This document shows positions 1 through 64,000 of a stretch of 64,000 nt of DNA, one piece after another. The DNA is from an uncultured Planctomycetaceae bacterium (GTDB taxonomy: Bacteria > Planctomycetota > Planctomycetia > Pirellulales > Pirellulaceae), in contig CAWVZW010000002.1 of NCBI GenBank assembly GCA_963934735.1, positions 3,919-67,918 on the forward strand. Reading direction: 5' to 3'. The notes under the pieces were generated by a model. It was not told where the DNA came from. It did not search any database and was given only the letters and a program-made list of their open reading frames with translations. The number at the start of each line of letters is the position of its first letter. Position 1 is the first letter of the stretch. The translations under genes and the position numbers were made by a program.

Positions 1-633
1 TTCGACAATAAGTTCATTCTAACCGGTGATGAAGTGCTCGATGGAACACATAAAATTGAAGTTCGCCGTAAAGGTGTGGGGCCAGTCTACTTCAACGTTT
101 ATCTCACCAACTTCACGCTTGAAGATTTCATCACTAAGGCGGGATTAGAAATCAAAGTGGAACGTCGTTTCTACAAATTGGTTCCCGATAACCGCGTTAC
201 AAAGGTGGCCGGATCGCGGGGACAGGTGGTGCAACAAAAAGAAGAACGCTTCAAACGCATTCCTCTTGCCTCCGGCGATGACGTCCTCAGCGGTGACTTA
301 ATCGAAATCGAATTACTGATTGACAGTAAAAATGATTACGAGTATTTGATGTTTGAAGACCACAAAGCAGCTGGATTTGAAGCGGTTGATCTGCGCAGTG
401 GATACATTTACACAGGACTGTCAGCCTATCGTGAAATGAGAGACGCCAGTGTCAATTATTTCATTCGCCGCATTTCACGTGGCAAGCACAGCTTTACCTA
501 CCGCGTGCGAGCTGAGATCCCTGGTAAATTCTCCGCCTTGCCGACCATCGGCTACGCCATGTATGCGCCGGAACTCAAAGCAAACTCCGACGAACACAAA
601 ATCGAAATCATCGATGTACCTATTGGCAAGTAG
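1..633 (+). CDS. Alpha-2-macroglobulin family protein, C-terminal fragment (5' end upstream of window)
   Basis: Frame 1 is open from nt 1, with no stop before the listed ATG at 34. The tail [13 protein letters not shown]...[13 protein letters not shown]...[12 protein letters not shown]...[10 protein letters not shown] resembles the conserved C-terminal block of bacterial alpha-2-macroglobulins (PAGFE, RDD, PG.F..P, MY.PE). Confidence 0.6.
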
Positions 634-667
634 TGCCTGAGCGATTGATGTTTTCAACATTGGTGTG

Positions 668-2251
668 TCACATCGTAATCCGCATTTCGGTAGCGGCTCG
701 GATGATGCCTACCACTTCGTCGATGTGCTCTTTCGTCGGACTACCCCAACCTTCGCGGTAGCCAAATATGTCGGCAACACTATTTGAGGCATAGCTGTCG
801 TTGACGATAGAAAATTGTTTAGGCGTAATCTGAGCTGGATGCTCATAACCGCAAGCGTGAGTCAATTGCATGATCTCTTTACGCAAGGCGATCATGTAAT
901 TTGCTAGGCGGTTGGATTTCAACGTAGGATCCAGTCCCCACATGAGCCGTTTGTTTTGGGTTGCGATCCCTGTGGGACAATTCCCAGAATGGCAACGTTG
1001 GGCCTGAACGCAACCTATCGCCATCATCGGCTCTCTGGCTATGCTGATCATGTCACACCCCAATGCCAGCGCGAGGAGGGATGTTTCTGGAAATCCAAGT
1101 TTTCCAGATCCCGTAAAAACGATGTTGTGAGCAATACCCGCCAGTTCAAACTTTTTGAATACCGAGGCAAAAGCCTGTTTAAACGGAAGTGCAACGTGGT
1201 CTGAAAATGCAAGTGGTGCGGCGCCCGTGCCGCCTTCTGACCCATCAATGTTAATGAAATCAACGCACCGATCAGTGCTTTGTACTTGATTTATCAGGTC
1301 GTCCCAGAATTCGCTCTCACCAACAGCACTCTTTATGCCAATTGGAAGCCCTGAAATGTCTGCAAGATGCTCTACAAAATCTAACATCGCATCTACGTTT
1401 GTAAATGCTGAGTGACTTGACGGACTGACGCAATCCTTGCCAACGGGAATGCCTCGGATCTTGGCAATCTCGGGGGACACCTTAGCAGCTGGCAACATGC
1501 CTCCTAACCCAGGCTTTGCACCTTGGCTCAGCTTGATTTCAATCGCCTTTACTTTGCCTTTAGCTTGTTCGATCGCGTCAAGAAAATGTTGTTGTGAAAA
1601 TGTTCCATCCGCATTCCTCGCTCCGAAATAACCGGTTCCTAGTTGCCAAATCAGGTTTCCGCCGTGTAAGTGATACGGACTGATTCCTCCTTCGCCAGTG
1701 TTGTGTAAGCAACCGGTCACTTTGCAACCTCGGTTAAGTGATTCTACCGCCGTCGCACTAAGCGAACCAAAACTCATCGCCGAAACACTAATAATTGATT
1801 TCGGTCTAAACTGATACTTGCGGTCACGGTAACCGCCAAGGATTTTAGCGACGTCGATCATATGCAGCGGGTCGTACGCTAGGTCTTCAGGACGGGGGGA
1901 CGAAATGGGAAAGGCAGCGTGTTTAATCACAAGGTGATTCGGCGATAGCTCGAGATCTTTGTCAGTCCCAAAACCGAAATAGTTGTTTTCTTGTTTAGCA
2001 GACGCATAGACCCAGCGGCGTTGATCACGAGAAAAGGGACGTTCTTCGTTGTTGTTGGTCACAATGTATTGTCGTAACTCCGGTCCGAAACGCTCGAGCC
2101 AATAACGAAAATGACCAACGACAGGGTAGTTGCGCAAAATAGTGTGTTTACGTTGACACAAGTCGTAAATTGCTGTCAACGCAATTAGTGCACCTATTGT
2201 GATCGCGATCCACATCCACCAAGAGATATACATCTTAGAAAGCAGCCCCAT
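668..2251 (-). CDS. FMN-binding glutamate synthase family protein (GltB FMN-domain-like) with N-terminal TM helix
   Basis: The long ORF carries glutamate-synthase domain-2 signatures (KLSQGAKPGLGGMLP, IDGSEGGTGAAP, GSGKL). A hydrophobic N-terminus (WWMWIAITIGALIALTAIY) follows internal Met codons at 2251 and 2233. The ORF-track start at 2344 adds an unlikely extension. Confidence 0.8.
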   Translation of the reverse strand: MGLLSKMYISWWMWIAITIGALIALTAIYDLCQRKHTILRNYPVVGHFRYWLERFGPELRQYIVTNNNEERPFSRDQRRWVYASAKQENNYFGFGTDKDLELSPNHLVIKHAAFPISSPRPEDLAYDPLHMIDVAKILGGYRDRKYQFRPKSIISVSAMSFGSLSATAVESLNRGCKVTGCLHNTGEGGISPYHLHGGNLIWQLGTGYFGARNADGTFSQQHFLDAIEQAKGKVKAIEIKLSQGAKPGLGGMLPAAKVSPEIAKIRGIPVGKDCVSPSSHSAFTNVDAMLDFVEHLADISGLPIGIKSAVGESEFWDDLINQVQSTDRCVDFINIDGSEGGTGAAPLAFSDHVALPFKQAFASVFKKFELAGIAHNIVFTGSGKLGFPETSLLALALGCDMISIAREPMMAIGCVQAQRCHSGNCPTGIATQNKRLMWGLDPTLKSNRLANYMIALRKEIMQLTHACGYEHPAQITPKQFSIVNDSYASNSVADIFGYREGWGSPTKEHIDEVVGIIRAATEMRITM

Positions 2252-2418
2252 AAATAAATTCGATGAAGTTGTAGAGACTTTAACATTGTCACTATCATCT
2301 TGGCAACGGAAGAACACGATAAACTTGGTGATGCCACGCTGCACAACGGTCTAGCCAAATCTACAAGACCGCGACACAATAGATAGTTTGAGATTCATAT
2401 AATCAACACAGGGATGAC

Positions 2419-3606
2419 ATGACTAAGCAATCGATCACACAAATAGATGTCTCAGGAAAGCGAGTGTTGCTGCGAGTTGATTTCAACGTGCCGTTAACCG
2501 CCACCGGTGAAATCACCGATGACCGTCGTATTGAAATGGCGTTACCTTCGATTCATTCGGTGCTGCAACGTGGCGGTAGCCTGGTATTGATGAGTCATCT
2601 CGGTCGACCACAGGGTAATGACGATGACGGCAGGTTCAGTTTAGCTCCGGTTGCCAAGCGCTTAGCAGAACTCCTCGGACAGGATGTTGCCATGGCCAGC
2701 GACACCGTTGGCGACGATGCGAACGCAAAAGTATCACAACTTACAGATGGTGGTGTTGTCGTTCTTGAAAATTTACGTTTCGACCCAGCGGAAAAGGCAG
2801 GGGATACGGAGTTTGCTGCAAAACTAGCGAGTTTTGGCGACGTGTATTGCAACGATGCTTTTGGAACGTGTCATCGTGACCACGCTTCCATGGTCGCCGT
2901 GCCGCAAGCGATGGCGGATAAACCGCGAGTTGTCGGATTACTTGTCGAAAAGGAAATCAAATACTTATCTGCAGCGATTGAGTCGCCCAAGCGACCGTTT
3001 ATCGCAATACTCGGTGGTGCCAAGGTATCCGACAAAATCATGGTCATCAATAAGTTACTGGACGTTTGTGACCACATTTTAATTGGCGGCGCAATGGCCT
3101 ATACGTTTTCGTTAGCTCGTGGCGGAGAGGTGGGTAAGAGTTTAGTTGAACCGGACAAAGTCGAATTAGCAACTGATCTTCTGCAACGTGGCGGCGACGT
3201 ACTGGTCCTGCCTGTGGATACGCATTGCGGTGACGATTTTTCAGCGGATTGCAATAAAGAAGTTGTTCCGTTTGGTGCAATCTCCGCCGAATTTGAAGGA
3301 TTGGATATCGGCCCTGAAACCGCGGAGAAATATGCGGAATTCTTAGCCGACGCCGGGACCGTTGTTTGGAACGGCCCCATGGGTGTGTGCGAAATGCCGC
3401 CCTTTGACGCGGGGACTCGCCGTGTTGCCGAAGCGATTGCGGCAAGCGAAGCAATCAGTATTATCGGTGGTGGCGACAGTGCCGCTGCCATTGAACAACT
3501 AGGGTTCGCGGAACAAGTATCCCATGTAAGCACAGGAGGCGGCGCAAGTCTCGCCATGCTAGAAGGCAAGACGTTTGCCGCCGTGGATCTACTTGACGAT
3601 GCGTAA
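2419..3606 (+). CDS. pgk: Phosphoglycerate kinase
   Basis: 395 aa, with LLRVDFNVP near the N-terminus, [12 protein letters not shown], and the C-terminal [10 protein letters not shown] and STGGGASL motifs. Confidence 0.95.
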
Positions 3607-3634
3607 GTGTCAAGCGTCAGCAACTTAGTCGTTA

Positions 3635-3910
3635 TTAGATACCCGCAGCATCGGCCGCTTCCGAGTCGATTTTTCGCAGTTGTTCACGAGCAAGTTGCCT
3701 CACTCCGTAGTAGACATCTTCAGCGCTGGCTGTTACCCGCGTCTCGACAGCCTCCTGCGTACCCGGAAGCGTCACAACAAGCGTCTTGATCGCCCAATTC
3801 CGCGTTGCCTCAGGTTCAGTGGTGTTCAGGACAATCTCGCTCAAGACGGGCACGGCGAGCTTCGCTTTTGGACCGAGTTCATGCAAAGCTCCCACCGGGC
3901 GATATCGCAC
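3635..3910 (-). CDS. Small HEAT-repeat protein; start uncertain, repeat homology continues upstream to nt 3964
   Basis: HEAT/PBS-lyase-like repeat pattern (RYRPVGALHELGPKAKLAVPVLSEIV). The first canonical start is GTG at 3910. The frame stays open and repeat-like (DDAVNDLIALLGDEDRYV) back to the TAA of the upstream sulfatase. Confidence 0.35.
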   Translation of the reverse strand: MRYRPVGALHELGPKAKLAVPVLSEIVLNTTEPEATRNWAIKTLVVTLPGTQEAVETRVTASAEDVYYGVRQLAREQLRKIDSEAADAAGI

Positions 3911-3964
3911 GTACCGATCCTCGTCACCCAGCAGGGCAATCAGATCATTGACGGCGTCATCGCA

Positions 3965-5440
3965 TTATCTGGTCGCTGGAACACCTGGAAGATACTGCAA
4001 CGCCGGATCGTTGCTGTCGCGCATCTCATGGAGAATCTTTGCGTGCAGTGCGTCGACGATGGTGTTGTGTTTGGGATTGTTGATCTGGTTACTTAATTCA
4101 CCCGGATCGTTTTTGAGATCGTAGAGTTCGTCGAGATGTGGGTTTCTGAAATCACGAACCAGTTTCCATCGGTCGGTGCGCCACATACGCAGTTCGCTGA
4201 GGAATTGATACGCGTAGTCCTCATAGAAGGAAAGAAACGAAAAGACGCCGTCACGCTGCGTGTCGTTCTTCTTCCCTGTCAGCAGCGGGACTAAGTTTTC
4301 ACCGCGCAGGCCCAGGGCCTGCGGTTGCTCGATCCCCGCCATGGCCAGAATTGTGGGAAGCCAATCGAGGTTCGTGGTGTCCGCGTCAATTCGAGCCCCC
4401 GGCTTGATGTGTCCGGGCCAGCGGACCATAGTCGGCACCCGGATCGAGTTCTCCCACATGTTGGGCCGCGCGTTCGCGCCAATGTTTCCTTTGCGAGGAA
4501 CAGTGTGCTTCAAAATCCAGATGCCGTTGCCTTTGTGCCAGATGCCGTGGTGGCCTATGTTGTACCCATGGTCGGAGGTGTAGATGACGATCGTGTTGTC
4601 AGCGATTCCCTTCGTTTCGAGGGCCGCCATGACGCGACCCAAATTCCGATCTACACTGCGGGTCGACGCCAAGTATTCCTTCATCCACTGATCGACCCGT
4701 TCGCGGTCAAGATCTGGGTAGTCGGGAACATCCGCCCTGAAGTCGGGCTTGTCGTAAGGAGCCATATCTTCCGGGGCAACGGGCAGCCACTTCGTGTGCG
4801 GCGCCCGCGTATGCCAGGCGATGAAGAACGGACGCTTCTGCTTATCGTTGATGTGCGATTCCATTCTTGCTATCACGTCATCTGCCAGCACATCCGCGGT
4901 GAGTCCCTTCAACAATATGCGTTTGTCGTTTTGGTAAAAGTGAGGATTTATGACCGGGAATGCACCCTGGATGTGACCCATAAAGTAGTCAAAGCCGTGG
5001 TTGGTGGGATAGTGTTTTTCTTCTTCGCCAAGATGCCACTTGCCGATCAGCGACGTGGAGTATCCGGCTGCCTTAAGCAATTCCGCAGTTGTGACTGAAT
5101 CGGGATTGATCCCCTGTCCTTTTGCGTTTTGCCCGAACTGCACCCAGTTGCGCACGCCGACTTCGTAACCGTATAGCCCCGTCAGAGTCGCGGCTCGTGA
5201 TGGCGAACAGACCGGTGTGGTAACGAAGGCGTTCTCTAGGTAAGCCCCCTCCGAAACCAGTTTGTCCATGTTCGGCGTGAGCGCCTGCTTGTTGCCGGAC
5301 GCGCCCAAGGCCCATGGTGCTTGATCATCGGTGCAGATGAAGAGGATGTTGGGCTGTTGGGCATTTGTTTCAGCGTGTAAAACCGCGCTGTTGGTGAGAA
5401 ACAAAGTTACAGATAGTAGAACGATAACGATAAGTTTCAT
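3965..5440 (-). CDS. Secreted sulfatase (formylglycine-dependent arylsulfatase family)
   Basis: Sec signal MKLIVIVLLSVTLFLTNSAVLHA, the ILFICTDDQ metal-binding start, the CSPSRAATLTG FGly motif, and GKWHLG and TSDHG motifs. Confidence 0.85.
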   Translation of the reverse strand: MKLIVIVLLSVTLFLTNSAVLHAETNAQQPNILFICTDDQAPWALGASGNKQALTPNMDKLVSEGAYLENAFVTTPVCSPSRAATLTGLYGYEVGVRNWVQFGQNAKGQGINPDSVTTAELLKAAGYSTSLIGKWHLGEEEKHYPTNHGFDYFMGHIQGAFPVINPHFYQNDKRILLKGLTADVLADDVIARMESHINDKQKRPFFIAWHTRAPHTKWLPVAPEDMAPYDKPDFRADVPDYPDLDRERVDQWMKEYLASTRSVDRNLGRVMAALETKGIADNTIVIYTSDHGYNIGHHGIWHKGNGIWILKHTVPRKGNIGANARPNMWENSIRVPTMVRWPGHIKPGARIDADTTNLDWLPTILAMAGIEQPQALGLRGENLVPLLTGKKNDTQRDGVFSFLSFYEDYAYQFLSELRMWRTDRWKLVRDFRNPHLDELYDLKNDPGELSNQINNPKHNTIVDALHAKILHEMRDSNDPALQYLPGVPATR

Positions 5441-5769
5441 TTAGTAATCACTCAATTATTAACTGCATTCATGGCTCGGTTGCAAATTTCCACGCGTTAT
5501 TGATTGTAACACAGACCAGCCCTTGGCGCGACGCTCCATCTGGCCAACAAACAAGTTGAAGACGCACTGCAGGGTGCTTGCTCGGCGATGCGTCGGTGTT
5601 CAGGCTCTACTGAAAAGGTAAGGAACTTGCGACGGGTCACTCCTGCCACTCTTTGCGCAGAGCTGAAACTAAAACCGATTGTGTCTCTTTTACATTCTCC
5701 AACTATACACAGCACCAACTGGACACATACAATAACGGGTATGATCAAGGCAAGAAAGCGAGTTTAGTC

Positions 5770-7338
5770 ATGAACAGATTCACCACCGACATCCTTGGAT
5801 TTGCTACCTGTGTCGCCCTAGCCATCCCTCTATCTGCAGAGGTGGTCCCGGTGCCGGAAACAGTTGTTGCCCAAACAATCGAGGGTAGCAAACCTCGGAA
5901 CGTCGTTTTCATCCTCTCGGATGATCACCGCTACGATGCCATGAGTTTCATGGGACATCCCTTCGCAAAGACACCGCACATGGATGCGATGGCCACGAAC
6001 GGAATGCACCTCAAGAATGCATTCGTGACCACCTCACTCTGTTCACCGAGCCGCGCGTCAATCCTGACTGGGCTGTACACATTTCGCCACCGAGTGATCG
6101 ACAACCAACGTGCGGTTCCCGAGGGCACACTCTTTTTTCCGCAGTATTTACAACAGGCTGGATATACAACCGGGTTCATTGGCAAGTGGCACATGGGAGC
6201 GGGCAACGATAATCCCCGTCCTGGCTTTGACTACTGGTTCAGCTTCAAAGGTCAGGGACAGTATTATCCACCAAATGAAAAATACACGATCAATGATAAC
6301 GGCAAGCGAGTGCCTCAGGACGGTTACATCACCACGCTGTTGACGCGACGCGCCATCGATTTTCTCGAGCAGCAGACCGACCGGGAAAAACCTTTCTTTC
6401 TCTATCTCTCCCATAAAGCGGTACATGGTCCGTTTACACCAGAGCCGAAGTACAAAGGTACGCTAGAGGACATTCCGTTCAAACTCCCAGCATCGAGCAA
6501 GTTACTAAAAAACAATCTCCGCAACCGGCCGAGGTGGTTGCTCGACCAACGCAATGGTTGGCATGGTATGGACTTTCCTCTGCACTCCGGAAGTAGCGTC
6601 GAAACGTTATACAAAAGTTACTGTGAATCGCTTTGTTCTGTCGATGACAGCATCGGCGCGGTAATGAAACAGTTGAAAAAGATGGGGATCTACGATGATA
6701 CGCTGGTCATCTATATGGGCGACAACGGGTACATGTTCGGTGAGCACGGCTTGATCGATAAACGCGTGGCATATGAAACCTCCAGTCGGGTGCCGCTGCT
6801 CATGCAGTGTCCTGCGATGGTCCAAGGCGGCACGATTTTAGACCAAGTCGTTGCCAACATCGACATTGCTCCCACCATCATGGAGGCCATGGGACTCGAG
6901 AAACCTCTGCATATGGACGGAGAGAGCTTTCTTCCACTGGCTCAAGGTAAATCGATACCGTGGCGCGAATACTTTCTCTACGTCTATTACTGGGAACAAA
7001 ACTATCCGCATACACCAACACATTTTTCGCTCCGTGGCGACCAGTACAAGTACACGACCTATTACGGACTTTGGGACACGGATGAATTATTTGACATCAA
7101 GTCCGATCCACAAGAACAAAACAACCTCATCTACAAACCTGCATACGCGCAAACAAAACAACAGATGCAGGATCGGCTTTACGCGATGATGGCAGAATTG
7201 GGAGGAATGGAAATTCCCTTGAACCCACCACGCGGGCGACAGCAAAACAAACGACTTCGCAATCGCGGTGGAGTTAAAGCTGCAGATTTCCCAGAAGCAC
7301 TCATCGTTGACGAACCTCTCAGGAAGGAACTCAAGTAG
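5770..7338 (+). CDS. Secreted sulfatase (formylglycine-dependent)
   Basis: The ATG at 5770 gives the signal peptide MNRFTTDILGFATCVALAIPLSA. Motifs present: FILSDDHRYD, CSPSRASILTG, GKWHMG, MGDNG. The ORF-track start at 5653 adds 39 non-signal residues. Confidence 0.85.
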   Translation: MNRFTTDILGFATCVALAIPLSAEVVPVPETVVAQTIEGSKPRNVVFILSDDHRYDAMSFMGHPFAKTPHMDAMATNGMHLKNAFVTTSLCSPSRASILTGLYTFRHRVIDNQRAVPEGTLFFPQYLQQAGYTTGFIGKWHMGAGNDNPRPGFDYWFSFKGQGQYYPPNEKYTINDNGKRVPQDGYITTLLTRRAIDFLEQQTDREKPFFLYLSHKAVHGPFTPEPKYKGTLEDIPFKLPASSKLLKNNLRNRPRWLLDQRNGWHGMDFPLHSGSSVETLYKSYCESLCSVDDSIGAVMKQLKKMGIYDDTLVIYMGDNGYMFGEHGLIDKRVAYETSSRVPLLMQCPAMVQGGTILDQVVANIDIAPTIMEAMGLEKPLHMDGESFLPLAQGKSIPWREYFLYVYYWEQNYPHTPTHFSLRGDQYKYTTYYGLWDTDELFDIKSDPQEQNNLIYKPAYAQTKQQMQDRLYAMMAELGGMEIPLNPPRGRQQNKRLRNRGGVKAADFPEALIVDEPLRKELK

Positions 7339-7409
7339 CGTAGGGTGCTGTGGCAACCGCGGACTCGTTCACTCTCTCTAGATACAGTTGAGTACAAGGA
7401 ACAAATGAT

Positions 7410-7769
7410 ATGCAAACAATTGATGTGCAGAACAAGTTAGCCTGTGTTGATGAGCATTGGTCGCCCAAAGTAATCGCCGAACTTAACGGTCAGCAGGTTA
7501 AGGTTGCCAAACTCTTGGGGGAGTTTGACTGGCACTTCCATGAGCAGGAGGATGAGCTTTTCTGGGTGATTCAGGGATGCCTAGAAATTCACCTGCGGGA
7601 CAAGGTGGTTGAATTACACCCAGGACAGCTATGCGTTGTTCCCCGTGGTGTTGAGCATAAACCGGTCGCCAATTCGGAGTGCCAGATTGTTCTGTTCGAA
7701 CCAACAGGAACACTTAATACGGGTAATATTGTCAATGCCCGTACCGTCCCAAGCCCCGAAGTGATCTGA
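7410..7769 (+). CDS. Cupin domain protein
   Basis: 119 aa with a single cupin fold: WHFHEQEDELFWVIQG (HxH...E...G) and VVPRGVEHKP (P.G..H). Confidence 0.7.
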   Translation: MQTIDVQNKLACVDEHWSPKVIAELNGQQVKVAKLLGEFDWHFHEQEDELFWVIQGCLEIHLRDKVVELHPGQLCVVPRGVEHKPVANSECQIVLFEPTGTLNTGNIVNARTVPSPEVI

Positions 7770-7910
7770 TTCTCGAATTCGAACGACACCGATATTTTTC
7801 GCTCCAGTTTACATGTTGCTAATAACAATCTGACTAACCCTATTCAATCCATTGACTCACAAAATAAAACATATGCGAATCACTGAAGCACCAACCACCG
7901 GCAATGAACG

Positions 7911-10900
7911 GTGTTCAAACAGCAGGAACGCCTCGTGAATTGCAAACCAGCAACCACTTTCTTAATCGTCGTTCTTCTAAGCGCCGTTAGCTATGCCCAC
8001 GACAAACCGCTTGTCGAAAGCATAGAACAGGCAGCCACCGCCAGAGAAATCAAATTCTTTGAAAAGCAAATCGTACCGATCCTCGAGCGTAGTTGTTACC
8101 CGTGCCACAGCCATGAGTCCGGCAAGGCGAAGGGCGGGCTCGTATTAGACTCCCGTCATGGCTGGATAACGGGTGGAAATGAAGGAGCAGCGATCATTCC
8201 CGGCAAGCCGGAGGAAAGCCTCTTGATGGAGGCCGTTCGATATGAAAGCTACGAAATGCCGCCCACAGAACAACTGCCGGCAAACGAAATTGCGCTATTG
8301 GAGAAATGGATCTTGATGGGGGCACCTGATCCCCGCGATTCAAAAACACCTGAAATAGATCCTGCAAAACTCTGGGCCCTGGAGCCAATCTTAAAACCAG
8401 ATGTCCCCAAGGTGAGAGACAATCAATGGCCGCGGGATGATCTCGATTCCTTTGTTTTGGCGAAACTACGAACAAATGGCCTCTATCCCGCCGGCGATGC
8501 GGATCGTTACACGTTGTTGCGTCGCGTGACGTTCGACCTTACGGGGTTACCACCAACGCCTGATGAAATCGAAGCGTTTATTAGCGACCCGTCCGAAAAA
8601 GCATATGAAAACGTCGTCGACCGCCTCCTTGAATCGCCCGGATTTGGAGATCACTGGGCCAGGCACTGGTTCGATCTATCCTGCTATGCAGACTTGGCTG
8701 ACATTACCGGCAACGTTCTGATCCGGGATGCCTGGCGTTATCGAGACTATGTAATTGAGGCGTTTAATTCCGACAAACCGCTGGATAGGTTTATTCACGA
8801 GCAGATCGCAGGCGACCTCCTGCCATACGATAACGTCGTACAGCAACGTCAACAGATCATCGCAACAGGCTACCTTGCGATCGGCCCATGGACGTTGCAG
8901 AACTATATCAAGGGGCAATTGGCCGCGGACGTTGTCGATCATCAGATTGACCAGATAGGTCGCACCTTCCTCGGCCAGACGATATCCTGTGCTCGCTGTC
9001 ATGATCACAAGTTCGATCCCATTCCCACTCGCGATTATTACGCATTGGCCGGTATCTTCCATAGCACACTCACGACCAGTTACGACGGGCCTGGTGTCTG
9101 GAGTCAAATCACTCACGTGAATCTACCGAAGCTACCGGGAGTGGATGATGAGTTCGAGAAACTCGCCCGCAATATAAATAATCAACAACTTAAATTACGC
9201 GACGAATTAACTGCCCTACGGCGAGTTGATGACAAGCTTAGATTCACAAAGAAGGCTGTCAACGCCCAGGCAAATGCAGTCACTCTGAACACAGGAATCG
9301 ACGCAAATGGAGCAGGTCGTGAGTATCGCGTCTCGTTTGCCGCATCCCCTTCGGTCTGGGCAGGTGCGAGTCAGGCGACCGCAGACGACGACGGTTTACT
9401 CTTGCAAGTGTTGCGCGAAGACGCGACGGTACTGGCCTGGCATGTCCATCGACCTGGTGCCTGGACAGGAAAACACGACAGTCAAAAGTTCAAGGCAGCA
9501 TCGTTCGTTTATACAGGGGATGGTACGGGCGACGTAAAGTTACACATCACTTCCAGCGATTACACCGGTCGATTCGGTGGTGCGATAGATGATTTAACAG
9601 TTGAGGAATCAGCTACCTCAATAATTGTCTTCTCGGAAGACTTTGAAAAATGCCAAGTCGGTAATACTCAAGGGAAACAGTCCGCAACCGGATTACCCGT
9701 CTACGCAAGATGTACGATTCCAAGATGGGCGGGTGCGGGCACGAATCATTCCCACGTGGTTAATTTGGACGGGGGAGGACAATCAAATCTTGCACTGCAA
9801 CTATTCAGTGGCCCTGCTCTCGCTGCTACCAATCCCCGCATCGCAGCGATCAATGCAGAATTGGCATCTCTCTCACACCGTCTGGAATCGGCACGGCCAG
9901 ATCGCGAACAGGCTTTGGCGGTCAGAGACATTGAAACGCCCCGTGATAACCCGATCTATCTGCGAGGTGATTTTCAATCTCTTGGCGAGATCGTTCCCCG
10001 TGGCTTTCTTAGTTCCGTCCCCCCCTCTAAGTTGAACGACATTCCGAAAGACACCAGCGGACGTTTGCAATTAGCTCACTGGCTCACGGATTCCGGCAAT
10101 CCGCTCACTTCGCGAATCCTTGTCAATCGTATCTGGCATCACCTGTTTGGAAAAGGGCTTGTTCGCAGCGTGGATTACTTCGGTGTCCATGGCGAAATGC
10201 CCAGTCATCCCGAGTTGCTCGATTTCCTTGCCGTTCGCCTACGCGAAGATGACCAGTGGTCTATGAAAAGCACCGTGCGCCGCATGGTTTTGTCACGCAC
10301 TTACCAGATGGCGTCGACTCATAACGTCAAAGCAGTGAAACTTGATCCTGACAATGACTTGCTCTGGCATATGCCCCGTCGGCGACTAACGGCCGAATCG
10401 ATCCGCGACGCTATGCTGGCGACGAGTGGGCAACTGGACCTCGGTCGCGGCGGGTCGCCACTAGGGTTGGAACTAACAGGCAGCATCAATGGTCTTGGAG
10501 GAAAAGTAAATCCGCCAACCTGGGCCGGAAATATTCCAGAATATATCAAGAACCGTCGTTCCGTCTACCTGCCTTTTAAGCGAAAACGACCTCTGGGCGT
10601 ACTTGAAATTCTCAGCGCTTTTGATTTCCCCCACCCAAATGATATCACCGGCGCGCGAACCAATACCACCGTGGCAACTCAGGCGCTGTTTCTACTCAAT
10701 GCTCCCTTCGTAAAACAACAGGCCACCAAGTTGGCTGAGCGTTTACAGCAAGACCAACCCGATGACGAACGCGCTCGTATCAACCAACTCTATCTCCTGA
10801 CCGTGAACTATCCGGCGGAGGATGCGGAAATAGAGATTGCTCTGACTTTTCTTGATCAATGTACTCAGGATCTCATTTCCGGATCCGATACCGCTACGGC

Positions 10901-10970
10901 TAGATCTGCAGCGTGGACACAGTTATGTCATGCAGTGCTCGCTTCCAATCGTTTTCTTTTTCGCGAATAG
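7911..10970 (+). CDS. PSCyt1/DUF1549/DUF1553 (PSD1) family planctomycete cytochrome-C-domain protein
   Basis: 1019 aa with an N-terminal signal and a CxxCH haem motif (CYPCHSH). Also has a DUF1549-like block (FVLAKLRTNGLYPA, LLRRVTFDLTGLPPT), the CARCHDHKFDPI motif typical of DUF1553, and a PSD1-like C-terminus. GTG start. Confidence 0.85.
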   Translation: MFKQQERLVNCKPATTFLIVVLLSAVSYAHDKPLVESIEQAATAREIKFFEKQIVPILERSCYPCHSHESGKAKGGLVLDSRHGWITGGNEGAAIIPGKPEESLLMEAVRYESYEMPPTEQLPANEIALLEKWILMGAPDPRDSKTPEIDPAKLWALEPILKPDVPKVRDNQWPRDDLDSFVLAKLRTNGLYPAGDADRYTLLRRVTFDLTGLPPTPDEIEAFISDPSEKAYENVVDRLLESPGFGDHWARHWFDLSCYADLADITGNVLIRDAWRYRDYVIEAFNSDKPLDRFIHEQIAGDLLPYDNVVQQRQQIIATGYLAIGPWTLQNYIKGQLAADVVDHQIDQIGRTFLGQTISCARCHDHKFDPIPTRDYYALAGIFHSTLTTSYDGPGVWSQITHVNLPKLPGVDDEFEKLARNINNQQLKLRDELTALRRVDDKLRFTKKAVNAQANAVTLNTGIDANGAGREYRVSFAASPSVWAGASQATADDDGLLLQVLREDATVLAWHVHRPGAWTGKHDSQKFKAASFVYTGDGTGDVKLHITSSDYTGRFGGAIDDLTVEESATSIIVFSEDFEKCQVGNTQGKQSATGLPVYARCTIPRWAGAGTNHSHVVNLDGGGQSNLALQLFSGPALAATNPRIAAINAELASLSHRLESARPDREQALAVRDIETPRDNPIYLRGDFQSLGEIVPRGFLSSVPPSKLNDIPKDTSGRLQLAHWLTDSGNPLTSRILVNRIWHHLFGKGLVRSVDYFGVHGEMPSHPELLDFLAVRLREDDQWSMKSTVRRMVLSRTYQMASTHNVKAVKLDPDNDLLWHMPRRRLTAESIRDAMLATSGQLDLGRGGSPLGLELTGSINGLGGKVNPPTWAGNIPEYIKNRRSVYLPFKRKRPLGVLEILSAFDFPHPNDITGARTNTTVATQALFLLNAPFVKQQATKLAERLQQDQPDDERARINQLYLLTVNYPAEDAEIEIALTFLDQCTQDLISGSDTATARSAAWTQLCHAVLASNRFLFRE

Positions 10971-10977
10971 GACTACC

Positions 10978-12399
10978 ATGCAGTATCCCATTGAATCCAT
11001 CGTCCCATCACGGCGAGATTTTCTTCGTACCACGAGTTGCGGATTTGGCTCGCTCGCGCTGAGCTCGATTCTGCAACAACAAATCGCTGCGGAAACGATC
11101 AAAAATAATCGGAAGAATCCTTTAGCTACAAGGAAACCACATTTCCCTGCTCGGGCCAAACGTATTATTTTCCTATTTATGGCTGGCGGACCATCCCAGA
11201 TGGATCTTTTTGATTACAAATCCCGCCTCGCCCAAAACTCCGGTGAACCAATACCGTATAAACTTCCTGAAACAGAGGCGACCGTTGGTCTTGATAACAC
11301 GCGACTTTTAGGACCGGTTTCCGGTTTCAAGAATCAGGGGGAATGCGGGCTGTATATGAGCGATCTGTTGCCACATCTTGCCCAGCACGCCGATGATCTC
11401 TGTGTTCTCCGCGCGGTACAGGCCGACAGCCCAAACCATCCAGTGGCAATCCGACAACTCCACACAGGCAATCTCATTGATACTGTTCCATCCATAGGTT
11501 CGTGGCTGTCGTACGGGCTGGGTACCGAGAATCAGCAATTGCCTTCCTATATTACGATTCTTCCCCAAGAAGGTGAACGAAATTTCGGTAGTGCATTTTT
11601 ACCCGCCATCCATCAAGGTACCGCCATAGAGCAGGTGGGAACCTCACCGGATAAGGCTCCTATCCGCCATTTAAGCGACTCCAAAATCCCAGAGAAAGTA
11701 CAGCGTCTTCGCATTGATCTAACGCAATCCATGAATCAGCGGCAACTGCGACGATTGCAGACGGATCAGCAGATGGAAGGCGTGATCGAGTCGTTTGAAC
11801 TTGCATTCCGCATGCAGACGGAGACCCCACGATTAGTTGATTTTGGCGAGGAATCCAAAGAAACACTGTCTCTCTACGGTATCGGTGACAAGACAACGGA
11901 CGGGTTTGGCCGCCAGTGTTTGTTGGCCCGCCGTTTTGCCGAGGCGGGCGTTCGATTCATACAGGTCTCACTCGGCGGTTGGGACCATCATAACAAAATA
12001 GCCACCGGTCTACCGGATCGCTGTAATGTCTCCGATAAACCAGTTGCCGGACTGCTCACTGATCTAAAAGCAAGGGGGTTACTCGACGACACACTCGTGT
12101 TGTGGGGTGGCGAATTTGGTCGTACGCCGCACGCGCAAAACGGTGATGGTCGCGAGCACAATCATCACGGATTCACCATGTGGATGGCCGGCGGAGGAAT
12201 TAAAGGGGGCATCACGCATGGCGTTACCGATGATTTCGGATACCATGGCGTCGAAGGTCAGGTTCACATTAACGATCTGCATGCCACCATGCTGCACATG
12301 ATGGGTCTGGACCATGAACAGTTGACCTTCGACCACCACGGCCGTCCGTTCCGGCTGACAGATGTTTCCGGCAAAGTGGTTCAGGAGATCATTGCGTGA
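10978..12399 (+). CDS. DUF1501 family protein (sulfatase-like fold), Tat-secreted
   Basis: The ATG at 10978 gives the twin-arginine signal SRRDFLRTTSCGFGSLALSS. Typical DUF1501 blocks: GGPSQMDLFDYK, GGWDHH, WGGEFGRTP, DGREHN. It is the canonical partner of the upstream PSD1 protein. Confidence 0.85.
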   Translation: MQYPIESIVPSRRDFLRTTSCGFGSLALSSILQQQIAAETIKNNRKNPLATRKPHFPARAKRIIFLFMAGGPSQMDLFDYKSRLAQNSGEPIPYKLPETEATVGLDNTRLLGPVSGFKNQGECGLYMSDLLPHLAQHADDLCVLRAVQADSPNHPVAIRQLHTGNLIDTVPSIGSWLSYGLGTENQQLPSYITILPQEGERNFGSAFLPAIHQGTAIEQVGTSPDKAPIRHLSDSKIPEKVQRLRIDLTQSMNQRQLRRLQTDQQMEGVIESFELAFRMQTETPRLVDFGEESKETLSLYGIGDKTTDGFGRQCLLARRFAEAGVRFIQVSLGGWDHHNKIATGLPDRCNVSDKPVAGLLTDLKARGLLDDTLVLWGGEFGRTPHAQNGDGREHNHHGFTMWMAGGGIKGGITHGVTDDFGYHGVEGQVHINDLHATMLHMMGLDHEQLTFDHHGRPFRLTDVSGKVVQEIIA

Positions 12400-12453
12400 A
12401 CTGAATATGCAAGCGATCGATCCAACAGACATTAAATATAGGATTGCAACACG

Positions 12454-14094
12454 ATGAAAATAAACGCACTGAAACGCTTTCGAAGCAAACTTACCAATGG
12501 CGAACCGATCTACGGACTGTGGGTCACGCTGGAATCTGCCAGCATCACAGAGATGGCAGTTGCCTTGGGTATGGATTGGGTGGTGATCGATGCCGAGCAT
12601 GGTCACCTTGATTGGAAGGAAATCAATGAGCATATCCGCGCCGGCTTACGCAGTGAAACCGTAGTGCTTGTCAGATTGGCTGAACGTAGCACCTCACTCA
12701 CAAAACGTGCGCTCGACATTGGTGCCGACGGAGTAGTCATTCCTTGGGTCGAAACCGCTGAGGAACTTAAAGAAGCCATCTGTGATTGTCACTATCCACC
12801 CGCAGGCCGACGTGGAATCGGAGGCGAGAGGGCCACAGCTTGGGGTCAATGCCTAGTGGAACATACGGCCGAAGCAAATGAGCAAGTACTGGTCGTGCCG
12901 TTAATCGAAAGTGTCTCCGCCATTGCAAACGTACCGGCCATGTGTGAACTGGACGGTACGGACGTGTTCTTTTTCGGCCCCGCAGACTTCTCAGCAACCG
13001 CCGGTTACCGCGGTCAATGGGAAGGACCTGGCGTTGCCGAACAGATTCTTCAATTGAAAGATTCAATCAACGCTGCCGGTAAGCATTGCGGACTGATGAC
13101 CACCAGCGTTGAAAATCTTGTCCACCGTCGGGAGCAAGGATTTCACATGCTGGGAGTGGGCGCTGACAACGGCCTGCTGCTGCGATCAATCCATCAGGCA
13201 CTGCAGGCCGTTGACCGTGACCGCCTGCCGGCGACTAGCCTTGACCCTGCAGATGGCCGCGAGGTACTGCTGCCACTTGCCCAACCACCGACAGGCTTTA
13301 CGCCCGATCGTGATGAAATCATCACCTGCTTGGACGATGGAAATACTGCCGAGCTGGAGGCGGGGATCACATTGGAAGCCCTAGTCGGTGATTTCAACAC
13401 GGCGCGTGGGCTGACAACAGGTATCGTGACCATACAACCTGAGTCGTTGCTGCCTTACCACAGGCACCCGTGTGGTGAATCGGTCACCGTACTTGAAGGT
13501 GAAGCAGAGGTGTCCGTCGAGGGACGTACCTACCGACTGGGACCGTTGGACAACATTACGATTCCCCGTTGGTTGCCGCATCAAACTCGCAACCCCGATT
13601 CCAGCAAGGCCACGCGTCTACACGTCGCGCTGGCAATGAGCACGCCTGAGCGTGAGCTTGTCCAAACTTCGTTTGAGCAAACAGATATGCCAGCAAACGC
13701 CAGCGGCACGCCTGGGTTTGAACACGTGACGCGTTTCGCCAATGCAGAGCATGTACAAAGCAACGGTCCGGGAACGACGTACATTGATTACTGCAACACC
13801 TCGCTGGTACCGGGCATCGAAATGAGCGGCGGGTTCGCCCGTATTGATCCTGATGTTCGCCTTCCGGACCACCTGCACGATTTCGACGAGTCCATCTGTA
13901 TCATCCGCGGCGATGCGGAATGTCTAGTCGAGGGCCGGCAATACTCGTTGAACAACTGTGCAACAGCCATGATACCTCGAGGACGTGTGCACTATTTCAC
14001 GAATCAGTCCGAAAACCAAATGGAAATGATCTGGGTTTGCGCCGGGCCCATGCCCAAGCCGATCCCCATCGCGGCGGGCTTCGTGAGTGACTGA
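12454..14094 (+). CDS. HpcH/HpaI-type (class II, divalent-metal) aldolase fused to a C-terminal bicupin
   Basis: The N-terminal ~255 aa carry WVVIDAEHG, VPLIES and FFGPADF, as in HpcH/HpaI aldolases. The C-terminal ~250 aa carry two complete cupin metal motifs: HRHPCGESVTVLEG...IPRWLPHQTRN and HLHDFDESICIIRG...IPRGRVHYFTN. Confidence 0.75.
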   Translation: MKINALKRFRSKLTNGEPIYGLWVTLESASITEMAVALGMDWVVIDAEHGHLDWKEINEHIRAGLRSETVVLVRLAERSTSLTKRALDIGADGVVIPWVETAEELKEAICDCHYPPAGRRGIGGERATAWGQCLVEHTAEANEQVLVVPLIESVSAIANVPAMCELDGTDVFFFGPADFSATAGYRGQWEGPGVAEQILQLKDSINAAGKHCGLMTTSVENLVHRREQGFHMLGVGADNGLLLRSIHQALQAVDRDRLPATSLDPADGREVLLPLAQPPTGFTPDRDEIITCLDDGNTAELEAGITLEALVGDFNTARGLTTGIVTIQPESLLPYHRHPCGESVTVLEGEAEVSVEGRTYRLGPLDNITIPRWLPHQTRNPDSSKATRLHVALAMSTPERELVQTSFEQTDMPANASGTPGFEHVTRFANAEHVQSNGPGTTYIDYCNTSLVPGIEMSGGFARIDPDVRLPDHLHDFDESICIIRGDAECLVEGRQYSLNNCATAMIPRGRVHYFTNQSENQMEMIWVCAGPMPKPIPIAAGFVSD

Positions 14095-14150
14095 CCTAAT
14101 TGGCATTCGTTATCACTACATCTCAAGGCCCTAACGATTGTCCGGAAACA

Positions 14151-15917
14151 TCAATCGGGGCGGATGACGTTGATACTAAGTTCACGTAGTTGTTGCTCAT
14201 CTACGGGACTAGGTGCCCCGGTCATCATATCCGCAGCTTTCTGCGTTTTTGGGAAGGCGATGCAATCACGAATATTGTCCAAATCTCCGAACAGCATGAC
14301 AACTCGGTCGATTCCAAGTGCAATCCCACCGTGTGGAGGTGCGCCAAATTTCAATGCATCCAGCAAAAATCCAAAACGGTCTTGGGCTGTCGCTTCATCA
14401 ATCCCAAGTAACTCAAACACTTGCCGTTGATCATCTTGGTCATGGATTCGAATGGTACCGCCACCTGCCTCAAAACCATTAATCACAAGGTCATAGGCAA
14501 TCGCTCTCGCTTTTGCCGCATCAGTTTCAAGCAGGGTTACATCTTGAGGTCGTGGTGCGGTAAATGGATGATGTGTGGACACCCAACGCTGTTCCTCTGC
14601 GTCATAGTCGAACATCGGGAATTCGACGACCCATGAGAAATGCATCTCCTGCGGGTCGTATAATTTCAACTCGGCGCCGAGAGATTTTCTCAGAGCCGAC
14701 AATGCTCGACAACTAACTTCCCATGTATCGGCGATAAAAAACATAATATCGCCGGGCTCCGCGTCCATTCGTTGGCGAATCTCCACCAGTAGTTCATCGC
14801 TAAAGTTTTTAGCAATCGGCGACCATAACGTTCCATCTTCCTCAACGCGGAACCATGCCAACCCCTTCGCACCGAAGTCTTGTTTCACCCAATCTGTAAA
14901 TTGATCGATCCGTTTACGGGAGAAGTTCTCCGCCGCACCATCCGCTTTGATCCCGCGCACCACACCACCGGACTCGACTGCCCCGGAGAACACTCGAAAT
15001 TCAGCCTTGGCAGCCAAATCCGAGCAATCTATCAATTCCATTCCGAATCTTAAGTCGGGTGCGTCGCTACCAAATCGTCTCATCGCTTCGTCGTAGGTCA
15101 TTCGTGGCAGCGGCAACTGCAGTTCCAGTCCTTTAATATCCTGCGCCATCTTTTGCATCAAACCGTCAATCATTCCCATCACATCATCCGCATCGACGAA
15201 CGACATTTCGACGTCGAGTTGAGTAAATTCCGGTTGTCTATCTGCTCGTAAATCCTCATCTCGAAAACAACGCGCGACTTGAATATAACGATCGTAACCG
15301 GCGACCATCAAAATTTGTTTGTATAGTTGAGGCGATTGCGGTAACGCATAGAATTCTCCGTCGTGTACGCGACTCGGCACAAGGTAATCACGAGCGCCCT
15401 CAGGAGTACTCCGCCCTAGAATTGGCGTTTCTATATCTATAAAGTTCTGTTTCTCAAAATAATCCCGCATCATCTTGATAATTTGACTACGTAGTTGCAG
15501 TATATCTTGCATTGGCTGCCGCCGTAAATCCAAATAGCGGTACTTCAATCGCAGGTCTTCGCCTGGTAGCTCTTGTTGGCTAGGCGTAAATGGCGGAGTC
15601 TCACTTTTGTTGAGAATTTCAAGCTTCGTTACTCGAACTTCTAACTCACCCGTGGGTAACTTATGGTTAACAGTGCCATCAGGCCGCGGGGATACTTTGC
15701 CTACAACCAGAATCACGTCCTCGTTACGCAGCGTACTCCCCTCATCCACTAGACCGCTTTCAGGGCCAAACACGATTTGCGTCTTACCATAACGGTCGCG
15801 CAAGTCAATAAATACAGCTCCGCCATGATCTCGTGAACTATCAACCCAGCCACACAAAGTAACTTCTGAATCAACCTGCTCTGTCCGCAATTCACCACAT
15901 GTATGGGTTCGCAACAC
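14151..15917 (-). CDS. aspS: Aspartate--tRNA ligase
   Basis: 588 aa class IIb aaRS with an N-terminal OB fold (RTHTCGELR, GWV), motif 2 FRDEDLRADRQPEFTQLD and motif 3 GGIALGIDR. Confidence 0.95.
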   Translation of the reverse strand: MLRTHTCGELRTEQVDSEVTLCGWVDSSRDHGGAVFIDLRDRYGKTQIVFGPESGLVDEGSTLRNEDVILVVGKVSPRPDGTVNHKLPTGELEVRVTKLEILNKSETPPFTPSQQELPGEDLRLKYRYLDLRRQPMQDILQLRSQIIKMMRDYFEKQNFIDIETPILGRSTPEGARDYLVPSRVHDGEFYALPQSPQLYKQILMVAGYDRYIQVARCFRDEDLRADRQPEFTQLDVEMSFVDADDVMGMIDGLMQKMAQDIKGLELQLPLPRMTYDEAMRRFGSDAPDLRFGMELIDCSDLAAKAEFRVFSGAVESGGVVRGIKADGAAENFSRKRIDQFTDWVKQDFGAKGLAWFRVEEDGTLWSPIAKNFSDELLVEIRQRMDAEPGDIMFFIADTWEVSCRALSALRKSLGAELKLYDPQEMHFSWVVEFPMFDYDAEEQRWVSTHHPFTAPRPQDVTLLETDAAKARAIAYDLVINGFEAGGGTIRIHDQDDQRQVFELLGIDEATAQDRFGFLLDALKFGAPPHGGIALGIDRVVMLFGDLDNIRDCIAFPKTQKAADMMTGAPSPVDEQQLRELSINVIRPD

Positions 15918-16092
15918 TGTCTATTTTCCTTCGTTATGGCTTCAATATTTCAAATTATACGTTTTGGCTCTAAAATCTATATTTTCGCCACTACTAAAGA
16001 TATAGCACTAGCAAACATACCATCTTACAAGCGGAAGTGATTTTGGAAAAGGCGCGAAGCTTTCCGAACAGCTATACGTTTAACAGCAAATA

Positions 16093-17094
16093 CTAGTCAG
16101 TTTGCTCTAATATTTGCTCAACCGTATCGTCAATATCCACCGGCATTACTTGGGGAATCCAAATGCATTCCTCAAAACCGCGAAACCATGTCTCCTGACG
16201 ACGAGCAAATCTACGTGTACGAATTTTCACCTGTTCAATCACTTCGTCCAGTGAAGACTCTTGCTGTAACAAGGCCAAGACTTCTTGATACCCGACGGCT
16301 TGAGCGGCTGTTCGTCCGAGCGAACCATGTTTTGCAACGAGAGCCTCTACCTCTGCCACAAAACCATTTTCAAACATCTGCTCAACACGCTGCTCGATTC
16401 GGTGATGAAGCAGTGGGCGTGGCCAAGACAATACAAATACGTTCCGCCTACCGGAAGCACCTTGGTCTTCAAATTGTTGCTGCTGGTGACTGATCGGTAT
16501 ACCGGTCAAATGGAACACTTCGAGGGCTCGAATAACCCTCCTAATATCGTTAGGATGTAGTTTATGTGCCGACAAGGGGTCTACACGTTCAAGCTGTTGA
16601 TGAATCAATTCGTTCCCATGTAAATCAATCTGCTCTTGAACCTGACCGCGAAAATCCCAATCAGCCGGTGGCCCAACAAACATGCCTCGCAACAGCACTT
16701 TCAGATACATCGGAGTGCCACCGACGAACAACGGGATTTTGCCGCGTCCTAGAATTTCAGTGACACAAACATGGGCAGCCTCAAGGTACTGAGCAACACT
16801 AAATTCTTCGCTGCAATCGCGAATGTCCAATAAATGATGGGCCACAACACGCTCACTAGGTACAGGCTTAGCTGTGCCGATATTCATTTCGCGATAGATC
16901 GCCATGGAATCTAACGAAATAATTTCAGCGTCTATCTTTTGCGCAAGCGCGATAGCCGTCGCAGATTTCCCACTAGCTGTCGGTCCTGTCAAAAACCAAC
17001 AGGCAGCATTTACCGCCGGAATAGGTTCAGCCGGACCTGGCGATACCGAAGGCTCAGGCGCCGCTGGGTCCGGTTGTCTGTGTTGTTCCGTCAT
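16093..17094 (-). CDS. miaA: tRNA dimethylallyltransferase
   Basis: P-loop GPTASGKS, DSMAIYREMNIGTAKP, RRFARRQETWFR. Confidence 0.9.
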   Translation of the reverse strand: MTEQHRQPDPAAPEPSVSPGPAEPIPAVNAACWFLTGPTASGKSATAIALAQKIDAEIISLDSMAIYREMNIGTAKPVPSERVVAHHLLDIRDCSEEFSVAQYLEAAHVCVTEILGRGKIPLFVGGTPMYLKVLLRGMFVGPPADWDFRGQVQEQIDLHGNELIHQQLERVDPLSAHKLHPNDIRRVIRALEVFHLTGIPISHQQQQFEDQGASGRRNVFVLSWPRPLLHHRIEQRVEQMFENGFVAEVEALVAKHGSLGRTAAQAVGYQEVLALLQQESSLDEVIEQVKIRTRRFARRQETWFRGFEECIWIPQVMPVDIDDTVEQILEQTD

Positions 17095-17259
17095 AATCGC
17101 TATAACTCACCGTCGAGTACATTGATTTACTTAACATTACGCGCTAGTCATTGACCAGCAATTGCCAGTTTTGCCTACTCTGTCTAGGATAAAACCTGTA
17201 TCGGCAACCGTGCCTTCATCGTTGTATGAATTCCAACTCCTGTAAAGGGGAACACCAAA

Positions 17260-17598
17260 TTGAACCCCCCGCCCAACATATTGCATGAATTGATGGACGT
17301 TATCGAGGATCGCCGCCAAACGCTCCCTGAAAACTCGTACACAACGCAATTGTTCGCTGGAGGCGTTCCGCGTATAAGTGAAAAAATCATTGAGGAAGCC
17401 CACGAAGTAATTGCAGCAGCCAATGAAGATGGAGTAAATGGACGCGAACACCTAATTCACGAAGCCGCCGATCTTTTGTTCCACTTAATGGTACTACTGG
17501 GACACCAAGAAATACAACTCCATGAAATCGAAGCCGAATTAGGGCGTCGCTTTGGAGTTTCAGGACTCGAAGAGAAAGCTGCCCGCACCAACGACTAA
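17260..17598 (+). CDS. hisE: Phosphoribosyl-ATP pyrophosphatase
   Basis: 112 aa with PENSYTTQLF..G...I.EKIIEEAHEVIAAA and EAADLLFHLMVLL, typical of HisE. TTG start at 17260; start uncertain. Confidence 0.8.
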   Translation: MNPPPNILHELMDVIEDRRQTLPENSYTTQLFAGGVPRISEKIIEEAHEVIAAANEDGVNGREHLIHEAADLLFHLMVLLGHQEIQLHEIEAELGRRFGVSGLEEKAARTND

Positions 17599-17628
17599 CA
17601 AACAAAACTTTCAAATTACAACAATTCC

Positions 17629-18492
17629 ATGACTACGCCAGATCACAATATACGCATCGGACTACCGAGTAAGGGCCGTTTATCGGACCTCGCAATCGAC
17701 TTGCTCAAAGAAGCGGGAATTCGCTTTCGACGTCAAAATCGATCCTTGTTCGCCAAGGTTCGAGACCTGCCTATCGACATCATTTTCTTGCGCACCGATG
17801 ACATCCCTGTATTGTGCGCCGAGGGCGCTATCGATATGGGCATTACAGGGGCTGATTTAGTTGCCGAAGCGAATGTTGATGTCGATACCCGATTGTCACT
17901 AAACGTTGGCAAATGCCGTCTCGCTATATGTGTACCCGATGACCTCGAATTCAACGATCCACAGCAACTTGACGGCAAACGAATTGCTACAAGTTTCACA
18001 AACGTAACTAAAAACTTTCTGGCAGAACATAACGCCACAGCTCATCTCGTTCCGCTCAGTGGTAGCGTAGAAATCATGATCACCTTGGGTATCGCCGATG
18101 TCATTGTTGACCTCGTCGAAACCGGAAGTACACTGGCTGCCAATCGCTTAAAAATCGCCCACGAAATCGGTCAATACGAGACTGTGCTTATTCAGAACAA
18201 GCAACAGCGACATAGTGAAATGGCACAACGAGTCATTCGTCGCCTCGAAGGCGTCATCATTGCGCGCGGCTATTCACTATTGGAATACAACATCCCGCAA
18301 GAAAATCTCGAGGCGGCCTTGAAAATCACGCCGGGATTCAAGTCCCCCACAATCACTCCACTGGATGACCAACAATGGAGCGCGGTTCGGGTAATGGTGA
18401 AGAGCAGTGAAATTACATCGGTAATGGATCAATTGGAAGAAATACAAGCATCAGCAATCCTCGAAACTCCGATCAACAACTGCCGACTCTAA
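17629..18492 (+). CDS. hisG: ATP phosphoribosyltransferase (long form with C-terminal regulatory domain)
   Basis: 287 aa with IRIGLPSKGRL, DMGITGADL and VDLVETGSTL, plus a C-terminal HisG_C-like segment. Confidence 0.9.
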   Translation: MTTPDHNIRIGLPSKGRLSDLAIDLLKEAGIRFRRQNRSLFAKVRDLPIDIIFLRTDDIPVLCAEGAIDMGITGADLVAEANVDVDTRLSLNVGKCRLAICVPDDLEFNDPQQLDGKRIATSFTNVTKNFLAEHNATAHLVPLSGSVEIMITLGIADVIVDLVETGSTLAANRLKIAHEIGQYETVLIQNKQQRHSEMAQRVIRRLEGVIIARGYSLLEYNIPQENLEAALKITPGFKSPTITPLDDQQWSAVRVMVKSSEITSVMDQLEEIQASAILETPINNCRL

Positions 18493-18511
18493 ACTGCGGG
18501 CGCACCAATGT

Positions 18512-19717
18512 TTACATTTGCTCGCATTGCAAATGAGAGAACTCACTTAGGTTTTCGAGCACTTGTTGATGAATATTGTCCAGCGTTGCATCGCCACAGG
18601 GCACAACTAACAAGCGTGAACTAGCGCCCGCAACGATTGCTCCCACAATCTTTTCCAGACCCAATGCATAAGCACCAGCGTGGGTTGCTGACAACAATAG
18701 TTGGTCCGCCGAAACGTTAGGAAATTCCGCGGCCATAAAACCAAGTTCAGCGATCAGCGATAGATCGGGGTTCGACGCTCGCGAATCGGTTCCCAGCGCA
18801 ACGCGGACGTTGCTCGCTAGAATCTGCTCAAGTGGGTACTGTGAGTGCCCAAAATAGGCGTGTGTTCGCGGACAAAACACTACTGACATCACATCACGAT
18901 GTTGCCCAATAAACCTAAGATGATCGACGTCTAGATAATTCCCATGAATAACCGAGGCGCGCCAGCATTTATTCAATTCCTCTAAGTAGGCTTGTATCGT
19001 CCCCGGGGAATTAACCCCCTCAGCGTCCCAAACATCTAATCGATCCAATAATTCCCGTAACGGACCGGTTCCCATTTCTAACAGTTCAATCTCCTCCAAG
19101 GTCTCCGCCAAATGCATCGCCAGCGGAACCTGATGTTCAGCACTCAGAGAACACAAACCAGAAAGTAAATCCCCATGTACGGTGTAAGGTGCATGGGGGC
19201 TTAAACCAGAGTGCCATTTTTTTGTCTTAGCCGCATTAATGTGTGATTCGGCTTGTAGCAATAATTCGGCCACTCTGCTCTTAGACAGTCCAATAAACTC
19301 GCGATACGCAATCAATTCCCCGACACGCTCTTCGTAGTCGCTCGCTAATTCGCTCGACGCGTCTAACGTCGCGATTTCGCCAATCGCCCCAACACCGGAC
19401 GCGCTAGATTGTGCCAGTCCGGATGCGATCACACCTTCCCCAATCTCTGAACCGCCGCGATAGTCCAGCACCGCCTGAATCCAGTCAGCAAAACTCCCGT
19501 CGCCAGTGCCTAAAGGTGTATCAAGATTACTAAACTCAAGATGGGTATGGGCATTAATCAAACATGGAATAATCGCGACATTCCCCAGGTCGATAATCTC
19601 CTCTGTAACACTGCCCCGCCCGAGGGATGTAATCACTCCCTGATCACATCGTACCCAACCATTTTCCAGGGGAGGCGAAGATATCGGCAGCACCCAGCGA
19701 GCGCGATAAACTGACAT
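18512..19717 (-). CDS. Metal-dependent amidohydrolase/deaminase family protein (possible aminodeoxyfutalosine deaminase)
   Basis: HxH metal motif (INAHTHLEFS), HLAET, VIHGNY and GTDS blocks of the chlorohydrolase/deaminase family. Its ATG directly abuts the TAA of the upstream permease (TAAATG). It lies in the same transcription unit as mqnA and mqnC. Confidence 0.7.
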   Translation of the reverse strand: MSVYRARWVLPISSPPLENGWVRCDQGVITSLGRGSVTEEIIDLGNVAIIPCLINAHTHLEFSNLDTPLGTGDGSFADWIQAVLDYRGGSEIGEGVIASGLAQSSASGVGAIGEIATLDASSELASDYEERVGELIAYREFIGLSKSRVAELLLQAESHINAAKTKKWHSGLSPHAPYTVHGDLLSGLCSLSAEHQVPLAMHLAETLEEIELLEMGTGPLRELLDRLDVWDAEGVNSPGTIQAYLEELNKCWRASVIHGNYLDVDHLRFIGQHRDVMSVVFCPRTHAYFGHSQYPLEQILASNVRVALGTDSRASNPDLSLIAELGFMAAEFPNVSADQLLLSATHAGAYALGLEKIVGAIVAGASSRLLVVPCGDATLDNIHQQVLENLSEFSHLQCEQM

Positions 19718-21934
19718 TTATGCGGTATCCGTTGTGGAAGGTTTCGCAACCGTCAGGCGATGCAGCATGAACAGCAAGGCCAAGGTAATTACCGTGCCAA
19801 CAACGGTCACAAGCGGACTGTACACGTCCACATCGTCATATTTGACTTGTAGTGTTTGCTGCCATTCGAGGATAGCGGAGAATTTACCAACAACAACCAA
19901 CAATCCATTATGCAAAAAGTGAATGATCATTGTCGGAATAATGCTATTCGTGCGCACCGCCACATACCCAAGTAAAACCCCTACCATTCCGGCATTTAAC
20001 GATTGCTGAAGAATCCCATGAGTGATTCCAAAAAAGGCAGCGGTAATAAAAATCGCTGTCCAGTCTTTGGTTTCTGATCTGAGCCCAGAAAGCATAAACC
20101 CTCGAAATGCCAATTCTTCAAACACTGCCGGCACTACTGCAAACGCCAACAGCAGCCAACCCCACGGAGCGTCGACGAACATTTTCTCCATACCTTCCAG
20201 GCCAGCCAACATGCTTGGGCTCATTGGATATATTTCTGCTATCACCACCCCAAACCAACTGATAATCGGTTGTAGTGAAAATGGCAACAACACTGCAATC
20301 ACCAACACTGGCGCCGATACCCTGCGAATATTGAGCGTGTCCCATAAATTATTCGTCAGAAACACGGCGGCCAATATCGCTGGCACACCGACCGTAAGTA
20401 TTAAAGCGACACTATTATTCAACAACAACCCTTGCCAAGTCATTACATCGGGTGTGAGGAAGTTTGCAAAGAATCGCAAAATTAGCACAAATAACGCAAA
20501 GGAAATTGCCATGCCTGCCGTGGGGGCAACACGTGGAGTTTTCAGCAACTGCAACAGCCACAATTTAACGTCCCATTTCTCACTTTCCCGGAACAACACG
20601 CTTTCACTATTAAACTGTGCAGTTGCCCAGCGGAGCGCCAAGTAACAACAGAACATACTGCTAGCCACCACAGGAAATGCAAATCGAATAGCCACACTAA
20701 ATTGCGATTCAATCAAATTCCGCAATAGCAGAGCCGCTCCTGCCACGGGGATTAAGCTGGTCCCCAAATTTAATTCGACACTGGGTATCATGCTAATCAT
20801 CATCAGCGGCATGCACAGAATCAACAGCGGCATCATGTAATATTGCCCTTCTTTACTGCTGCGAGCAAAAGTAGCTGCTGAGAGAGCCAATGCACTGAAC
20901 ATCGCAACTAGTGGTACGAGTACCACTAAACTCCACAAAATACTCCACCCAGGAACGGACCCTAATTGCTCATGCAGCGGGCTACCTTCAGGCATCATTC
21001 TGCCAATCATAAAAACACCGGTAAAGGCAATGCTGACTAAGTTGAAAAACGATGTAAAGAAACTGAAAGTCATAATGGTCAGTAGTTTACCGGCAACAAT
21101 TTCGATACGTTTTGCGGGGCCACACAGCAGCGTTTCTAACGTTCCGCGTTCTTTTTCTCCCGCACAAAGATCGACAGCGGGATAGAATGCCCCGGACAGA
21201 GTCCACATCAATAGCAACATCGGAATAATACTCGCCCAGAGCGCGGCGGTACGACTTTCTTCCGGAGCAGTATCGCGGTCGACAATTGCAATCGGGTCGG
21301 CAATCTTCAGCGGAATATTACCCGCTTGAAAAAGCGTTTGTTTGATACTTGTTTGCCAACTTTCAAGCACATCAGCTATCCGCTTGCGAGCAATTTTGGA
21401 TTTATCATCCACGGAATTGAAAACAATTTGTGGCCCCTGCGGCAAAACAGTTTCAGCTGATTTGAGTCCACTGTCATCCGATTGCGAATCTTCAACCGTC
21501 GATCCTTCATCTTCTCTGGCCTCCACTTCGTTACGCAGCGCCAAGATGTATTGTTGCAAATCCGCGGGAAATACAATGACTGCGTCGAATTCATCGGAAT
21601 CCACAAGTTTTTTTGCATCGTCATAAACCTCCGATGTCGATTGTTCGCCACCATCGTAAAATTCCAAATCGAGCAGTTTACCCGCTGCTGGGGCATGGTC
21701 ATCCGTGAATTTATTGTTATCGAACAACACCGGTAGGTCGGCTATCGCATCCCTACCAATCACCTGCACCTTGCTTGACGTCTCACTTACAAACTGGGCG
21801 ATCTGCAACATTAACAGGCCTAAGATGGGGTACATCATCAGCGGCAAAATCAACGTCGTAAATAGTGTGCGGCGGTCACGTAATTGATCGCGTATTTCGC
21901 GATTGAATATCCGTTTTACATTCGTCCAATTCAT
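19718..21934 (-). CDS. ABC-2 type (NatB-like) permease fused to a C-terminal CPBP/CAAX-type intramembrane metalloprotease domain
   Basis: N-terminus FNREIRDQLRDRRTLFTTLILPLMMYPILG with a long loop after TM1 and multiple TM segments, typical of NatB/ABC-2 permeases. The C-terminal ~250 aa carry all three CPBP motifs: EELAFRG, FFGITHG, HFLHNG. There is a 4-nt ATGA overlap with the ATPase gene. Confidence 0.75.
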   Translation of the reverse strand: MNWTNVKRIFNREIRDQLRDRRTLFTTLILPLMMYPILGLLMLQIAQFVSETSSKVQVIGRDAIADLPVLFDNNKFTDDHAPAAGKLLDLEFYDGGEQSTSEVYDDAKKLVDSDEFDAVIVFPADLQQYILALRNEVEAREDEGSTVEDSQSDDSGLKSAETVLPQGPQIVFNSVDDKSKIARKRIADVLESWQTSIKQTLFQAGNIPLKIADPIAIVDRDTAPEESRTAALWASIIPMLLLMWTLSGAFYPAVDLCAGEKERGTLETLLCGPAKRIEIVAGKLLTIMTFSFFTSFFNLVSIAFTGVFMIGRMMPEGSPLHEQLGSVPGWSILWSLVVLVPLVAMFSALALSAATFARSSKEGQYYMMPLLILCMPLMMISMIPSVELNLGTSLIPVAGAALLLRNLIESQFSVAIRFAFPVVASSMFCCYLALRWATAQFNSESVLFRESEKWDVKLWLLQLLKTPRVAPTAGMAISFALFVLILRFFANFLTPDVMTWQGLLLNNSVALILTVGVPAILAAVFLTNNLWDTLNIRRVSAPVLVIAVLLPFSLQPIISWFGVVIAEIYPMSPSMLAGLEGMEKMFVDAPWGWLLLAFAVVPAVFEELAFRGFMLSGLRSETKDWTAIFITAAFFGITHGILQQSLNAGMVGVLLGYVAVRTNSIIPTMIIHFLHNGLLVVVGKFSAILEWQQTLQVKYDDVDVYSPLVTVVGTVITLALLFMLHRLTVAKPSTTDTA

Positions 21935-22737
21935 GGTTGCTGCTCCGAAGCGATTACGTCTTCAGCAACAACTCCTGTGCTATTTTCATGGCTATCATCG
22001 CGGTCAATCAGCGCAAAAAACAGTTCTTCGAGGCTATGTTGTCCGTGTGTTTCACACAACTCGCGCTGGCTCCCCTCTGCTAAGATATCCCCGTGGTACA
22101 TAATCGCTACACGATCGCAAACTCTTTCCGCTTCATTCATATGGTGTGTCGAATAGATAATACATTTACCTTGATCTTTAAACTGCAGGACGGTGTTTTG
22201 TAAAGAACGACCGACCAACACATCGAGTCCAACGGTTGCTTCGTCGAAAATCAAAACTGGGGGGTCGTGAATGATTGCGCGTGCGATCGAGACTTTCTGT
22301 TTCATGCCCGTCGACATTTTCCCACAAGTAATGTCTCGAAAGTCATTCATTTGTAATTGCTCGAATACAACTTCACTACGCTCGGCTAATTCGTCTCGCG
22401 ATAGGCCATGTAATTGACCAAAGAACTCCACCATTTCAAAGGCGGACATACGATCGTAGCTGGCGGTATTGGCTGATACAAAACCAATTTGACGGCGGAC
22501 TTCTTCGGCGTGAGTTTCCACGTCAAAGCCAGCGACTGTCGCAGTTCCCCCGGTTGGTTTAAGCATCGTAGATAGCATCCGCAACACAGTGGTTTTGCCG
22601 GCCCCGTTGGGCCCTAGCAGACCAAACACCTGCCCGGGAGAGGCCACGAAGCTGATTCCTCGGACAGCCCATACAGCTCCCCGTTGTAGATCCGGATATG
22701 TCTTTTCTAGTTTTTCAACAACAATCACAGTTAACAC
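21931..22737 (-). CDS. ABC transporter ATP-binding protein (NatA-like)
   Basis: Walker A GPNGAGKTT, signature MSTGMKQKV, Walker B LIFDEATVGLD, H-loop STHHM. GTG start. Confidence 0.9.
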   Translation of the reverse strand: MLTVIVVEKLEKTYPDLQRGAVWAVRGISFVASPGQVFGLLGPNGAGKTTVLRMLSTMLKPTGGTATVAGFDVETHAEEVRRQIGFVSANTASYDRMSAFEMVEFFGQLHGLSRDELAERSEVVFEQLQMNDFRDITCGKMSTGMKQKVSIARAIIHDPPVLIFDEATVGLDVLVGRSLQNTVLQFKDQGKCIIYSTHHMNEAERVCDRVAIMYHGDILAEGSQRELCETHGQHSLEELFFALIDRDDSHENSTGVVAEDVIASEQQP

Positions 22738-22793
22738 CTTTGGTTTGGCGAATCAGCTTAACAGTTCGACCACTGGGCATGCGAGAATGCGTT

Positions 22794-23960
22794 CTACGGT
22801 TGCGCTTCTTCGAGTTGGTAAACCGCTTGGTCGGATTGCTGTCGCTGGTCCAACCAAACCCGATTGGCCGTAACCGCAGTTTGCTCATGTTCATTGTCAA
22901 ACAGTTCATACCGCACATTACGTTGTCGCGGCTCAAAACCAAGTTCTTCGATGGCTCCGCGAATCTGATCTAAGGTTAAGTAATGAACGGTGCCCGCTTC
23001 AGACACAACGTTCTCCTCAATCATCAAACTACCCATATCATTGGCACCATAGAGCATCGCCAATTGGCCTATTTTCAGTCCCTGAGTAACCCAACTCGAT
23101 TGGATATTCGGAATATTGTCCAAGAACAATCGCGAAATCGCTTGGACCCTGAGATATTCAAAAGCTCCCACGGGAGAAATGTGAGCTAACGGTGTGTTAT
23201 CCGGTTGAAACGTCCAAGATATAAACGCTGTGAAGCCATTAGTTTCATCCTGTAGCTGCCTTACTCGATCCATGTGCTCGACACGTTCCTCAAGTGTCTC
23301 TACGTGCCCGTACATCATCGTGGCGGTGCTAACGCCATCCATGTTGTGCCATTGCCGCATCACATCAAGCCAATCATCTGAGTTGACTTTACCTCGGGTC
23401 ATTTCATCCCGCACGCGATCTACCAGAATCTCAGCGCCGCCGCCGGGAATGCTACCCAGTCCAGCAGTCCGAAGTCTTGTCAGCACTTCATTGAGAGACA
23501 GATTATTGAGTTTCACAAAGTGATGTAATTCAGGAGGGCTGAATCCATGGATATTGATGCTGGGGCAACGCTGATGAATATCTTGTAAAAGTTGCTCGTA
23601 CCAATCGAGTTTATATTCGTGGTGCAGTCCGCCTTGAAGCAGAATTTGGTCGCCACCAAGTTGAACCGTTTCTTCGACTTTTGCTAGCAACTCTTCCCGC
23701 TCTAGGACCCATCCTTCATCGCTACCGGGGCTTCGATAAAACGCACAGAAATCGCAAACGGCCGTGCAGATATTCGAATAGTTAATATTTCGATCAATGT
23801 TATAGGTTCGATAGGACTCGGGGTGCATGCGTAGCGTCACGCTGTTAGCAGCTCGCCCAATGGCATCGAGATCACGCGACCGCATTAGCGAGATGCCTTC
23901 TTGCAGCGTAATGCGTTGTCCAGCAACTGCCTTATCCAAAATCGGCTGAATGTCACTCAT
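22794..23960 (-). CDS. mqnC: Radical SAM enzyme of the futalosine pathway, most like cyclic dehypoxanthinyl futalosine synthase MqnC (MqnE not excluded)
   Basis: NIDRNINYSNICTAVCDFCAFYR (CxxxCxxC cluster), ILLQGGLH, GGGAEIL, MMYGHVET, TAFISWTFQP. It starts 9 nt after mqnA. Confidence 0.7.
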   Translation of the reverse strand: MSDIQPILDKAVAGQRITLQEGISLMRSRDLDAIGRAANSVTLRMHPESYRTYNIDRNINYSNICTAVCDFCAFYRSPGSDEGWVLEREELLAKVEETVQLGGDQILLQGGLHHEYKLDWYEQLLQDIHQRCPSINIHGFSPPELHHFVKLNNLSLNEVLTRLRTAGLGSIPGGGAEILVDRVRDEMTRGKVNSDDWLDVMRQWHNMDGVSTATMMYGHVETLEERVEHMDRVRQLQDETNGFTAFISWTFQPDNTPLAHISPVGAFEYLRVQAISRLFLDNIPNIQSSWVTQGLKIGQLAMLYGANDMGSLMIEENVVSEAGTVHYLTLDQIRGAIEELGFEPRQRNVRYELFDNEHEQTAVTANRVWLDQRQQSDQAVYQLEEAQP

Positions 23961-23969
23961 AATTATTCT

Positions 23970-24761
23970 CTATAAAGACTCTATAGATTTGGCGGCGGGA
24001 AATAACTCGCCGACATAGCCTCGAAACAAATCCATTGACTGTCGTTCGGCATCGCCTAAGTAAAAATGTAAATGGTCTCTCAGGTATGTTAGACACTGTT
24101 CGGCCGACAGTCCGAGATCGTCCGCGTGCGCGGTCGCAATTTTTTCTAGATTGGCAAGACCATCATCACGTGCTGCGGAAAACGCCTGCTCGACCTCAGA
24201 CAAATCCTGTTCGATTCCAGCACGCGCTGTCCACATCGCAAACACGAAAGGTAATCCGGTCCAATCGACCCAGTGTTCACCTAGATCCCAGATTTCTGCG
24301 TACTCATCCGCTGGTACGTGCATGGCGCGGTCGCCGATAATCAACACGGCATCTGCTTGGCAATCCTGTAGTGACTGCCCGATAGGAAATCCCTGTAACT
24401 CAGGTCTTATGCCAAGACGCTTTTTAAGCAGGACTTGCACCAATGCCACACTAGTGCGAGAACCTTCATCGAGCGCTAGAGTACGAATCTCACCCGAAGC
24501 ACAACGACTGACAAGCGAAACACTATGAACCGGTCCGCGACACGCGATACAGGCATCCGACAGTATTTGATATCCAGGAGAATCAAACGTTTCCACGGTT
24601 GGAATCAACGCAATATCAAGTTCACCTCGAGCCAAATCGTCCGCTAGCCGACCTGGCAAATCAAATGTAATCTTGGCTTCAGGTAACCGCTGCTGCAATC
24701 CGTACACAAGTGGTTTGGTATTCAGATAGGAAACTGCACCTATTTTTAAACTTTGCGTCAT
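23970..24761 (-). CDS. mqnA: Chorismate dehydratase (futalosine pathway)
   Basis: The ATG at 24761 gives MTQSLKIGAVSYLNTKPLVYGL, typical of MqnA. It has a periplasmic-binding-protein-like fold and FVFAMW. The ORF-track start at 24794 adds 11 residues. Confidence 0.8.
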   Translation of the reverse strand: MTQSLKIGAVSYLNTKPLVYGLQQRLPEAKITFDLPGRLADDLARGELDIALIPTVETFDSPGYQILSDACIACRGPVHSVSLVSRCASGEIRTLALDEGSRTSVALVQVLLKKRLGIRPELQGFPIGQSLQDCQADAVLIIGDRAMHVPADEYAEIWDLGEHWVDWTGLPFVFAMWTARAGIEQDLSEVEQAFSAARDDGLANLEKIATAHADDLGLSAEQCLTYLRDHLHFYLGDAERQSMDLFRGYVGELFPAAKSIESL

Positions 24762-24895
24762 TGATTTTTGTCCGAAAGAAGCGATTGAACGCACTATAAA
24801 ACATCTTCAAATGTAGCGAGTATTATATTGTGAATGTACTGTTATGAGAACCGTTGCTAGGGGGCCGAAACAACCTAATTTCTGCTGGAATTTAT

Positions 24896-25630
24896 TCAAT
24901 CCGGTAACGAAATCCCCGCCGCCGCCCAACTCGACGGCAATTGCGCGGTCTGTTCGATGAATTTATCTAGCATCGGGTGCCGCAAATGCAAATGCCGAGC
25001 GTGTAAAGCAATGCATCTGCGCCTTTCATCTTCATGATGTTCGCCAAAGATTTGATCGGATCCATACAACTGATCACCGACAATCGGCACTTTACGAGAG
25101 CCACACTGTAACCTTATTTGATGCGTACGCCCCGTTTCAAGTTCGATTTCGAGCCAAGTTTTTTCCGCTCGCTGTTGCAGCACTCGGTAATGCAGCACTG
25201 CCCGTTTTGCTCCGTCTGCCGCCTCGTCGCATATTTCGCTGCGAGCTTCTCCTGGTACCTTACACAAAAAGTCGACCCACGTGCCCTGCTGCGGCAACTC
25301 AACTCCCTGCACACAGGCCCAGTACGTCTTGTTAACGTCCCGCCGCTGGAATTGATCTGAAATACGTTTGGCGGCGCGTTGATGTAGAGCCAAAACCATC
25401 ACTCCGGAGACCGGACGATCCAATCGATGAGGCACGCCTAAATAGACTTTACCTGGTTTGTTGTCACGCTCGCGTATATACCGCTTCATTTTCAATTCTA
25501 AACTCTCGATGTGTGGCGGCGCTTGCGTCAATAACCCAGCCGGCTTGTAGACCAACATGCACGGGCCTTCTTCATACAGAATTTTGATGGCCCCCAACAA
25601 TTCAAGCGGCAAAGCAATTCCTTTCTTCAA
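24896..25630 (-). CDS. RluA family pseudouridine synthase
   Basis: Catalytic motif HRLDRPVSGVMVLA, LVYKPAGLL, GRTHQIR. TTG start. Confidence 0.8.
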   Translation of the reverse strand: MKKGIALPLELLGAIKILYEEGPCMLVYKPAGLLTQAPPHIESLELKMKRYIRERDNKPGKVYLGVPHRLDRPVSGVMVLALHQRAAKRISDQFQRRDVNKTYWACVQGVELPQQGTWVDFLCKVPGEARSEICDEAADGAKRAVLHYRVLQQRAEKTWLEIELETGRTHQIRLQCGSRKVPIVGDQLYGSDQIFGEHHEDERRRCIALHARHLHLRHPMLDKFIEQTAQLPSSWAAAGISLPD

Positions 25631-25657
25631 TGCAGTTTTGTTTTAAGCAACGCGACA

Positions 25658-25701
25658 GACAACAAAACCGCCGACTATCCGCTATGCGAATAATCGGCGG
25701 T
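25658..25701 (-). terminator. Rho-independent terminator downstream of the Gfo/Idh/MocA gene
   Basis: On the minus strand there is a perfect 8-bp GC-rich stem (ACCGCCGA at 25667-25674 pairs with TCGGCGGT at 25694-25701). It is followed by TTTTGTTGT and lies about 50 nt after the stop at 25754. Confidence 0.7.
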
Positions 25702-25753
25702 TGAAACGTTTAGGAACTTGCCAAATATGGCGATTACTTTCACAAACCGAAAT

Positions 25754-27217
25754 CTAGACCTGCCCAGCTGCGGGTACTTCAAACGGCTTACGATATTCTC
25801 GTGAGAGTTGATAGCTGGCAGTTTCATTACCAACGATCGATTCATCTTCAGGATTGATTTCCAACAAAGACCCGAATTGGAACGGAGTGGATGCGAAATC
25901 AGAATTATTGGCTTTAGCATGTTCCAAGGTACGGTTAAACGTATCCTGCACATCATCTTGCGATCGATGCGCCTTGAGACTCTTTTCAGCTTTTTCAATG
26001 TTCAAAGGTCCACCGGTACGCAGGGAAATGTTACCTAGATGACATAACGCACTGGACAGATGGCCTTCTTCGATATCCGCATTGAGCACTTTATGATCCC
26101 GTGCTCGTACTGCCTGAATAAAGTTATCAAAGTGGTTTCCATTTCCAGAGAAGGTCTTAAGCAGATTCCCATCTTTATCGAAAGCGGAACCAGAATTGTA
26201 TGACGGACAAACGGCATAACCTTCGCTACCTTCAAAGATGACGCCAACTTTAGCGCCTTTGTAGGCTGATGTTTCCAGGCCACGTACTTCAAAAATCAAA
26301 GACTTCTTGCCGTAACCATGAGAGACAACTTGCGTATTAGCAGTATCACCGGCATCAACATAGCTAAAGCGACCACCGTAACTCAGTGTCGAAACAGCAA
26401 AACGATCCACGCCTAATCCCCAACGCGCGATGTCCATTTGATGGATACCTTGGTTACCGAGGTCACCATTTCCGTAATCCCATTGCCAGTGCCAATCGTA
26501 ATGGAACTGAGGCCGTGAAACATGATTCTTGTTAGGTGCGGGTCCCAACCAAAGATCATAGTTAACGTTACTGGGAGCGGCATATTTACCGCGGGTACCA
26601 ATTGACTTACGACGTTTGTAGCATAGTCCACGAGCGACAGTAACATCACCAATCTTGCCACCTTGGACGAACTTCACGAGTTCCATCATGCCCGGGTTAC
26701 TGCGAGATTGCGTACCGGTTTGACAAATGCGATTATATTTACGAGCGGTTTCGACGATGCGTCGACCTTCGCTTACATTATGGCTAACCGGCTTTTCCAC
26801 ATAAACATCTTTGCCAGCCTGCATGGACCAAATCGCACCCAATGCATGCCAGTGGTTGGGCGTAGCGATACTGACGATATCGACACGATTGTCTTCGAGT
26901 ACTTTTCGAATATCTTCTTCAAATTTCGGGACATTACCACCTTGGCGTTTGCCAACTTCAGCGGCTCGACGAGCGCCTACGTCTCGATCCGCGTCACAGA
27001 TGTAAAGAATCTCAGTATCTTTACGACCAGCGAACGCACCGATGTGACTACCGCCACGACCACGGACGCCGACGACAGCAACGCCGAGTTTCTCATTAGG
27101 ACTGCTGCTTTGATCTTCAAAGCCATATGAAATGGCCGGAGAACCTACAGCGGCAGCAGAAGCTGCAGCAAGCATGGATTCTTCTAGAAATTGACGACGA
27201 TTACGAAAGCCCATCAC
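25754..27217 (-). CDS. Gfo/Idh/MocA family oxidoreductase with Tat signal
   Basis: Twin-arginine N-terminus FRNRRQFLEES...AAVG, Rossmann GVAVVGVRGRGGSH, EKP motif (VYVEKP). Confidence 0.85.
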   Translation of the reverse strand: MMGFRNRRQFLEESMLAAASAAAVGSPAISYGFEDQSSSPNEKLGVAVVGVRGRGGSHIGAFAGRKDTEILYICDADRDVGARRAAEVGKRQGGNVPKFEEDIRKVLEDNRVDIVSIATPNHWHALGAIWSMQAGKDVYVEKPVSHNVSEGRRIVETARKYNRICQTGTQSRSNPGMMELVKFVQGGKIGDVTVARGLCYKRRKSIGTRGKYAAPSNVNYDLWLGPAPNKNHVSRPQFHYDWHWQWDYGNGDLGNQGIHQMDIARWGLGVDRFAVSTLSYGGRFSYVDAGDTANTQVVSHGYGKKSLIFEVRGLETSAYKGAKVGVIFEGSEGYAVCPSYNSGSAFDKDGNLLKTFSGNGNHFDNFIQAVRARDHKVLNADIEEGHLSSALCHLGNISLRTGGPLNIEKAEKSLKAHRSQDDVQDTFNRTLEHAKANNSDFASTPFQFGSLLEINPEDESIVGNETASYQLSREYRKPFEVPAAGQV

Positions 27218-27284
27218 AAGCCCCTTTTCTTATTTACAAACAACTATTTTTTCGATGTTTCCATGATAACACAAATTAACAACG

Positions 27285-28862
27285 TTAGTCGACATTTGCT
27301 GCTTGTCGCACGGATTCCCAATATTTCTGGGCACCTACGTAGTACTGCATCACTTCATCTCGCTCGGCTCCTGGGGCCAGCTTGATCTTACCTTGTCGTT
27401 CCTGGAGCCAATCAATAAAGAATTGGCTCGACGCTTCACTGATGCGACGTTTTCCACCAATCTCTACGTAAAATGGCCCCGTGCTCGCTAAACGATAGGA
27501 TTTCGGATAATTGGTGACAGCACGAATCATAATCCAACCGCTCTGAGTGAATTCTACATCCGGTAGCCGCCCACCCATCTTCGCATAGGCGTCCAACCGT
27601 ACATTTTCTACTACAATTCCGTCTCTAATTATTTCCAAATACTCAACCTTCTCTTGAAACGCCAAGCTCAGCGTTGGTGACAAAGTAACCGTTTCGCCAG
27701 CCTCCGCCTTGAAGACATGACCAGGCAATTCGCCATTGATTCGCGGACGCAACATCGGGCCGTTGGTCACTACCACCTTTCCAGCTCTGAGATTCTCCCA
27801 CCACGTATCCCAACTAAACTGTTCACCGCAATATACGTAGACGCGGTTATATCCCACCGGATTATGCAACACGCCAGAGGCACTTCCAGCAGACGGCGGA
27901 ATCCGATGTCCCGTATTAAGTATCTGATAGTAAATATGCTGTGACCATTTCCCATTGGCCACCTTGCCGTTGAACAACTGTTTATCACGAGGTTTACCCC
28001 ACGCTTCCGTATTGTTCATTTTGCTACGCTGCATGTGGTTGTTGTTAATACCAATGGAATCCACCATCCCACTAGCAATCCATACGGGCACATCCCACCA
28101 AAACGGTTTTTCAATATCCACATGCACGTCGCGGTGTTGATGAATCTCCTGCAAGAACTTCATCGATGATGGCGTCTCCCGTTCACCACTAATGATGTTA
28201 TGCGGACTGCGCAAATTATGATAAATCAAAGCGCCCCCATCTCGCTCGTCCTCGCCGCTGAGCACATGATAGAAGCGATCACCATCAAATTTGTGTAGCA
28301 ATTCCTCGGGTAGTGGAGTCTCCGTCCACAGACTATTCTTGTTCCACCAAGTGATAACCGGAGCGATATGTAAGTCTTCTGCTTGCATAAGCAGTTCGAT
28401 ATCCTCAAGCTTGCGATGAATATGCAGGTCACCCGAATACCAACCTTCCTTTTTCATATCAACAAAACGCTTTAACGGAATAATCTTCTGTTCCCGTGCG
28501 CCAGGCAACATCGTAAAAAATCCACGATGGATACGATATTCCGGACCTCGTTCAATTTCAAATTGATACCGATCCGCATTAAGCCGTAGGCGCACTTTAC
28601 CTGCGCATACGAAATGGTCATGGAAAAACGGCATCCCGAATGCTCGCACTGCCACACCTTTGCTATTCCACAGGTGGATGCGGGCCGGAATTTGCTCCTT
28701 GCTTTCCGAATCAATAATCTGGAAATCAATCACTCCGCCCTGCCCGTAAACCGCCGTGTCAAGAAAACCGATCAGACCGTAGATTACAATCGTCGACAAT
28801 AATACAATGCGGACTCGGCCAACAATAAAAGAAGTGCAAACTCGACTCATCTCAATCCTCAT
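27285..28862 (-). CDS. Membrane-anchored or secreted PHP-like (CehA/McbA family) putative metallohydrolase
   Basis: N-terminal hydrophobic segment, then a beta-sandwich-like region (IDFQIIDSESKEQIPARIHLW) and a PHP-type GDLHIH motif. Assigned by motif only. Confidence 0.5.
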   Translation of the reverse strand: MRIEMSRVCTSFIVGRVRIVLLSTIVIYGLIGFLDTAVYGQGGVIDFQIIDSESKEQIPARIHLWNSKGVAVRAFGMPFFHDHFVCAGKVRLRLNADRYQFEIERGPEYRIHRGFFTMLPGAREQKIIPLKRFVDMKKEGWYSGDLHIHRKLEDIELLMQAEDLHIAPVITWWNKNSLWTETPLPEELLHKFDGDRFYHVLSGEDERDGGALIYHNLRSPHNIISGERETPSSMKFLQEIHQHRDVHVDIEKPFWWDVPVWIASGMVDSIGINNNHMQRSKMNNTEAWGKPRDKQLFNGKVANGKWSQHIYYQILNTGHRIPPSAGSASGVLHNPVGYNRVYVYCGEQFSWDTWWENLRAGKVVVTNGPMLRPRINGELPGHVFKAEAGETVTLSPTLSLAFQEKVEYLEIIRDGIVVENVRLDAYAKMGGRLPDVEFTQSGWIMIRAVTNYPKSYRLASTGPFYVEIGGKRRISEASSQFFIDWLQERQGKIKLAPGAERDEVMQYYVGAQKYWESVRQAANVD

Positions 28863-29001
28863 CGGTAAAAGCTCATTTGCTGAACACAGAAACAGTTACG
28901 GCTTGTCAGTTTACTAGGCGCACCTCTACAATCCCAATAGCGAATGCAAGAATAACCGAATATTTATCAGCCGCGGCCAAATCGCAATACGACGATAATT
29001 C

Positions 29002-29898
29002 ATGAGCAACGATTACTACAACACGTTGGGGCTATCTCAAGGCGCCGAAAAAAAAGAAATTCAAAAGGCATATCGAGAACTTGCTCGAAAGTATCACCCG
29101 GATATGAATCCTGATGATGCTAGTGCTAAAGCCAAGTTCCAAGAAGTACAGCATGCCTATGATGTCCTCTCCGATGAGAACAAACGCTCACAATATGATC
29201 AGTTTGGCGAGGGGTTTGAGAACATGGCGCAGGGCCCTGGCGGGTTTGGAGGCGGAGGGAGCCCGTTTGCCGGTGCCGATCTTGAATCCCTATTTGGCGG
29301 TGGAGGTGGTGGCGGTTTTGAACAGTTCTTCAACACGGGTGGACCACAGGGTCCACGTCCGACTAAGGGTCAAAGCCTCGAGGACAAGTTAAAAATACCC
29401 TTTGCTACCGCTGTGACCGGAGGTAAAGCATCCGTGAATACAGTCGCAGAAGACGGAAATACGACTTCCGTACAAGTTACAATTCCTGCAGGTATCGAAA
29501 GCGGACAGAAGATACGCCTCAAAGGAAAAGGATACCCCGGAAGCAATGGCGGGCCCAATGGCGACATCTTGCTGACAATCAATGTTGCACCGCATCCCGA
29601 CTACCGCCGCAATGGTAATGATCTCGAATTAACAATGCCGTTGACGCTGGCCGAAGCACTACAAGGTACTGAACTCGATATCCCGACGCCGTATAGTACC
29701 ATCACGCTCAAAATTCCAGCTGGAACACCTAGTGGGAAGCGGTTTCGCGTAAAACAACATGGTGTGACTCACAAAACGGGAAAAGGAAACTTGTTCGTTA
29801 TTACGCAAATCCACTTTCCTGATGAGCCGCCCGCTGAACTTGTCGAGCAAATTGACGCATTACAGCAACCGAACCCACGCCATCAAATAAGCTGGTAG
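29002..29898 (+). CDS. DnaJ-class co-chaperone without zinc finger (CbpA/DnaJ type II-like)
   Basis: J domain [12 protein letters not shown]...KYHPDMNP, a Gly/Phe-rich linker, no CxxCxGxG repeats, and C-terminal DnaJ_C beta domains. Confidence 0.85.
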
Positions 29899-29905
29899 AA
29901 ATGCC

Positions 29906-30313
29906 ATGACGAACAGTACAAACATGGAAAACGGCGACAACTTGAATAGGCGTCTAACGTTTCCCAAATCTAGGCGACTGTTAGCCCCAGCGGACTTTAA
30001 GCGAGTATACGATCGAGGGGTTCATTGTAACGATCGCACTCTTGTCTTAAACATCTGCTCCAATGGCTTAGGTCACACTCGACTCGGATTATCTATCTCC
30101 AAACAAGTAGGCAACGCGGTTGTGCGAAACCGCTGGAAACGGCGCATTCGCGAAGCGTTCCGTTGCAGTCAACAAGACTATCATGAAGGGGTTGATATTG
30201 TCGTGCGACCGCGTCGAGATGCTATTTGCGATTCTCAAGCAATTAATACGTCACTGCATCAATTGATTCTCCAAGCAATTCAACAATTGTCTAGCCACAG
30301 TAACAATTCATGA
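29906..30313 (+). CDS. rnpA: Ribonuclease P protein component
   Basis: [15 protein letters not shown] and the basic RNR-like motif [15 protein letters not shown]. It is followed by yidD with a 4-nt overlap. Confidence 0.8.
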
Positions 30314-30558
30314 ACTCCTTGCAGCAGATAGTTAAATGGTGCTTTCGCGGACTGGAGAAGATCCTCATAGGCTGTGTCCGACTCTATCAAATTCTGTTGA
30401 GTCCTCTGCTTGGAAAAAACTGCCGTTTTCATCCTTCATGCAGCAGTTATTTCATTCTAGCCGTTGAAAAATACGGTCCCGTACGCGGTAGCATCAAAGG
30501 TGCCTGGCGTATCTGTCGCTGCCATCCTTGGAGCGCAGGCGGTCACGACCCACCTTAG
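30310..30558 (+). CDS. yidD: Membrane protein insertion efficiency factor YidD
   Basis: [22 protein letters not shown]...[22 protein letters not shown] is the YidD signature. Confidence 0.85.
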
Positions 30559-30639
30559 GGTTCGCCGGTCAGGTTCCAAGTCTATAAATTCCGCATCCGC
30601 AAGTAGGACGTTCCCTAAAGAAACGCTACGTGCTGGCAC

Positions 30640-30681
30640 AATGGTATTGACCTAAAACGGCTAAAACCATTATTTTTTGGG
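30640..30681 (+). terminator. Candidate weak terminator after rnpA-yidD
   Basis: AATGGT (30640-30645) pairs with ACCATT (30666-30671) and is followed by ATTTTTTGGG. The stem is short and the loop is 20 nt, so confidence is low. Confidence 0.3.
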
Positions 30682-30743
30682 CTTAAATCAAACGTTCAAC
30701 AGTGACCGAGGCGCGTTAGCAGTAAACACTGCGCGCCGATGGT

Positions 30744-30759
30744 ATTTATATATATAAAT
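30744..30759. repeat. Perfect 16-bp AT-only palindrome ATTTATATATATAAAT
   Basis: Read directly from the sequence. It lies 2 nt before the first ATG (30762) and 27 nt before the more plausible ATG (30786) of the FlgI-like gene. Confidence 0.9.
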
Positions 30760-30761
30760 GC

Positions 30762-32633
30762 ATGCCTACCGGAGTTATCGTCCGCATGAGTTTTCATAAC
30801 AATTCGTCTCAATGCACACTTAAACGAATTCAACATTTCGTAGTCTTGCTCGCTTGCACTGCTCCAATCGCTTTTATCTCAGGGTGTAGCCTAGCCGACA
30901 AGATTCCCGGCAAGAATCAACTACAGAATTTGATCGGTGAAAAACCTGAAAAAACAGTGTTAACCGTTGGCGACCTTTCCGTCGCGATCGGAATGAACTA
31001 CCTCAAGGTCGAAAGCATTGGTCTCGCCAACTCACTCAACAACAGTGGCAGTTCCCCTCCCACTGGCATCCATCGCTCACTATTAATCGACGAGATGCTG
31101 ACACATGAGGTCGAAAACCCAAGTCAACTTTTGGATTCTGCCAACACTTCTTTAGTCTTGGCACGTGGTTATTTACCGCCGGGCGTACGCAAGGGCGATC
31201 ATTTTGACATTGAAGTCCGCTTGCCTGCACATTCCAACACGACGAGCCTACGTGATGGATGGATGTTGCGTTCAAGAATGAGGGAAATCGCCATTTTGAA
31301 TCAAGCCGTTCACAGCGGTCATGTCGCTGCACTTGCCGACGGTCCTATCTTGGTCCGTTCCATATTTCGTGGCAACGACGACACCAACAACGAACACACA
31401 GGCTTGATACTCGGCGGCGGCATTTCGCAAATGGACCGCCCACTTGGACTCGTCGTAAAATCAAAACACACCAGTGTCCGCACCAGTACTCGGATCAGTT
31501 CTTCGATTAATAAACGGTTTCTACAGTATCATCAACGGGATAAATCGGGCGTTGCTAGCGCTCAGCGTGACAATTATATCGAACTGTCAGTCCATGCAAG
31601 TTATCGCAATAACGTCTCGAGATATATGAACGTCATCAATCGAATTGTTGTTGGCGAAAGCGTCGCCGATCAGCGAGAACGTATGGAACTGTTATTATCC
31701 AAACTCCTCGAACCAACGTCCTCTGCCGAAGCGGCCCTGCAACTCGAAGCCATTGGGAAAGATACCACTTCGATACTGCAAATGGGGATCCAATCAAGTG
31801 ACCCAGAAGTGCAATTTTATTCCGCCGAAGCATTGGCATATCTCGGCGAGTCCGCAGCAGCACCTGTTCTCACAGTTCTCGCAGAGACGCACATGGCCTT
31901 CCGCTGGCATGCATTAACCGCCCTAGCTGGCATGGATCACGTCAGCGCACTGGACGGCATTACTGAATTAATGGAATCCGACAGCGCGGAAACACGCTAC
32001 GGTGCATTCACGGCATTATGGAAACGGAATCCAGGTTCGCCCTTGGTTTCAGGAATGCACTATCCCGGATTCACCTTCCATCACGTCGCCTCCCCCGCTT
32101 CGGCGATGATCCACGTCTCCATGGCGAATCGAGCCGAAATTGTGGTCTTCGGTAACGGAATTAAGTTGACGCCAAGGCAAGTCATTCATGCGGGGAAGCA
32201 TATCTTGATTAAGAACGAAGGCGGGGGGAAATTGCAAATCAGCTGCTTTACAGTTGGGAAACCCGATCGCTTCGCGACAACCACTACCAGTTTGGAAGAC
32301 GTCGTGCGGGGTATTGCGAAAGTCGGTGGCGGCTATTCGGAAATCGTCGATTGCTTACAGGCAGCTCGCAACCAAAACGCGATCAATGCCCGTATCCTCA
32401 TCGGTGTGCGCCCGAGGCCCGTTTGGTCATACAACCGCAACGCTGCCAATTCAACTGACATCACAGTGTCGAACCCCATGCCGGAAATGTTTTTTAACCG
32501 CCTCGGAGAATCTGAATCCACCACTCAAGACCGTAACTCCCAACGAGTCCAATCTGACGAAGACTCCGCCGTGCGCTCAGACGGTGAATCAAGTTTCTGG
32601 GAAAAATCCCAGTCGTGGCTTCCCAGTTTCTAG
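30762..32633 (+). CDS. FlgI (flagellar P-ring)-like lipoprotein with internal HEAT-repeat insertion
   Basis: Lipobox FISGC after a hydrophobic stretch; alternative start at 30786. FlgI-like blocks: VESIGLANSLNNSGSSP, TSLVLARGYLPPGVRKGDHFDIEV....TSLRDGWML and the C-terminal TSLEDVVRGIAKVGGGYSEIVDCLQAARNQNAINARI. Residues ~300-430 are HEAT-like (SSDPEVQFYSAEALAYLGESAAAPVL, DSAETRYGAFTAL). Confidence 0.6.
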   Translation: MPTGVIVRMSFHNNSSQCTLKRIQHFVVLLACTAPIAFISGCSLADKIPGKNQLQNLIGEKPEKTVLTVGDLSVAIGMNYLKVESIGLANSLNNSGSSPPTGIHRSLLIDEMLTHEVENPSQLLDSANTSLVLARGYLPPGVRKGDHFDIEVRLPAHSNTTSLRDGWMLRSRMREIAILNQAVHSGHVAALADGPILVRSIFRGNDDTNNEHTGLILGGGISQMDRPLGLVVKSKHTSVRTSTRISSSINKRFLQYHQRDKSGVASAQRDNYIELSVHASYRNNVSRYMNVINRIVVGESVADQRERMELLLSKLLEPTSSAEAALQLEAIGKDTTSILQMGIQSSDPEVQFYSAEALAYLGESAAAPVLTVLAETHMAFRWHALTALAGMDHVSALDGITELMESDSAETRYGAFTALWKRNPGSPLVSGMHYPGFTFHHVASPASAMIHVSMANRAEIVVFGNGIKLTPRQVIHAGKHILIKNEGGGKLQISCFTVGKPDRFATTTTSLEDVVRGIAKVGGGYSEIVDCLQAARNQNAINARILIGVRPRPVWSYNRNAANSTDITVSNPMPEMFFNRLGESESTTQDRNSQRVQSDEDSAVRSDGESSFWEKSQSWLPSF

Positions 32634-32698
32634 TTTTATTTCTAATCCCGATTACCCGTACCGTTTCTTAGTTTCTGACCCGAAAAGCAACTCGCCCC

Positions 32699-35600
32699 AT
32701 GCTCAAAGCACTGGAACTTACCGGCTTTAAAAGCTTCGCCGAGAAGACGCGGTTTGAATTCCCAGAGGGAATAACCGTGGTGGTGGGTCCCAATGGGTCT
32801 GGAAAGTCGAATATTGTTGACGCTGTAAAGTGGGTACTCGGATCAACTAGCGCCAAAAGCCTCCGCGGCAAGGAAATGACGGATGTTATTTTCAAAAGCC
32901 CAGCGAACAGTTCGCGGCGTGAAGTCAATGTTGCCGAAGCGACAATCATCTTCGATAACTCGAATGATATCCTGCCGCTCGACTCCGCAGAAGTAAGGGT
33001 GACTCGACGCGTATACCGTAGCGGCGAAGGTGAATATTTAATTAACGACGAGCCCTGTAGGCTAAAAGATATCAAAACCTTGATTCGTGGAACCGGTATC
33101 GGTGCCGATTCCTACAGTATTATCGAACAGGGCAAGGTTGCGAGGATGCTCGAAACGTCGGCCAAAGATCGCCGGCAAATATTCGAGGAAGCTGCGGGGA
33201 TCAGTCGCTTTAAAGCGAAAAAGGTAGAAGCACTGCGGCGACTGGGCAGAGTCGACCAAAATCTGACGCGACTATCCGACATCGTGGAGGAAGTCGAAGG
33301 CCGCTTGAAGGCAGTACGTAATCAAGCAACCAAGGCACGGCGTTACAAAGAGTTTACTGATCGCTTGCAGCAATTGCGAACACAAATCGGTATGGTTCAG
33401 TGGCGGCAACTTTCTAATCAACTGCAAGCGTACGACGAAGCTATTGCGCGCTTCGAAGAGGAACTTTCCGAGTATCAGAACCAGCAGAATCAGGGAAATC
33501 AATCCCTAGAAAGTCTGGCACTAGAAAATGATTCCCTCGCACAACAAGCTCAACACAAAGAGGAATTGGCCAGCAATAACCGCGAACACATTGCACAGCA
33601 CGTTACTGCAAATGAACAGCAACTACAACGACTTGATGAAACTACCGCTCGTATTGCCCGGTTGCGGGTTCAGTTAGCAACAGCGTCCCACGGGGCGGAC
33701 GGTGTTCAGGGCCGAATGGCTGACATACAACAGACTCTACTAGCAAGTGAGCAACAACACAAAGCTACGCTAAGTTCACTTGGCGTACGTGATATTGATA
33801 TCACGGACATCAAACAAAACCTGAGTGACGCACGCAGTGACACTGAAAGTTCTCGACAACAACAAAGTGATGTTGCACAACAAATCGCCCAAGTGCAATC
33901 CGTTTGCCAAGGGTTAGAAACTAACGCTTCTCAGTTAGTGGACCAATTTACAGATATCGAACGAGTTATCGCTGACAAGGCATCAACCGCAGCGGAAATT
34001 AAAAGCGATTTACTGAACCTGCAAACTATCGAAGAAGCACTTGGACACAACATTCACGACTTGGAGACAGAGGAAGAGACGCTGCGACGGGAAAGCTTGC
34101 GACAAAAGCAATTACTGACTCGACGCCAACAGAATCTAACGCAACTCAACCAACGATTAACGGCCAAACGGGAACGTGAAAGTATTCTTGCCGAATTGGA
34201 ACAGCAACGCGAAGGCGTCAACAGTTCGGTAAGCCAATTGCTCGGAGAAGCGGATGAGGGAGCGCATCAAGATCTGGGGATTATTGGTCTCGTTGCCGAT
34301 CTCGTACAAGCCGACTTTGAGACCGCCCGTTTGATCGATATCGCGCTGGGCGATCGCGCCCAGTTAGTTGTTACTAGTAATGATAATCTCTTGGCACAAG
34401 TCAGCAATGGAAGTATCTCATTAAAGACACGTTTGGGCGTGATTAACTTCCAATCACTCGCGTCACCCGAAACGCAACTTGACATCAGTGATTCGCCGGG
34501 CGTCATCGGTCGACTCGACCAAGCTGTCCAAATTGACTCTGCCTATGGCAATCTGCTAACCGTCCTGTTGTCTAACACGTGGATTGTCGATGATCTCACC
34601 AACGCACACTCATTAGCAAAACGATATCCTGGGCACTTGCGTTTAATAACGCCTCAAGCCGAGTTGCTGGACTGCAACGGGGCAGTTTGTGTCGGACCGC
34701 CAGACAATTGTACGGGGTTGGTTTCACGACGAATGGAACTCCGCGGATTGCAGCAAGACATTTATGTCTTAACAGCGCAAACAAGTGACCACCGAGCCGA
34801 GCTAACACGGATCGAGAACAATCAATCCGAATTGAATACTAAGCTCGATGAAACAGTCGCTCAACTCAACTCCGACCGCCAAGCTATCCTGAAACACCAA
34901 ATCACTTCGGATGGCTATCAGGCACAACTAACACAGCTAGCCGATGAAGGGTCCGAGCTTGACGGACAACGGCGTGCCTTACGAGTCCAACAACAGATCA
35001 ATAAATCCTCGTTGAACCTCCAACACGCGAGCCTCGAAGAATTACAAACGACGCAAACCCAACACATCGACGCGGTCCAAGAATTCCAGCAGACGGCGGA
35101 GAGACTAGATAAAGAACACCAATCGACCCTCAATAGCATCACCAATCTACGCGTCACACTAGGAAAAACTGAACAGCAATGTACCGCCCTGCAAACACAG
35201 CTCGATCAATATGCCCTTGACCACGAAGAGCGGATAGCAGCTTGTCAGGAACAAACCGAATTACTACGCAACGCCACGTCAAACGCCACGCAAAGTAGGA
35301 TGAAAATTTTAAGTGGTACTTCGGCGTTAGCAGAACTTTACTTGGCTAAGGATACACACCGCTCACGGAGTCAAGAACTACGTGAACAGGTTGCCGAGGG
35401 TGAACAACAACGGCGACAAATCACAAACTCACTCAACTCGACGCAAGCTGCCATGGAGCAGATCACTAAGGACAAGCACGAGCGCGAGCTTAATAGCCGC
35501 GAAATGCGACTAGAACGCACGGCGCTGCAGGATCGTTTGAGGGAAGACTATGGCATTGAGATTGCTAATTTACACGTCGAGCATGAAACCGACGCCGAAA

Positions 35601-36310
35601 TAGAACAACGAGAACAAGTCGAAGAAGAAATAACGACACTACGGACAAAGATCAACAATATTGGCGCGGTGAACATGGAAGCCCTCGGTGAACTCAATGA
35701 CCTAGAATCAAGGTTTGACGTTCTTTCGGCGCAATTCACCGATCTTACAAATGCCAAAGAAACGCTCGAAAAAATCATACAGCGCATCAATGCCGATAGT
35801 CGCCGCTTATTCCTTGAGACGCTGGAACAAATCCGGATTAACTTCCAAGTGTTATATCGGCAAGCGTTTGGCGGTGGCCAAGCAGATATCATCCTGGAGG
35901 AAGGTGTCGATGTACTTGAGGCTGGAGTAGAAATCATTACTTCGCCGCCAGGAAAGCCCTTGATTAATATTTCATTGTTAAGTGGTGGAGAAAAAGCACT
36001 GACCGCAGTCTCGCTGCTGCTTGCAATTTTCCAATTCCGGCCTAGCCCGTTTTGTATATTGGACGAAGTCGATGCGCCCTTCGACGAAGCCAACATCGGA
36101 CGGTTTATTAAAGTACTCAAAGGGTTCCTTGATTGGTCGCGATTCATCATCGTCACCCATTCCAAGAAAACAATGACCGCTGCGGATACACTATTTGGAG
36201 TAACCATGCAGGAGTCTGGTGTCAGCAAACAAGTCTCTGTTCGTTTTGAAGATGTTGCTGAGGACGGTAGCATAGCAGCGGATCACACAAATGTCTCCAA
36301 AGCAGCATAG
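32699..36310 (+). CDS. smc: Chromosome segregation protein SMC
   Basis: 1203 aa with Walker A GPNGSGKSN, long Gln/Glu/Leu-rich coiled coils, hinge (GIIGLVADLV), signature LSGGEKALTA and Walker B CILDEVDAPFDEAN. Confidence 0.95.
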   Translation: MLKALELTGFKSFAEKTRFEFPEGITVVVGPNGSGKSNIVDAVKWVLGSTSAKSLRGKEMTDVIFKSPANSSRREVNVAEATIIFDNSNDILPLDSAEVRVTRRVYRSGEGEYLINDEPCRLKDIKTLIRGTGIGADSYSIIEQGKVARMLETSAKDRRQIFEEAAGISRFKAKKVEALRRLGRVDQNLTRLSDIVEEVEGRLKAVRNQATKARRYKEFTDRLQQLRTQIGMVQWRQLSNQLQAYDEAIARFEEELSEYQNQQNQGNQSLESLALENDSLAQQAQHKEELASNNREHIAQHVTANEQQLQRLDETTARIARLRVQLATASHGADGVQGRMADIQQTLLASEQQHKATLSSLGVRDIDITDIKQNLSDARSDTESSRQQQSDVAQQIAQVQSVCQGLETNASQLVDQFTDIERVIADKASTAAEIKSDLLNLQTIEEALGHNIHDLETEEETLRRESLRQKQLLTRRQQNLTQLNQRLTAKRERESILAELEQQREGVNSSVSQLLGEADEGAHQDLGIIGLVADLVQADFETARLIDIALGDRAQLVVTSNDNLLAQVSNGSISLKTRLGVINFQSLASPETQLDISDSPGVIGRLDQAVQIDSAYGNLLTVLLSNTWIVDDLTNAHSLAKRYPGHLRLITPQAELLDCNGAVCVGPPDNCTGLVSRRMELRGLQQDIYVLTAQTSDHRAELTRIENNQSELNTKLDETVAQLNSDRQAILKHQITSDGYQAQLTQLADEGSELDGQRRALRVQQQINKSSLNLQHASLEELQTTQTQHIDAVQEFQQTAERLDKEHQSTLNSITNLRVTLGKTEQQCTALQTQLDQYALDHEERIAACQEQTELLRNATSNATQSRMKILSGTSALAELYLAKDTHRSRSQELREQVAEGEQQRRQITNSLNSTQAAMEQITKDKHERELNSREMRLERTALQDRLREDYGIEIANLHVEHETDAEIEQREQVEEEITTLRTKINNIGAVNMEALGELNDLESRFDVLSAQFTDLTNAKETLEKIIQRINADSRRLFLETLEQIRINFQVLYRQAFGGGQADIILEEGVDVLEAGVEIITSPPGKPLINISLLSGGEKALTAVSLLLAIFQFRPSPFCILDEVDAPFDEANIGRFIKVLKGFLDWSRFIIVTHSKKTMTAADTLFGVTMQESGVSKQVSVRFEDVAEDGSIAADHTNVSKAA

Positions 36311-36485
36311 AAAAGTGAATGGACAATACGGCGACAAAAGACCGGATATTTGAATAAGTTACACTAATATACGCGCATTTTTTTACGTTTATGCGCATAA
36401 TATGGCAACTTAGAAAAGACATCCCACTGGGTTGACCTATTTTCCGCCGCAAATTTACAAGGCATGGAATCGTCGGAGAGAACAT

Positions 36486-36941
36486 ATGAGATGCCCATTT
36501 TGCCAACAGGATGACGACCGCGTACTAGATTCACGCTCTAGTACGGATGGATATTCTATACGACGCAGGCGTGAATGTCTTAATTGTGAGCGTCGCTACA
36601 CGACCTACGAACGTTTGGAAGAGCTTTCCATTCGCGTGATTAAGAAGGACGGCATTCGTGAATCGTTTTGCCGCGACAAGATTCGACAGGGCGTTGTCAA
36701 GGCATGCTGGAAACGTCCGGTAAGCACTGAAGACATTGAATCGCTAATTTCGGAAATTGAAAGCGAAATCTACACCCAAAGCAACAACGAGATAAGTGCC
36801 TCTAAGATTGGTGAGATCGTGATGATTTCCTTAGGCAACTTCGATCAAGTCGCATTCGTGCGTTTTGCTAGCGTGTACCGTGAGTTCAAAGATGTACGGG
36901 ATTTTGTCGACGAACTACAACCGATTCTTGATCGATCGTAA
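36486..36941 (+). CDS. nrdR: Transcriptional repressor NrdR
   Basis: The ATG at 36486 gives MRCPFCQQDDDRVLDSR...CLNCERRYTTYE (zinc ribbon) plus an ATP-cone. The ORF-track start at 36432 adds 18 residues. Confidence 0.9.
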   Translation: MRCPFCQQDDDRVLDSRSSTDGYSIRRRRECLNCERRYTTYERLEELSIRVIKKDGIRESFCRDKIRQGVVKACWKRPVSTEDIESLISEIESEIYTQSNNEISASKIGEIVMISLGNFDQVAFVRFASVYREFKDVRDFVDELQPILDRS

Positions 36942-36965
36942 TAAAAGTTCGAATCCGTTTAGAGC

Positions 36966-37448
36966 TTACCCACGACCTTCCGATTTGAAGGGACCAGATT
37001 TTCCTCCGGTCTTCTCGACAAGCTCAATCGCCCCGATCATCATCTCACGGTCCATCGCCTTACACATGTCGTAAATTGTCAACCCAGCAACGCTCACGGC
37101 CGTCAACGCTTCCATTTCCACACCCGTCTTGCCTGTCACTTTGACCGTCGCAACTATTTGCAAACGTTCGTCGTCCAGTTGTTCAAAATCGACGTTGATA
37201 GAACTTAGCGCTAAGGGGTGGCACAGTGGGATCAGCAGGGACGTTTGCTTGGCGCCCATGATCCCAGCTAGACGCGCAACTCCGAGCACGTCGCCCTTAC
37301 CTACTTCGCCCGCCACAATACGCTGCATTGTCTGTTGAGCCATCGTGACGATTCCTTGGGCTCGAGCCATCCTCTCGCTTGGATCTTTCCCACCAACGTC
37401 CACCATTTGCGCACGGCCTTGATCATCGAAATGGTTGAGTTCACTCAT
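36966..37448 (-). CDS. moaC: Cyclic pyranopterin monophosphate synthase
   Basis: 160 aa with [40 protein letters not shown] and [27 protein letters not shown]. Confidence 0.9.
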
Positions 37449-37540
37449 GGGTTTTTACCAATTCTCATCGGAACATTAAGCACGCATTGATGCGATATCG
37501 CCAATCAACATCCTATTCTAATCCGACCTAATTTCCCAGC

Positions 37541-37583
37541 GATAAACAAAAAGCGTGGTGCAGATATTAATCCACACCACGCT
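37541..37583 (-). terminator. Rho-independent terminator after the HTH-receiver gene
   Basis: On the minus strand there is a perfect 9-bp stem (AGCGTGGTG at 37552-37560 pairs with CACCACGCT at 37575-37583) with a 14-nt loop. It is followed by TTTTGTTTAT and lies 28 nt after the TAA at 37611-37613. Confidence 0.7.
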
Positions 37584-37610
37584 AGTAACTCTTTTCGCGT
37601 GAATCTGTTA

Positions 37611-38183
37611 TTAGACGAGTTCTTTACGAGCACCGATTAAGGTACGTAGTCGTTCAGCAAGCAAGCTTGCGTCGAACGGCTTCTTAAAGGTTTCGTTTAT
37701 AGCAGAGCGATCGAAGCTCATTGGGCTTCCAACATCAGGTAGCAAAGCGATTAGAATCGTTTCAGCGAACTCTGGGTTTCTGCGCAGATTCTGGCAGATT
37801 TGCAGAGATTCAACCTTACCGATTGAAAAATCGACAATGATACAATCTGGATGAAAACTTTCTGCTTGAATTCCGGCTTCGAATCCACTAGCAGCAACAG
37901 CTACTTTAAAGGATCTTTCCGTCGGTAATTCTCGCTTCAGATTTTCGATCAATACTTGGTCTTGCGCGACGATTAACACTTTGGCCATTGCTTCATCCTC
38001 AAGATCACCCAAAGGCATACCATGCTCTTTAAGGAACTTGATTAGCGAATCGCGAGGGATTCGACGATCCTGGGATCCGGGGATGCGATATCCCTGGAGT
38101 CGTCCAGAATCAAACCATTTGCTAACAGTACGCGGTGCGACTTTACAGATCTTTGCGACCTGTCCAGTGGTGAAGACCTTCAT
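37611..38183 (-). CDS. N-terminal excisionase/MerR-type HTH fused to a C-terminal receiver (REC)-like domain
   Basis: The HTH segment is FTTGQVAKICKVAPRTVSKWFDSGRL.GYRIPGSQDRRIP. The REC-like part is KVLIVAQDQ...PDCIIVDFSIG...FKKPF. The ATG at 38183 is preceded by GGAG; the ORF-track GTG is at 38192. Confidence 0.7.
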   Translation of the reverse strand: MKVFTTGQVAKICKVAPRTVSKWFDSGRLQGYRIPGSQDRRIPRDSLIKFLKEHGMPLGDLEDEAMAKVLIVAQDQVLIENLKRELPTERSFKVAVAASGFEAGIQAESFHPDCIIVDFSIGKVESLQICQNLRRNPEFAETILIALLPDVGSPMSFDRSAINETFKKPFDASLLAERLRTLIGARKELV

Positions 38184-38931
38184 TATAGGCACTCCAATTC
38201 TCTCTCGATGACTTTCTTGATAGATACACGTTGTGCATCTTTACCCCAAACCTTTGGATAACATAGTCCACGTTTTATTGTGTGGGGGCAATAAAACAAA
38301 AGGCCTTTGGGAAGGGGCTTATGTAACTCGCTTCCTATCGAAACAACCATCTCCATCTGGCTGCTTCAACTAATTTTTCATTTCATTTCTTGGAAGAATT
38401 TCACCGCGGTCACGCAAATCATGCTTGGACCACAGTAACGACTCATCCGTTGAACTAAAATGGAGTACTTCGGCGAAAGTACCGTTGTCGGGGAGAATCC
38501 GAAAAGAAAATGACCTAGACGGGTCACTGTCAGCATTCATATCCTTCTAGCTCAACATCACCTAAATGATGGTTTACTTGAAGATCCCCCCCTGGATGGT
38601 AATTTTTCCATTCTCGCCGCGATAACGAATATCATGATGAGGTGAATAAATCAACCTTCCTGTTCATACTTCGATTATTCCGAGGGTAATACTTTAACCA
38701 GTTCTATAAACGAAACGGACTTGTTGGATGATTCGTGTCGTCACGATTAGGCGTTGCTGTAACGAACATCCCAATAGATAGGCTAAAACCGCTTGTAATC
38801 GTTATGAAAGAGGTGCTTATAAGGAGGGAGATTCTGGAATTTTTGAGTAGATAAACTCGCAAAGAAAAAACTATTGCGTAGAGCGGGTAGTCCCGGAAGT
38901 TGTGTTAAGCAGGGTCGAGTTTAACGATAAG

Positions 38932-40416
38932 CTATCGTTTGACCTGTGACCAATCCTTACGTTGGCGTGAGCTTAGGATTCCCATGATCTTGCGGTACTT
39001 AGCGATTGTACGGCGCGCGACAGACAATCCGGACGCCTTAAGATGTTTTACCAACTCATCGTCACTCAGCGGACTTGCTTTATCTTCTTGGTCAATCAAC
39101 TCTTGTAGCTTTTGTCGAATCTTGTCCCAGGCAACATTTTCGCCATCATCCTGCGTCGTACCGCCCACAAAGAACCCGCGCAACGCAAAAATACCTCGCG
39201 GCGTCTGTAACCACTTATTGTCTACCGCCCTACTCACCGTAGTCACGTGTACCTTGACCCGATCCGCAATCTGCTGCATCTTCAGCGGCACAATTGACTC
39301 AGGTCCATCCTCGAGAAACTTGACCTGATGGTCCACAATTGCTTGCGTGACTTTCAACATGGTACTGCGTCGTTGGGTAATCGCATCGATCAACCACTGG
39401 GCTGCATTTAATTTCCGTCGTACAAATTCCTTTTCATCGGCAGTCGCCGCTGGATTGGACAAGCGTTTGCGATAATAGTCGCTAATATATAACTGCGGGA
39501 TATCCCATTCGTCAGCCTTAACTTTGTAGCTGCCGTCCTCTTGTCGCTCCACCGACAAATCCGGTCTTACGACTTGGACATTACGATGTACGAAGGAGCT
39601 TGCTGGTTTTGGATTCAACTGCTTGAGTTCTTCCCAGACCATTTGTATTTCCTCAATACACAAACCCGTTTCTTTTTCGATAAGTGGCAATCGATTGTGT
39701 TGTAAGTCTTCTAAATGATTAGTAATCAATACATGCAATTCTCGGTAATCAGGATGATCTTTTGACAACTGCAACAACAAGCATTCTTTAAGATCACGCG
39801 ATCCCACCCCGACCGGATCCAACGACTGTACAACTTGAAGTGCTTCATCTGCAACGGGCAACATATCCTGTGCTTTGTGCTTAGGAATCAATTCCGCCAC
39901 CGACGACTTCAGATACCCTCCATCGTCAGCGTCCAAACTCGAAACAATGCGTTCGGCCAATTCATAAACAGGTGTTTCTAACTCGAGCTCGCCTAACTGC
40001 ACCATCAGGTGATCGTAGAGCGTATTGGAGCGTGCCGAGACATTCGCCATCGTATCATGATGGTGTTTGGAAAATTCCTGTATTCGATTAGACGACATCC
40101 GCGGACGTTCGTCAAAGTGATCTGGGATATCACCGCTCAGATTATCTAGTCGCTCAAAATCCTCAACGTTGTTTGAATCTTCCTCGACCACCAGTTCACG
40201 GTTCTCGTCAGATTCAGCAGTCTCGGAGTCCTCACTGTCAGGTAGCAATGGATCCCCGTCATCAATTTCTAACAGCGGATTTTCCGTCATCTCTTGATCG
40301 ATGCGATCCTGCAAATCTAGCAAAGGTAGCTGCAGAATCTCCATGGACTGGATCATCCGCGGAGCCAATTTCTGAATCTGCTTTTGCGATGTTTGTAGAT
40401 TGAACGAAAGTCTCAT
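38932..40416 (-). CDS. rpoN: RNA polymerase sigma-54 factor
   Basis: Region I LAPRMIQSMEILQLPLLDL, an acidic region II, the core-binding region, an HTH and the RpoN box ARRTIAKYR. The ATG at 40416 is preferred over the ORF-track start at 40452. Confidence 0.9.
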   Translation of the reverse strand: MRLSFNLQTSQKQIQKLAPRMIQSMEILQLPLLDLQDRIDQEMTENPLLEIDDGDPLLPDSEDSETAESDENRELVVEEDSNNVEDFERLDNLSGDIPDHFDERPRMSSNRIQEFSKHHHDTMANVSARSNTLYDHLMVQLGELELETPVYELAERIVSSLDADDGGYLKSSVAELIPKHKAQDMLPVADEALQVVQSLDPVGVGSRDLKECLLLQLSKDHPDYRELHVLITNHLEDLQHNRLPLIEKETGLCIEEIQMVWEELKQLNPKPASSFVHRNVQVVRPDLSVERQEDGSYKVKADEWDIPQLYISDYYRKRLSNPAATADEKEFVRRKLNAAQWLIDAITQRRSTMLKVTQAIVDHQVKFLEDGPESIVPLKMQQIADRVKVHVTTVSRAVDNKWLQTPRGIFALRGFFVGGTTQDDGENVAWDKIRQKLQELIDQEDKASPLSDDELVKHLKASGLSVARRTIAKYRKIMGILSSRQRKDWSQVKR

Positions 40417-40458
40417 TTTTACGCCTGCATAACCCGCGGTTTTCTGAACCAAAGAGTC

Positions 40459-41058
40459 TTAATACTTCTGCCTGCCCGACATCGCGTCTGCCAAAATTTC
40501 TTTATTAGTGAACTCGAGGATACTACCGGTTGTTATTCCGCGCGCTAGCCTAGTGATTTCCAAGTCACATTCGCCTAGCAAGTTTGTGATGTGCAAAGCA
40601 GTGCCATCCCCTTCCACCGTCGGGTTGGTCGCCATGATTATCTCTTTAATTTCACTATTACGAACTCGATCAACCAAAGCGTTAATCGTCAATTGTTCGG
40701 GACCGATTCCTTCCAGAGGAGCAATTCGTCCCAGCAGTACGTGATACAAACCATTATAGACGCCGGCGTCTTCGAGAGACATCAGATCGCGTGGTTGTTC
40801 GACCACACACAAGGTATGCTGGTCACGTCGCATATCATTGCAGACCAAGCAAGTTTCTTGTTCCGACAGATTAAAACAAACGCTGCAATAACGAACATTT
40901 TCGCGGACATAGCGGATCGAATCGGCTAATGCCAATGCTTCTGACTTGTTGACTCGTAACAAATGATAGGCCAATCGCTCGGCACTTTTTCGCCCAATAC
41001 CGGGAAGCTTGGAGAGTTCTCCTATCATATTTGTTACGGACTCTGCCAATTCTGCCAT
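40459..41058 (-). CDS. recR: Recombination protein RecR
   Basis: LPGIGRKSAERLAYHLL (HhH), Cys4 zinc finger CSVCFNLSEQETCLVC, Toprim (LCVVEQPRD). Confidence 0.95.
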   Translation of the reverse strand: MAELAESVTNMIGELSKLPGIGRKSAERLAYHLLRVNKSEALALADSIRYVRENVRYCSVCFNLSEQETCLVCNDMRRDQHTLCVVEQPRDLMSLEDAGVYNGLYHVLLGRIAPLEGIGPEQLTINALVDRVRNSEIKEIIMATNPTVEGDGTALHITNLLGECDLEITRLARGITTGSILEFTNKEILADAMSGRQKY

Positions 41059-41085
41059 TTCACATTCCTTACTTAGTTTTCAATA

Positions 41086-41445
41086 TCATGCGTCATCTAG
41101 TTGATCTAGATTTTCAAGTGCTTCGGTAAATCCTGGAATCCCAAGCTCCGCAGTCATTTCTTGCGTCAGTTGAGCATGCAGTGATTTCGTCTTTCCGCGA
41201 GCTTCGTTAACGGCTGCGCGAACCAAATCTTCAATCATCTCGCATTCGTTTTTTTCAATCAATTGTGGATCGATTGAAACGCTGATGACATCTCCCAATC
41301 CAGTCATCGAGACGCTGACCATACCACCACCCGCGACCCCGCTCACCGTCTCGGATTCTAGGCGACCATTTAGTTCTTCAACACGTCCACCCATTTCACG
41401 GGCTTTTTTCATCAGGGAAGTCATATTACTTAAGGACTTAAACAT
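41086..41445 (-). CDS. ybaB: YbaB/EbfC family nucleoid-associated protein
   Basis: 119 aa with MKKAREMGGRVEEL...GGGMVSVSMTGLGDVISVSIDP...DLVRAAVNEA, in the conserved dnaX-ybaB-recR order. Confidence 0.9.
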   Translation of the reverse strand: MFKSLSNMTSLMKKAREMGGRVEELNGRLESETVSGVAGGGMVSVSMTGLGDVISVSIDPQLIEKNECEMIEDLVRAAVNEARGKTKSLHAQLTQEMTAELGIPGFTEALENLDQLDDA

Positions 41446-41590
41446 CTGCTTTTACCTCTTACCTTCTTGGTTGTTCTCGTATGATTTTGTTCAAATTCAA
41501 CGCCAACAAATCAGCTATTACAAACCGCTATCTCACAAGTCCTCAATTGCCCTAGCGTAGCTAAATCGAACGCGCATTAATACTGAGTTT

Positions 41591-43438
41591 TTACTGCGGA
41601 TGATCGATATGGCTAATCTCAGCTTCAAATACTTCAACGGCCCTTTGTACGAACGGGTTTCCCTCGGCTTCGATATTGAGTTCTCGTGAGGTTTTCACCA
41701 CCGCTACAGGAGACTCGTCCACAGCGTGTTGCCGTGACAGCCCAAAGCTAATTTTAAATCGCGTGCCTGTAATGGCATTTAGCCCGTCAACAACCTTTTG
41801 CCGATGCTCAGGACGTTCACAAGTTTCTTTTTGGAAGGAAAAATCCTGAGGAAACAATACCGATATATGGCATGGTTCCAGTAGCGACACTTCAACTGCC
41901 GATTGTAAAATATTGGCCAGCAGATCGTCGAAATCAGCACACAACTGGTTCCACACTGCTGCAATATTTTCAGAACTGATGTCGACCAGATCCCCGACAG
42001 ATTTGGTCTCCGGAACCGTCGGCGGATCCTCTACTGGCATTACGACTTCGTTTTGGGCAGTGGAATCCACCGCTGCCGTCAGTTCCTGCGATATCGCTAA
42101 AGTTTCTACTGTATGCGTTGCTGCCGCATCAGTTGTCACTGGAGCAGACTCAGACTGCATTAGGTCATTTTTTTTTTCGACATCCGCACTAGTGTCATTG
42201 CTCTGATTACCGCCAGCGGCCACTGGCGAATTCACGGCCAATGCCATCAACTCAGGGCTTTGCAGTAGATTAAGCCAATTCTGAATCTCATCAAGTTCTT
42301 CCAACGTCGCAATGCGGATGACCGTCATTTCAATAAGCAAGCGAACTTGCACACTGTTGCGCATTTTTCGAAACATCTCCTGCAGGATTTCGAGCGCGGC
42401 CAGAGCCGTATATTTTCCGATCGATTCTGCAAGCTGTTGCACTCTGGCAAATTCATCCACTTGTGTAAACTCCATGATCTCCTGACCGGCGCCAACCGCA
42501 ACGGTCAACGTATCTCGATATACGCCCATCAACTGTTGAGCCACTTGTTCAGGCTCAGACCCAGATTTCCACAGTTCGTGCAAACAGCCAATTGCTCCGG
42601 CGGCATCACGGTGGCTAAGGTATTCCAGCAAATCCAAAATACGGCCACTCGCGGTCGTCCCCAACAGTCGATGCACATCATCGACCGTGATATGACCCGT
42701 GCAGAAAGCCATTAGTTGCTCGAGCAACGACTGACTATCTCGCATCGAACCGTGTGCTCGTCTGGCAACCAAATCCAAGGCAGATTCGTCCGCTGAGCGG
42801 CCTTCGGATTCGACAATGAATTGCAAGCGCTCCTGAATTTTGTCGTGGTTAACCGGCAACAGGTCAAAGCGTTGGCAGCGTGAAAGCACCGTGATCGGAA
42901 TCTTGTCTGGGTCCGTTGTGCAAAACATAAACTTCACGTGCTCTGGTGGTTCCTCCAGCGTCTTGAGTAACCCGTTAAACGCCTGACGTGACAGCATGTG
43001 CACTTCGTCAATGATATAGATTTTGTAACGGCAACGACTTGCCATCACGGAGACATTTTTTCGCAATGTTCGGATTTCATCAATCCCATTGTTGCTAGCA
43101 CCGTCGATTTCAATCACGTCCATATCTTCGCCGCTGGAAATCATGCGACAGATGTCGCACGTCTGGCACGGTTGAATCGTCGGGCCCGTTGTGCAGTTTA
43201 GTGCTTTAGCAAAAATACGTGCCGTCGTTGTTTTGCCAACTCCACGAGGCCCAGCAAACAAATACGCATGTCCCACTCGCCCAGTTTCAATCGCATTTCC
43301 CAAGGCCGTCCGCACGTGCGACTGACCAATCAACTCTTCAAAAGATTGTGGACGATATCGACGAGCCACCACAACGTAACCGTCTTTATCGGCAACATCG
43401 TGACTCAATTCGTTTTGATCTTCTGTAGTTCCAGTCAT
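41591..43438 (-). CDS. dnaX: DNA polymerase III subunit tau (gamma/tau), with an internal A10 slippery run
   Basis: 615 aa with Walker A GPRGVGKTT, zinc module CQTCDIC, DEVHML and the SRC motif (VLSRCQRF). The A10 run is at 42168-42177 (codons 421-424). Confidence 0.9.
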   Translation of the reverse strand: MTGTTEDQNELSHDVADKDGYVVVARRYRPQSFEELIGQSHVRTALGNAIETGRVGHAYLFAGPRGVGKTTTARIFAKALNCTTGPTIQPCQTCDICRMISSGEDMDVIEIDGASNNGIDEIRTLRKNVSVMASRCRYKIYIIDEVHMLSRQAFNGLLKTLEEPPEHVKFMFCTTDPDKIPITVLSRCQRFDLLPVNHDKIQERLQFIVESEGRSADESALDLVARRAHGSMRDSQSLLEQLMAFCTGHITVDDVHRLLGTTASGRILDLLEYLSHRDAAGAIGCLHELWKSGSEPEQVAQQLMGVYRDTLTVAVGAGQEIMEFTQVDEFARVQQLAESIGKYTALAALEILQEMFRKMRNSVQVRLLIEMTVIRIATLEELDEIQNWLNLLQSPELMALAVNSPVAAGGNQSNDTSADVEKKNDLMQSESAPVTTDAAATHTVETLAISQELTAAVDSTAQNEVVMPVEDPPTVPETKSVGDLVDISSENIAAVWNQLCADFDDLLANILQSAVEVSLLEPCHISVLFPQDFSFQKETCERPEHRQKVVDGLNAITGTRFKISFGLSRQHAVDESPVAVVKTSRELNIEAEGNPFVQRAVEVFEAEISHIDHPQ

Positions 43439-43658
43439 GGCAATACGGTTTTACGCTTACTTTAAGGTTGTGCGGTGAACGCACGGAAATATTAGTCCAG
43501 TGGGAAAATGCAAATACTAATTGAACGAGAAGCAATTCCGATGGCTCATTGGGTATTACCCGCGCTGTAGACATTGTAACGAAGATTGAATGCTTTCGCG
43601 CCAACTATCTTCGAGGGTAGTGTCATTCAACTGCGGTTTTAAGCCAAAAAGCAAAAGA

Positions 43659-43766
43659 CGCTGTCACAAAATGGTACTCGCACAGAAGTACCCCGCTTAG
43701 AGCTGCTCCCGTTAAGGCCTGACTCGGTTCACGGTTCCCTCTTGCGAGCACCATTTCACAACAGCG
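43659..43766 (-). ncRNA. ffs: Signal recognition particle RNA (small bacterial/4.5S type)
   Basis: The minus strand reads CGCTGTTGTGAAATGGTGCTCGCA...GTCAGGCCTTAACGGGAGCAGC...TGCGAGTACCATTTTGTGACAGCG. The two ends form about 24 consecutive Watson-Crick or GU pairs. The apical part matches the conserved domain IV sequence (E. coli GGUGCU...GUCAGGUCCGGAAGGAAGCAGC). It sits in the classical position upstream of dnaX. Confidence 0.8.
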
Positions 43767-43891
43767 TTCTATATGTTGAAACGGTTTTGGATTTTCCACC
43801 AACTAATTTCTGCAATCACTATATAGATGTTTTAAATCGACCTGACCATTTCCGCAAGAGGCGACCAGTCACTCCGTTACCCCTGACCGCT

Positions 43892-44404
43892 CTATGTCAA
43901 AGGTGCAAACCCAAGACTACGGCGTGTCGTAGTAAGTTGCCCACAATGCATGCCTTCATGCCAAATAGCCGTCTCAAATACCGCTGCGAAATCCGCCATA
44001 AACTTGGGAGCTCCATCAGGAGTCGCTGCACCTAACTCTTCATCATTGAGTGTATTCAAGATACCCAACAACACTTCGCGTCGACCACGCATAAACTCAC
44101 ACACTAGCTTTACATCGGGGTAACTTGCAATATCGTCGACTGGCTGTGATCCGATCCCAAACAACTCTGCATACCCATCTGGGAGAGAAGTTAAATCGGG
44201 ATTAAGCACCGAAATCATAAAATTGTCGGTCACACCCATGTGACCAACAAACCATAAAGCATGATTAGCATCCGGTGTTATCTGGTGCACCCATGAATTC
44301 GAGTCGGAAAAATCTTCCAGTAACCGCTCGGTAAACCGACGAGCACTTTGTAATCGACTATATAAACGCTCTTGCAGCATGACACCATTCCTAAAGACAT
44401 TCAA
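43892..44404 (-). CDS. DinB family protein
   Basis: His triad pattern of DinB_2 (HALWFVGHMG ... WHEGMHCGQL). TTG start at 44404 or ATG at 44380. Confidence 0.65.
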   Translation of the reverse strand: MNVFRNGVMLQERLYSRLQSARRFTERLLEDFSDSNSWVHQITPDANHALWFVGHMGVTDNFMISVLNPDLTSLPDGYAELFGIGSQPVDDIASYPDVKLVCEFMRGRREVLLGILNTLNDEELGAATPDGAPKFMADFAAVFETAIWHEGMHCGQLTTTRRSLGFAPLT

Positions 44405-45061
44405 CTAAACTAATTCAACAACTAACCGTTCTGCTTCAGCGAGACTGATCGTTACAAGGTTATCATTTAATTTCAGCCGCAAACTATCCGCTTCATACCC
44501 CACAGCTACCACGGCCTCAGCCCCAATGCCAAATCCACTGCCGCTAAGGAATCTTAGGAAGTCGGGATGCTGATCAAGAACTCGAATCAACCGCACAGTC
44601 GCTCCCTGCTTAATGCTTGCGAGTAATTCGCCATCATTTGTCGAGACCGTTCCGTCAGCTTTGGGAATTGGATCTCCGTGAGGATCATGATCAGGTCGGC
44701 CCAAAAATTCGTCAATACGGTCGACCAACATATCACTTACGGCATGCTCCATATTTTCAGCTTCTTCGTGCACTTCATCCCACGTTAGATCCAGGGTCTT
44801 CACCAAAAACAGCTCGATCAAACGGTGTCGCCGAATAACGCGCAGTGCCAATGCTTGGCCTGAGGCGGTTAATTGCACACCTTCGTAAGGTTGGTATTCT
44901 GCTAACCCCGATTCAGACAACGTCTTCATCATACTGGTCACGGTCCCGGGCAGCACGCCTAACGCGTCAGACACCTGCCCAGTAGCGGCTGGTTTGCCGT
45001 CTTGGCGAATGCAAATGTCATAAACCGACTTAACGTAATTTTCAATGGTGAGACTCGGCAA
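44405..45061 (-). CDS. DtxR/MntR family metal-dependent transcriptional regulator with FeoA-like C-terminal domain
   Basis: N-terminal winged HTH (ENYVKSVYDI...VSDALGVLPGTVTSMMKTL), RRHRLIELFL, HEEAENMEH, and a C-terminal SH3-like/FeoA segment. TTG start. Confidence 0.85.
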   Translation of the reverse strand: MPSLTIENYVKSVYDICIRQDGKPAATGQVSDALGVLPGTVTSMMKTLSESGLAEYQPYEGVQLTASGQALALRVIRRHRLIELFLVKTLDLTWDEVHEEAENMEHAVSDMLVDRIDEFLGRPDHDPHGDPIPKADGTVSTNDGELLASIKQGATVRLIRVLDQHPDFLRFLSGSGFGIGAEAVVAVGYEADSLRLKLNDNLVTISLAEAERLVVELV

Positions 45062-45252
45062 GGAAAACTCTCCTAAATCATTGTTACTGTCCGAATGTTT
45101 TTATCAGCCGCGACCCCGACGGCCGTTTAACAAATTCCATACGTGAACCGCGAATATCTATAGAATAACGGGTTCATGCAAAGTTATCCATAATGCCGCG
45201 CTATGCACTAGCGAGTTTGACGTTGATTACTTATGTAATTCGTTGATATTGG

Positions 45253-45317
45253 TACACTACACGATAGCTTTTTAGACATTCGCGATAAATACGACATAGA
45301 ATTCCTACACTACACGA
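45253..45317 (+). repeat. Two perfect 12-bp direct repeats TACACTACACGA (45253-45264 and 45306-45317), 53 bp start to start
   Basis: Read directly from the sequence. Each copy is itself a TACAC tandem. The second copy ends 9 nt before the mch ATG (45327). Confidence 0.9.
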
Positions 45318-45326
45318 CAACGAACA

Positions 45327-46292
45327 ATGACGACCCGATTAAACGACAGTGCCGTAGTATTAGTGCAACAATTACTTGAGAAATACGCCGAACTAGAAAT
45401 AACTCACTCACAACTAGACAATGGCGTTACGATCATCGATCTAGGCATTTCAGTATCAGGCAGTTTAGCAGCAGGGATCTCACTCGCTGAAATCTGTCTC
45501 GCTGGCCAGGGCCACGTCACACTCGTTCCCCTGACTAGCAACCTGCCAACCGCACATGCAGTTACGATCAATTCCGATCATCCACTTGCCGCTTGCATGG
45601 CTAGTCAATACGCTGGCTGGAAAATTGCGACTGACGACTTCTACGGAATGGGCTCAGGTCCGATGCGGGCGGCCGCTGGTACGGAAGAAATTTATCAGCG
45701 CATCGGCTGTACCGAATCCGCTTCGCACGTCGTCGGAGTCATTGAATCATCGTCCATTCCGACCACTTCAGCATGTGAGCTCATCACCGCGGCCTGCGAG
45801 ATTGAGCCGCAGAATCTCACGCTACTGGTCGCCCGAACCTCGAGCCTTGCTGGAACGGTCCAAATCGTCGCTCGTAGTCTCGAAACCGCAATGCACAAAA
45901 TGCACGAACTTGGATTCGACCTGCACCGTGTTGAACGTGGCACAGGAACTGCTCCTCTGTGCCCTCTTGGCCAAGACGACATACTATCAATCGGCCTCAC
46001 CAACGATGCTATCCTATATGGCGGCGAGGTGGAAATCTGGGTCCGTGGTGATGACAGTAGCCTCAACGACATTGGACCAAAAATCCCCAGCAATGCATCT
46101 GCGGATTACGGTCGCCCCTTTGTGGAAATCTTCAAACAATACAATAACGATTTCTACAAAATCGACCCTCATCTATTCAGCCCAGCAGCTATTCGCATCA
46201 ACAATGTCGACACGGGCAATACTTTTTGCTTTGGTGAAATCAACCCCGCTGTATTAATAGAATCTTTCAACTCTGCCCCACTTTCGGACTAA
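45327..46292 (+). CDS. mch: Methenyltetrahydromethanopterin cyclohydrolase
   Basis: 321 aa with LAEICLAGQGHVTLVP, HPLAACMASQYAGWKI, FYGMGSGPMRA, SLAGTVQIVARSLETAMHK, TNDAILYGG and DFYKIDPHLFSPA. These match Mch of methylotrophs and methanogens block by block. Confidence 0.85.
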   Translation: MTTRLNDSAVVLVQQLLEKYAELEITHSQLDNGVTIIDLGISVSGSLAAGISLAEICLAGQGHVTLVPLTSNLPTAHAVTINSDHPLAACMASQYAGWKIATDDFYGMGSGPMRAAAGTEEIYQRIGCTESASHVVGVIESSSIPTTSACELITAACEIEPQNLTLLVARTSSLAGTVQIVARSLETAMHKMHELGFDLHRVERGTGTAPLCPLGQDDILSIGLTNDAILYGGEVEIWVRGDDSSLNDIGPKIPSNASADYGRPFVEIFKQYNNDFYKIDPHLFSPAAIRINNVDTGNTFCFGEINPAVLIESFNSAPLSD

Positions 46293-46301
46293 GTAAGCCA
46301 G

Positions 46302-47231
46302 ATGAAAATCGCCGCCCTTGGACATCCTAATTCTTGGTACTTACGAGATCTACAGCGCGCCGCCGAACAAACAAGGCACGAAGAACTCGAATTAAACGCT
46401 GTCGCATTTACCCAAATTAGTGCCAGCGTTGAACCCGACGGCAGGTCTGCGTTTCTGAGCGACACTCATGACCTCTTAACCTACGACGCAATCCTTGTGC
46501 GTACCATGCCACCTGGATCACTCGAACAAGTCATCTTCCGCATGAATGCACTAGCTATGCTCGAGCATGCAAGCGGCAACACTTTCAACGACTACCCACC
46601 TGTCATTTTAAATAGCCCGCGCGCCATTGAGCTGGCGGTCGATAAATACCTATCACTCGCTCTCCTACGTCAAAATAACATTCCCATTCCCCGAACTCAT
46701 GTTTGCCAGCACGCGGATGCGGCCATGCAAGCTTACGAGCAATTGGGACCGGATGTTGTCCTGAAACCACTTTTTGGCGGCGAAGGACGTGGGATCACCC
46801 GCGTATCTGATCCGGCTTTGGCACTGCGTGCCTTCAAGATGATCGAACAATTTGACGGCGTTATTTATCAACAAGAATTTATCGCTCACGAAGGTTTTGA
46901 CATCCGTATCTTAGTTATTGGAGACAACACATTTTCAATTCGGCGAGTCAATTCTGACGACTGGCGTACCAATGTGTCCTTGGGGGCGCGGGCAGAAGCC
47001 TTTGAAGCGAGCGCGGAATTGATACAATTGGCGCGTCAGGCAGCAAATGTTGTACAAGCCAAAATAGCGGGTGTTGACATATTAATCGCCCCCGACGGTA
47101 CGCCAACAATACTCGAAGTCAACGCCGTGCCCGGCTGGAAAGGTCTCGCGGAAGCGACCGGCCAGGACATTGCCCTAGAAGTCCTGGCGTTTACGGTTGA
47201 GCAAATTGCTAGCCAGCGTAACAAATCATAA
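46302..47231 (+). CDS. ATP-grasp (RimK-type) ligase, possibly H4MPT/methanopterin-related glutamate ligase
   Basis: RimK-like ATP-grasp blocks (VVLKPLFGGEGRGI, IYQQEFI, DIRILVIG, AGVDIL...PTILEVNAVPGW). It starts 9 nt after mch. Confidence 0.7.
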   Translation: MKIAALGHPNSWYLRDLQRAAEQTRHEELELNAVAFTQISASVEPDGRSAFLSDTHDLLTYDAILVRTMPPGSLEQVIFRMNALAMLEHASGNTFNDYPPVILNSPRAIELAVDKYLSLALLRQNNIPIPRTHVCQHADAAMQAYEQLGPDVVLKPLFGGEGRGITRVSDPALALRAFKMIEQFDGVIYQQEFIAHEGFDIRILVIGDNTFSIRRVNSDDWRTNVSLGARAEAFEASAELIQLARQAANVVQAKIAGVDILIAPDGTPTILEVNAVPGWKGLAEATGQDIALEVLAFTVEQIASQRNKS

Positions 47232-47310
47232 CCTAGAATTCATACGAACAACTACACTAAAGTCTATCCCGTTCCCTTATCAAGAACTCTTCCGGCATAT
47301 TAACATCCGC

Positions 47311-48987
47311 ATGAACGTCGCCGACCTATTACATCAACATGCCCTGCAACGGGGATCATCGATGGCCTTGGCAGAACCGATCGCCAAAAAATGGGATCGC
47401 AGCGAATTGCCTCTTGATGAGCGTTATCACTGTATGACTTTTGCAGAACTCGATGAAGATAGTTCACGCTTAGCCGCTGGATTGCTAGAACACGGGGTCC
47501 TACCCGGAACCCGTATGGCGTTGATGATTCCTCCGAGCTTGGAATTCATATCTTGGGTTTTTGCACTATTCAAAGCTGGTGTTGTTACCGTGCTCATCGA
47601 TCCGGGCATGGGCCGTAAAAACATGATTGATTGCCTACAACGAGTTCAAACCGAAGGATTTATCGGTATCAGCTTAGCCCAGGCACTGCGGGTTGTGATG
47701 CGCCATAAATTTCCCTTGGCAAAAACCAACGTCACCGTTGGCCGCCGTTGGTTTTGGGGAGGTCCCACTGCGGACCAACTGCGGCGTACGTCGCTTGATG
47801 CTTTCCAGAGTTTTCAAGCGAACCCAAGTGATCCGGCAGCGATTATCTTCACAACCGGAAGCACAGGGCCACCGAAAGGTGTCCATTACTGTCACGAAAA
47901 CTTCTATCAACAAGCCGTTCAAATCCAAAACCATTATGACATCCAACCCGGTGAAAGCGACTTGCCCGCGTTCCCGCTGTTTGGCCTGTTTAACGCCGCC
48001 ATGGGAGTCGCCACAGTATTCCCTGTAATGGATCCCACGCGTCCAGCACACGTCAAACCGCAGAACATTATCGGTCCGATTCAGGATTGGAAAATCAGTC
48101 AATCGTTTGGGTCACCAGCGTTGTGGGACGTGGTGGGGCGATACTGTGAAGAACAAGACATTCAATTGCCCTCACTCAAACGAATCCTCTCCGCCGGTGC
48201 TCCGGTTCCAAGTCGCGTGCTGCGGCAAATGTGTGCTGCGATGCCATCCGATGGTGAAATGTTTACCCCTTACGGCGCTACAGAAGCATTACCTGTTGCA
48301 TCCATCTCGGCTAGCGAAGTACTTCAAGAGACAGCCGCACTCACGCAACAAGGGCGCGGTACTTGCGTCGGTAAGCAGTTTTCTGGGATTCAATGGCAAG
48401 TCATTGAAATTGACGACGAGGCGATACCATCTATCGATAAGGCAAAACCGGTGGAAACAGGAACCATTGGTGAACTAATTGTCCAAGGCCCAGTCGTGAC
48501 TTCGCATTACGTGACACATGACGAGGAAACACGGATGCATAAAATCTCCGACGGTGACAATTTCTGGCACCGCATGGGTGATGTCGGCTACCTCGATGGC
48601 GATCATCGATTTTGGTTCTGTGGTCGTAAGACGCACCGCGTACAACTCGCTGACAAAACCCTTTTTAGTATTCCTCTTGAAGCGATCATCAATCAACATC
48701 CGGCTGTTTACCGCAGCGCACTGGTAGGTGTCAAAGTTGACAACACAATGACTGCGGCCATCGTCGTACAGCGATGGGCTCGGGGACATGCAAATGACGA
48801 ATCGCAGGAAATTACCGACGCCCAATTGTCTCAGGACATCCTCGAGCTTGCTGCGAACAATCCGGCCGCCGCTGACATCCAATTTGTTCTAGTGATGGAT
48901 GAATTACCGGTCGACATCCGCCATAATGCCAAGATATTTCGCGAAAAAATTGCCCTCTGGGCCCAAGACCGCATCCCCACCGACTAG
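47311..48987 (+). CDS. AMP-dependent synthetase/ligase (fatty acyl-CoA/AMP ligase family; OleC-like)
   Basis: Adenylation core motif IIFTTGSTGPPKGV, YGATE and GDVGYLD. The ATG at 47311 is preferred because the ORF-track start at 47197 overlaps the preceding gene. Confidence 0.8.
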   Translation: MNVADLLHQHALQRGSSMALAEPIAKKWDRSELPLDERYHCMTFAELDEDSSRLAAGLLEHGVLPGTRMALMIPPSLEFISWVFALFKAGVVTVLIDPGMGRKNMIDCLQRVQTEGFIGISLAQALRVVMRHKFPLAKTNVTVGRRWFWGGPTADQLRRTSLDAFQSFQANPSDPAAIIFTTGSTGPPKGVHYCHENFYQQAVQIQNHYDIQPGESDLPAFPLFGLFNAAMGVATVFPVMDPTRPAHVKPQNIIGPIQDWKISQSFGSPALWDVVGRYCEEQDIQLPSLKRILSAGAPVPSRVLRQMCAAMPSDGEMFTPYGATEALPVASISASEVLQETAALTQQGRGTCVGKQFSGIQWQVIEIDDEAIPSIDKAKPVETGTIGELIVQGPVVTSHYVTHDEETRMHKISDGDNFWHRMGDVGYLDGDHRFWFCGRKTHRVQLADKTLFSIPLEAIINQHPAVYRSALVGVKVDNTMTAAIVVQRWARGHANDESQEITDAQLSQDILELAANNPAAADIQFVLVMDELPVDIRHNAKIFREKIALWAQDRIPTD

Positions 48988-49045
48988 TACTTTCTTTAAA
49001 GCAATAAAGAAATTTTGTGACTACGTGAGAACAGTAAAACCGATA

Positions 49046-49072
49046 TATTTAAAGTTGTATATACTTTAAATA
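49046..49072. promoter_or_regulatory. Perfect 10-bp inverted repeat TATTTAAAGT-N7-ACTTTAAATA in the AT-rich spacer upstream of the GYF gene
   Basis: Read directly from the sequence (49046-49055 and 49063-49072). It is AT-only, so more operator-like than terminator-like. A TTGACG hexamer follows at 49080. Confidence 0.5.
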
Positions 49073-49148
49073 ACAAGATGTTGACGATACTGAGACAAAC
49101 TTAAAAGCATCATTACTTCACATACAGGGTAGGATCTTAACTAGCACA

Positions 49149-50510
49149 ATGAGTACAGAGTGGTTTTACAAAATCGATGAACAGGAACACGGGCCAGTTG
49201 CGGGCAAGACGCTCAAACTGCTCGCGGAAGTGGGACAAATCACGCCTAACACACTCGTTCGCAAGTCCACTTCCAAGAGCTGGAACGAAGCACATCATGT
49301 CAAGCAGCTTTTTGACGCTCACAACTCCCACCCAAAAATTGACGCACCCCCAATAATTGGGCAGTCCGCAGATTCCCAACACGCCAAAACCTCGCCCGGA
49401 CAACCACCGCCACAAATACGTGCTGTTGCTGAACCCCCGACAATCATTCCTACCGCTAAATTAGCAACGGAATCCGATGTATTCGCGCCCCAAATCAATC
49501 TTGTTACCGCGCCTCATTTCGAGGAATCCGCTAAGAACGACAGTCCCAACCCGAATAATGCCGGTGACGGTGAAAATACAGAAAACAACAACCGGCGCCC
49601 TCTGACATTGGTCCTTTCCTTAGTCGGCCTTATCGTCCTAACAATTCCAACTGCGTGGTATTTATACAGTGAACCCACGACAACGGATGGGAATACGTCT
49701 ACTCAAGCGAACTATCCTCCGGCGCCCAACGCCAACCTCGCCAACACAGAAAACAGCCCCGATCATTCTCTGCTAATCAATAACGTATTTAGCAAACAGG
49801 CGCAATGGATCGATCCCACCAACGATCAATTCCAACTGACCCGCGACGCGCGACTATCAATCGCTCATGTTTGGCTAGATACACAACAAACTGAGCAACC
49901 CGTTCTTAATATTGTCATCAAAATTGAAAACCGCAATAGATCAACCGAGTTGTCGCTACAACGCCAATTTGCAAATCAAATCGCGATGAACCGCCCTAAT
50001 GAATTCAACCCCTACGTCCCGCTGATTCGCCTTGCCACCGGCGGCGGACAACTGCTTGACTCAGAAGCTAAACTCGTCAATCGTACAATTCCAGTGTCGA
50101 GTGAAATCAGTGAAACATATCAAATCGTACTTACGGTTGAGCAATCCGCTAAACTTGATCAATTGCGAGTTGCGGTGCCCAAAGCTTGGTTTAATAAATC
50201 AGGTTATTGGGGATTTGAGATTCCTCAAGTTATGATCACGACATCTAAACCGATAGAGGCTCCTGTGCAAATCGCCAGCGAGCCAAATCCGGCGAGTGGC
50301 AATCTCGTCGACATGCAATCTAGCGTTGTTGACGGCGAAGACAGCGTTGCCGACGGAAAAGGTGTGCTACCTCCATCGCCGTTCCGGAACGAAACTACCA
50401 AGGCAAAACCAAAAAACGGAGATCAGCCAACAACCATTCTGGATCTCCAGTCTCAAATAGACCTAGAAAAGAAACGGGTCCCTGAACCTCGCGGCGATGA
50501 GCCACAATAA
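49149..50510 (+). CDS. GYF_2-domain membrane protein of unknown function
   Basis: N-terminal WFYKIDEQEHGPV....L..L...G.I.PNTLV (GYF_2/DUF4339-like), a Pro-rich linker, one TM helix (LTLVLSLVGLIVLTIPTAWYLY) and a ~270-aa C-terminal domain. It overlaps the next gene by 14 nt. Confidence 0.5.
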   Translation: MSTEWFYKIDEQEHGPVAGKTLKLLAEVGQITPNTLVRKSTSKSWNEAHHVKQLFDAHNSHPKIDAPPIIGQSADSQHAKTSPGQPPPQIRAVAEPPTIIPTAKLATESDVFAPQINLVTAPHFEESAKNDSPNPNNAGDGENTENNNRRPLTLVLSLVGLIVLTIPTAWYLYSEPTTTDGNTSTQANYPPAPNANLANTENSPDHSLLINNVFSKQAQWIDPTNDQFQLTRDARLSIAHVWLDTQQTEQPVLNIVIKIENRNRSTELSLQRQFANQIAMNRPNEFNPYVPLIRLATGGGQLLDSEAKLVNRTIPVSSEISETYQIVLTVEQSAKLDQLRVAVPKAWFNKSGYWGFEIPQVMITTSKPIEAPVQIASEPNPASGNLVDMQSSVVDGEDSVADGKGVLPPSPFRNETTKAKPKNGDQPTTILDLQSQIDLEKKRVPEPRGDEPQ

Positions 50511-51537
50511 TCCGCAGAAGGGAAACGGTCCGTTGAAGGTATTGGTGACAGGCGCTGGAGGCTTTCTTGGCAGTGAAATTGCAATTCAGTTGCTGCGCCA
50601 GAACCATAGCGTCATTGGATTCTCAAGAGGTGCTTACCCCGCGTTAGAGAAGCAGGGGGTGCAGTGGATACATGGTGATATTCGCGACGCTGAGGCGATA
50701 CACCAGGCCTGCCGTAATGTAGATGTAATCATACATACCGCTGCCTTGCCGGGTGTTTGGGGTTCGTGGGATTCTTATTACCAAGTCAACACCGTCGGTA
50801 CCGAACAGGTAATCGCTGCCGCGCGTGCCCAAGCAGTCAAACAACTTATATACACAAGCAGTCCCAGTGTGACATTTGACGGAACGGACCAAGCAAATAT
50901 CCCAGAAGATGTCCCCTACCCCAGTTCGTGGCTTTGTCATTATCCGCACTCCAAAGCGATTGCTGAACAGGCAGTCCTCGCGGCAAATGGCCAAGACAAC
51001 CTCGCTACGTGCGCGTTGCGACCACATTTGATTTGGGGGGCAAATGATCCACATCTCATTCCGCGACTCATCCAACGCGGCAAGGCAGGTAAGTTGAGAA
51101 TCGTTGGCGACGGCACCAATCTCGTTGATATGGTACACGTTACCAATGCGGCCCACGCTCATCTTTGTGCCATCGACGCATTGAACAACAACCCCGCATC
51201 TCACGGCAAAGCATATTGGATTTCACAACAAGAACCGGTCAATTGTTGGGATTGGCTCAACGATTTACTACAATCCGCCGGTGTCCCGCCAATCAAAAAG
51301 AGAATTTCTAGCCGCACTGCTTATGTAGCGGGAGCGGTGCTAGAGGCCATCTACACAACGTTACGCATTGGTAGTGAACCTCGGATGACTCGATTTCTAG
51401 CAAAACAACTCTCGGCAGACCACTATTTTGATAATCGCCGCGCCCAAGAGTTGTTGGGATATTTCCCTATTGTTTCTACCGCACAAGCGATGGACGATCT
51501 CAAACAGGAGATTAGTCCCACAGCGAGTGAGTCTTGA
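50497..51537 (+). CDS. 3-beta-hydroxysteroid dehydrogenase/NAD-dependent epimerase family extended SDR (OleD-like)
   Basis: VLVTGAGGFLGSEI Rossmann motif and catalytic YPHSK (YxxxK); 346 aa. Confidence 0.8.
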   Translation: MSHNNPQKGNGPLKVLVTGAGGFLGSEIAIQLLRQNHSVIGFSRGAYPALEKQGVQWIHGDIRDAEAIHQACRNVDVIIHTAALPGVWGSWDSYYQVNTVGTEQVIAAARAQAVKQLIYTSSPSVTFDGTDQANIPEDVPYPSSWLCHYPHSKAIAEQAVLAANGQDNLATCALRPHLIWGANDPHLIPRLIQRGKAGKLRIVGDGTNLVDMVHVTNAAHAHLCAIDALNNNPASHGKAYWISQQEPVNCWDWLNDLLQSAGVPPIKKRISSRTAYVAGAVLEAIYTTLRIGSEPRMTRFLAKQLSADHYFDNRRAQELLGYFPIVSTAQAMDDLKQEISPTASES

Positions 51538-51653
51538 ATGATAAACAACCCACCTGCTCGCTTGCATAATTCAACGAATACGGATAATTTTAAGGATTAC
51601 CTGCCGTCAGGCAGTCATCGAGCAGTGTCCAACTCACGATCCCCTAAAGAAAC

Positions 51654-52919
51654 ATGACTCTAACGCACCATCAATTTACACCTCCCACCGTGTCCCGCAT
51701 TGTGTTAACAGGGATCGGACTGACAGCACCTAACGGTAATAATCTGCAAGACTATCGCGCAAACCTGCTCGCCGGAGTGAGTGGCGTTCAGGATTACGAA
51801 ATTCGCTATGTTGGAAAAACACTAGCTGGCATTTGTGACTTTGATGCGCTCAAACATCAAAACCGACGAGAGATTCGACGCGGCACACGAGCTGGCAGTA
51901 TTGCAATCTACTGTTGCAACGAAGCCATCGCTAACAGCCAAATCGACTGGGAACAAGTCGATCGCTCTCGCACAGGCATTTACCTTGGCGTCACCGAACA
52001 TGGAAATGTTGAGACTGAAAATGAAATCTATGAACTCAGCCAGTATGATTACGACGTAAGCGTCTGGAATCACTTTCATAATCCGCGTACAGTCGCCAAC
52101 AACCCAGCGGGCGAAGCTGCCTTAAATATGACAATCACTGGACCGCATTACACAATTGGTGCTGCCTGCGCCGCAGGCAACTCTGGTTTGATCCAAGGCG
52201 CTCAAATGCTGCAACTTGGTCAATGCGATGTCGCCCTTGCCGGTGGTGTCTCGGAAAGCATTCACACGTTTGGAATCTTTGCCAGTTTTAAGAGCCAAGG
52301 AGCGTTGGCAGAACATCCAGTTGCCCACGAAGCATCTCGTCCATTCGATGTCGACCGCACGGGTATCGTCGTTTCGGAAGGCGGTTGCGTCTATGTACTG
52401 GAACGATTAGACGATGCTGTGGCACGCGGTGCTCACATATACGGTGAACTCGTAGGATATTCTATCAACACTGACGCAACTGATTTCGTGCTTCCCAACC
52501 CGGAACGACAATCGCAATGTGTCCAAATCGCATTGGATCGAGCGGGCATTACGCCTGCGGATGTCGATATCCTCAGCACTCATGCCACCGGAACTAAAAG
52601 TGGCGATATTCAGGAAATCGCTGGGCTCAGAAAAGTATTCCAAGGAAATTCCAGTTGCTGCGTCAATAATACCAAGAGCTTTATCGGTCATACGATGGGT
52701 GCAGCCGGTGCGTTAGAACTAGCAGGAAATCTCCCCGCATTTGATGACAATATCTGTCATGCAACGATCAATGTTGATCAACTCGACGAGGAATGTGCTA
52801 TGGACGGACTCGTCCTAAATCAGCCCCAGACGTTAGAGACCGTTGACTATATAGTGAACAATTCGTTCGGAATGCTGGGAATCAATTCCACTGTGGTAAT
52901 AAAGAAATTCACCTCGTAA
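51654..52919 (+). CDS. Beta-ketoacyl-[ACP] synthase (FabF/FabB-like, catalytically complete)
   Basis: Active-site Cys in TIGAACAAGNSG, His in STHATGT, and Lys/His in NNTKSFIGHTMGAAG. Confidence 0.85.
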   Translation: MTLTHHQFTPPTVSRIVLTGIGLTAPNGNNLQDYRANLLAGVSGVQDYEIRYVGKTLAGICDFDALKHQNRREIRRGTRAGSIAIYCCNEAIANSQIDWEQVDRSRTGIYLGVTEHGNVETENEIYELSQYDYDVSVWNHFHNPRTVANNPAGEAALNMTITGPHYTIGAACAAGNSGLIQGAQMLQLGQCDVALAGGVSESIHTFGIFASFKSQGALAEHPVAHEASRPFDVDRTGIVVSEGGCVYVLERLDDAVARGAHIYGELVGYSINTDATDFVLPNPERQSQCVQIALDRAGITPADVDILSTHATGTKSGDIQEIAGLRKVFQGNSSCCVNNTKSFIGHTMGAAGALELAGNLPAFDDNICHATINVDQLDEECAMDGLVLNQPQTLETVDYIVNNSFGMLGINSTVVIKKFTS

Positions 52920-53153
52920 ATATCCTGCAACACCTTGTTTATCACTTATAGGTAGACATTCTAGGTTACACCCTCGAAATTACACCAAAGTGGATAAAAG
53001 AGCGACTGAAACCACTGGTTTTATCTAATAAACTCTGTAAGATTTATGGATTATACATATTCAGTGTGGCATGTCAGCCCACTTGCACTATCTTATATAC
53101 TGGTAGGTTGATATGTTTCTACAAACCATTTTCCGCCTCGGAGCGCAACGAGC

Positions 53154-53414
53154 ATGACACCTGCTGAAATTCGTGATGCAGTCCTAAAAATACTCATTAC
53201 CATTAATCCGGATGAGGACTTGTCATCATTGGATGACGAACAAGATTTCAAGAGTCAACTGGAAATGGACAGTATGGACTTCCTCGATATTGTGATGGAA
53301 CTGCGGAAGCGTTATGGTGTTAAAGTTCCCAACGAGGACTACGAACATTTGGAAAGCATGAACAAGACAGTTGCTTACCTTGAACCCAAGATGAAAGATA
53401 AACCAGCGGCATAA
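53154..53414 (+). CDS. Acyl carrier protein (discrete)
   Basis: 86 aa, acidic, with the phosphopantetheine attachment motif LEMDSMDFLDIV. Confidence 0.8.
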   Translation: MTPAEIRDAVLKILITINPDEDLSSLDDEQDFKSQLEMDSMDFLDIVMELRKRYGVKVPNEDYEHLESMNKTVAYLEPKMKDKPAA

Positions 53415-53416
53415 TC

Positions 53417-54808
53417 ATGTACGATTCGATCATTATTGGCGCAGGCATGTCAGGCTTAGCCGCCGGTATCCGATCAGCGTACTATGATCAAAAGGTCTGC
53501 ATTCTCGAACGCCATAACACAATCGGCGGATTGAACTCTTTTTATCGGCTCCGTGGCCGTAACTACGATGTCGGCTTGCACGCGGTCACCAACTTCACAC
53601 CGCGAGGAACACGCCGTGGCCCATTTGCTCGACTACTGCGACAACTGCGTTTAACGTGGGACGATTTTGGATTGTCGCCACAGCTAATGTCATCCATTTC
53701 GTTTCCCAACGTCGAACTCGCATTTGACAACAATATCGATCTGCTGCGAAGCGAAGTCGCTCGCGCTTTCCCCAATCAAATTGATAACTTCGAAAAGCTG
53801 ATGGACTCGCTCGTCGATTACGACGATCTTGAGCAAAGCCATTTTGAATTGTCGACCCGCGAACGACTGTCCGAGGTTATCACCGACCCACTGTTAATCG
53901 AAATGATTTTGTGTCCAGTGATGTGGTACGGTAACCCCCGTGAACATGACATGGACTACGGGCAGTTTTGCATTATGTTCCGCGCCCTATTCCTCGAAGG
54001 CTTAGCACGACCCTTTGATGGTGTCCGCTTGATCTTAAGAAAGCTCGTTCGTAAATTCCGCGAACTAGGTGGCGAACTAAAACTACGCACTGGAGTCCAA
54101 CAGATTAAAATCGATGAGGGCCGCGCCGTGGGTGTCATCTTGGATTGCGGTGACGAGATATCCGCAAAGAACATCTTAAGTAGCGTCGGCGCCGTTGAGA
54201 CATTCCGACTGTGTGACGATGAAGACATAACCCATGTTCACAAAACGGGCCAATTGTCCTTCGTAGAAGCTATCTCGACACTCGACACCTACCCCTTGGA
54301 GTTAGGGCACGATAAGACGATCATCTTTTTCAACGACTCGGACAAATTCCATTGGCAACGACCACTTGATGATCTTTGTGATATACGCACTGGCGTTATC
54401 TGTACGCCTAACAATTATTGCTATGATGCGTCCGATGGTGAACTCCCCGATGGGGTCATGCGAATTACCGCACTAGCGGACTTTAATCGTTGGAAAAATC
54501 TAAACAAAGACGACTACGACAAACAGAAGGAATTCTGGTTTAACAAAGTGGTAGATTCAGCTACCCAATTCGCACCGGATTACCGCGAACACACCATCGA
54601 CACAGATATGTTTACACCTCAAACAATCCAGCGATTTACTTCACACGACAACGGTGCAGTTTACGGCGCAACGCGCAAGTGGTTTGACGGTACGACGAAT
54701 TTCAAAAACCTCTTCTTGTGTGGTACGGATCAAGGGTTCGTGGGAATCGTGGGTTCCATTATCAGCGGTATCTCCATGGCGAATCATCATTTGCTAGGCG
54801 AAAATTAA
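53417..54808 (+). CDS. NAD(P)/FAD-dependent oxidoreductase, phytoene desaturase (CrtI)/amine oxidase superfamily
   Basis: N-terminal dinucleotide fold DSIIIGAGMSGLAAG...ILERHNTIGG, and a C-terminal LFLCGTDQG.VG motif typical of CrtI-type enzymes. It starts 2 nt after the ACP stop. Confidence 0.75.
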   Translation: MYDSIIIGAGMSGLAAGIRSAYYDQKVCILERHNTIGGLNSFYRLRGRNYDVGLHAVTNFTPRGTRRGPFARLLRQLRLTWDDFGLSPQLMSSISFPNVELAFDNNIDLLRSEVARAFPNQIDNFEKLMDSLVDYDDLEQSHFELSTRERLSEVITDPLLIEMILCPVMWYGNPREHDMDYGQFCIMFRALFLEGLARPFDGVRLILRKLVRKFRELGGELKLRTGVQQIKIDEGRAVGVILDCGDEISAKNILSSVGAVETFRLCDDEDITHVHKTGQLSFVEAISTLDTYPLELGHDKTIIFFNDSDKFHWQRPLDDLCDIRTGVICTPNNYCYDASDGELPDGVMRITALADFNRWKNLNKDDYDKQKEFWFNKVVDSATQFAPDYREHTIDTDMFTPQTIQRFTSHDNGAVYGATRKWFDGTTNFKNLFLCGTDQGFVGIVGSIISGISMANHHLLGEN

Positions 54809-54924
54809 GCGCCTCTCGCCTTCGCTATCACCCTAACGCTAAAACCAAAATGCAGTAGAATGTAACCTCGGCGGTATTCGCAACTACCGAGTGTTCGATA
54901 ACCTAATTCAAACCATTAATTCAC

Positions 54925-56340
54925 ATGCCTAAAGATTTTCTTGCCGGAGCCCAAGACGAATACGACGTGATCGTCATTGGCAGTGGTTTGGCTGGTCTCA
55001 CCGCCGCCAATATTCTTGGGTCGGCTGGCTATCAAGTGTTGCTCATCGAGCAACACTACAAACTGGGCGGAATGGCAACTTGGTTTAAACGACCCAGTGG
55101 GCACATATTTGATGTCTCACTACACGGGTTTCCATTCGGTATGAAAAAAAGCTGCCGTCGTTATTGGAGCCAAGAAATCGCGGACCGTATTATTCCACTG
55201 TTGGGCGTGCGGTTTGATAATCCACAATTTTCATTAACGACACCCTACGACCGTGAAAGTTTCACGGAACTGTTATCAAGCCAATTCGGAGTTGCACGTG
55301 AAACCGTGACGAAGTTTTTTGATGCAGCACGGAATATGAATTTTTACGACGAACAACAAATGACCACGGGCGAATTGTTTGAACAATTCTTCCCTGGTCG
55401 CCACGATATCATCCGGCTATTGATGGAACCCATTACGTATGCCAATGGATCAACTTTAGAAGACCCCGCTATCACCTACGGAATCGTGTTTTCTAACTTC
55501 ATGAAAAACGGCGTTTACACCTTCCAAGGTGGAACCGATATGCTCATCAACATGATGCATGACGAGTTAAAACGCAATAATGTGGATGTGCGAATCAAGT
55601 GCGGCGCAAAGAAAATTAATACCCGACGTGGTGCTGTTGAAAGTGTGGAAGTCAACGATCGCACAATCCGCTGCCGCAGTGTAGTTTCAAATGCCAATTT
55701 ACTGACGACAATCTTCAAAATGGTCGGGGAAGAAGTATTTGATAAAGATTACATCGATGACGCGCGAAATGTCCGACTAAACAATTCCAGCACGCAAGTC
55801 TATATGGCGCTTGCCGAAAACGATTCCATCGATCCCGCAACGGGCGACCTGCTCTTCAGCTCAACTGCCGACCGATTCGAGACAGATCTTTTATTGAGCC
55901 GTGATATTACTAGTCGCACATTTTCATTTTACTATCCCGGTACCCGACCCCATGCGAATCCACGGCACTTAATTGTGTCAAGCACCAATGCCAACTGGGA
56001 AGACTGGAAGCATTTGGATGAAGAGCAATACAAAGCGAGTAAAGAAGAACTTATCGACACCACTCTCGGAGCACTTGAAAAATACGTGCCCAACGCGCGA
56101 GAGCGAATCATTTTTGCCGAAGCATCTACGCCGCGTACTTTTGCCCATTACACGCAGCATCAAAACGGAGCTAGTTTTGGAACTAAATTTGAGGGCCTTG
56201 CGGTCAGTCGGGGCTTGCCCGAACAAATCAAAGGACTGTATCATGCCGGTAGCGTTGGCATCATTATGTCCGGCTGGCTTGGTGCAATAAACTATGGCGT
56301 TATCGTATCCAATGACGTGGATGCTCTATTAATGAAGTGA
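54925..56340 (+). CDS. NAD(P)/FAD-dependent oxidoreductase, phytoene desaturase (CrtI) family (second copy)
   Basis: [15 protein letters not shown]...[10 protein letters not shown], and a C-terminal GLYHAGSVG motif. Confidence 0.75.
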
Positions 56341-56434
56341 TTTGGAGCTGAATCGCGTGCCCCACAGAAGGTGCCGCAATTCCAAGGTACTAAATCGCTG
56401 TTTCCGTCTCACTAACCATTTTACCGATTACCCT

Positions 56435-56893
56435 ATGACCATCAAACAAATCCAAGCCGCAATTCCCCATCGTGCACCCATGCTATTGATTGACGAAGTG
56501 GTATCGCAGACCGATACCACAATCAGCTGCAAAAAGACATTTCGGGACGATGAGTTCTTTTTTCAAGGTCATTATCCTGGTCAACCAATCGTACCGGGAG
56601 TTATATTGTGCGAAGTTGGGATGCAAGCAGGTGCGCTGTTGCTCGCGGAGATTATCCAAGCTGCTGGGGGAGTTCAATCAGGCGATGAGCTAAGTGGTAA
56701 AGTTCCTGTTGCGACTCGACTGAATAATGTTAAATTCAAGAAGATCGTAAAACCTGGTGATACCGTTGAAATTGAAGTGACGCTTACAGACCAAGTGCAA
56801 GTCGCGTATTTTTTGACCGCACGGGTCACCGTTGACGGTAAGTTGGCTACTCGTTTTGACTTCGCCTGTACTATCGCCGACCCGCAAACCTAA
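56435..56893 (+). CDS. FabZ/FabA-type 3-hydroxyacyl-ACP dehydratase
   Basis: The ATG at 56435 gives [13 protein letters not shown]....[24 protein letters not shown], with catalytic His and Glu in a hot-dog fold. Confidence 0.8.
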
Positions 56894-56946
56894 GCAGCTT
56901 CAAAGTTCAATCGAAGACACCATCCTTAACCACCAAAGAACACACA

Positions 56947-57747
56947 ATGGCATTCCTTCAACTTGAAGATAAAACCATCGTTATCATGGGCGTCGCTAAC
57001 CGTAAGAGTGTCGCCTACCACATTGGTAAAACGATCTATGAAGCTGGCGGACTGCCGGTATATGTTGTTCGCAGCGACAAGCGACGCGAAGAATTACAAA
57101 AACTAATTGGCGAACATCCGATCTACGTATGCGACGTAGAATTCCCTGAGCAAATTGAAAATCTCCGGGAAACACTAGCGGAATCACATCCAGTGATCGA
57201 CGGATTAGTACATTCCATTGCATTTGCCGATTATGAAGATGGTCCAAAGCCCTTTCACGCGACGAGTAAGTCACAATTTTTACGCGCGGTGGACATCAGC
57301 TGTTTTTCTTTGATGGCAGTATCCAATGCACTGAAGGATCTTTTCGCTAACGACGCTGCCGTGGTGTCGATTTCCATCTCCACTACCACAATGGCGAGCG
57401 AAAATTATGGATTCATGGGTCCGATTAAAGCCGCTCTCGATTCCTCATTGGCTTTTCTCACAAAGTCGTTTAGTAGTTTCTCAAATGTGCGTTTTAATGC
57501 AGTCGGACCAAGTTTACTAAAAACATCTGCGTCGGCCGGCATCCCCGGCTACGTTGAATCCTATCTTTACGCCGAACAGGTAATCCCTCGAGGTTCTGCC
57601 GTTGAAACGCAAGAAGCAGCAAATGTCGCTGCGTTTTTGCTCAGCCCGCGCTCTTCCGGAATCTGCGCGCAAACCATCGTTGTCGATGCCGGAATGCATA
57701 TCAATTACTTTGACGAAAAAATCGTCAAACGGTCCATATCCGAATAG
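56947..57747 (+). CDS. Enoyl-[ACP] reductase, FabI-type SDR
   Basis: [18 protein letters not shown] (FabI-type glycine motif) and Y-x6-K in [12 protein letters not shown]; 266 aa. Confidence 0.8.
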
Positions 57748-57761
57748 GTTTAAATATTGCC

Positions 57762-59183
57762 ATGGATTCTACACGTCCTAATATCCTCTGGTACTGCACT
57801 GACCAACAGCGATTTGACACGATCGGTGCCTTGGGCAATCCGCAAGTCGACACGCCGAATATCGACAAGTTAGTTGAATCCGGCGTCGCTTTTACCCACG
57901 CGTATTGCCAAAGTCCAATTTGCACTCCGAGTCGCTCAAGTTTCTTAACCGGTTTGTACCCAGCGCGTGTTCATAACACTCGTAACGGAAACGATACCTT
58001 TCCAGGATTTCCACCGCTAATTACCAAACTCGTTTCTGATGCTGGCTATCGTTGTGGAAATATCGGTAAATTTCATCTAACAAGTTCCGGCCACCGCACC
58101 GAACCACGACTCGACGACGGCATGACCTATTGGCAGTTTAGTCACGCACCTCGCGACGACTGGGAATCTGGTCATCACTATGCAGATTGGGTCCGCGATC
58201 AAGGTGGTGATTTAGATGCAATGCGTAATAGCCCAGAACGGGTGGATCCAGCAATGCATCAAACTCGTTGGGCAACGGAATGTGCAATTGAATTCACTGC
58301 AAGTGACGACAAGTCTGACATTCAAAATACTGACCAACCTTGGATGTTGTGTGTCAATATTTATGATCCACACCCACCGTTTATTCCACCGAAGTTCTAC
58401 GCTGATCAATTTGATGCGAAACAGATGCCGGGACCCTATTTTCAACCCAAGGATCTCGAGCAACAAGCACGATTAGCCGCGATTGATTTTCAGGGTGATC
58501 CGAAAACGCCAAGTGGCCATGATGCTAAACAAATGCAGGCCTACTATTATGCCATGATCAAGCAAATTGACGATCAATTCCAGCGAATCATTGAACACTT
58601 GCGTGACACGAATCAACTCGATAACACCATCATCATCTTTACCAGTGACCATGGTGAATCTCTCGGAGATCACGGACTGCTCGAGAAAGGTTGTCGTTTT
58701 TACGAGGGCCTTGTTCGTGTTCCTCTTATTTTTTCATGTCCCGGAAGATTCCTGCAAAATGTCCGGCGAGATGCACTTGTCGAACTTCTTGATCTAACTT
58801 CAACAATCGTTGAACTTGCGGGAATCGAACAACCAGATTATATGCAAGGTCGTACACTGGTACCGCTATTAACAAATCCAGACGCTGAAGATGATCACAG
58901 AGAGTTTGTACGCAGCGAATATTTCGACGCGTTAGATCCATTTTTCACAGGGGGTAGCGGCGTATTTGCCACGATGTATCGTAATCGGCAATTCAAACTT
59001 TCGATTTATCACGGGCACGGACTCGGCGAATTGTATGACCTCGAAAACGACCCGTGGGAATTTAACGACTTATGGAACAATCCCGAGTATACTACGGTAA
59101 AAGCCGATCTTATTGCAAAGAGTTTTGACGCACACGTGCTGCTTACCACGGATGTTGGGTCTGAACGAATCGCTCCGATGTAG
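57762..59183 (+). CDS. Sulfatase (formylglycine-type) without recognisable signal peptide
   Basis: It starts directly at the catalytic core (MDSTRPNILWYCTDQQRFD) and has CTPSRSSFLTG, GKFHL and TSDHG. It begins 14 nt after the FabI-like gene. Confidence 0.85.
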   Translation: MDSTRPNILWYCTDQQRFDTIGALGNPQVDTPNIDKLVESGVAFTHAYCQSPICTPSRSSFLTGLYPARVHNTRNGNDTFPGFPPLITKLVSDAGYRCGNIGKFHLTSSGHRTEPRLDDGMTYWQFSHAPRDDWESGHHYADWVRDQGGDLDAMRNSPERVDPAMHQTRWATECAIEFTASDDKSDIQNTDQPWMLCVNIYDPHPPFIPPKFYADQFDAKQMPGPYFQPKDLEQQARLAAIDFQGDPKTPSGHDAKQMQAYYYAMIKQIDDQFQRIIEHLRDTNQLDNTIIIFTSDHGESLGDHGLLEKGCRFYEGLVRVPLIFSCPGRFLQNVRRDALVELLDLTSTIVELAGIEQPDYMQGRTLVPLLTNPDAEDDHREFVRSEYFDALDPFFTGGSGVFATMYRNRQFKLSIYHGHGLGELYDLENDPWEFNDLWNNPEYTTVKADLIAKSFDAHVLLTTDVGSERIAPM

Positions 59184-59279
59184 AAACGGATTTATCGGTA
59201 AATCCACTGCACTAGTGACTGAATTTTCCAATACACCACGACGACACACTCAAATCCAACCTAAAGAGTCATGTGAGTC

Positions 59280-61088
59280 ATGCTAAAACAACTTGGCCCC
59301 TACATCATCGACAAGCAAATTGGCCGAGGTGGTATGGGGTTTGTTTATGCGGCTCATCACGAAGACACCGCTGACGTTGTCGCGGTAAAAATGCTCTCCG
59401 TCGGTTTTGAGGATGATGATAATTTCCGCAATCGATTTTCGTTAGAAATCGAAACGCTGAAACAACTTCATCACGATGGTATCGTCGAAATATTCGGCTT
59501 TGGTGAACAGGATGGCATACTTTTCTACAGCATGGAACTGGTAGACGGGCCTAGTCTTTATGAGACACTCAAATCTGAAGGGCCGATTGCTTGGCGAGAT
59601 GTTGTCCGCCTGACCATCGAAATATGTCATGCATTAAAACATGCCCATGACCGCGGTGTCATTCATCGCGATCTGAAACCGTCCAATCTAATCGTTTCCC
59701 GATCTGGTTCCGTAAAATTGGTCGACTTCGGTATTGCTCGGCTTTTCGGTACCGCTCAACTCACCGCCGACCATGCTGTCGTCGGCACAGCCGATTACAT
59801 GTCGCCAGAGCAGGCCGAAGGTCAGCGACCCACTGTACGCAGTGATCTGTATTCGCTCGGCGCCGTTATGTATGCGTTACTCTCCGGAAAGCCACCGTTT
59901 TCGAGCCCTTCTATTGCTCAAGTCATTCATCGATTACGTCATGACCCGCCACCTTCATTACTCGATACAAAATTCGACGTTCCCCGAGAACTCAACCATA
60001 TCGTAGGACAATTGCTCAGCAAGAATCCAGACGATCGTGTGCCCACACCTCTGGCCGTTATTCACCGCTTACAGGCCATGCAGCATGCGTTAAATTCCCA
60101 ACTACCATCCACAACCAAAAATCCAGTTATTGATATCTCCGATACCAATGCCGGAGCAACCTACAGCGATAATACTCCGACTGGTGAATACACTCGAAGC
60201 GAAATTGATGAAGATAATTCATCAACGCTGTTGCACCCCACGTTGCAAGGTCCCTATGAAACCGGAGCAGCGGCGGACGATTTGCGGATCGCAGATATCG
60301 AATCGGAGTCACCAGCGACAACTGTCGATAGTGAAAATCAGAGCCATTTCACGCGGGTCGACCCGACACGTGCCGAAGAACAAAACAGCCAAAAGCGCGG
60401 AGTGACTGCGAGTATTTTGATCGCCGTAGGATTCTTGGCGGTCATCGGTGGCATATTTGCCTTTACAAACTATATAAACCGCCCAGCAACCGCTGATGAA
60501 TTACTAGAACATATTATGCAGGCGAGGATTAATCCCGGATCAGATTGGGCACAAGCTCATGAGGAGATGGAGGATTTCATCGGGCGTTTTCCCAACCACG
60601 ATAAACATGAGCAAATCAAAACATTGCATGACGTGCTAGCCTCCGAGCGAGGGTTACAGAAATACATTGATAAACTTTCCCAAGATACGGAATCCTTGTC
60701 AGTGGTTGAATTACAGCTACTTGCTGCTCTGAAAACAGCCGCCGACGCGCCACAAACGGGCGTTGCCCAACTGGAATCGTTTATTACCACCTACGATGCG
60801 TTTACAGACGACAAAGATGCCGTCCGTTGCGTCGATTTTGCTAAGATCCAACTCAAACACTTCCAATTAGAAGCAACTCAAGTAGACCACCAAACGACTC
60901 ATTTAAAAACAATTTATCGCGACGAGATCAATCGAATCGTCGCCGCCGCCACGGAACTTGCTGATTCCGACCACCAGCAAGCACTCTCCATGCTGCAAAG
61001 TGCTAAGGCGTTGTTTTCGCAACACGAATTCTTGATTGACGAGCTACAACAACTCAATGACGCGATCGATAAATTGTCCGGTGGTTAA
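59280..61088 (+). CDS. Serine/threonine protein kinase with one TM helix and a C-terminal helical extracytoplasmic domain
   Basis: GRGGMGFVY...VAVKML, HRDLKPSNL, DFGIAR, GTADYMSPEQ; TM helix ASILIAVGFLAVIGGIFAF. Confidence 0.85.
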   Translation: MLKQLGPYIIDKQIGRGGMGFVYAAHHEDTADVVAVKMLSVGFEDDDNFRNRFSLEIETLKQLHHDGIVEIFGFGEQDGILFYSMELVDGPSLYETLKSEGPIAWRDVVRLTIEICHALKHAHDRGVIHRDLKPSNLIVSRSGSVKLVDFGIARLFGTAQLTADHAVVGTADYMSPEQAEGQRPTVRSDLYSLGAVMYALLSGKPPFSSPSIAQVIHRLRHDPPPSLLDTKFDVPRELNHIVGQLLSKNPDDRVPTPLAVIHRLQAMQHALNSQLPSTTKNPVIDISDTNAGATYSDNTPTGEYTRSEIDEDNSSTLLHPTLQGPYETGAAADDLRIADIESESPATTVDSENQSHFTRVDPTRAEEQNSQKRGVTASILIAVGFLAVIGGIFAFTNYINRPATADELLEHIMQARINPGSDWAQAHEEMEDFIGRFPNHDKHEQIKTLHDVLASERGLQKYIDKLSQDTESLSVVELQLLAALKTAADAPQTGVAQLESFITTYDAFTDDKDAVRCVDFAKIQLKHFQLEATQVDHQTTHLKTIYRDEINRIVAAATELADSDHQQALSMLQSAKALFSQHEFLIDELQQLNDAIDKLSGG

Positions 61089-61128
61089 CCCGCAAATGCG
61101 CTCTGCTGGTTCTATGTAAAATCCGCGT

Positions 61129-64000
61129 TCATCGAAAATCTCGTGGTTTCGGGTTGTATTTACCGAGCGCAGCAGAAAGATCCTCCAAGCGGTGGGCTAC
61201 GACGTGGATCACGGAATTTTTTCTTTCTAGCTTCCCATGGACTAGCCAAGCGTTGCTACGCCGTCCGACGGTGTAATACCGTTCCCAGATGTTCTGCTTC
61301 AGTACAAGATTAATCGTACCCGTTTCATCTTCAAGCGTGACAAAGGTAATCCCCTTCGCGGTATATGGGCGTTGTCGCAACAACACAATCCCCGCGACTC
61401 GAACGTAACGACCGTTTTCCAGCGACCCCAATTGAATTGCGGTAACGACAGATTTTGCATCTAACTGTTCACGCCAGAACATCAATGGATGACCTTTCAA
61501 CGAAAGACCAGCGGTCCGATAATCCATCTCCACCTGCTCTGCTGGTTGCATCACGGGTAATTCAGGAACGTCGTCATCACTGGCACTAATTAAATCGAAC
61601 AATGGCTGTTCACACATACTACGTTCTTGGGCTAAGGCCTCCCACAGCGCAGATCTCCGATCTCGTTGAAAACTAGAAAACGCATCAGCGTCCGCCAACT
61701 TCATAATAAACGATCGGCTAGCACGACCACGGCGTCGCAAATCTTCCACCGATCCGTAGAGTCTCTCGCCGCGATTTTCTAAAATTCGCATTACATCGTC
61801 TTGGCGAATACCATGAACGACTTTCATTCCCAATCGCAATGCTAGTCGTTTGTTGGCATTGTTTGTACGATCATCCTCTTGCTCTAGCGTGCAATCCCAG
61901 TCGCTCAAATTAACGTCGACCGGTAAGACATTCACTTCGTGTCGGCGAGCGTCAGTCACGAGATCACTTACACTATAAAATCCCATTGGTTGACTATTAA
62001 TTACTGCTGCCGCAAATACAGCAGGATGATGGCACTTAAGCCACGCTGATACGTATACCAACAATGCGAAACTGGCCGCATGTGATTCGGGAAATCCATA
62101 TTCACCAAATCCTCGAATCTGTGTGAACACTTGCTCGGCAAATTCCATATTTAATCCACGCTGCAGCATTCCTTTTGTTAGTTTTTGATGAAATTCCTCG
62201 ATCACGCCAGGTCGCCGCCAAGCCCCCATTGCCCGCCGCAGTTGGTCAGCTTCACCGGGTGTAAATCCAGCTGCCACCACGGCCAATCGCATTGCCTGTT
62301 CTTGAAACAACGGGACGCCGAGCGTGCGGTCGAGTACTTCGCGAATCGCATCATTTGGATAACTAGGTTCTTCTAGGCCGTCACGACGTTTCAGATAGGG
62401 ATGAACCATGTTGCCCTGAATAGGACCGGGGCGGACAATCGCAACTTGGATAACAAGGTCATAAAAACAACGTGGCTTCAGGCGGGGTAGCATACTCATT
62501 TGTGCTCGACTCTCAATCTGAAACACACCCACGGTATCAGCCTTACAAATCATGTCATACACCTGGCTGTCATCCGCAGGAATCGTTGCCAACGTCCAGT
62601 CTTCATTCTTGTGTTGTCGCAACATATCAAAACACTTATGAATAGCGGTAAGCATTCCCAACGACAAACAGTCGACTTTCAGTATTCCAAGTTCATCTAG
62701 GTCGTCTTTATTCCATTGAATCACCGTTCGTGCGTCCATGGCGGCATTTTCAATAGGTACTAGTTCACTGAGTAATCCTTGGGTGATGACCATCCCGCCT
62801 ACATGTTGCGACAGATGCCGAGGCATTCCTCGCAGCATCTCCACGAGTTCCACAAACCGTTGTCCCGCCAATTCATCTGGGTCTAACCCTACTTCTCGGC
62901 AACGCAAACAGAAATCGTTTTCCGCAATCCGTCCATCGAGATTTTTAGCAACCGCATCTACCAAATCCGCGGGGAACCCTAGAGCTTTACCAACTTCCCG
63001 CACCGCACTGCGCATGCGATAGGAGGTAACCACAGCGGTCATTCCCGCGCGATCACGACCATATTTGTTATACAGGTATTGCAGTACTTCTTCACGACGT
63101 TCATGTTCGAAATCGACATCAATATCGGGTGCTTCAGCCCGTTCACGACTAATAAAACGCTCGAACAACACCTGAGTTGTATCTGGGTCAACTGACGTTA
63201 TGCCCAAGCAAAAACAGACAACCGAATTGGCAGCTGATCCTCGCCCCTGACACAAAATCTCTTGGCTACGAGCAAACCGAACCAGATCCCAAACCGTTAA
63301 AAAATAGGCTTCGTAATGCAATTCCCCAATCAGTTCCAGTTCGTGCTGCAGTAGGTTAATAACCTTGCGAGGAATCCCTTGCGGATATCGCTCGTGAGCC
63401 CCCTCCCATGCCAATTGTTTGAGATATGCGATCGGAGTGATATCTATTGGGGCGAGTTCTTCGGGGTACTCATATCGCAATTCGGATAGTGAGAATCCAC
63501 AAAGGTCAGCGATTTCCCGTGTTCGTTGAAGTGCCTGAGGAAACTGTTGATATAATTTTGCGATGTCTTCAAGCGGGCGCATGTGGCGTTGGGCGTTGGC
63601 AAACTGATAGGGTCCAATATCGTACACCGTACACCCATGAGCGGTTGCAGTAAGAACGTCTTGCAGCCGCGCGTGAGAAGGATCGTGATAGTACACATCG
63701 CCGGACGCAACGAGCGGCACTCGAGTTTGTTGCGACAGTTCCTGAAGACGATCAAGCCGCTGCAGGTCTGCTGTCCCGCGGTGCAATTCCGCAAGCAAAT
63801 AGCAACGCTCACCGAACATGTCCTCGTATCTTTGCAAGTCTGCAGCGTCGATCAATTGGGCAGCAGCATGCACTCGGTGGTGATCCGAGCTTGTCTCCGT
63901 CGACAACCGATTCCAATCAGGGATCACACCCAATAGGAATTCGTCACCATGAGAAACTAAGTCCTCAAAGGACAAACGGCAATTACCTTTGAATGCCTGG
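61129..64000 (-). CDS. dnaE2: Error-prone DNA polymerase DnaE2-type (Pol III alpha family), N-terminus beyond window end
   Basis: The frame remains open to nt 64000. Pol III alpha blocks are present (DIDVDFEHERREEV, GLLKVDCLSLGMLT, FQIESRAQM, RPGPIQG, LFQEQ) with a C-terminal OB fold. The short C-terminus and the implied total length, well below that of replicative DnaE, fit DnaE2 better. Confidence 0.8.
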   Translation of the reverse strand, partial: QAFKGNCRLSFEDLVSHGDEFLLGVIPDWNRLSTETSSDHHRVHAAAQLIDAADLQRYEDMFGERCYLLAELHRGTADLQRLDRLQELSQQTRVPLVASGDVYYHDPSHARLQDVLTATAHGCTVYDIGPYQFANAQRHMRPLEDIAKLYQQFPQALQRTREIADLCGFSLSELRYEYPEELAPIDITPIAYLKQLAWEGAHERYPQGIPRKVINLLQHELELIGELHYEAYFLTVWDLVRFARSQEILCQGRGSAANSVVCFCLGITSVDPDTTQVLFERFISRERAEAPDIDVDFEHERREEVLQYLYNKYGRDRAGMTAVVTSYRMRSAVREVGKALGFPADLVDAVAKNLDGRIAENDFCLRCREVGLDPDELAGQRFVELVEMLRGMPRHLSQHVGGMVITQGLLSELVPIENAAMDARTVIQWNKDDLDELGILKVDCLSLGMLTAIHKCFDMLRQHKNEDWTLATIPADDSQVYDMICKADTVGVFQIESRAQMSMLPRLKPRCFYDLVIQVAIVRPGPIQGNMVHPYLKRRDGLEEPSYPNDAIREVLDRTLGVPLFQEQAMRLAVVAAGFTPGEADQLRRAMGAWRRPGVIEEFHQKLTKGMLQRGLNMEFAEQVFTQIRGFGEYGFPESHAASFALLVYVSAWLKCHHPAVFAAAVINSQPMGFYSVSDLVTDARRHEVNVLPVDVNLSDWDCTLEQEDDRTNNANKRLALRLGMKVVHGIRQDDVMRILENRGERLYGSVEDLRRRGRASRSFIMKLADADAFSSFQRDRRSALWEALAQERSMCEQPLFDLISASDDDVPELPVMQPAEQVEMDYRTAGLSLKGHPLMFWREQLDAKSVVTAIQLGSLENGRYVRVAGIVLLRQRPYTAKGITFVTLEDETGTINLVLKQNIWERYYTVGRRSNAWLVHGKLERKNSVIHVVAHRLEDLSAALGKYNPKPRDFR

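Follow-up and report, generated by a model that had tools for sequence, protein, structure and literature searches.

In the window, that is, the whole 64-kb stretch of planctomycete DNA analysed here, dnaX lies on the minus strand within its usual synteny, ffs - dnaX - ybaB - recR (Table 1). dnaX is a textbook case of one gene that provides two replisome subunits via recoding. The ORF is dnaX, as a first, sequence-only reading had proposed and as profile and structure matches confirm. Indeed, the Pfam entries DNA_pol3_delta2 (PF13177, 7.8e-42), DNAX_ATPase_lid (PF22608) and DNA_pol3_gamma3 (PF12169) match residues 39-195, 200-248 and 250-382, respectively. The NCBIfam models PRK05563 (full-length gamma/tau, 468 bits for a cutoff of 400, aligned over 23-607) and TIGR02397 (441 bits for a cutoff of 250) are both found, the full-length models reaching residue 607-613, and the E. 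coli gamma/tau PDB chains 3glh, 1jr3 and 8gj0 match with an E value of 1e-82. From these matches, clamp-loader domains I-III are present. Domain III (DNA_pol3_gamma3) ends at residue 382, and 233 residues remain after it; they hold a tau-specific C-terminal extension, seen in the PRK05563 alignment and in a conserved C-terminal block (invariant columns W496, F529, C540, G558, A600 and F604 in the 18-sequence alignment A1). The Pfam search of DnaX gave no match to tau domain IV/V. No tRNA genes were found in the 64 kb.

Table 1. Features of the dnaX locus, in coordinates of the window
Feature	Position	Strand	Details
dnaX ORF, zero frame, tau-like product	41591..43438	minus	615 aa, 67.9 kDa; single uninterrupted ORF
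Codons 1-420, common to the long and short products	42179..43438	minus	AAA+ clamp-loader domains I-III and start of the linker
A10 homopolymer (T10 on the template strand), slippage-prone candidate recoding site	42168..42177	minus	codons 421-424, GAA AAA AAA AAT
TGA stop, -1 frame, abutting the run (+0 nt)	42165..42167	minus	would end A11 transcripts or -1 shifted ribosomes
TAA stop, +1/-2 frame, +5 nt after the run	42160..42162	minus	would end A9 or A12 transcripts
Codons 425-615, tau-only, missing from the predicted short products	41594..42166	minus	variable linker, then conserved C-terminal domain
YbaB (TIGR00103)	41086-41445		NCBIfam
RecR (TIGR00615)	40459-41058		NCBIfam
SRP RNA	43665-43757		Rfam search

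The feature of interest is a run of ten A's, around which the minus strand reads GAT GTC GAA AAA AAA AAT GAC CTA ATG. It begins at gene nt 1262 (codon 421, phase 1) and sits in the linker after domain III, at 69% of the gene. The sequence-only reading had put this A10 at 42168-42177, over codons 421-424 of 615, which the sequence and the ORF phase confirm, and had both off-frames ending the protein at about residue 424-426. Editing the run in silico gives the same picture: an A11 run yields 424 aa ending in ...DVEKKK, an A9 run 425 aa ending in ...DVEKKMT, an A12 run 426 aa ending in ...EKKKMT and an A8 run 423 aa, while an A13 run restores tau, at 616 aa, with one additional Lys. The predicted masses of the short products are ~47 kDa, versus 67.9 kDa for tau. 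On the plus strand the run is a T10, and a promoter/terminator scan found nothing there; it is therefore not a terminator tail.

No other homopolymer in the window, whatever its base, is as long as this run: the next longest measures 8, and homopolymers of at least 7 number 7 in all. Extrapolating the run-length decay within the window, ~4-5-fold per added base, we would expect roughly 0.04-0.1 A10-type runs per 64 kb, both strands considered. Both off-frame stops fall this close at ~2% of dnaX codon positions (0.6% with a stricter definition). The all-A encoding of EKKN is unremarkable by codon usage in this AT-neutral genome (P ~0.14-0.29, the lower figure from local codon usage), a counterpoint to slippage. 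With such codon usage, and with both off-frame stops this close at ~2% of positions, the window's own sequence, taken alone, is only suggestive of a recoding site. What decides is conservation.

At the homologous position of the linker, an A9-A10 run is found in L001-L006, L009, L010, L013-L015, L100-L111 and the window, loci with protein identities of 42-97% and a GC content of 0.46-0.58. Of these, L100 comes from a complete genome and L103-L111 from Tara and JGI marine samples. In the planctomycete dnaX genes that we read at the DNA level the run is placed ~35-60 residues past domain III, and all of them have it at A9-A10 except two. One of these exceptions, L007, reads GCA AAA AAG AAT GAA, that is, the E. 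coli heptamer A_AAA_AAG with a -1 TGA. When the three variant assemblies described below are left out, 20 independent loci comprise 12 A10 and 8 A9, all in frame, and relatives at 89-97% identity share the run of the window. The linker flanking it is otherwise unalignable among planctomycetes; in the closest clade (8-sequence alignment) the sole fully conserved block is CGAAAAAAAAAATGA.

The codons tell more than the residues. The motif [EQ]KK[NTSK] is present in 112/120 planctomycete homologues, at residues ~395-460, and its Lys codons are all AAA, preceded by a codon ending in AA (or in A, as GCA), even in AAG-preferring relatives (AAA makes up 26% of the Lys codons in L009 and 33% in L103). 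The per-lineage synonymous-codon probabilities multiply to ~1e-11.6; as the lineages share ancestry, this value overstates the significance. After KK the residue is variable (N, T, S, K, G), yet its codon is nearly always A-initial, with G only in L010, and then comes a -1 frame TGA, at once or within about 20 nt. Counting from 2 nt before the run end, 15 of 17 relatives have the last base of the -1 stop codon within 8 nt, and 17/17 have it within 21 nt. A +1 stop (TAA, TAG or TGA) lies at the same offset as in the window in L001, L002, L004, L005, L013 and L017, where different codons make it (CTA A, GTA A, ATA G, CTG A). The +1 stop is not universal among relatives, another counterpoint to slippage: its distance is 94 nt in L111 and 65 nt in L101.

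The run is therefore conserved among orthologues under purifying selection, as in a Thermus-type site, and this conservation is seen in the DNA itself throughout Planctomycetota. Judged from these alignments, selection has preserved the site down to 42% protein identity, a deep divergence over which the linker around it has changed beyond recognition. This comparison supports the recoding proposed by the sequence-only reading, in that the run and the -1 stop are kept down to that identity and the flanks are not; the +1 stop of that proposal proved less conserved. Of the checks listed with the proposal, all those open to computation gave results in its favour.

The A10 run is probably a site of programmed recoding like that in Thermus thermophilus dnaX, operating by transcriptional slippage. 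On the T10 template, the nascent RNA would realign within RNA polymerase and give mRNAs with A9, A10, A11, A12 and other lengths. The A10 mRNAs (and also A13 and A7) would code for full-length tau, with 615 aa or one Lys more or less; the A11 mRNAs would halt at the abutting TGA and give 424 aa ending in EKKK; and the A9 and A12 mRNAs would reach the TAA two codons later and give 425-426 aa ending in KKMT. One gene would in this way provide tau and gamma-like proteins of ~47 kDa, with domains I-III kept and the C-terminal domain lost. Ribosomal -1 slippage on the in-phase A_AAA_AAA would produce the very same protein ending in EKKK and may contribute to its amount. We assume, by analogy with the behaviour of the E. 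coli and Thermus enzymes, that the planctomycete RNA polymerase slips. From the sequence we infer that this locus produces gamma, and likewise that slippage occurs in this organism, with a given tau:gamma ratio and a use for the short product in the clamp loader.

The site may be real but work mainly by programmed -1 ribosomal frameshifting on A_AAA_AAA, as in E. coli, with transcript heterogeneity playing a minor part, a scheme that we judge rather unlikely. The phase of the heptamer is right, GA[A AAA AAA] AAT GA, and the -1 stop is one codon on, as in E. coli. Moreover, A AAA AAG is found inside the A9 of L009, L014 and L015, conservation is stricter for the -1 than for the +1 stop, and L007, with the exact E. 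coli slippery heptamer and its -1 TGA, has swapped the long run for A_AAA_AAG, which shows that ribosomal slippage on its own can do the same job. However, the stimulators that accompany such frameshifting are not seen. The upstream 20 nt, ACACTAGTGCGGATGTCG, read directly, contain no GGAGG or AGGGAG-like motif that could act as a Shine-Dalgarno-like stimulator, and this stretch is not conserved in close relatives. Downstream, no stimulatory hairpin was found in the window's clade, whether with single-sequence, consensus or 50-nt folds: the 50 nt downstream give z = +0.14 for the window versus -2.49 for E. coli, the positive control, the 80-nt fold gives z = -0.81, another single-sequence fold, from the up- and downstream set, z = -0.44, and the 8-sequence consensus fold (Alifold) reaches only -1.68 kcal/mol, with no consensus structure. 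Among the 18 lineages folded over 50 nt, structure appears only in L100 (z = -2.95) and, weakly, in L007 and L017. The Rfam DnaX element was found neither in this dnaX at E<=10 nor in seven relatives at E<=1, these searches returning the SRP RNA only. In addition, shifting in E. coli is reported to be far less frequent on A_AAA_AAA than on A_AAA_AAG (PMC5009743), selection keeps 9-10 A's where 7 are needed for ribosomal slippage, and several lineages have kept the +1 stop via different codons, which matters only if other frames are entered.

A second alternative dispenses with recoding. The motif [EQ]KK[NTS][DE] would owe its conservation to the protein, for instance to a contact that it makes or to a role as a processing signal for a protease, comparable to that of the Caulobacter gamma, and the run and its stops would be by-products. 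The conservation of the motif in 112 of the 120 homologues fits this idea, as do the facts that this genome uses AAA, GAA and AAT more than their synonyms and that Caulobacter gamma arises by proteolysis and not by recoding (PMC5009743). It is nevertheless improbable in view of the synonymous sites, fixed as A even where relatives prefer AAG, and of the position after KK, where the residue changes but the A-initial codon and the nearby -1 TGA persist. No other run this long is found in the window's genes, and long coding A-runs are reported to be selected against since they slip (PMC1088944, PMC4066793); an A9-A10 tract would therefore slip, whether 'intended' or not.

Length variants of the tract exist in databases. 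Three proteins, P0023, P0036 and P0037, end in ...REKKK, ...VQKKK and ...QKKMT because their assemblies have A11, A11 and A9, respectively. These termini are exactly those of the predicted alternative products, the downstream tau ORF is intact in each case, and full-length twins exist. L018 and L019, both from ENA assemblies, have A11, whereas A10 is found in the near-identical L003 and L004; likewise L017, from assembly GCA_002709045.1, has A9 although its twin P0126 is full length, P0126 being present on 9 contigs versus 1 contig for P0037. A two-ORF layout is seen in these variant assemblies only (L017, L018 and L019). We considered them as real two-ORF strains and rejected this, each having a full-length twin and the A10 form being on many contigs; for the same reason we count them as rare variants or assembly errors and give them no weight of their own as evidence, and they could be homopolymer assembly errors instead of biology. 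Although such differences in length between near-identical relatives are what a hypermutable (phase-variable) DNA site or a sequencing or assembly artefact would leave, it is very improbable that the tract is either of these and not an RNA-level signal, given that the in-frame length is in large majority (9 contigs to 1 for P0126 and P0037), that the independent loci and the window with its close relatives are all in frame, and that tau is essential in the bacteria studied, which makes a DNA-level switch-off of dnaX implausible.

Poly-A dnaX sites are already known in Thermus, Chlorobi, Bacteroidetes and Verrucomicrobia, and the finding introduces no new mechanism. In a limited literature collection, our search found no paper on planctomycete dnaX recoding. 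With transcriptional slippage as the probable mechanism, the locus would extend this version of dnaX recoding to Planctomycetota, and its conservation is a good argument, from comparison, that bacteria far from Proteobacteria and Thermus also benefit from a short gamma-like DnaX. As for annotation, A9/A11 variants of these genes should not be called pseudogenes, and the proteomics databases for these organisms should list the ...KKK and ...KKMT termini.

More tentatively, and as a possibility that we rate below even, the poly-A tract might be the ancestral dnaX recoding cassette, phylum-wide at least and possibly much older, from which Thermus-type, E. coli-type and two-ORF sites would be freely interconvertible states. 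All three states (in-frame A9-A10, A_AAA_AAG and two-ORF) occur among close planctomycete relatives, some of which have an E. coli-like ...AAA AAG NNT GAA CCG G... (peptide KKSEP). Moreover, an A9-A11 run occupies the same post-domain-III position in ~17/80 unrelated bacterial dnaX genes from a metagenome scan, which was seeded with very general motifs (IIDEVHM, RVGHAYLF), returned mostly non-planctomycete dnaX and was used as a background sample. If this is true, single-ORF poly-A recoding of dnaX would extend far beyond the few genera documented so far, because methods based on disrupted ORFs cannot see single-ORF sites.

Among known systems, that of Caulobacter crescentus shares with our prediction its end result, a shortened DnaX without the C-terminal domains. 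However, its gamma results from ClpXP processing of tau, as cited in PMC5009743, a post-translational proteolysis with no nucleotide-level signal. Closer to the window site are the two-ORF genes of Antonov et al. 2013 (PMC3711429), a cluster with A7-A10 runs for which the mechanism proposed is transcriptional realignment. That study describes A10 runs in dnaX from Chlorobi, Bacteroidetes and the verrucomicrobium Coraliomargarita (supplementary Figure S3), the last from the same PVC superphylum as the window, and they too lie at the gamma/tau junction. In those genes the zero frame stops just past the run and tau needs a slip, whereas the ORF of the window is continuous, so that tau is the zero-frame product and gamma would need the slip.

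The E. coli site, whose cassette sequence was verified against 5424 genomes, is in the same gene and likewise combines an in-phase A-rich heptamer with a -1 stop within one or two codons, so that gamma terminates at a -1 TGA located 1-2 codons past a slippery Lys-Lys site, as predicted here. Its context, ...AAA AAG AGT GAA CCG GCA, resembles the ...AAA A(A)G NNT GAA CCG G... of L006, L009, L014 and L015, and the exact heptamer recurs in L007. The window differs in that its in-phase heptamer is A_AAA_AAA followed by AAT, with no AAG, and is a generic slippery heptamer only; in the lack of an SD-like stimulator, a stem-loop and an Rfam match; and in a run of 10 nt with the +1 frame stop also kept. 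What the sequence-only reading had said of E. coli and Thermus agrees with the literature (PMC5009743 and PMC1088944), with the refinement that the two sites do not coincide exactly: in the alignment, once the N-terminal offset of roughly 18-20 residues is allowed for, the window site is ~25 residues closer to domain III than that of E. coli.

The closest likeness is to Thermus thermophilus, whose site (Larsen et al. 2000) we take as described in PMC1088944 and PMC5009743, namely an A9 run subject to transcriptional slippage, with stops in both off-frames and ~50% gamma. The window has the same layout, a single tau ORF in which a sense-strand run of at least 9 A follows the clamp-loader core, with stops near in both non-zero frames (TGA at +0 nt, TAA at +5 nt). 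According to these descriptions ribosomal stimulators are not required for such a site, and the short products, as those predicted here, differ in their last few residues only. The two sites differ in phylum, the window site being known from its sequence alone, and in the run itself, A9 in Thermus versus A10 in the window, where the -1 stop abuts the run.

The ORF that carries the A10 run is dnaX. Pfam finds in it DNA_pol3_delta2, the DnaX ATPase lid and gamma/tau domain III, the gamma/tau NCBIfam equivalogs score above their cutoffs, and E. coli gamma/tau structures match its N-terminal 340 residues (E 1e-82). Since domain III ends at residue 382, the run lies about 40 residues beyond the clamp-loader core, in the linker preceding the tau-only C-terminal region, which is conserved among planctomycetes. 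The gene order, ffs-dnaX-ybaB-recR, is the usual one. Among the relatives' loci, ffs-dnaX recurs in L006, L007, L009, L014 and L015, and several (L017, L100, L101, L103) carry a sigma-54 gene after recR. An ORF-finder call (43623-43802, minus strand) and the long N-terminal extension of the database protein P0110 both look like translations through the SRP RNA gene.

Reading the minus strand of 42150-42180 (GAT GTC GAA AAA AAA AAT GAC CTA ATG) and editing the run in silico reproduced exactly the coordinates, codon placement and off-frame products that the sequence-only reading had claimed. With one additional A the product has 424 aa and ends ...DVEKKK, loss of one A or gain of two gives 425-426 aa ending ...KKMT, and gain of three gives tau with one additional Lys. 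No other homopolymer in the 64-kb window, whatever its base, reaches the length of this A10; the second longest is an A8, which falls within the J-domain part of a DnaJ-like ORF (29002-29898; GCC GAA AAA AAA GAA ATT, peptide AEKKEI).

Coordinates of the features discussed (window positions unless a locus is named)
Feature	Position	Strand	Remarks
dnaX ORF	41591-43438	minus	615 codons, uninterrupted; ORF call
A10 run	42168-42177	minus	starts in codon 421, phase 1; sequence read
TGA ending the +1-A product	42165-42167	minus	in silico edit
TAA ending the -1-A and +2-A products	42160-42162	minus	in silico edit
Bacterial small SRP RNA (RF00169)	43665-43757	minus	52 bits; just upstream of dnaX
ybaB/ebfC	41086-41445	minus	downstream of dnaX
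recR	40459-41058	minus	after ybaB; classical dnaX-ybaB-recR operon
A8 run	29048-29055	plus	in DnaJ-like ORF
Variant runs	L017 3783-3791; L018 3738-3748; L019 1386-1396		public assemblies; A9 or A11, not A10
E. coli-like contexts	L006 2438-2460; L009 3531-3555; L014 4237-4262; L015 4241-4266		

The sequence-only reading had also held coincidence unlikely. On the window's sequence by itself the case against chance is only moderate: both off-frame stops are equally close at about 2% of dnaX positions, and the probability that EKKN is encoded all-A is roughly 0.14-0.29 from local codon usage. The strength of the case comes from the comparison with relatives, for which a one-genome-per-species scan gave 15 planctomycete loci and contig look-ups of database homologues added more. 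With two exceptions, every locus reaching the linker has A9 or A10 at the same place (42-97% protein identity, GC 0.46-0.58). The linker flanking the run is unalignable between clades, and within the closest clade the sole fully conserved block is CGAAAAAAAAAATGA. The motif [EQ]KK[NTSK] occurs at residues ~395-460 in 112 of 120 homologues. In the loci compared, its Lys codons are always AAA, even where the rest of the same locus prefers AAG (AAA share 26% in L009, 33% in L103), and the codon before ends in A. Conservation of the off-frame stops in relatives, which the earlier reading had proposed to check, holds fully for the -1 stop, which ends at most 21 nt away in 17/17 loci, and at most 8 nt away in 15 (measured from 2 nt before the run's end). 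It holds in most loci for the +1 stop, which is made by differing codons (CTA A, GTA A, ATA G, CTG A) and is far in L111 and L101. This strong comparative evidence supports the recoding interpretation, and the A10 site is very probably a functional recoding signal yielding a short DnaX.

Three database homologues end exactly at the site: P0023 (...REKKK), P0036 (...VQKKK) and P0037 (...QKKMT). Their contigs carry A11, A11 and A9, respectively; apart from run length, their flanks are identical to those of siblings with A10, and the ORF for the tau C-terminus continues intact in another frame. The in-frame run length is the norm, because cluster look-up finds a full-length twin for each; that of P0037, P0126, is on 9 contigs. 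The A9/A11 variants, which share the two-ORF layout of Antonov et al. 2013, represent either uncommon strains or mistakes in assembling the homopolymer. L017-L019 are annotated as a truncated dnaX and a separate 'hypothetical protein' (e.g. MBA61167.1 and MBA61166.1), which probably reflects either wrong annotation of a recoded gene or an error in the homopolymer. For the window a two-ORF gene was rejected, its ORF being a single one of 615 codons.

Of the two exceptions, L007 is a pirellulaceae-like lineage and L008 is its sister. In L007 (3700-3790) the A9-A10 is replaced by GCA AAA AAG AAT GAA, which holds the slippery heptamer of E. coli together with a -1 TGA (KKE then stop); a tandem peptide repeat, (TSEP)x9, comes before it. 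In L008 (4290-4330) the run is degenerate, A AAA AAT, and the -1 stop is more distant; this is possibly a decaying site. In L006, L009, L014 and L015 the post-run contexts (...AAA AGT GAA CCG GCG, ...AAG TCT GAA CCG GCC GCC) closely resemble that of E. coli (...AAA AAG AGT GAA CCG GCA GCC, peptide KKSEPAA), which may mean that the cassette was inherited from a common ancestor or arose by convergence. A 7-bp hairpin (CGGCUGC/GCGGCCG) can form just downstream in L015. Several frameshifts outside the A-run in dnaX of L014 and L015 (long-read MAGs, MFD isolates; region 3001-4750) look like assembly error rather than biology.

Of 80 unrelated bacterial dnaX genes (L020-L099) that a metagenome scan sampled nearly at random, about 17 carry an A9-A11 run between codons 375 and 445, counted from the match start, at the corresponding place after domain III (e.g. 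L044 1216, L050 2622, L056 2643, L079 2631, L094 2667). Several of these sites read TAAAAAAAAAATCTGAA; in L079, from a human-gut sample, the run is A11 and the ORF ends at it. As disrupted-ORF methods are blind to cases with a shorter shifted product (Sharma et al. 2014), published counts may be too low for the poly-A form with a single ORF. The literature searched yielded no paper on dnaX recoding in planctomycetes.

How would the short DnaX be made? Ribosomal -1 slippage on A_AAA_AAA may contribute, giving the same EKKK product, and a ribosomal solution is reachable from the poly-A state, as L007 shows. Transcriptional slippage at the A-run seems somewhat the likelier main route, because selection maintains 9-10 A's, not just 7, the +1 frame stop is usually kept, and stimulators are absent. 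No stimulatory structure appears in the downstream 50 nt (z = +0.14; E. coli control -2.49), and neither the 80-nt folds (downstream z = -0.81, upstream z = -0.44) nor the consensus fold (-1.68 kcal/mol) reveals a stimulator. The Rfam DnaX element has no match at the window, the sequence upstream of the run holds no Shine-Dalgarno-like motif, and nothing at the run resembles a terminator or promoter.

In E. coli, gamma arises when ribosomes shift by -1 at A_AAA_AAG, a site that comes with a Shine-Dalgarno-like stimulator and a stem-loop; Caulobacter makes it by proteolysis, and Thermus by transcriptional slippage on an A9 that is followed by stops in both off-frames, with ~50% gamma; two-ORF poly-A dnaX genes occur in Chlorobi, Bacteroidetes and Coraliomargarita (PMC5009743, PMC1088944, PMC3711429). 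Of the E. coli-type cassette, the AAG heptamer, hairpin and Shine-Dalgarno motif were each sought at the window site and none was found. The planctomycete loci offer a useful natural series of interconverting states, and the window site would illustrate a textbook phenomenon cleanly and across the phylum: judged from sequence alone, it has every sequence-level property of the Thermus dnaX class and is predicted to work as the Thermus site does.

What the first reader, a model, noticed from the sequence alone, without database searches (positions are those of the whole stretch)
47311..57747. Non-canonical type II FAS-like lipid cluster with two CrtI-family flavoproteins, an adenylating ligase and an OleD-like SDR
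Nine co-directional genes make up the cluster: an AMP-dependent ligase (TGSTGPPKG), a GYF/TM protein, a 3beta-HSD-type extended SDR (GAGGFLGS, YPHSK), a catalytically complete KS (Cys/His/His present), and a discrete ACP (DSMDF). They are followed by two CrtI/phytoene-desaturase-family flavoproteins, a FabZ-type dehydratase and a FabI-type enoyl reductase (Y-x6-K). Packing is tight: the ACP stop and the first flavoprotein start are 2 nt apart, and the GYF and SDR genes overlap by 14 nt. The window contains no FabG-type ketoreductase, FabD, FabH, thioesterase or acyltransferase. Housekeeping FAS II does not normally carry two CrtI-like enzymes plus an adenylating enzyme. The ligase + 3beta-HSD pair recalls OleC/OleD of head-to-head olefin synthesis. 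The KS + ACP + FabZ + FabI + phytoene-desaturase-like combination recalls gene sets that were proposed, but never proven, for ladderane synthesis in anammox planctomycetes. My hypothesis is a dedicated pathway to a modified long-chain lipid or hydrocarbon (desaturated, conjugated or otherwise redox-tailored) whose product is unknown.
Basis: partly seen in the sequence, partly recalled or inferred. Interest (0 to 1): 0.75.

Follow-up and report, generated by a model that had tools for sequence, protein, structure and literature searches.

The report
Olefin-pathway genes fused to unusual lipid synthase
A planctomycete operon joins two genes of the bacterial olefin (Ole) pathway to a small, uncharacterised fatty-acid-synthase-like module with two carotenoid-desaturase-like flavoproteins; the module recurs in at least four phyla and may supply the unusual acyl chains for long-chain hydrocarbons.

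Summary

**Organisation.** The cluster is modular, not one invariant unit:
- The core is KS-ACP-Crt1. It is conserved in Pirellulales, Phycisphaerae, Opitutales, Nitrospinota and Bacteriovoracaceae, and the KS stays 55-73% identical.
- The core is often extended to KS-ACP-Crt1-Crt2-FabZ'-FabI'.
- The ligase and the SDR are OleC- and OleD-type. They score 525 and 394 bits on the Ole models, against 187 and 119 bits for the next family.
- The GYF/TM gene is not conserved.

**Link to the Ole pathway.**
- Blastopirellula marina keeps the whole gene order and adds an OleA-type thiolase next to it.
- A Bacteriovoracaceae contig has KS-ACP-Crt1-OleB-OleC-OleD as one overlapping operon.
- No OleA or OleB lies in the window.

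**Exclusions.** None of the KS, ACP, FabZ' or FabI' reaches a housekeeping equivalog cut-off. The ladderane resemblance is one of composition only.

**Best reading.** This is a dedicated ACP-bound acyl-tailoring module that feeds head-to-head Ole chemistry. The product would be a polyunsaturated long-chain olefin, or a beta-lactone if the genome lacks OleB. The product and the flavoprotein reactions are inferred. I rate it a new variant of a known kind, with interest about 0.65.

The parts
47311..48987 (+). OleC-type adenylating enzyme (ANL superfamily; beta-lactone-synthetase-like), 558 aa
   Evidence: NCBIfam scores: PRK09274 651 bits (cut-off 478); OleC models 525 and 484 bits (cut-offs 900 and 850); next family 187 bits. 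It is 57% identical to the Blastopirellula marina orthologue in the same position. It is 36% identical to the ligase of the Bacteriovoracaceae KS-ACP-Crt1-OleB-OleC-OleD operon.
49149..50510 (+). GYF_2 domain plus single-pass membrane protein, 453 aa; probably not a conserved pathway component
   Evidence: Pfam GYF_2 at 39 bits. One hydrophobic span at about residues 150-175. Only 30-39% identical even in fairly close relatives. B. marina has a Zn-ribbon/TM protein at this position with no detectable similarity (E = 2).
50497..51537 (+). OleD-type extended SDR (2-alkyl-3-oxoalkanoate-reductase-like), 346 aa
   Evidence: OleD models 394 and 364 bits (cut-off 580); next family HpnA 119 bits. Motifs GAGGFLG and YPHSK. 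It lies directly upstream of the KS in most Pirellulaceae loci, including those without the ligase nearby.
51654..52919 (+). Elongating beta-ketoacyl-ACP synthase of a distinct family, 421 aa
   Evidence: The Cys/His/His triad is intact. The FabF model gives 285 bits, below the 494 cut-off. The family signature NSFGMLGIN is present in 74 of 75 orthologues, where FabB and FabF have NSFGFGGTN / NSLGFGGHN. The KS is 55-73% identical across phyla.
53154..53414 (+). Dedicated acyl carrier protein, 86 aa
   Evidence: PP-binding, DSMD serine motif. Below every AcpP cut-off (43 bits against 66-71). Always sits between the KS and Crt1.
53417..54808 (+). Crt1: FAD flavoprotein with a CrtI/CrtD fold, 463 aa
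   Evidence: Pfam NAD_binding_8 and Amino_oxidase. crtI_fam 41 bits against a cut-off of 238. AF2 model pLDDT 88. Best PDB fold matches are CrtD 4rep (TM 0.74) and CrtI 4dgk, at 16% identity. The family has 305 clusters (at 50% identity) with E <= 1e-30.
54925..56340 (+). Crt2: second CrtI-superfamily flavoprotein, 471 aa
   Evidence: Pfam Amino_oxidase 54 bits. crtI_fam 81 bits against a cut-off of 238. 22% identical to Crt1. Follows Crt1 in Pirellulales, Phycisphaerae, Thermoguttaceae and Nitrospinota.
56435..56893 (+). FabZ-like 3-hydroxyacyl-ACP dehydratase, 152 aa
   Evidence: Pfam FabA. FabZ model 102.5 bits against a cut-off of 113. Catalytic His (GHYP) and Glu are present. Orthologues also hit ApeI/ApeP-like models.
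56947..57747 (+). FabI-like enoyl-ACP reductase, 266 aa
   Evidence: adh_short_C2 178 bits. Best FabI model 175 bits against a cut-off of 362. Y-x6-K motif. Follows FabZ' in Pirellulales and Phycisphaerae.

Best explanation
This is an Ole-pathway-linked lipid operon.

**The six-gene synthase.** KS, ACP, Crt1, Crt2, FabZ' and FabI' form a dissociated synthase that builds or tailors a special acyl chain, probably unsaturated, on its own carrier protein.
- The KS extends the chain with malonyl units.
- FabZ' dehydrates and FabI' reduces.
- The two CrtI-fold flavoproteins isomerise or desaturate ACP-bound intermediates.

**Hand-over to Ole chemistry.**
- An OleA-type thiolase, encoded elsewhere in this genome, joins two chains head to head.
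- The OleD-type SDR reduces the 3-keto group.
- The OleC-type ligase closes a beta-lactone with ATP.
- If an OleB exists elsewhere, decarboxylation gives a long-chain, probably polyunsaturated, olefin. If not, the product is a beta-lactone lipid.

**What is shown.** Gene content, intact catalytic motifs, the family relationships, and repeated physical linkage of the KS-ACP-Crt1 module to ole genes.

**What is inferred.** The order of steps, the flavoprotein reactions, the transfer from ACP to OleA, and the product.
For: 1. **Ole-type ligase and SDR.** They match the OleC and OleD models at 525 and 394 bits. The next-best families score 187 and 119 bits.
2. **Blastopirellula marina DSM 3645.** It keeps the order ligase-X-SDR-KS-ACP-Crt1-Crt2-FabZ'-FabI', followed by a convergent thiolase. 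That thiolase passes PRK09258 at 443 bits against a cut-off of 285. Metagenome contigs L086 and L091 and MAG L078 repeat the layout.
3. **The thiolase family is OleA-type by context.** It is directly followed by a haloalkane-dehalogenase-like hydrolase in L030, L022, L099, L111 and L119. JGI names some members of that hydrolase family cis-3-alkyl-4-acyloxetan-2-one decarboxylase.
4. **Bacteriovoracaceae contig L118.** It carries KS-ACP-Crt1-OleB-like-OleC-like-OleD-like with overlapping gene boundaries. This is an independent fusion in a different order.
5. **Scale of linkage.** 18 of 75 KS+Crt1 loci have an ole-type gene within the flank held.
6. **Literature.**
   - ole clusters occur in Planctomycetes and Verrucomicrobia (PMC7158056).
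   - C31:9 is made from two 16:4 chains supplied by the Pfa synthase, and Geobacter bemidjiensis carries pfa and ole in tandem (PMC4882568).
   - The pfa-like survey lists only Gemmata and Planctomyces limnophilus among planctomycetes (PMC3098273).
   - Rattray et al. proposed that FASII clusters with phytoene-dehydrogenase-like genes make the polyunsaturated hydrocarbon of pfa-less Desulfotalea (PMC2649909).
7. **Not the housekeeping set.** The KS, ACP, FabZ' and FabI' all fall below the equivalog cut-offs. The KS family also has an invariant Met-Leu in place of the Phe-Gly gate.
Against: - No OleA or OleB is present in the 64-kb window. No OleB was seen in any Pirellulales locus held.
- The Ole equivalog cut-offs are not reached.
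- Most Opitutales loci, and the Nitrospinota, Phycisphaerae and Thermoguttaceae loci, show the module with no ole gene within 10 kb.
- The Opitutales oleA-oleB proximity is about 8.5 kb, lies across unrelated genes, and may only reflect lineage synteny.
- Known OleA enzymes use acyl-CoA, and no thioesterase or acyl-CoA-forming step is encoded here.
- CrtI-type chemistry normally extends conjugation. It does not obviously make methylene-interrupted double bonds.
- No lipid data for this organism exist.
Confidence: 0.5

Rival explanations
1. The cluster is a self-contained elongation and desaturation pathway with no Ole chemistry. The ligase acts as a fatty acyl-AMP/ACP ligase that loads a starter acid onto the dedicated ACP. 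The 3beta-HSD-type SDR acts as the missing beta-ketoacyl reductase. KS, SDR, FabZ' and FabI' then form a complete cycle, and the flavoproteins desaturate the chain. The product is a modified fatty acid for membrane lipids or lipid A.
For: - No FabG-type reductase is in the cluster.
- The Nitrospinota variant carries a FabG-like gene right after Crt2, at 274 bits on the FabG model. This suggests the module needs a ketoreductase.
- The SDR stays attached to the KS in loci where the ligase is not nearby.
- No OleA or OleB is in the window.
- The module exists without ole genes in several phyla.
Against: - The ligase and SDR are far closer to OleC and OleD than to acyl-ACP ligases or ketoreductases.
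- An OleB-type hydrolase is inside the Bacteriovoracaceae operon.
- An OleA-type thiolase is adjacent in Blastopirellula-like loci.
Confidence: 0.25
2. The enzymology is the same as in the best explanation, but the pathway stops at a beta-lactone lipid because Pirellulales lack OleB. This would resemble the oleACD clusters that make lipstatin- or nocardiolactone-type products.
For: - No OleB-like hydrolase occurs in the window or in any Pirellulales locus held, including about 10 kb around OleA in L081, L086, L091, L095, L100-102 and L109.
- A profile search with OleB returned only Verrucomicrobiota and Nitrospinae among the named top hits.
- The literature states that oleACD clusters without oleB make beta-lactones (PMC7064751).
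Against: - Only small parts of each genome were seen.
- ole clusters and polyolefins are reported for Planctomycetes.
- The top 120 hits are saturated by Opitutales, so absence is not shown.
Confidence: 0.12
3. These are simply the organism's housekeeping type II fatty acid synthase genes.
For: - The KS, ACP, FabZ and FabI folds and catalytic residues are all intact.
- The KS and Crt1 are highly conserved across Pirellulales.
- The whole genome could not be inspected.
Against: - All four proteins are below the equivalog cut-offs: 285 against 494, 43 against 66, 102.5 against 113, and 175 against 362 bits.
- No FabD, FabG or FabH is present.
- The composition varies between lineages: Lignipirellula has only Crt1-Crt2 at the locus, and Opitutales only KS-ACP-Crt1.
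- The cluster is linked to ole genes.
Confidence: 0.04
4. It is a carotenoid or ladderane-type pathway. The CrtI-like enzymes would act on isoprenoids, or the cluster would be an orthologue of anammox Cluster I.
For: - Crt1 has a CrtD/CrtI fold.
- The gene composition resembles kuste3603-3608, which encode ACP, FabZ, two FabF and a phytoene-desaturase homologue.
Against: - There is no phytoene or squalene synthase and no radical-SAM gene in the cluster.
- There is a single active KS.
- FabZ' is closer to ordinary FabZ than to amxFabZ.
- Crt1 and Crt2 share only 16% identity, or weak sequence hits, with CrtI.
- The ACP stop lies 2 nt from the Crt1 start.
- The module occurs in non-anammox phyla.
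Confidence: 0.02

Closest known systems
OleABCD head-to-head olefin / beta-lactone pathway (Xanthomonas campestris, Shewanella oneidensis, Micrococcus luteus)
   Same: - An OleC-type ANL enzyme and an OleD-type 3beta-HSD SDR are present and are the best HMM matches by a wide margin.
- OleA- and OleB-type genes accompany orthologous clusters in other genomes.
- ole genes are already reported in Planctomycetes and Verrucomicrobia.
   Different: - The order here is oleC-X-oleD followed by six extra genes, not oleABCD.
- oleA and oleB are absent from the window.
- The equivalog cut-offs are not met.
- A KS-ACP-flavoprotein module is embedded, which no described ole cluster in the searched literature carries.
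pfa-ole tandem clusters (Geobacter bemidjiensis pfaDABC-oleABCD-pfaE; the Shewanella Pfa synthase supplies 16:4 for C31:9)
   Same: A dedicated acyl-chain synthase sits physically next to ole genes. The six-gene module stands where pfa stands. The pfa-like survey lists only Gemmata and Planctomyces limnophilus among planctomycetes, so it did not report pfa-like genes for Pirellulales.
   Different: - The proteins here are dissociated single-domain proteins, not multidomain Pfa megasynthases. The KS scores 93 bits on the PfaA model against a cut-off of 1010.
- There are no FabA-type DH pairs and no PfaD-type reductase.
- Two CrtI-fold flavoproteins have no counterpart in Pfa.
Anammox 'Cluster I' (amxACP-amxFabZ-FabF2/FabFmut-phytoene-dehydrogenase homologue-B12 radical SAM) and the syntenic Desulfotalea psychrophila FASII clusters (Rattray 2009)
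   Same: ACP, FabZ-like, FabF-like and phytoene-desaturase-like genes occur together. The function there is also unproven. Rattray et al. tied the Desulfotalea version to C31:8 and C31:9 hydrocarbons.
   Different: - There is no inactive KS partner and no radical-SAM gene.
- FabZ' is not of the amxFabZ type.
- The module is found in aerobic, non-anammox lineages.
- Orthology between Crt1 and kuste3607 could not be tested.
CrtI / CrtD / CrtISO carotenoid desaturases and isomerases
   Same: FAD Rossmann N-terminus. Predicted fold with TM 0.74 to CrtD 4rep. Weak HMM hits to carotenoid isomerase and CrtD.
   Different: - About 16% identity, well below the family cut-offs.
- There is no isoprenoid gene context.
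- The genes are tightly adjacent to an ACP gene (2-nt gap), which points to acyl-ACP or fatty-chain substrates.

Membership tests
Ole pathway (OleABCD) | OleC: ANL-superfamily beta-lactone synthetase | tested here: inconclusive
   OleC equivalog models give 525 and 484 bits, below their cut-offs of 900 and 850. The broader PRK09274 family is passed (651 against 478). The next unrelated family scores 187 bits.
Ole pathway (OleABCD) | OleD: 3beta-HSD-type 2-alkyl-3-oxoalkanoate reductase | tested here: inconclusive
   394 and 364 bits against a cut-off of 580; next family HpnA 119 bits. 41% identical to the SDR of the L118 OleB-C-D operon.
Ole pathway (OleABCD) | OleA: FabH-like thiolase for non-decarboxylative head-to-head condensation, in the cluster | tested here: not met
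   No homologue in the 64-kb window (tblastn E <= 1). One is present next to the orthologous cluster in B. marina, L086, L091 and L078.
Ole pathway (OleABCD) | OleB: haloalkane-dehalogenase-like beta-lactone decarboxylase | tested here: not met
   None in the window or in any Pirellulales locus held. Present in Verrucomicrobiota, Nitrospinae and Bacteriovoracaceae loci. The whole genome was not available.
Ole pathway (OleABCD) | Product is a long-chain olefin with a central cis double bond | not testable with these tools
   Needs GC-MS of neutral lipids.
Housekeeping type II FAS | FabF, AcpP, FabZ and FabI reach the equivalog scores | tested here: not met
   285 against 494, 43 against 66-71, 102.5 against 113, and 175 against 362 bits.
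Housekeeping type II FAS | Clustered with fabH, fabD and fabG (initiation, malonyl transfer, ketoreduction) | tested here: not met
   None in the window.
Anammox Cluster I (candidate ladderane genes) | Active KS paired with an inactive, CLF-like KS | tested here: not met
   There is a single KS with an intact Cys/His/His triad. The definition comes from the bioRxiv 2026 preprint.
Anammox Cluster I (candidate ladderane genes) | Cobalamin-dependent radical SAM enzyme in the cluster | tested here: not met
   No Radical_SAM domain lies at 47-58 kb. The only one in the window is an MqnC-like gene at 22794-23960.
Anammox Cluster I (candidate ladderane genes) | amxFabZ-type dehydratase | tested here: not met
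   Best PDB matches are ordinary FabZ (4h4g, 72 bits). amxFabZ 7qv0 scores 52 bits.
CrtI / phytoene desaturase family (TIGR02734) | Reaches the family HMM cut-off | tested here: not met
   Crt1 41 bits and Crt2 81 bits against a cut-off of 238.
CrtI / phytoene desaturase family (TIGR02734) | CrtI-type three-domain FAD fold | tested here: met
   Tested for Crt1 only. AF2 model pLDDT 88. The top Foldseek hits are CrtD 4rep (TM 0.74) and CrtI 4dgk. Crt2 was not modelled.
Pfa (type I PUFA) synthase | Multidomain PfaA-D proteins | tested here: not met
   All proteins are single-domain. The KS scores 93 bits on the PfaA model against a cut-off of 1010.
Aryl polyene (APE) type II cluster | KS/CLF pair, two ACPs, ApeI/ApeP dehydratase pair, ApeQ ketoreductase, and export/acyltransfer genes | tested here: not met
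   Only the FabZ' orthologues show ApeI/ApeP-like Pfam hits. The other components are absent. The feature list is from my own knowledge.

The most novel reading that the evidence does not exclude
KS-ACP-Crt1, with Crt2-FabZ'-FabI' in its extended form, is a dissociated, flavoenzyme-dependent synthase of polyunsaturated acyl chains. It would be a type II counterpart of the Pfa megasynthase. The two CrtI-fold proteins would act as enoyl-ACP isomerases or desaturases, and the KS, with its altered gate (Met-Leu for Phe-Gly), would accept the unsaturated intermediates. This would explain how bacteria without a reported pfa system could make C31:9-type polyolefins through the Ole enzymes: candidates are Pirellulales, Opitutales, Nitrospinota, Bacteriovoracaceae and perhaps Desulfotalea. 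It would also give a tractable, aerobic model for the unexplained phytoene-dehydrogenase homologue of the anammox ladderane cluster.
Probability: 0.25. Interest if true: 0.85.

Novelty: new variant of a known kind. Interest (0 to 1): 0.65.

Why it matters
- **An open question about polyolefins.** Hentriacontanonaene (C31:9) is attributed to the Pfa synthase plus OleABCD. The pfa-like survey lists only Gemmata and Planctomyces limnophilus among planctomycetes and does not mention Verrucomicrobia, although ole clusters are reported for both phyla. Rattray et al. also found no known PUFA pathway in the C31:8/C31:9 producer Desulfotalea. A small module of discrete proteins, repeatedly fused to ole genes, is a concrete candidate for the missing acyl supply.
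- **A testable system.** Blastopirellula marina DSM 3645 is cultured, and genetic tools for planctomycetes have been published (PMC4910669, title and abstract seen in the listing; the paper itself was not read).
- **A sizeable uncharacterised family.** The Crt1 family has about 300 clusters at 50% identity and spans at least four phyla. The associated KS family has an invariant change at the substrate gate. Neither has a known function.
- **Relevance to ladderanes.** If the flavoproteins act on acyl-ACPs, that would bear on the unresolved role of the phytoene-dehydrogenase homologue in ladderane biosynthesis.
- **Applied interest.** The module could offer compact parts for engineering unsaturated hydrocarbons or beta-lactones.

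Tried and rejected
- **Promoter and terminator scan of 44.9-59.4 kb.** Counts were at or below the shuffle expectation, so it gave no information.
- **Rfam scan of 44-60 kb.** No match. The 234-nt AT-rich spacer between the KS and ACP genes has no recognisable element.
- **PDB sequence searches for the ligase and SDR.** No OleC or OleD structure exists to compare with.
- **GYF/TM protein as a conserved part or an OleB substitute.** Rejected. The B. marina protein at the same position shows no detectable similarity, and both are single-pass membrane proteins.
- **Orthology with anammox Cluster I.** Only FabZ could be tested, through PDB entries, and it is not of the amxFabZ type. The kuste3607 sequence was not obtainable.
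- **Sukovich et al. 2010.** The primary survey of ole genes and olefins in Planctomycetes and Verrucomicrobia is not held in the library. What I say about which strains make C31:9 rests on secondary citations and on my memory.
- **Profile search for a planctomycete OleB.** The top 120 hits were saturated by Opitutales, so the result is inconclusive.
- **Opitutales oleA-oleB proximity.** I first read it as linkage. I downgraded it after seeing the same intervening genes conserved in Coraliomargarita.
- **An early wrong conclusion.** I first concluded that the full nine-gene order existed only in three near relatives. This was an artefact of the peptide-pattern seeding of the locus search. Searches corrected it.
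- **One wasted literature search.** The minimum number of matching terms was set too low.

Full report
**1.

The + strand between 47.3 and 57.7 kb carries nine co-directional ORFs.

- The quoted motifs are present. The KS Cys/His/His triad, the FabZ His/Glu pair, the FabI Y-x6-K and the ACP serine are intact.
- The ACP stop and the Crt1 start are 2 nt apart. The GYF and SDR genes overlap by 14 nt. The other gaps are 53-234 nt.
- The ATG at 47311 is the likely ligase start, because orthologues are 554-562 aa long.
- Pfam scans of the rest of the window found no FabD, FabG, FabH, thioesterase, acyltransferase or Pfa gene.
- The flanks are typical of Pirellulales: PSCyt/PSD1/DUF1501 genes, sulfatases, and H4MPT-type MCH.
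- GC content is uniform across the region, so nothing suggests recent transfer.

**2. None of the FAS-like proteins looks like the housekeeping copy.**

Each falls below the NCBIfam equivalog cut-off:

| Protein | Score (bits) | Cut-off (bits) |
|---|---|---|
| KS on the FabF model | 285 | 494 |
| ACP on the AcpP models | 43 | 66-71 |
| FabZ' | 102.5 | 113 |
| FabI' | 175 | 362 |

The ligase and the SDR behave differently. They match the OleC models at 525 and 484 bits and the OleD models at 394 and 364 bits. The next families score only 187 and 119 bits. The strict clade-trained cut-offs (850-900 and 580) are not reached. I therefore call them OleC-type and OleD-type, not proven equivalogs.

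**3. The cluster is conserved but modular.**

Crt1 is 65-68% identical across Pirellulales genera and about 50% identical in Opitutales. I ran a tblastn matrix over 80 genome loci and followed it with targeted look-ups. The layouts found were:

| Lineage or locus | Gene layout |
|---|---|
| Blastopirellula marina DSM 3645 and Planctomycetaceae MAGs (ligase 57-65% identical) | Full order, including the upstream MCH and RimK-like genes |
| Other Pirellulaceae | SDR-KS-ACP-Crt1-Crt2-FabZ'-FabI', bounded by unrelated genes |
| Phycisphaerae contig | KS-ACP-Crt1-Crt2-FabZ'-FabI' |
| Nitrospinota | KS-ACP-Crt1-Crt2-FabG-like |
| Thermoguttaceae | ACP-Crt1-Crt2-FabZ' |
| Lignipirellula | Crt1-Crt2 alone |
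| Opitutales | KS-ACP-Crt1 as a three-gene operon |

Further points:

- The KS is the best-conserved member, at 55-73% identity across phyla.
- The KS family has an invariant NSFGMLGIN (74 of 75 orthologues). FabB and FabF have NSFGFGGTN or NSLGFGGHN at that place. This is the position of the gating Phe, as far as I know from the FabF literature.
- The GYF/TM gene is not part of the conserved set. B. marina has a Zn-ribbon/TM protein there with no detectable similarity to it.

**4. The link to the Ole pathway is the main new result.**

- In B. marina the cluster ends opposite a convergent thiolase. That thiolase passes NCBIfam PRK09258 at 443 bits against a cut-off of 285.
- Metagenome contigs L086 and L091 and MAG L078 repeat this layout.
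- In Verrucomicrobiota, Nitrospinae and other contigs the same thiolase family is immediately followed by a haloalkane-dehalogenase-like hydrolase. That is the OleA-OleB pair. JGI names some of these hydrolases cis-3-alkyl-4-acyloxetan-2-one decarboxylase.
- The most telling case is a Bacteriovoracaceae contig. It carries KS-ACP-Crt1-OleB-like-OleC-like-OleD-like with overlapping gene boundaries. This is an independent fusion in a different order and a different phylum.
- Overall, 18 of 75 KS+Crt1 loci have an ole-type gene within the flank held.
- In two Opitutales loci, oleA-oleB lies about 8.5 kb from KS-ACP-Crt1. The intervening genes are conserved in Coraliomargarita, so I count this only as weak evidence.

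**5. Context from the literature.**

- ole clusters are reported in Planctomycetes and Verrucomicrobia (PMC7158056).
- The common Gram-negative product C31:9 is thought to arise from two 16:4 chains made by the Pfa synthase. Geobacter bemidjiensis has pfa and ole in tandem (PMC4882568).
- The survey of pfa-like clusters lists only Gemmata and Planctomyces limnophilus among planctomycetes (PMC3098273).
- Rattray et al. noted that Desulfotalea psychrophila makes C31:8 and C31:9, that they found no known PUFA pathway in its genome, and that it carries FASII clusters with phytoene-dehydrogenase-like genes. They proposed a novel route (PMC2649909).
- oleACD clusters without oleB make beta-lactones (PMC7064751).
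- No paper in the library links ole genes to this KS-ACP-flavoprotein module. A 2025 review of the phylum does not mention it.

**6. What the flavoproteins are.**

Sequence matches to solved structures are weak and mostly confined to the FAD-binding N-terminus. An AlphaFold model of Crt1 (pLDDT 88) is closest to the carotenoid desaturases CrtD 4rep (TM 0.74) and CrtI 4dgk, at 16% identity. Crt1 and Crt2 are 22% identical. The Crt1 family comprises 305 clusters (at 50% identity) with E <= 1e-30. It reaches Phycisphaerae, Lentisphaeria, Nitrospinota, Thermoguttaceae and Bacteriovoracaceae. The 2-nt gap between the ACP and Crt1 genes suggests an ACP-bound substrate. That is an inference.

**7. 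Mechanism I commit to (confidence about 0.5).**

- The six-gene module makes or tailors a special, probably unsaturated, acyl chain on its own ACP.
- An OleA encoded elsewhere condenses two chains.
- The OleD-type SDR reduces the 3-keto group.
- The OleC-type ligase forms the beta-lactone.
- OleB, if present elsewhere, yields a long-chain polyolefin. If it is absent, a beta-lactone lipid is the end product.

Shown: gene content, motifs, family relations and linkage. Inferred: everything about substrates, order of steps and product.

**8. Main rival and exclusions.**

The main rival (0.25) is a self-contained elongation and desaturation pathway. In it the ligase loads the ACP and the SDR is the missing ketoreductase. 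The FabG-like gene in the Nitrospinota variant, and the absence of OleA and OleB here, favour this reading. The HMM affinities and the Bacteriovoracaceae operon argue against it.

Housekeeping FAS, carotenoid and ladderane readings are unlikely. There is no radical-SAM gene and no inactive KS partner. FabZ' is closer to ordinary FabZ than to amxFabZ.

**9. Verdict.**

It is worth experimental follow-up in Blastopirellula marina.

Noticed in passing
window 45327-47231 (+): Methenyl-H4MPT cyclohydrolase (MCH, 398 bits) and a RimK-type ATP-grasp gene lie directly upstream of the ligase. The MCH and RimK-like genes also lie upstream of the lipid cluster in Blastopirellula marina (with two genes between them there) and in the Planctomycetaceae MAGs. 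One Pirellulaceae MAG (L006) has a CitG-like gene in the same neighbourhood. It is unclear whether this is more than synteny.
   Followed up: partly
window 51654-52919; KS residues 403-411: The KS family has an invariant NSFGMLGIN where FabB and FabF have NSFGFGGTN or NSLGFGGHN. The usual gating Phe-Gly is therefore Met-Leu in 74 of 75 orthologues from four phyla. This could mark an altered substrate tunnel.
   Followed up: partly
window 52920-53153: The spacer between the KS and ACP genes is unusually long (234 nt) and AT-rich. It is about 259 nt in the close MAG L083 but only 25-32 nt in B. marina and Coraliomargarita. It has no Rfam match. An internal promoter or regulatory element is possible.
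   Followed up: partly
L115 9033-11392 (Lentisphaeria MAG): A Crt1 homologue (about 40% identical) stands alone, with no KS or ACP, directly after a phosphatidylserine decarboxylase gene. This hints at a phospholipid-related role in that lineage.
   Followed up: no
L121 61-861 (Phycisphaerae contig): An enoyl-CoA hydratase/isomerase (crotonase) gene precedes KS-ACP-Crt1-Crt2-FabZ'-FabI' on the same strand. It may be a further accessory of the module.
   Followed up: no
L034 5723-9507 and 15169-18293 (Opitutales MAG): A P450-like gene, a GFO/IDH oxidoreductase and an unknown gene are inserted between the ACP and Crt1 genes. Six kb downstream, a 574-aa FAD_oxidored protein precedes FabZ'-FabI' homologues, where Crt2 would be expected.
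   Followed up: partly
window 30762-32633 (+): A 623-aa protein combines a FlgI (flagellar P-ring) domain with HEAT repeats. The same architecture is conserved near the cluster in B. marina.
   Followed up: no
window 19718-21934 (-): An ABC-2 type permease is fused to a C-terminal Rce1-like CAAX protease domain, next to its ABC ATPase gene.
   Followed up: no
window 22794-24794 (-): A radical-SAM protein with a CofH/MqnC-type C-terminal region lies next to a VitK2_biosynth (menaquinone biosynthesis) family gene, which I read as futalosine-route menaquinone genes. This is the only radical SAM gene in the window and is unrelated to the lipid cluster.
   Followed up: no
window 27285-28862 (-): A 525-aa ORF has no Pfam match at E <= 1e-5.
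   Followed up: no
window 3965-7338 and 57762-59183: The window has three sulfatase genes. One starts only 14 nt after the FabI-like gene and keeps that position in close relatives. It is probably a neighbour and not a pathway member, because B. marina lacks it there.
   Followed up: partly
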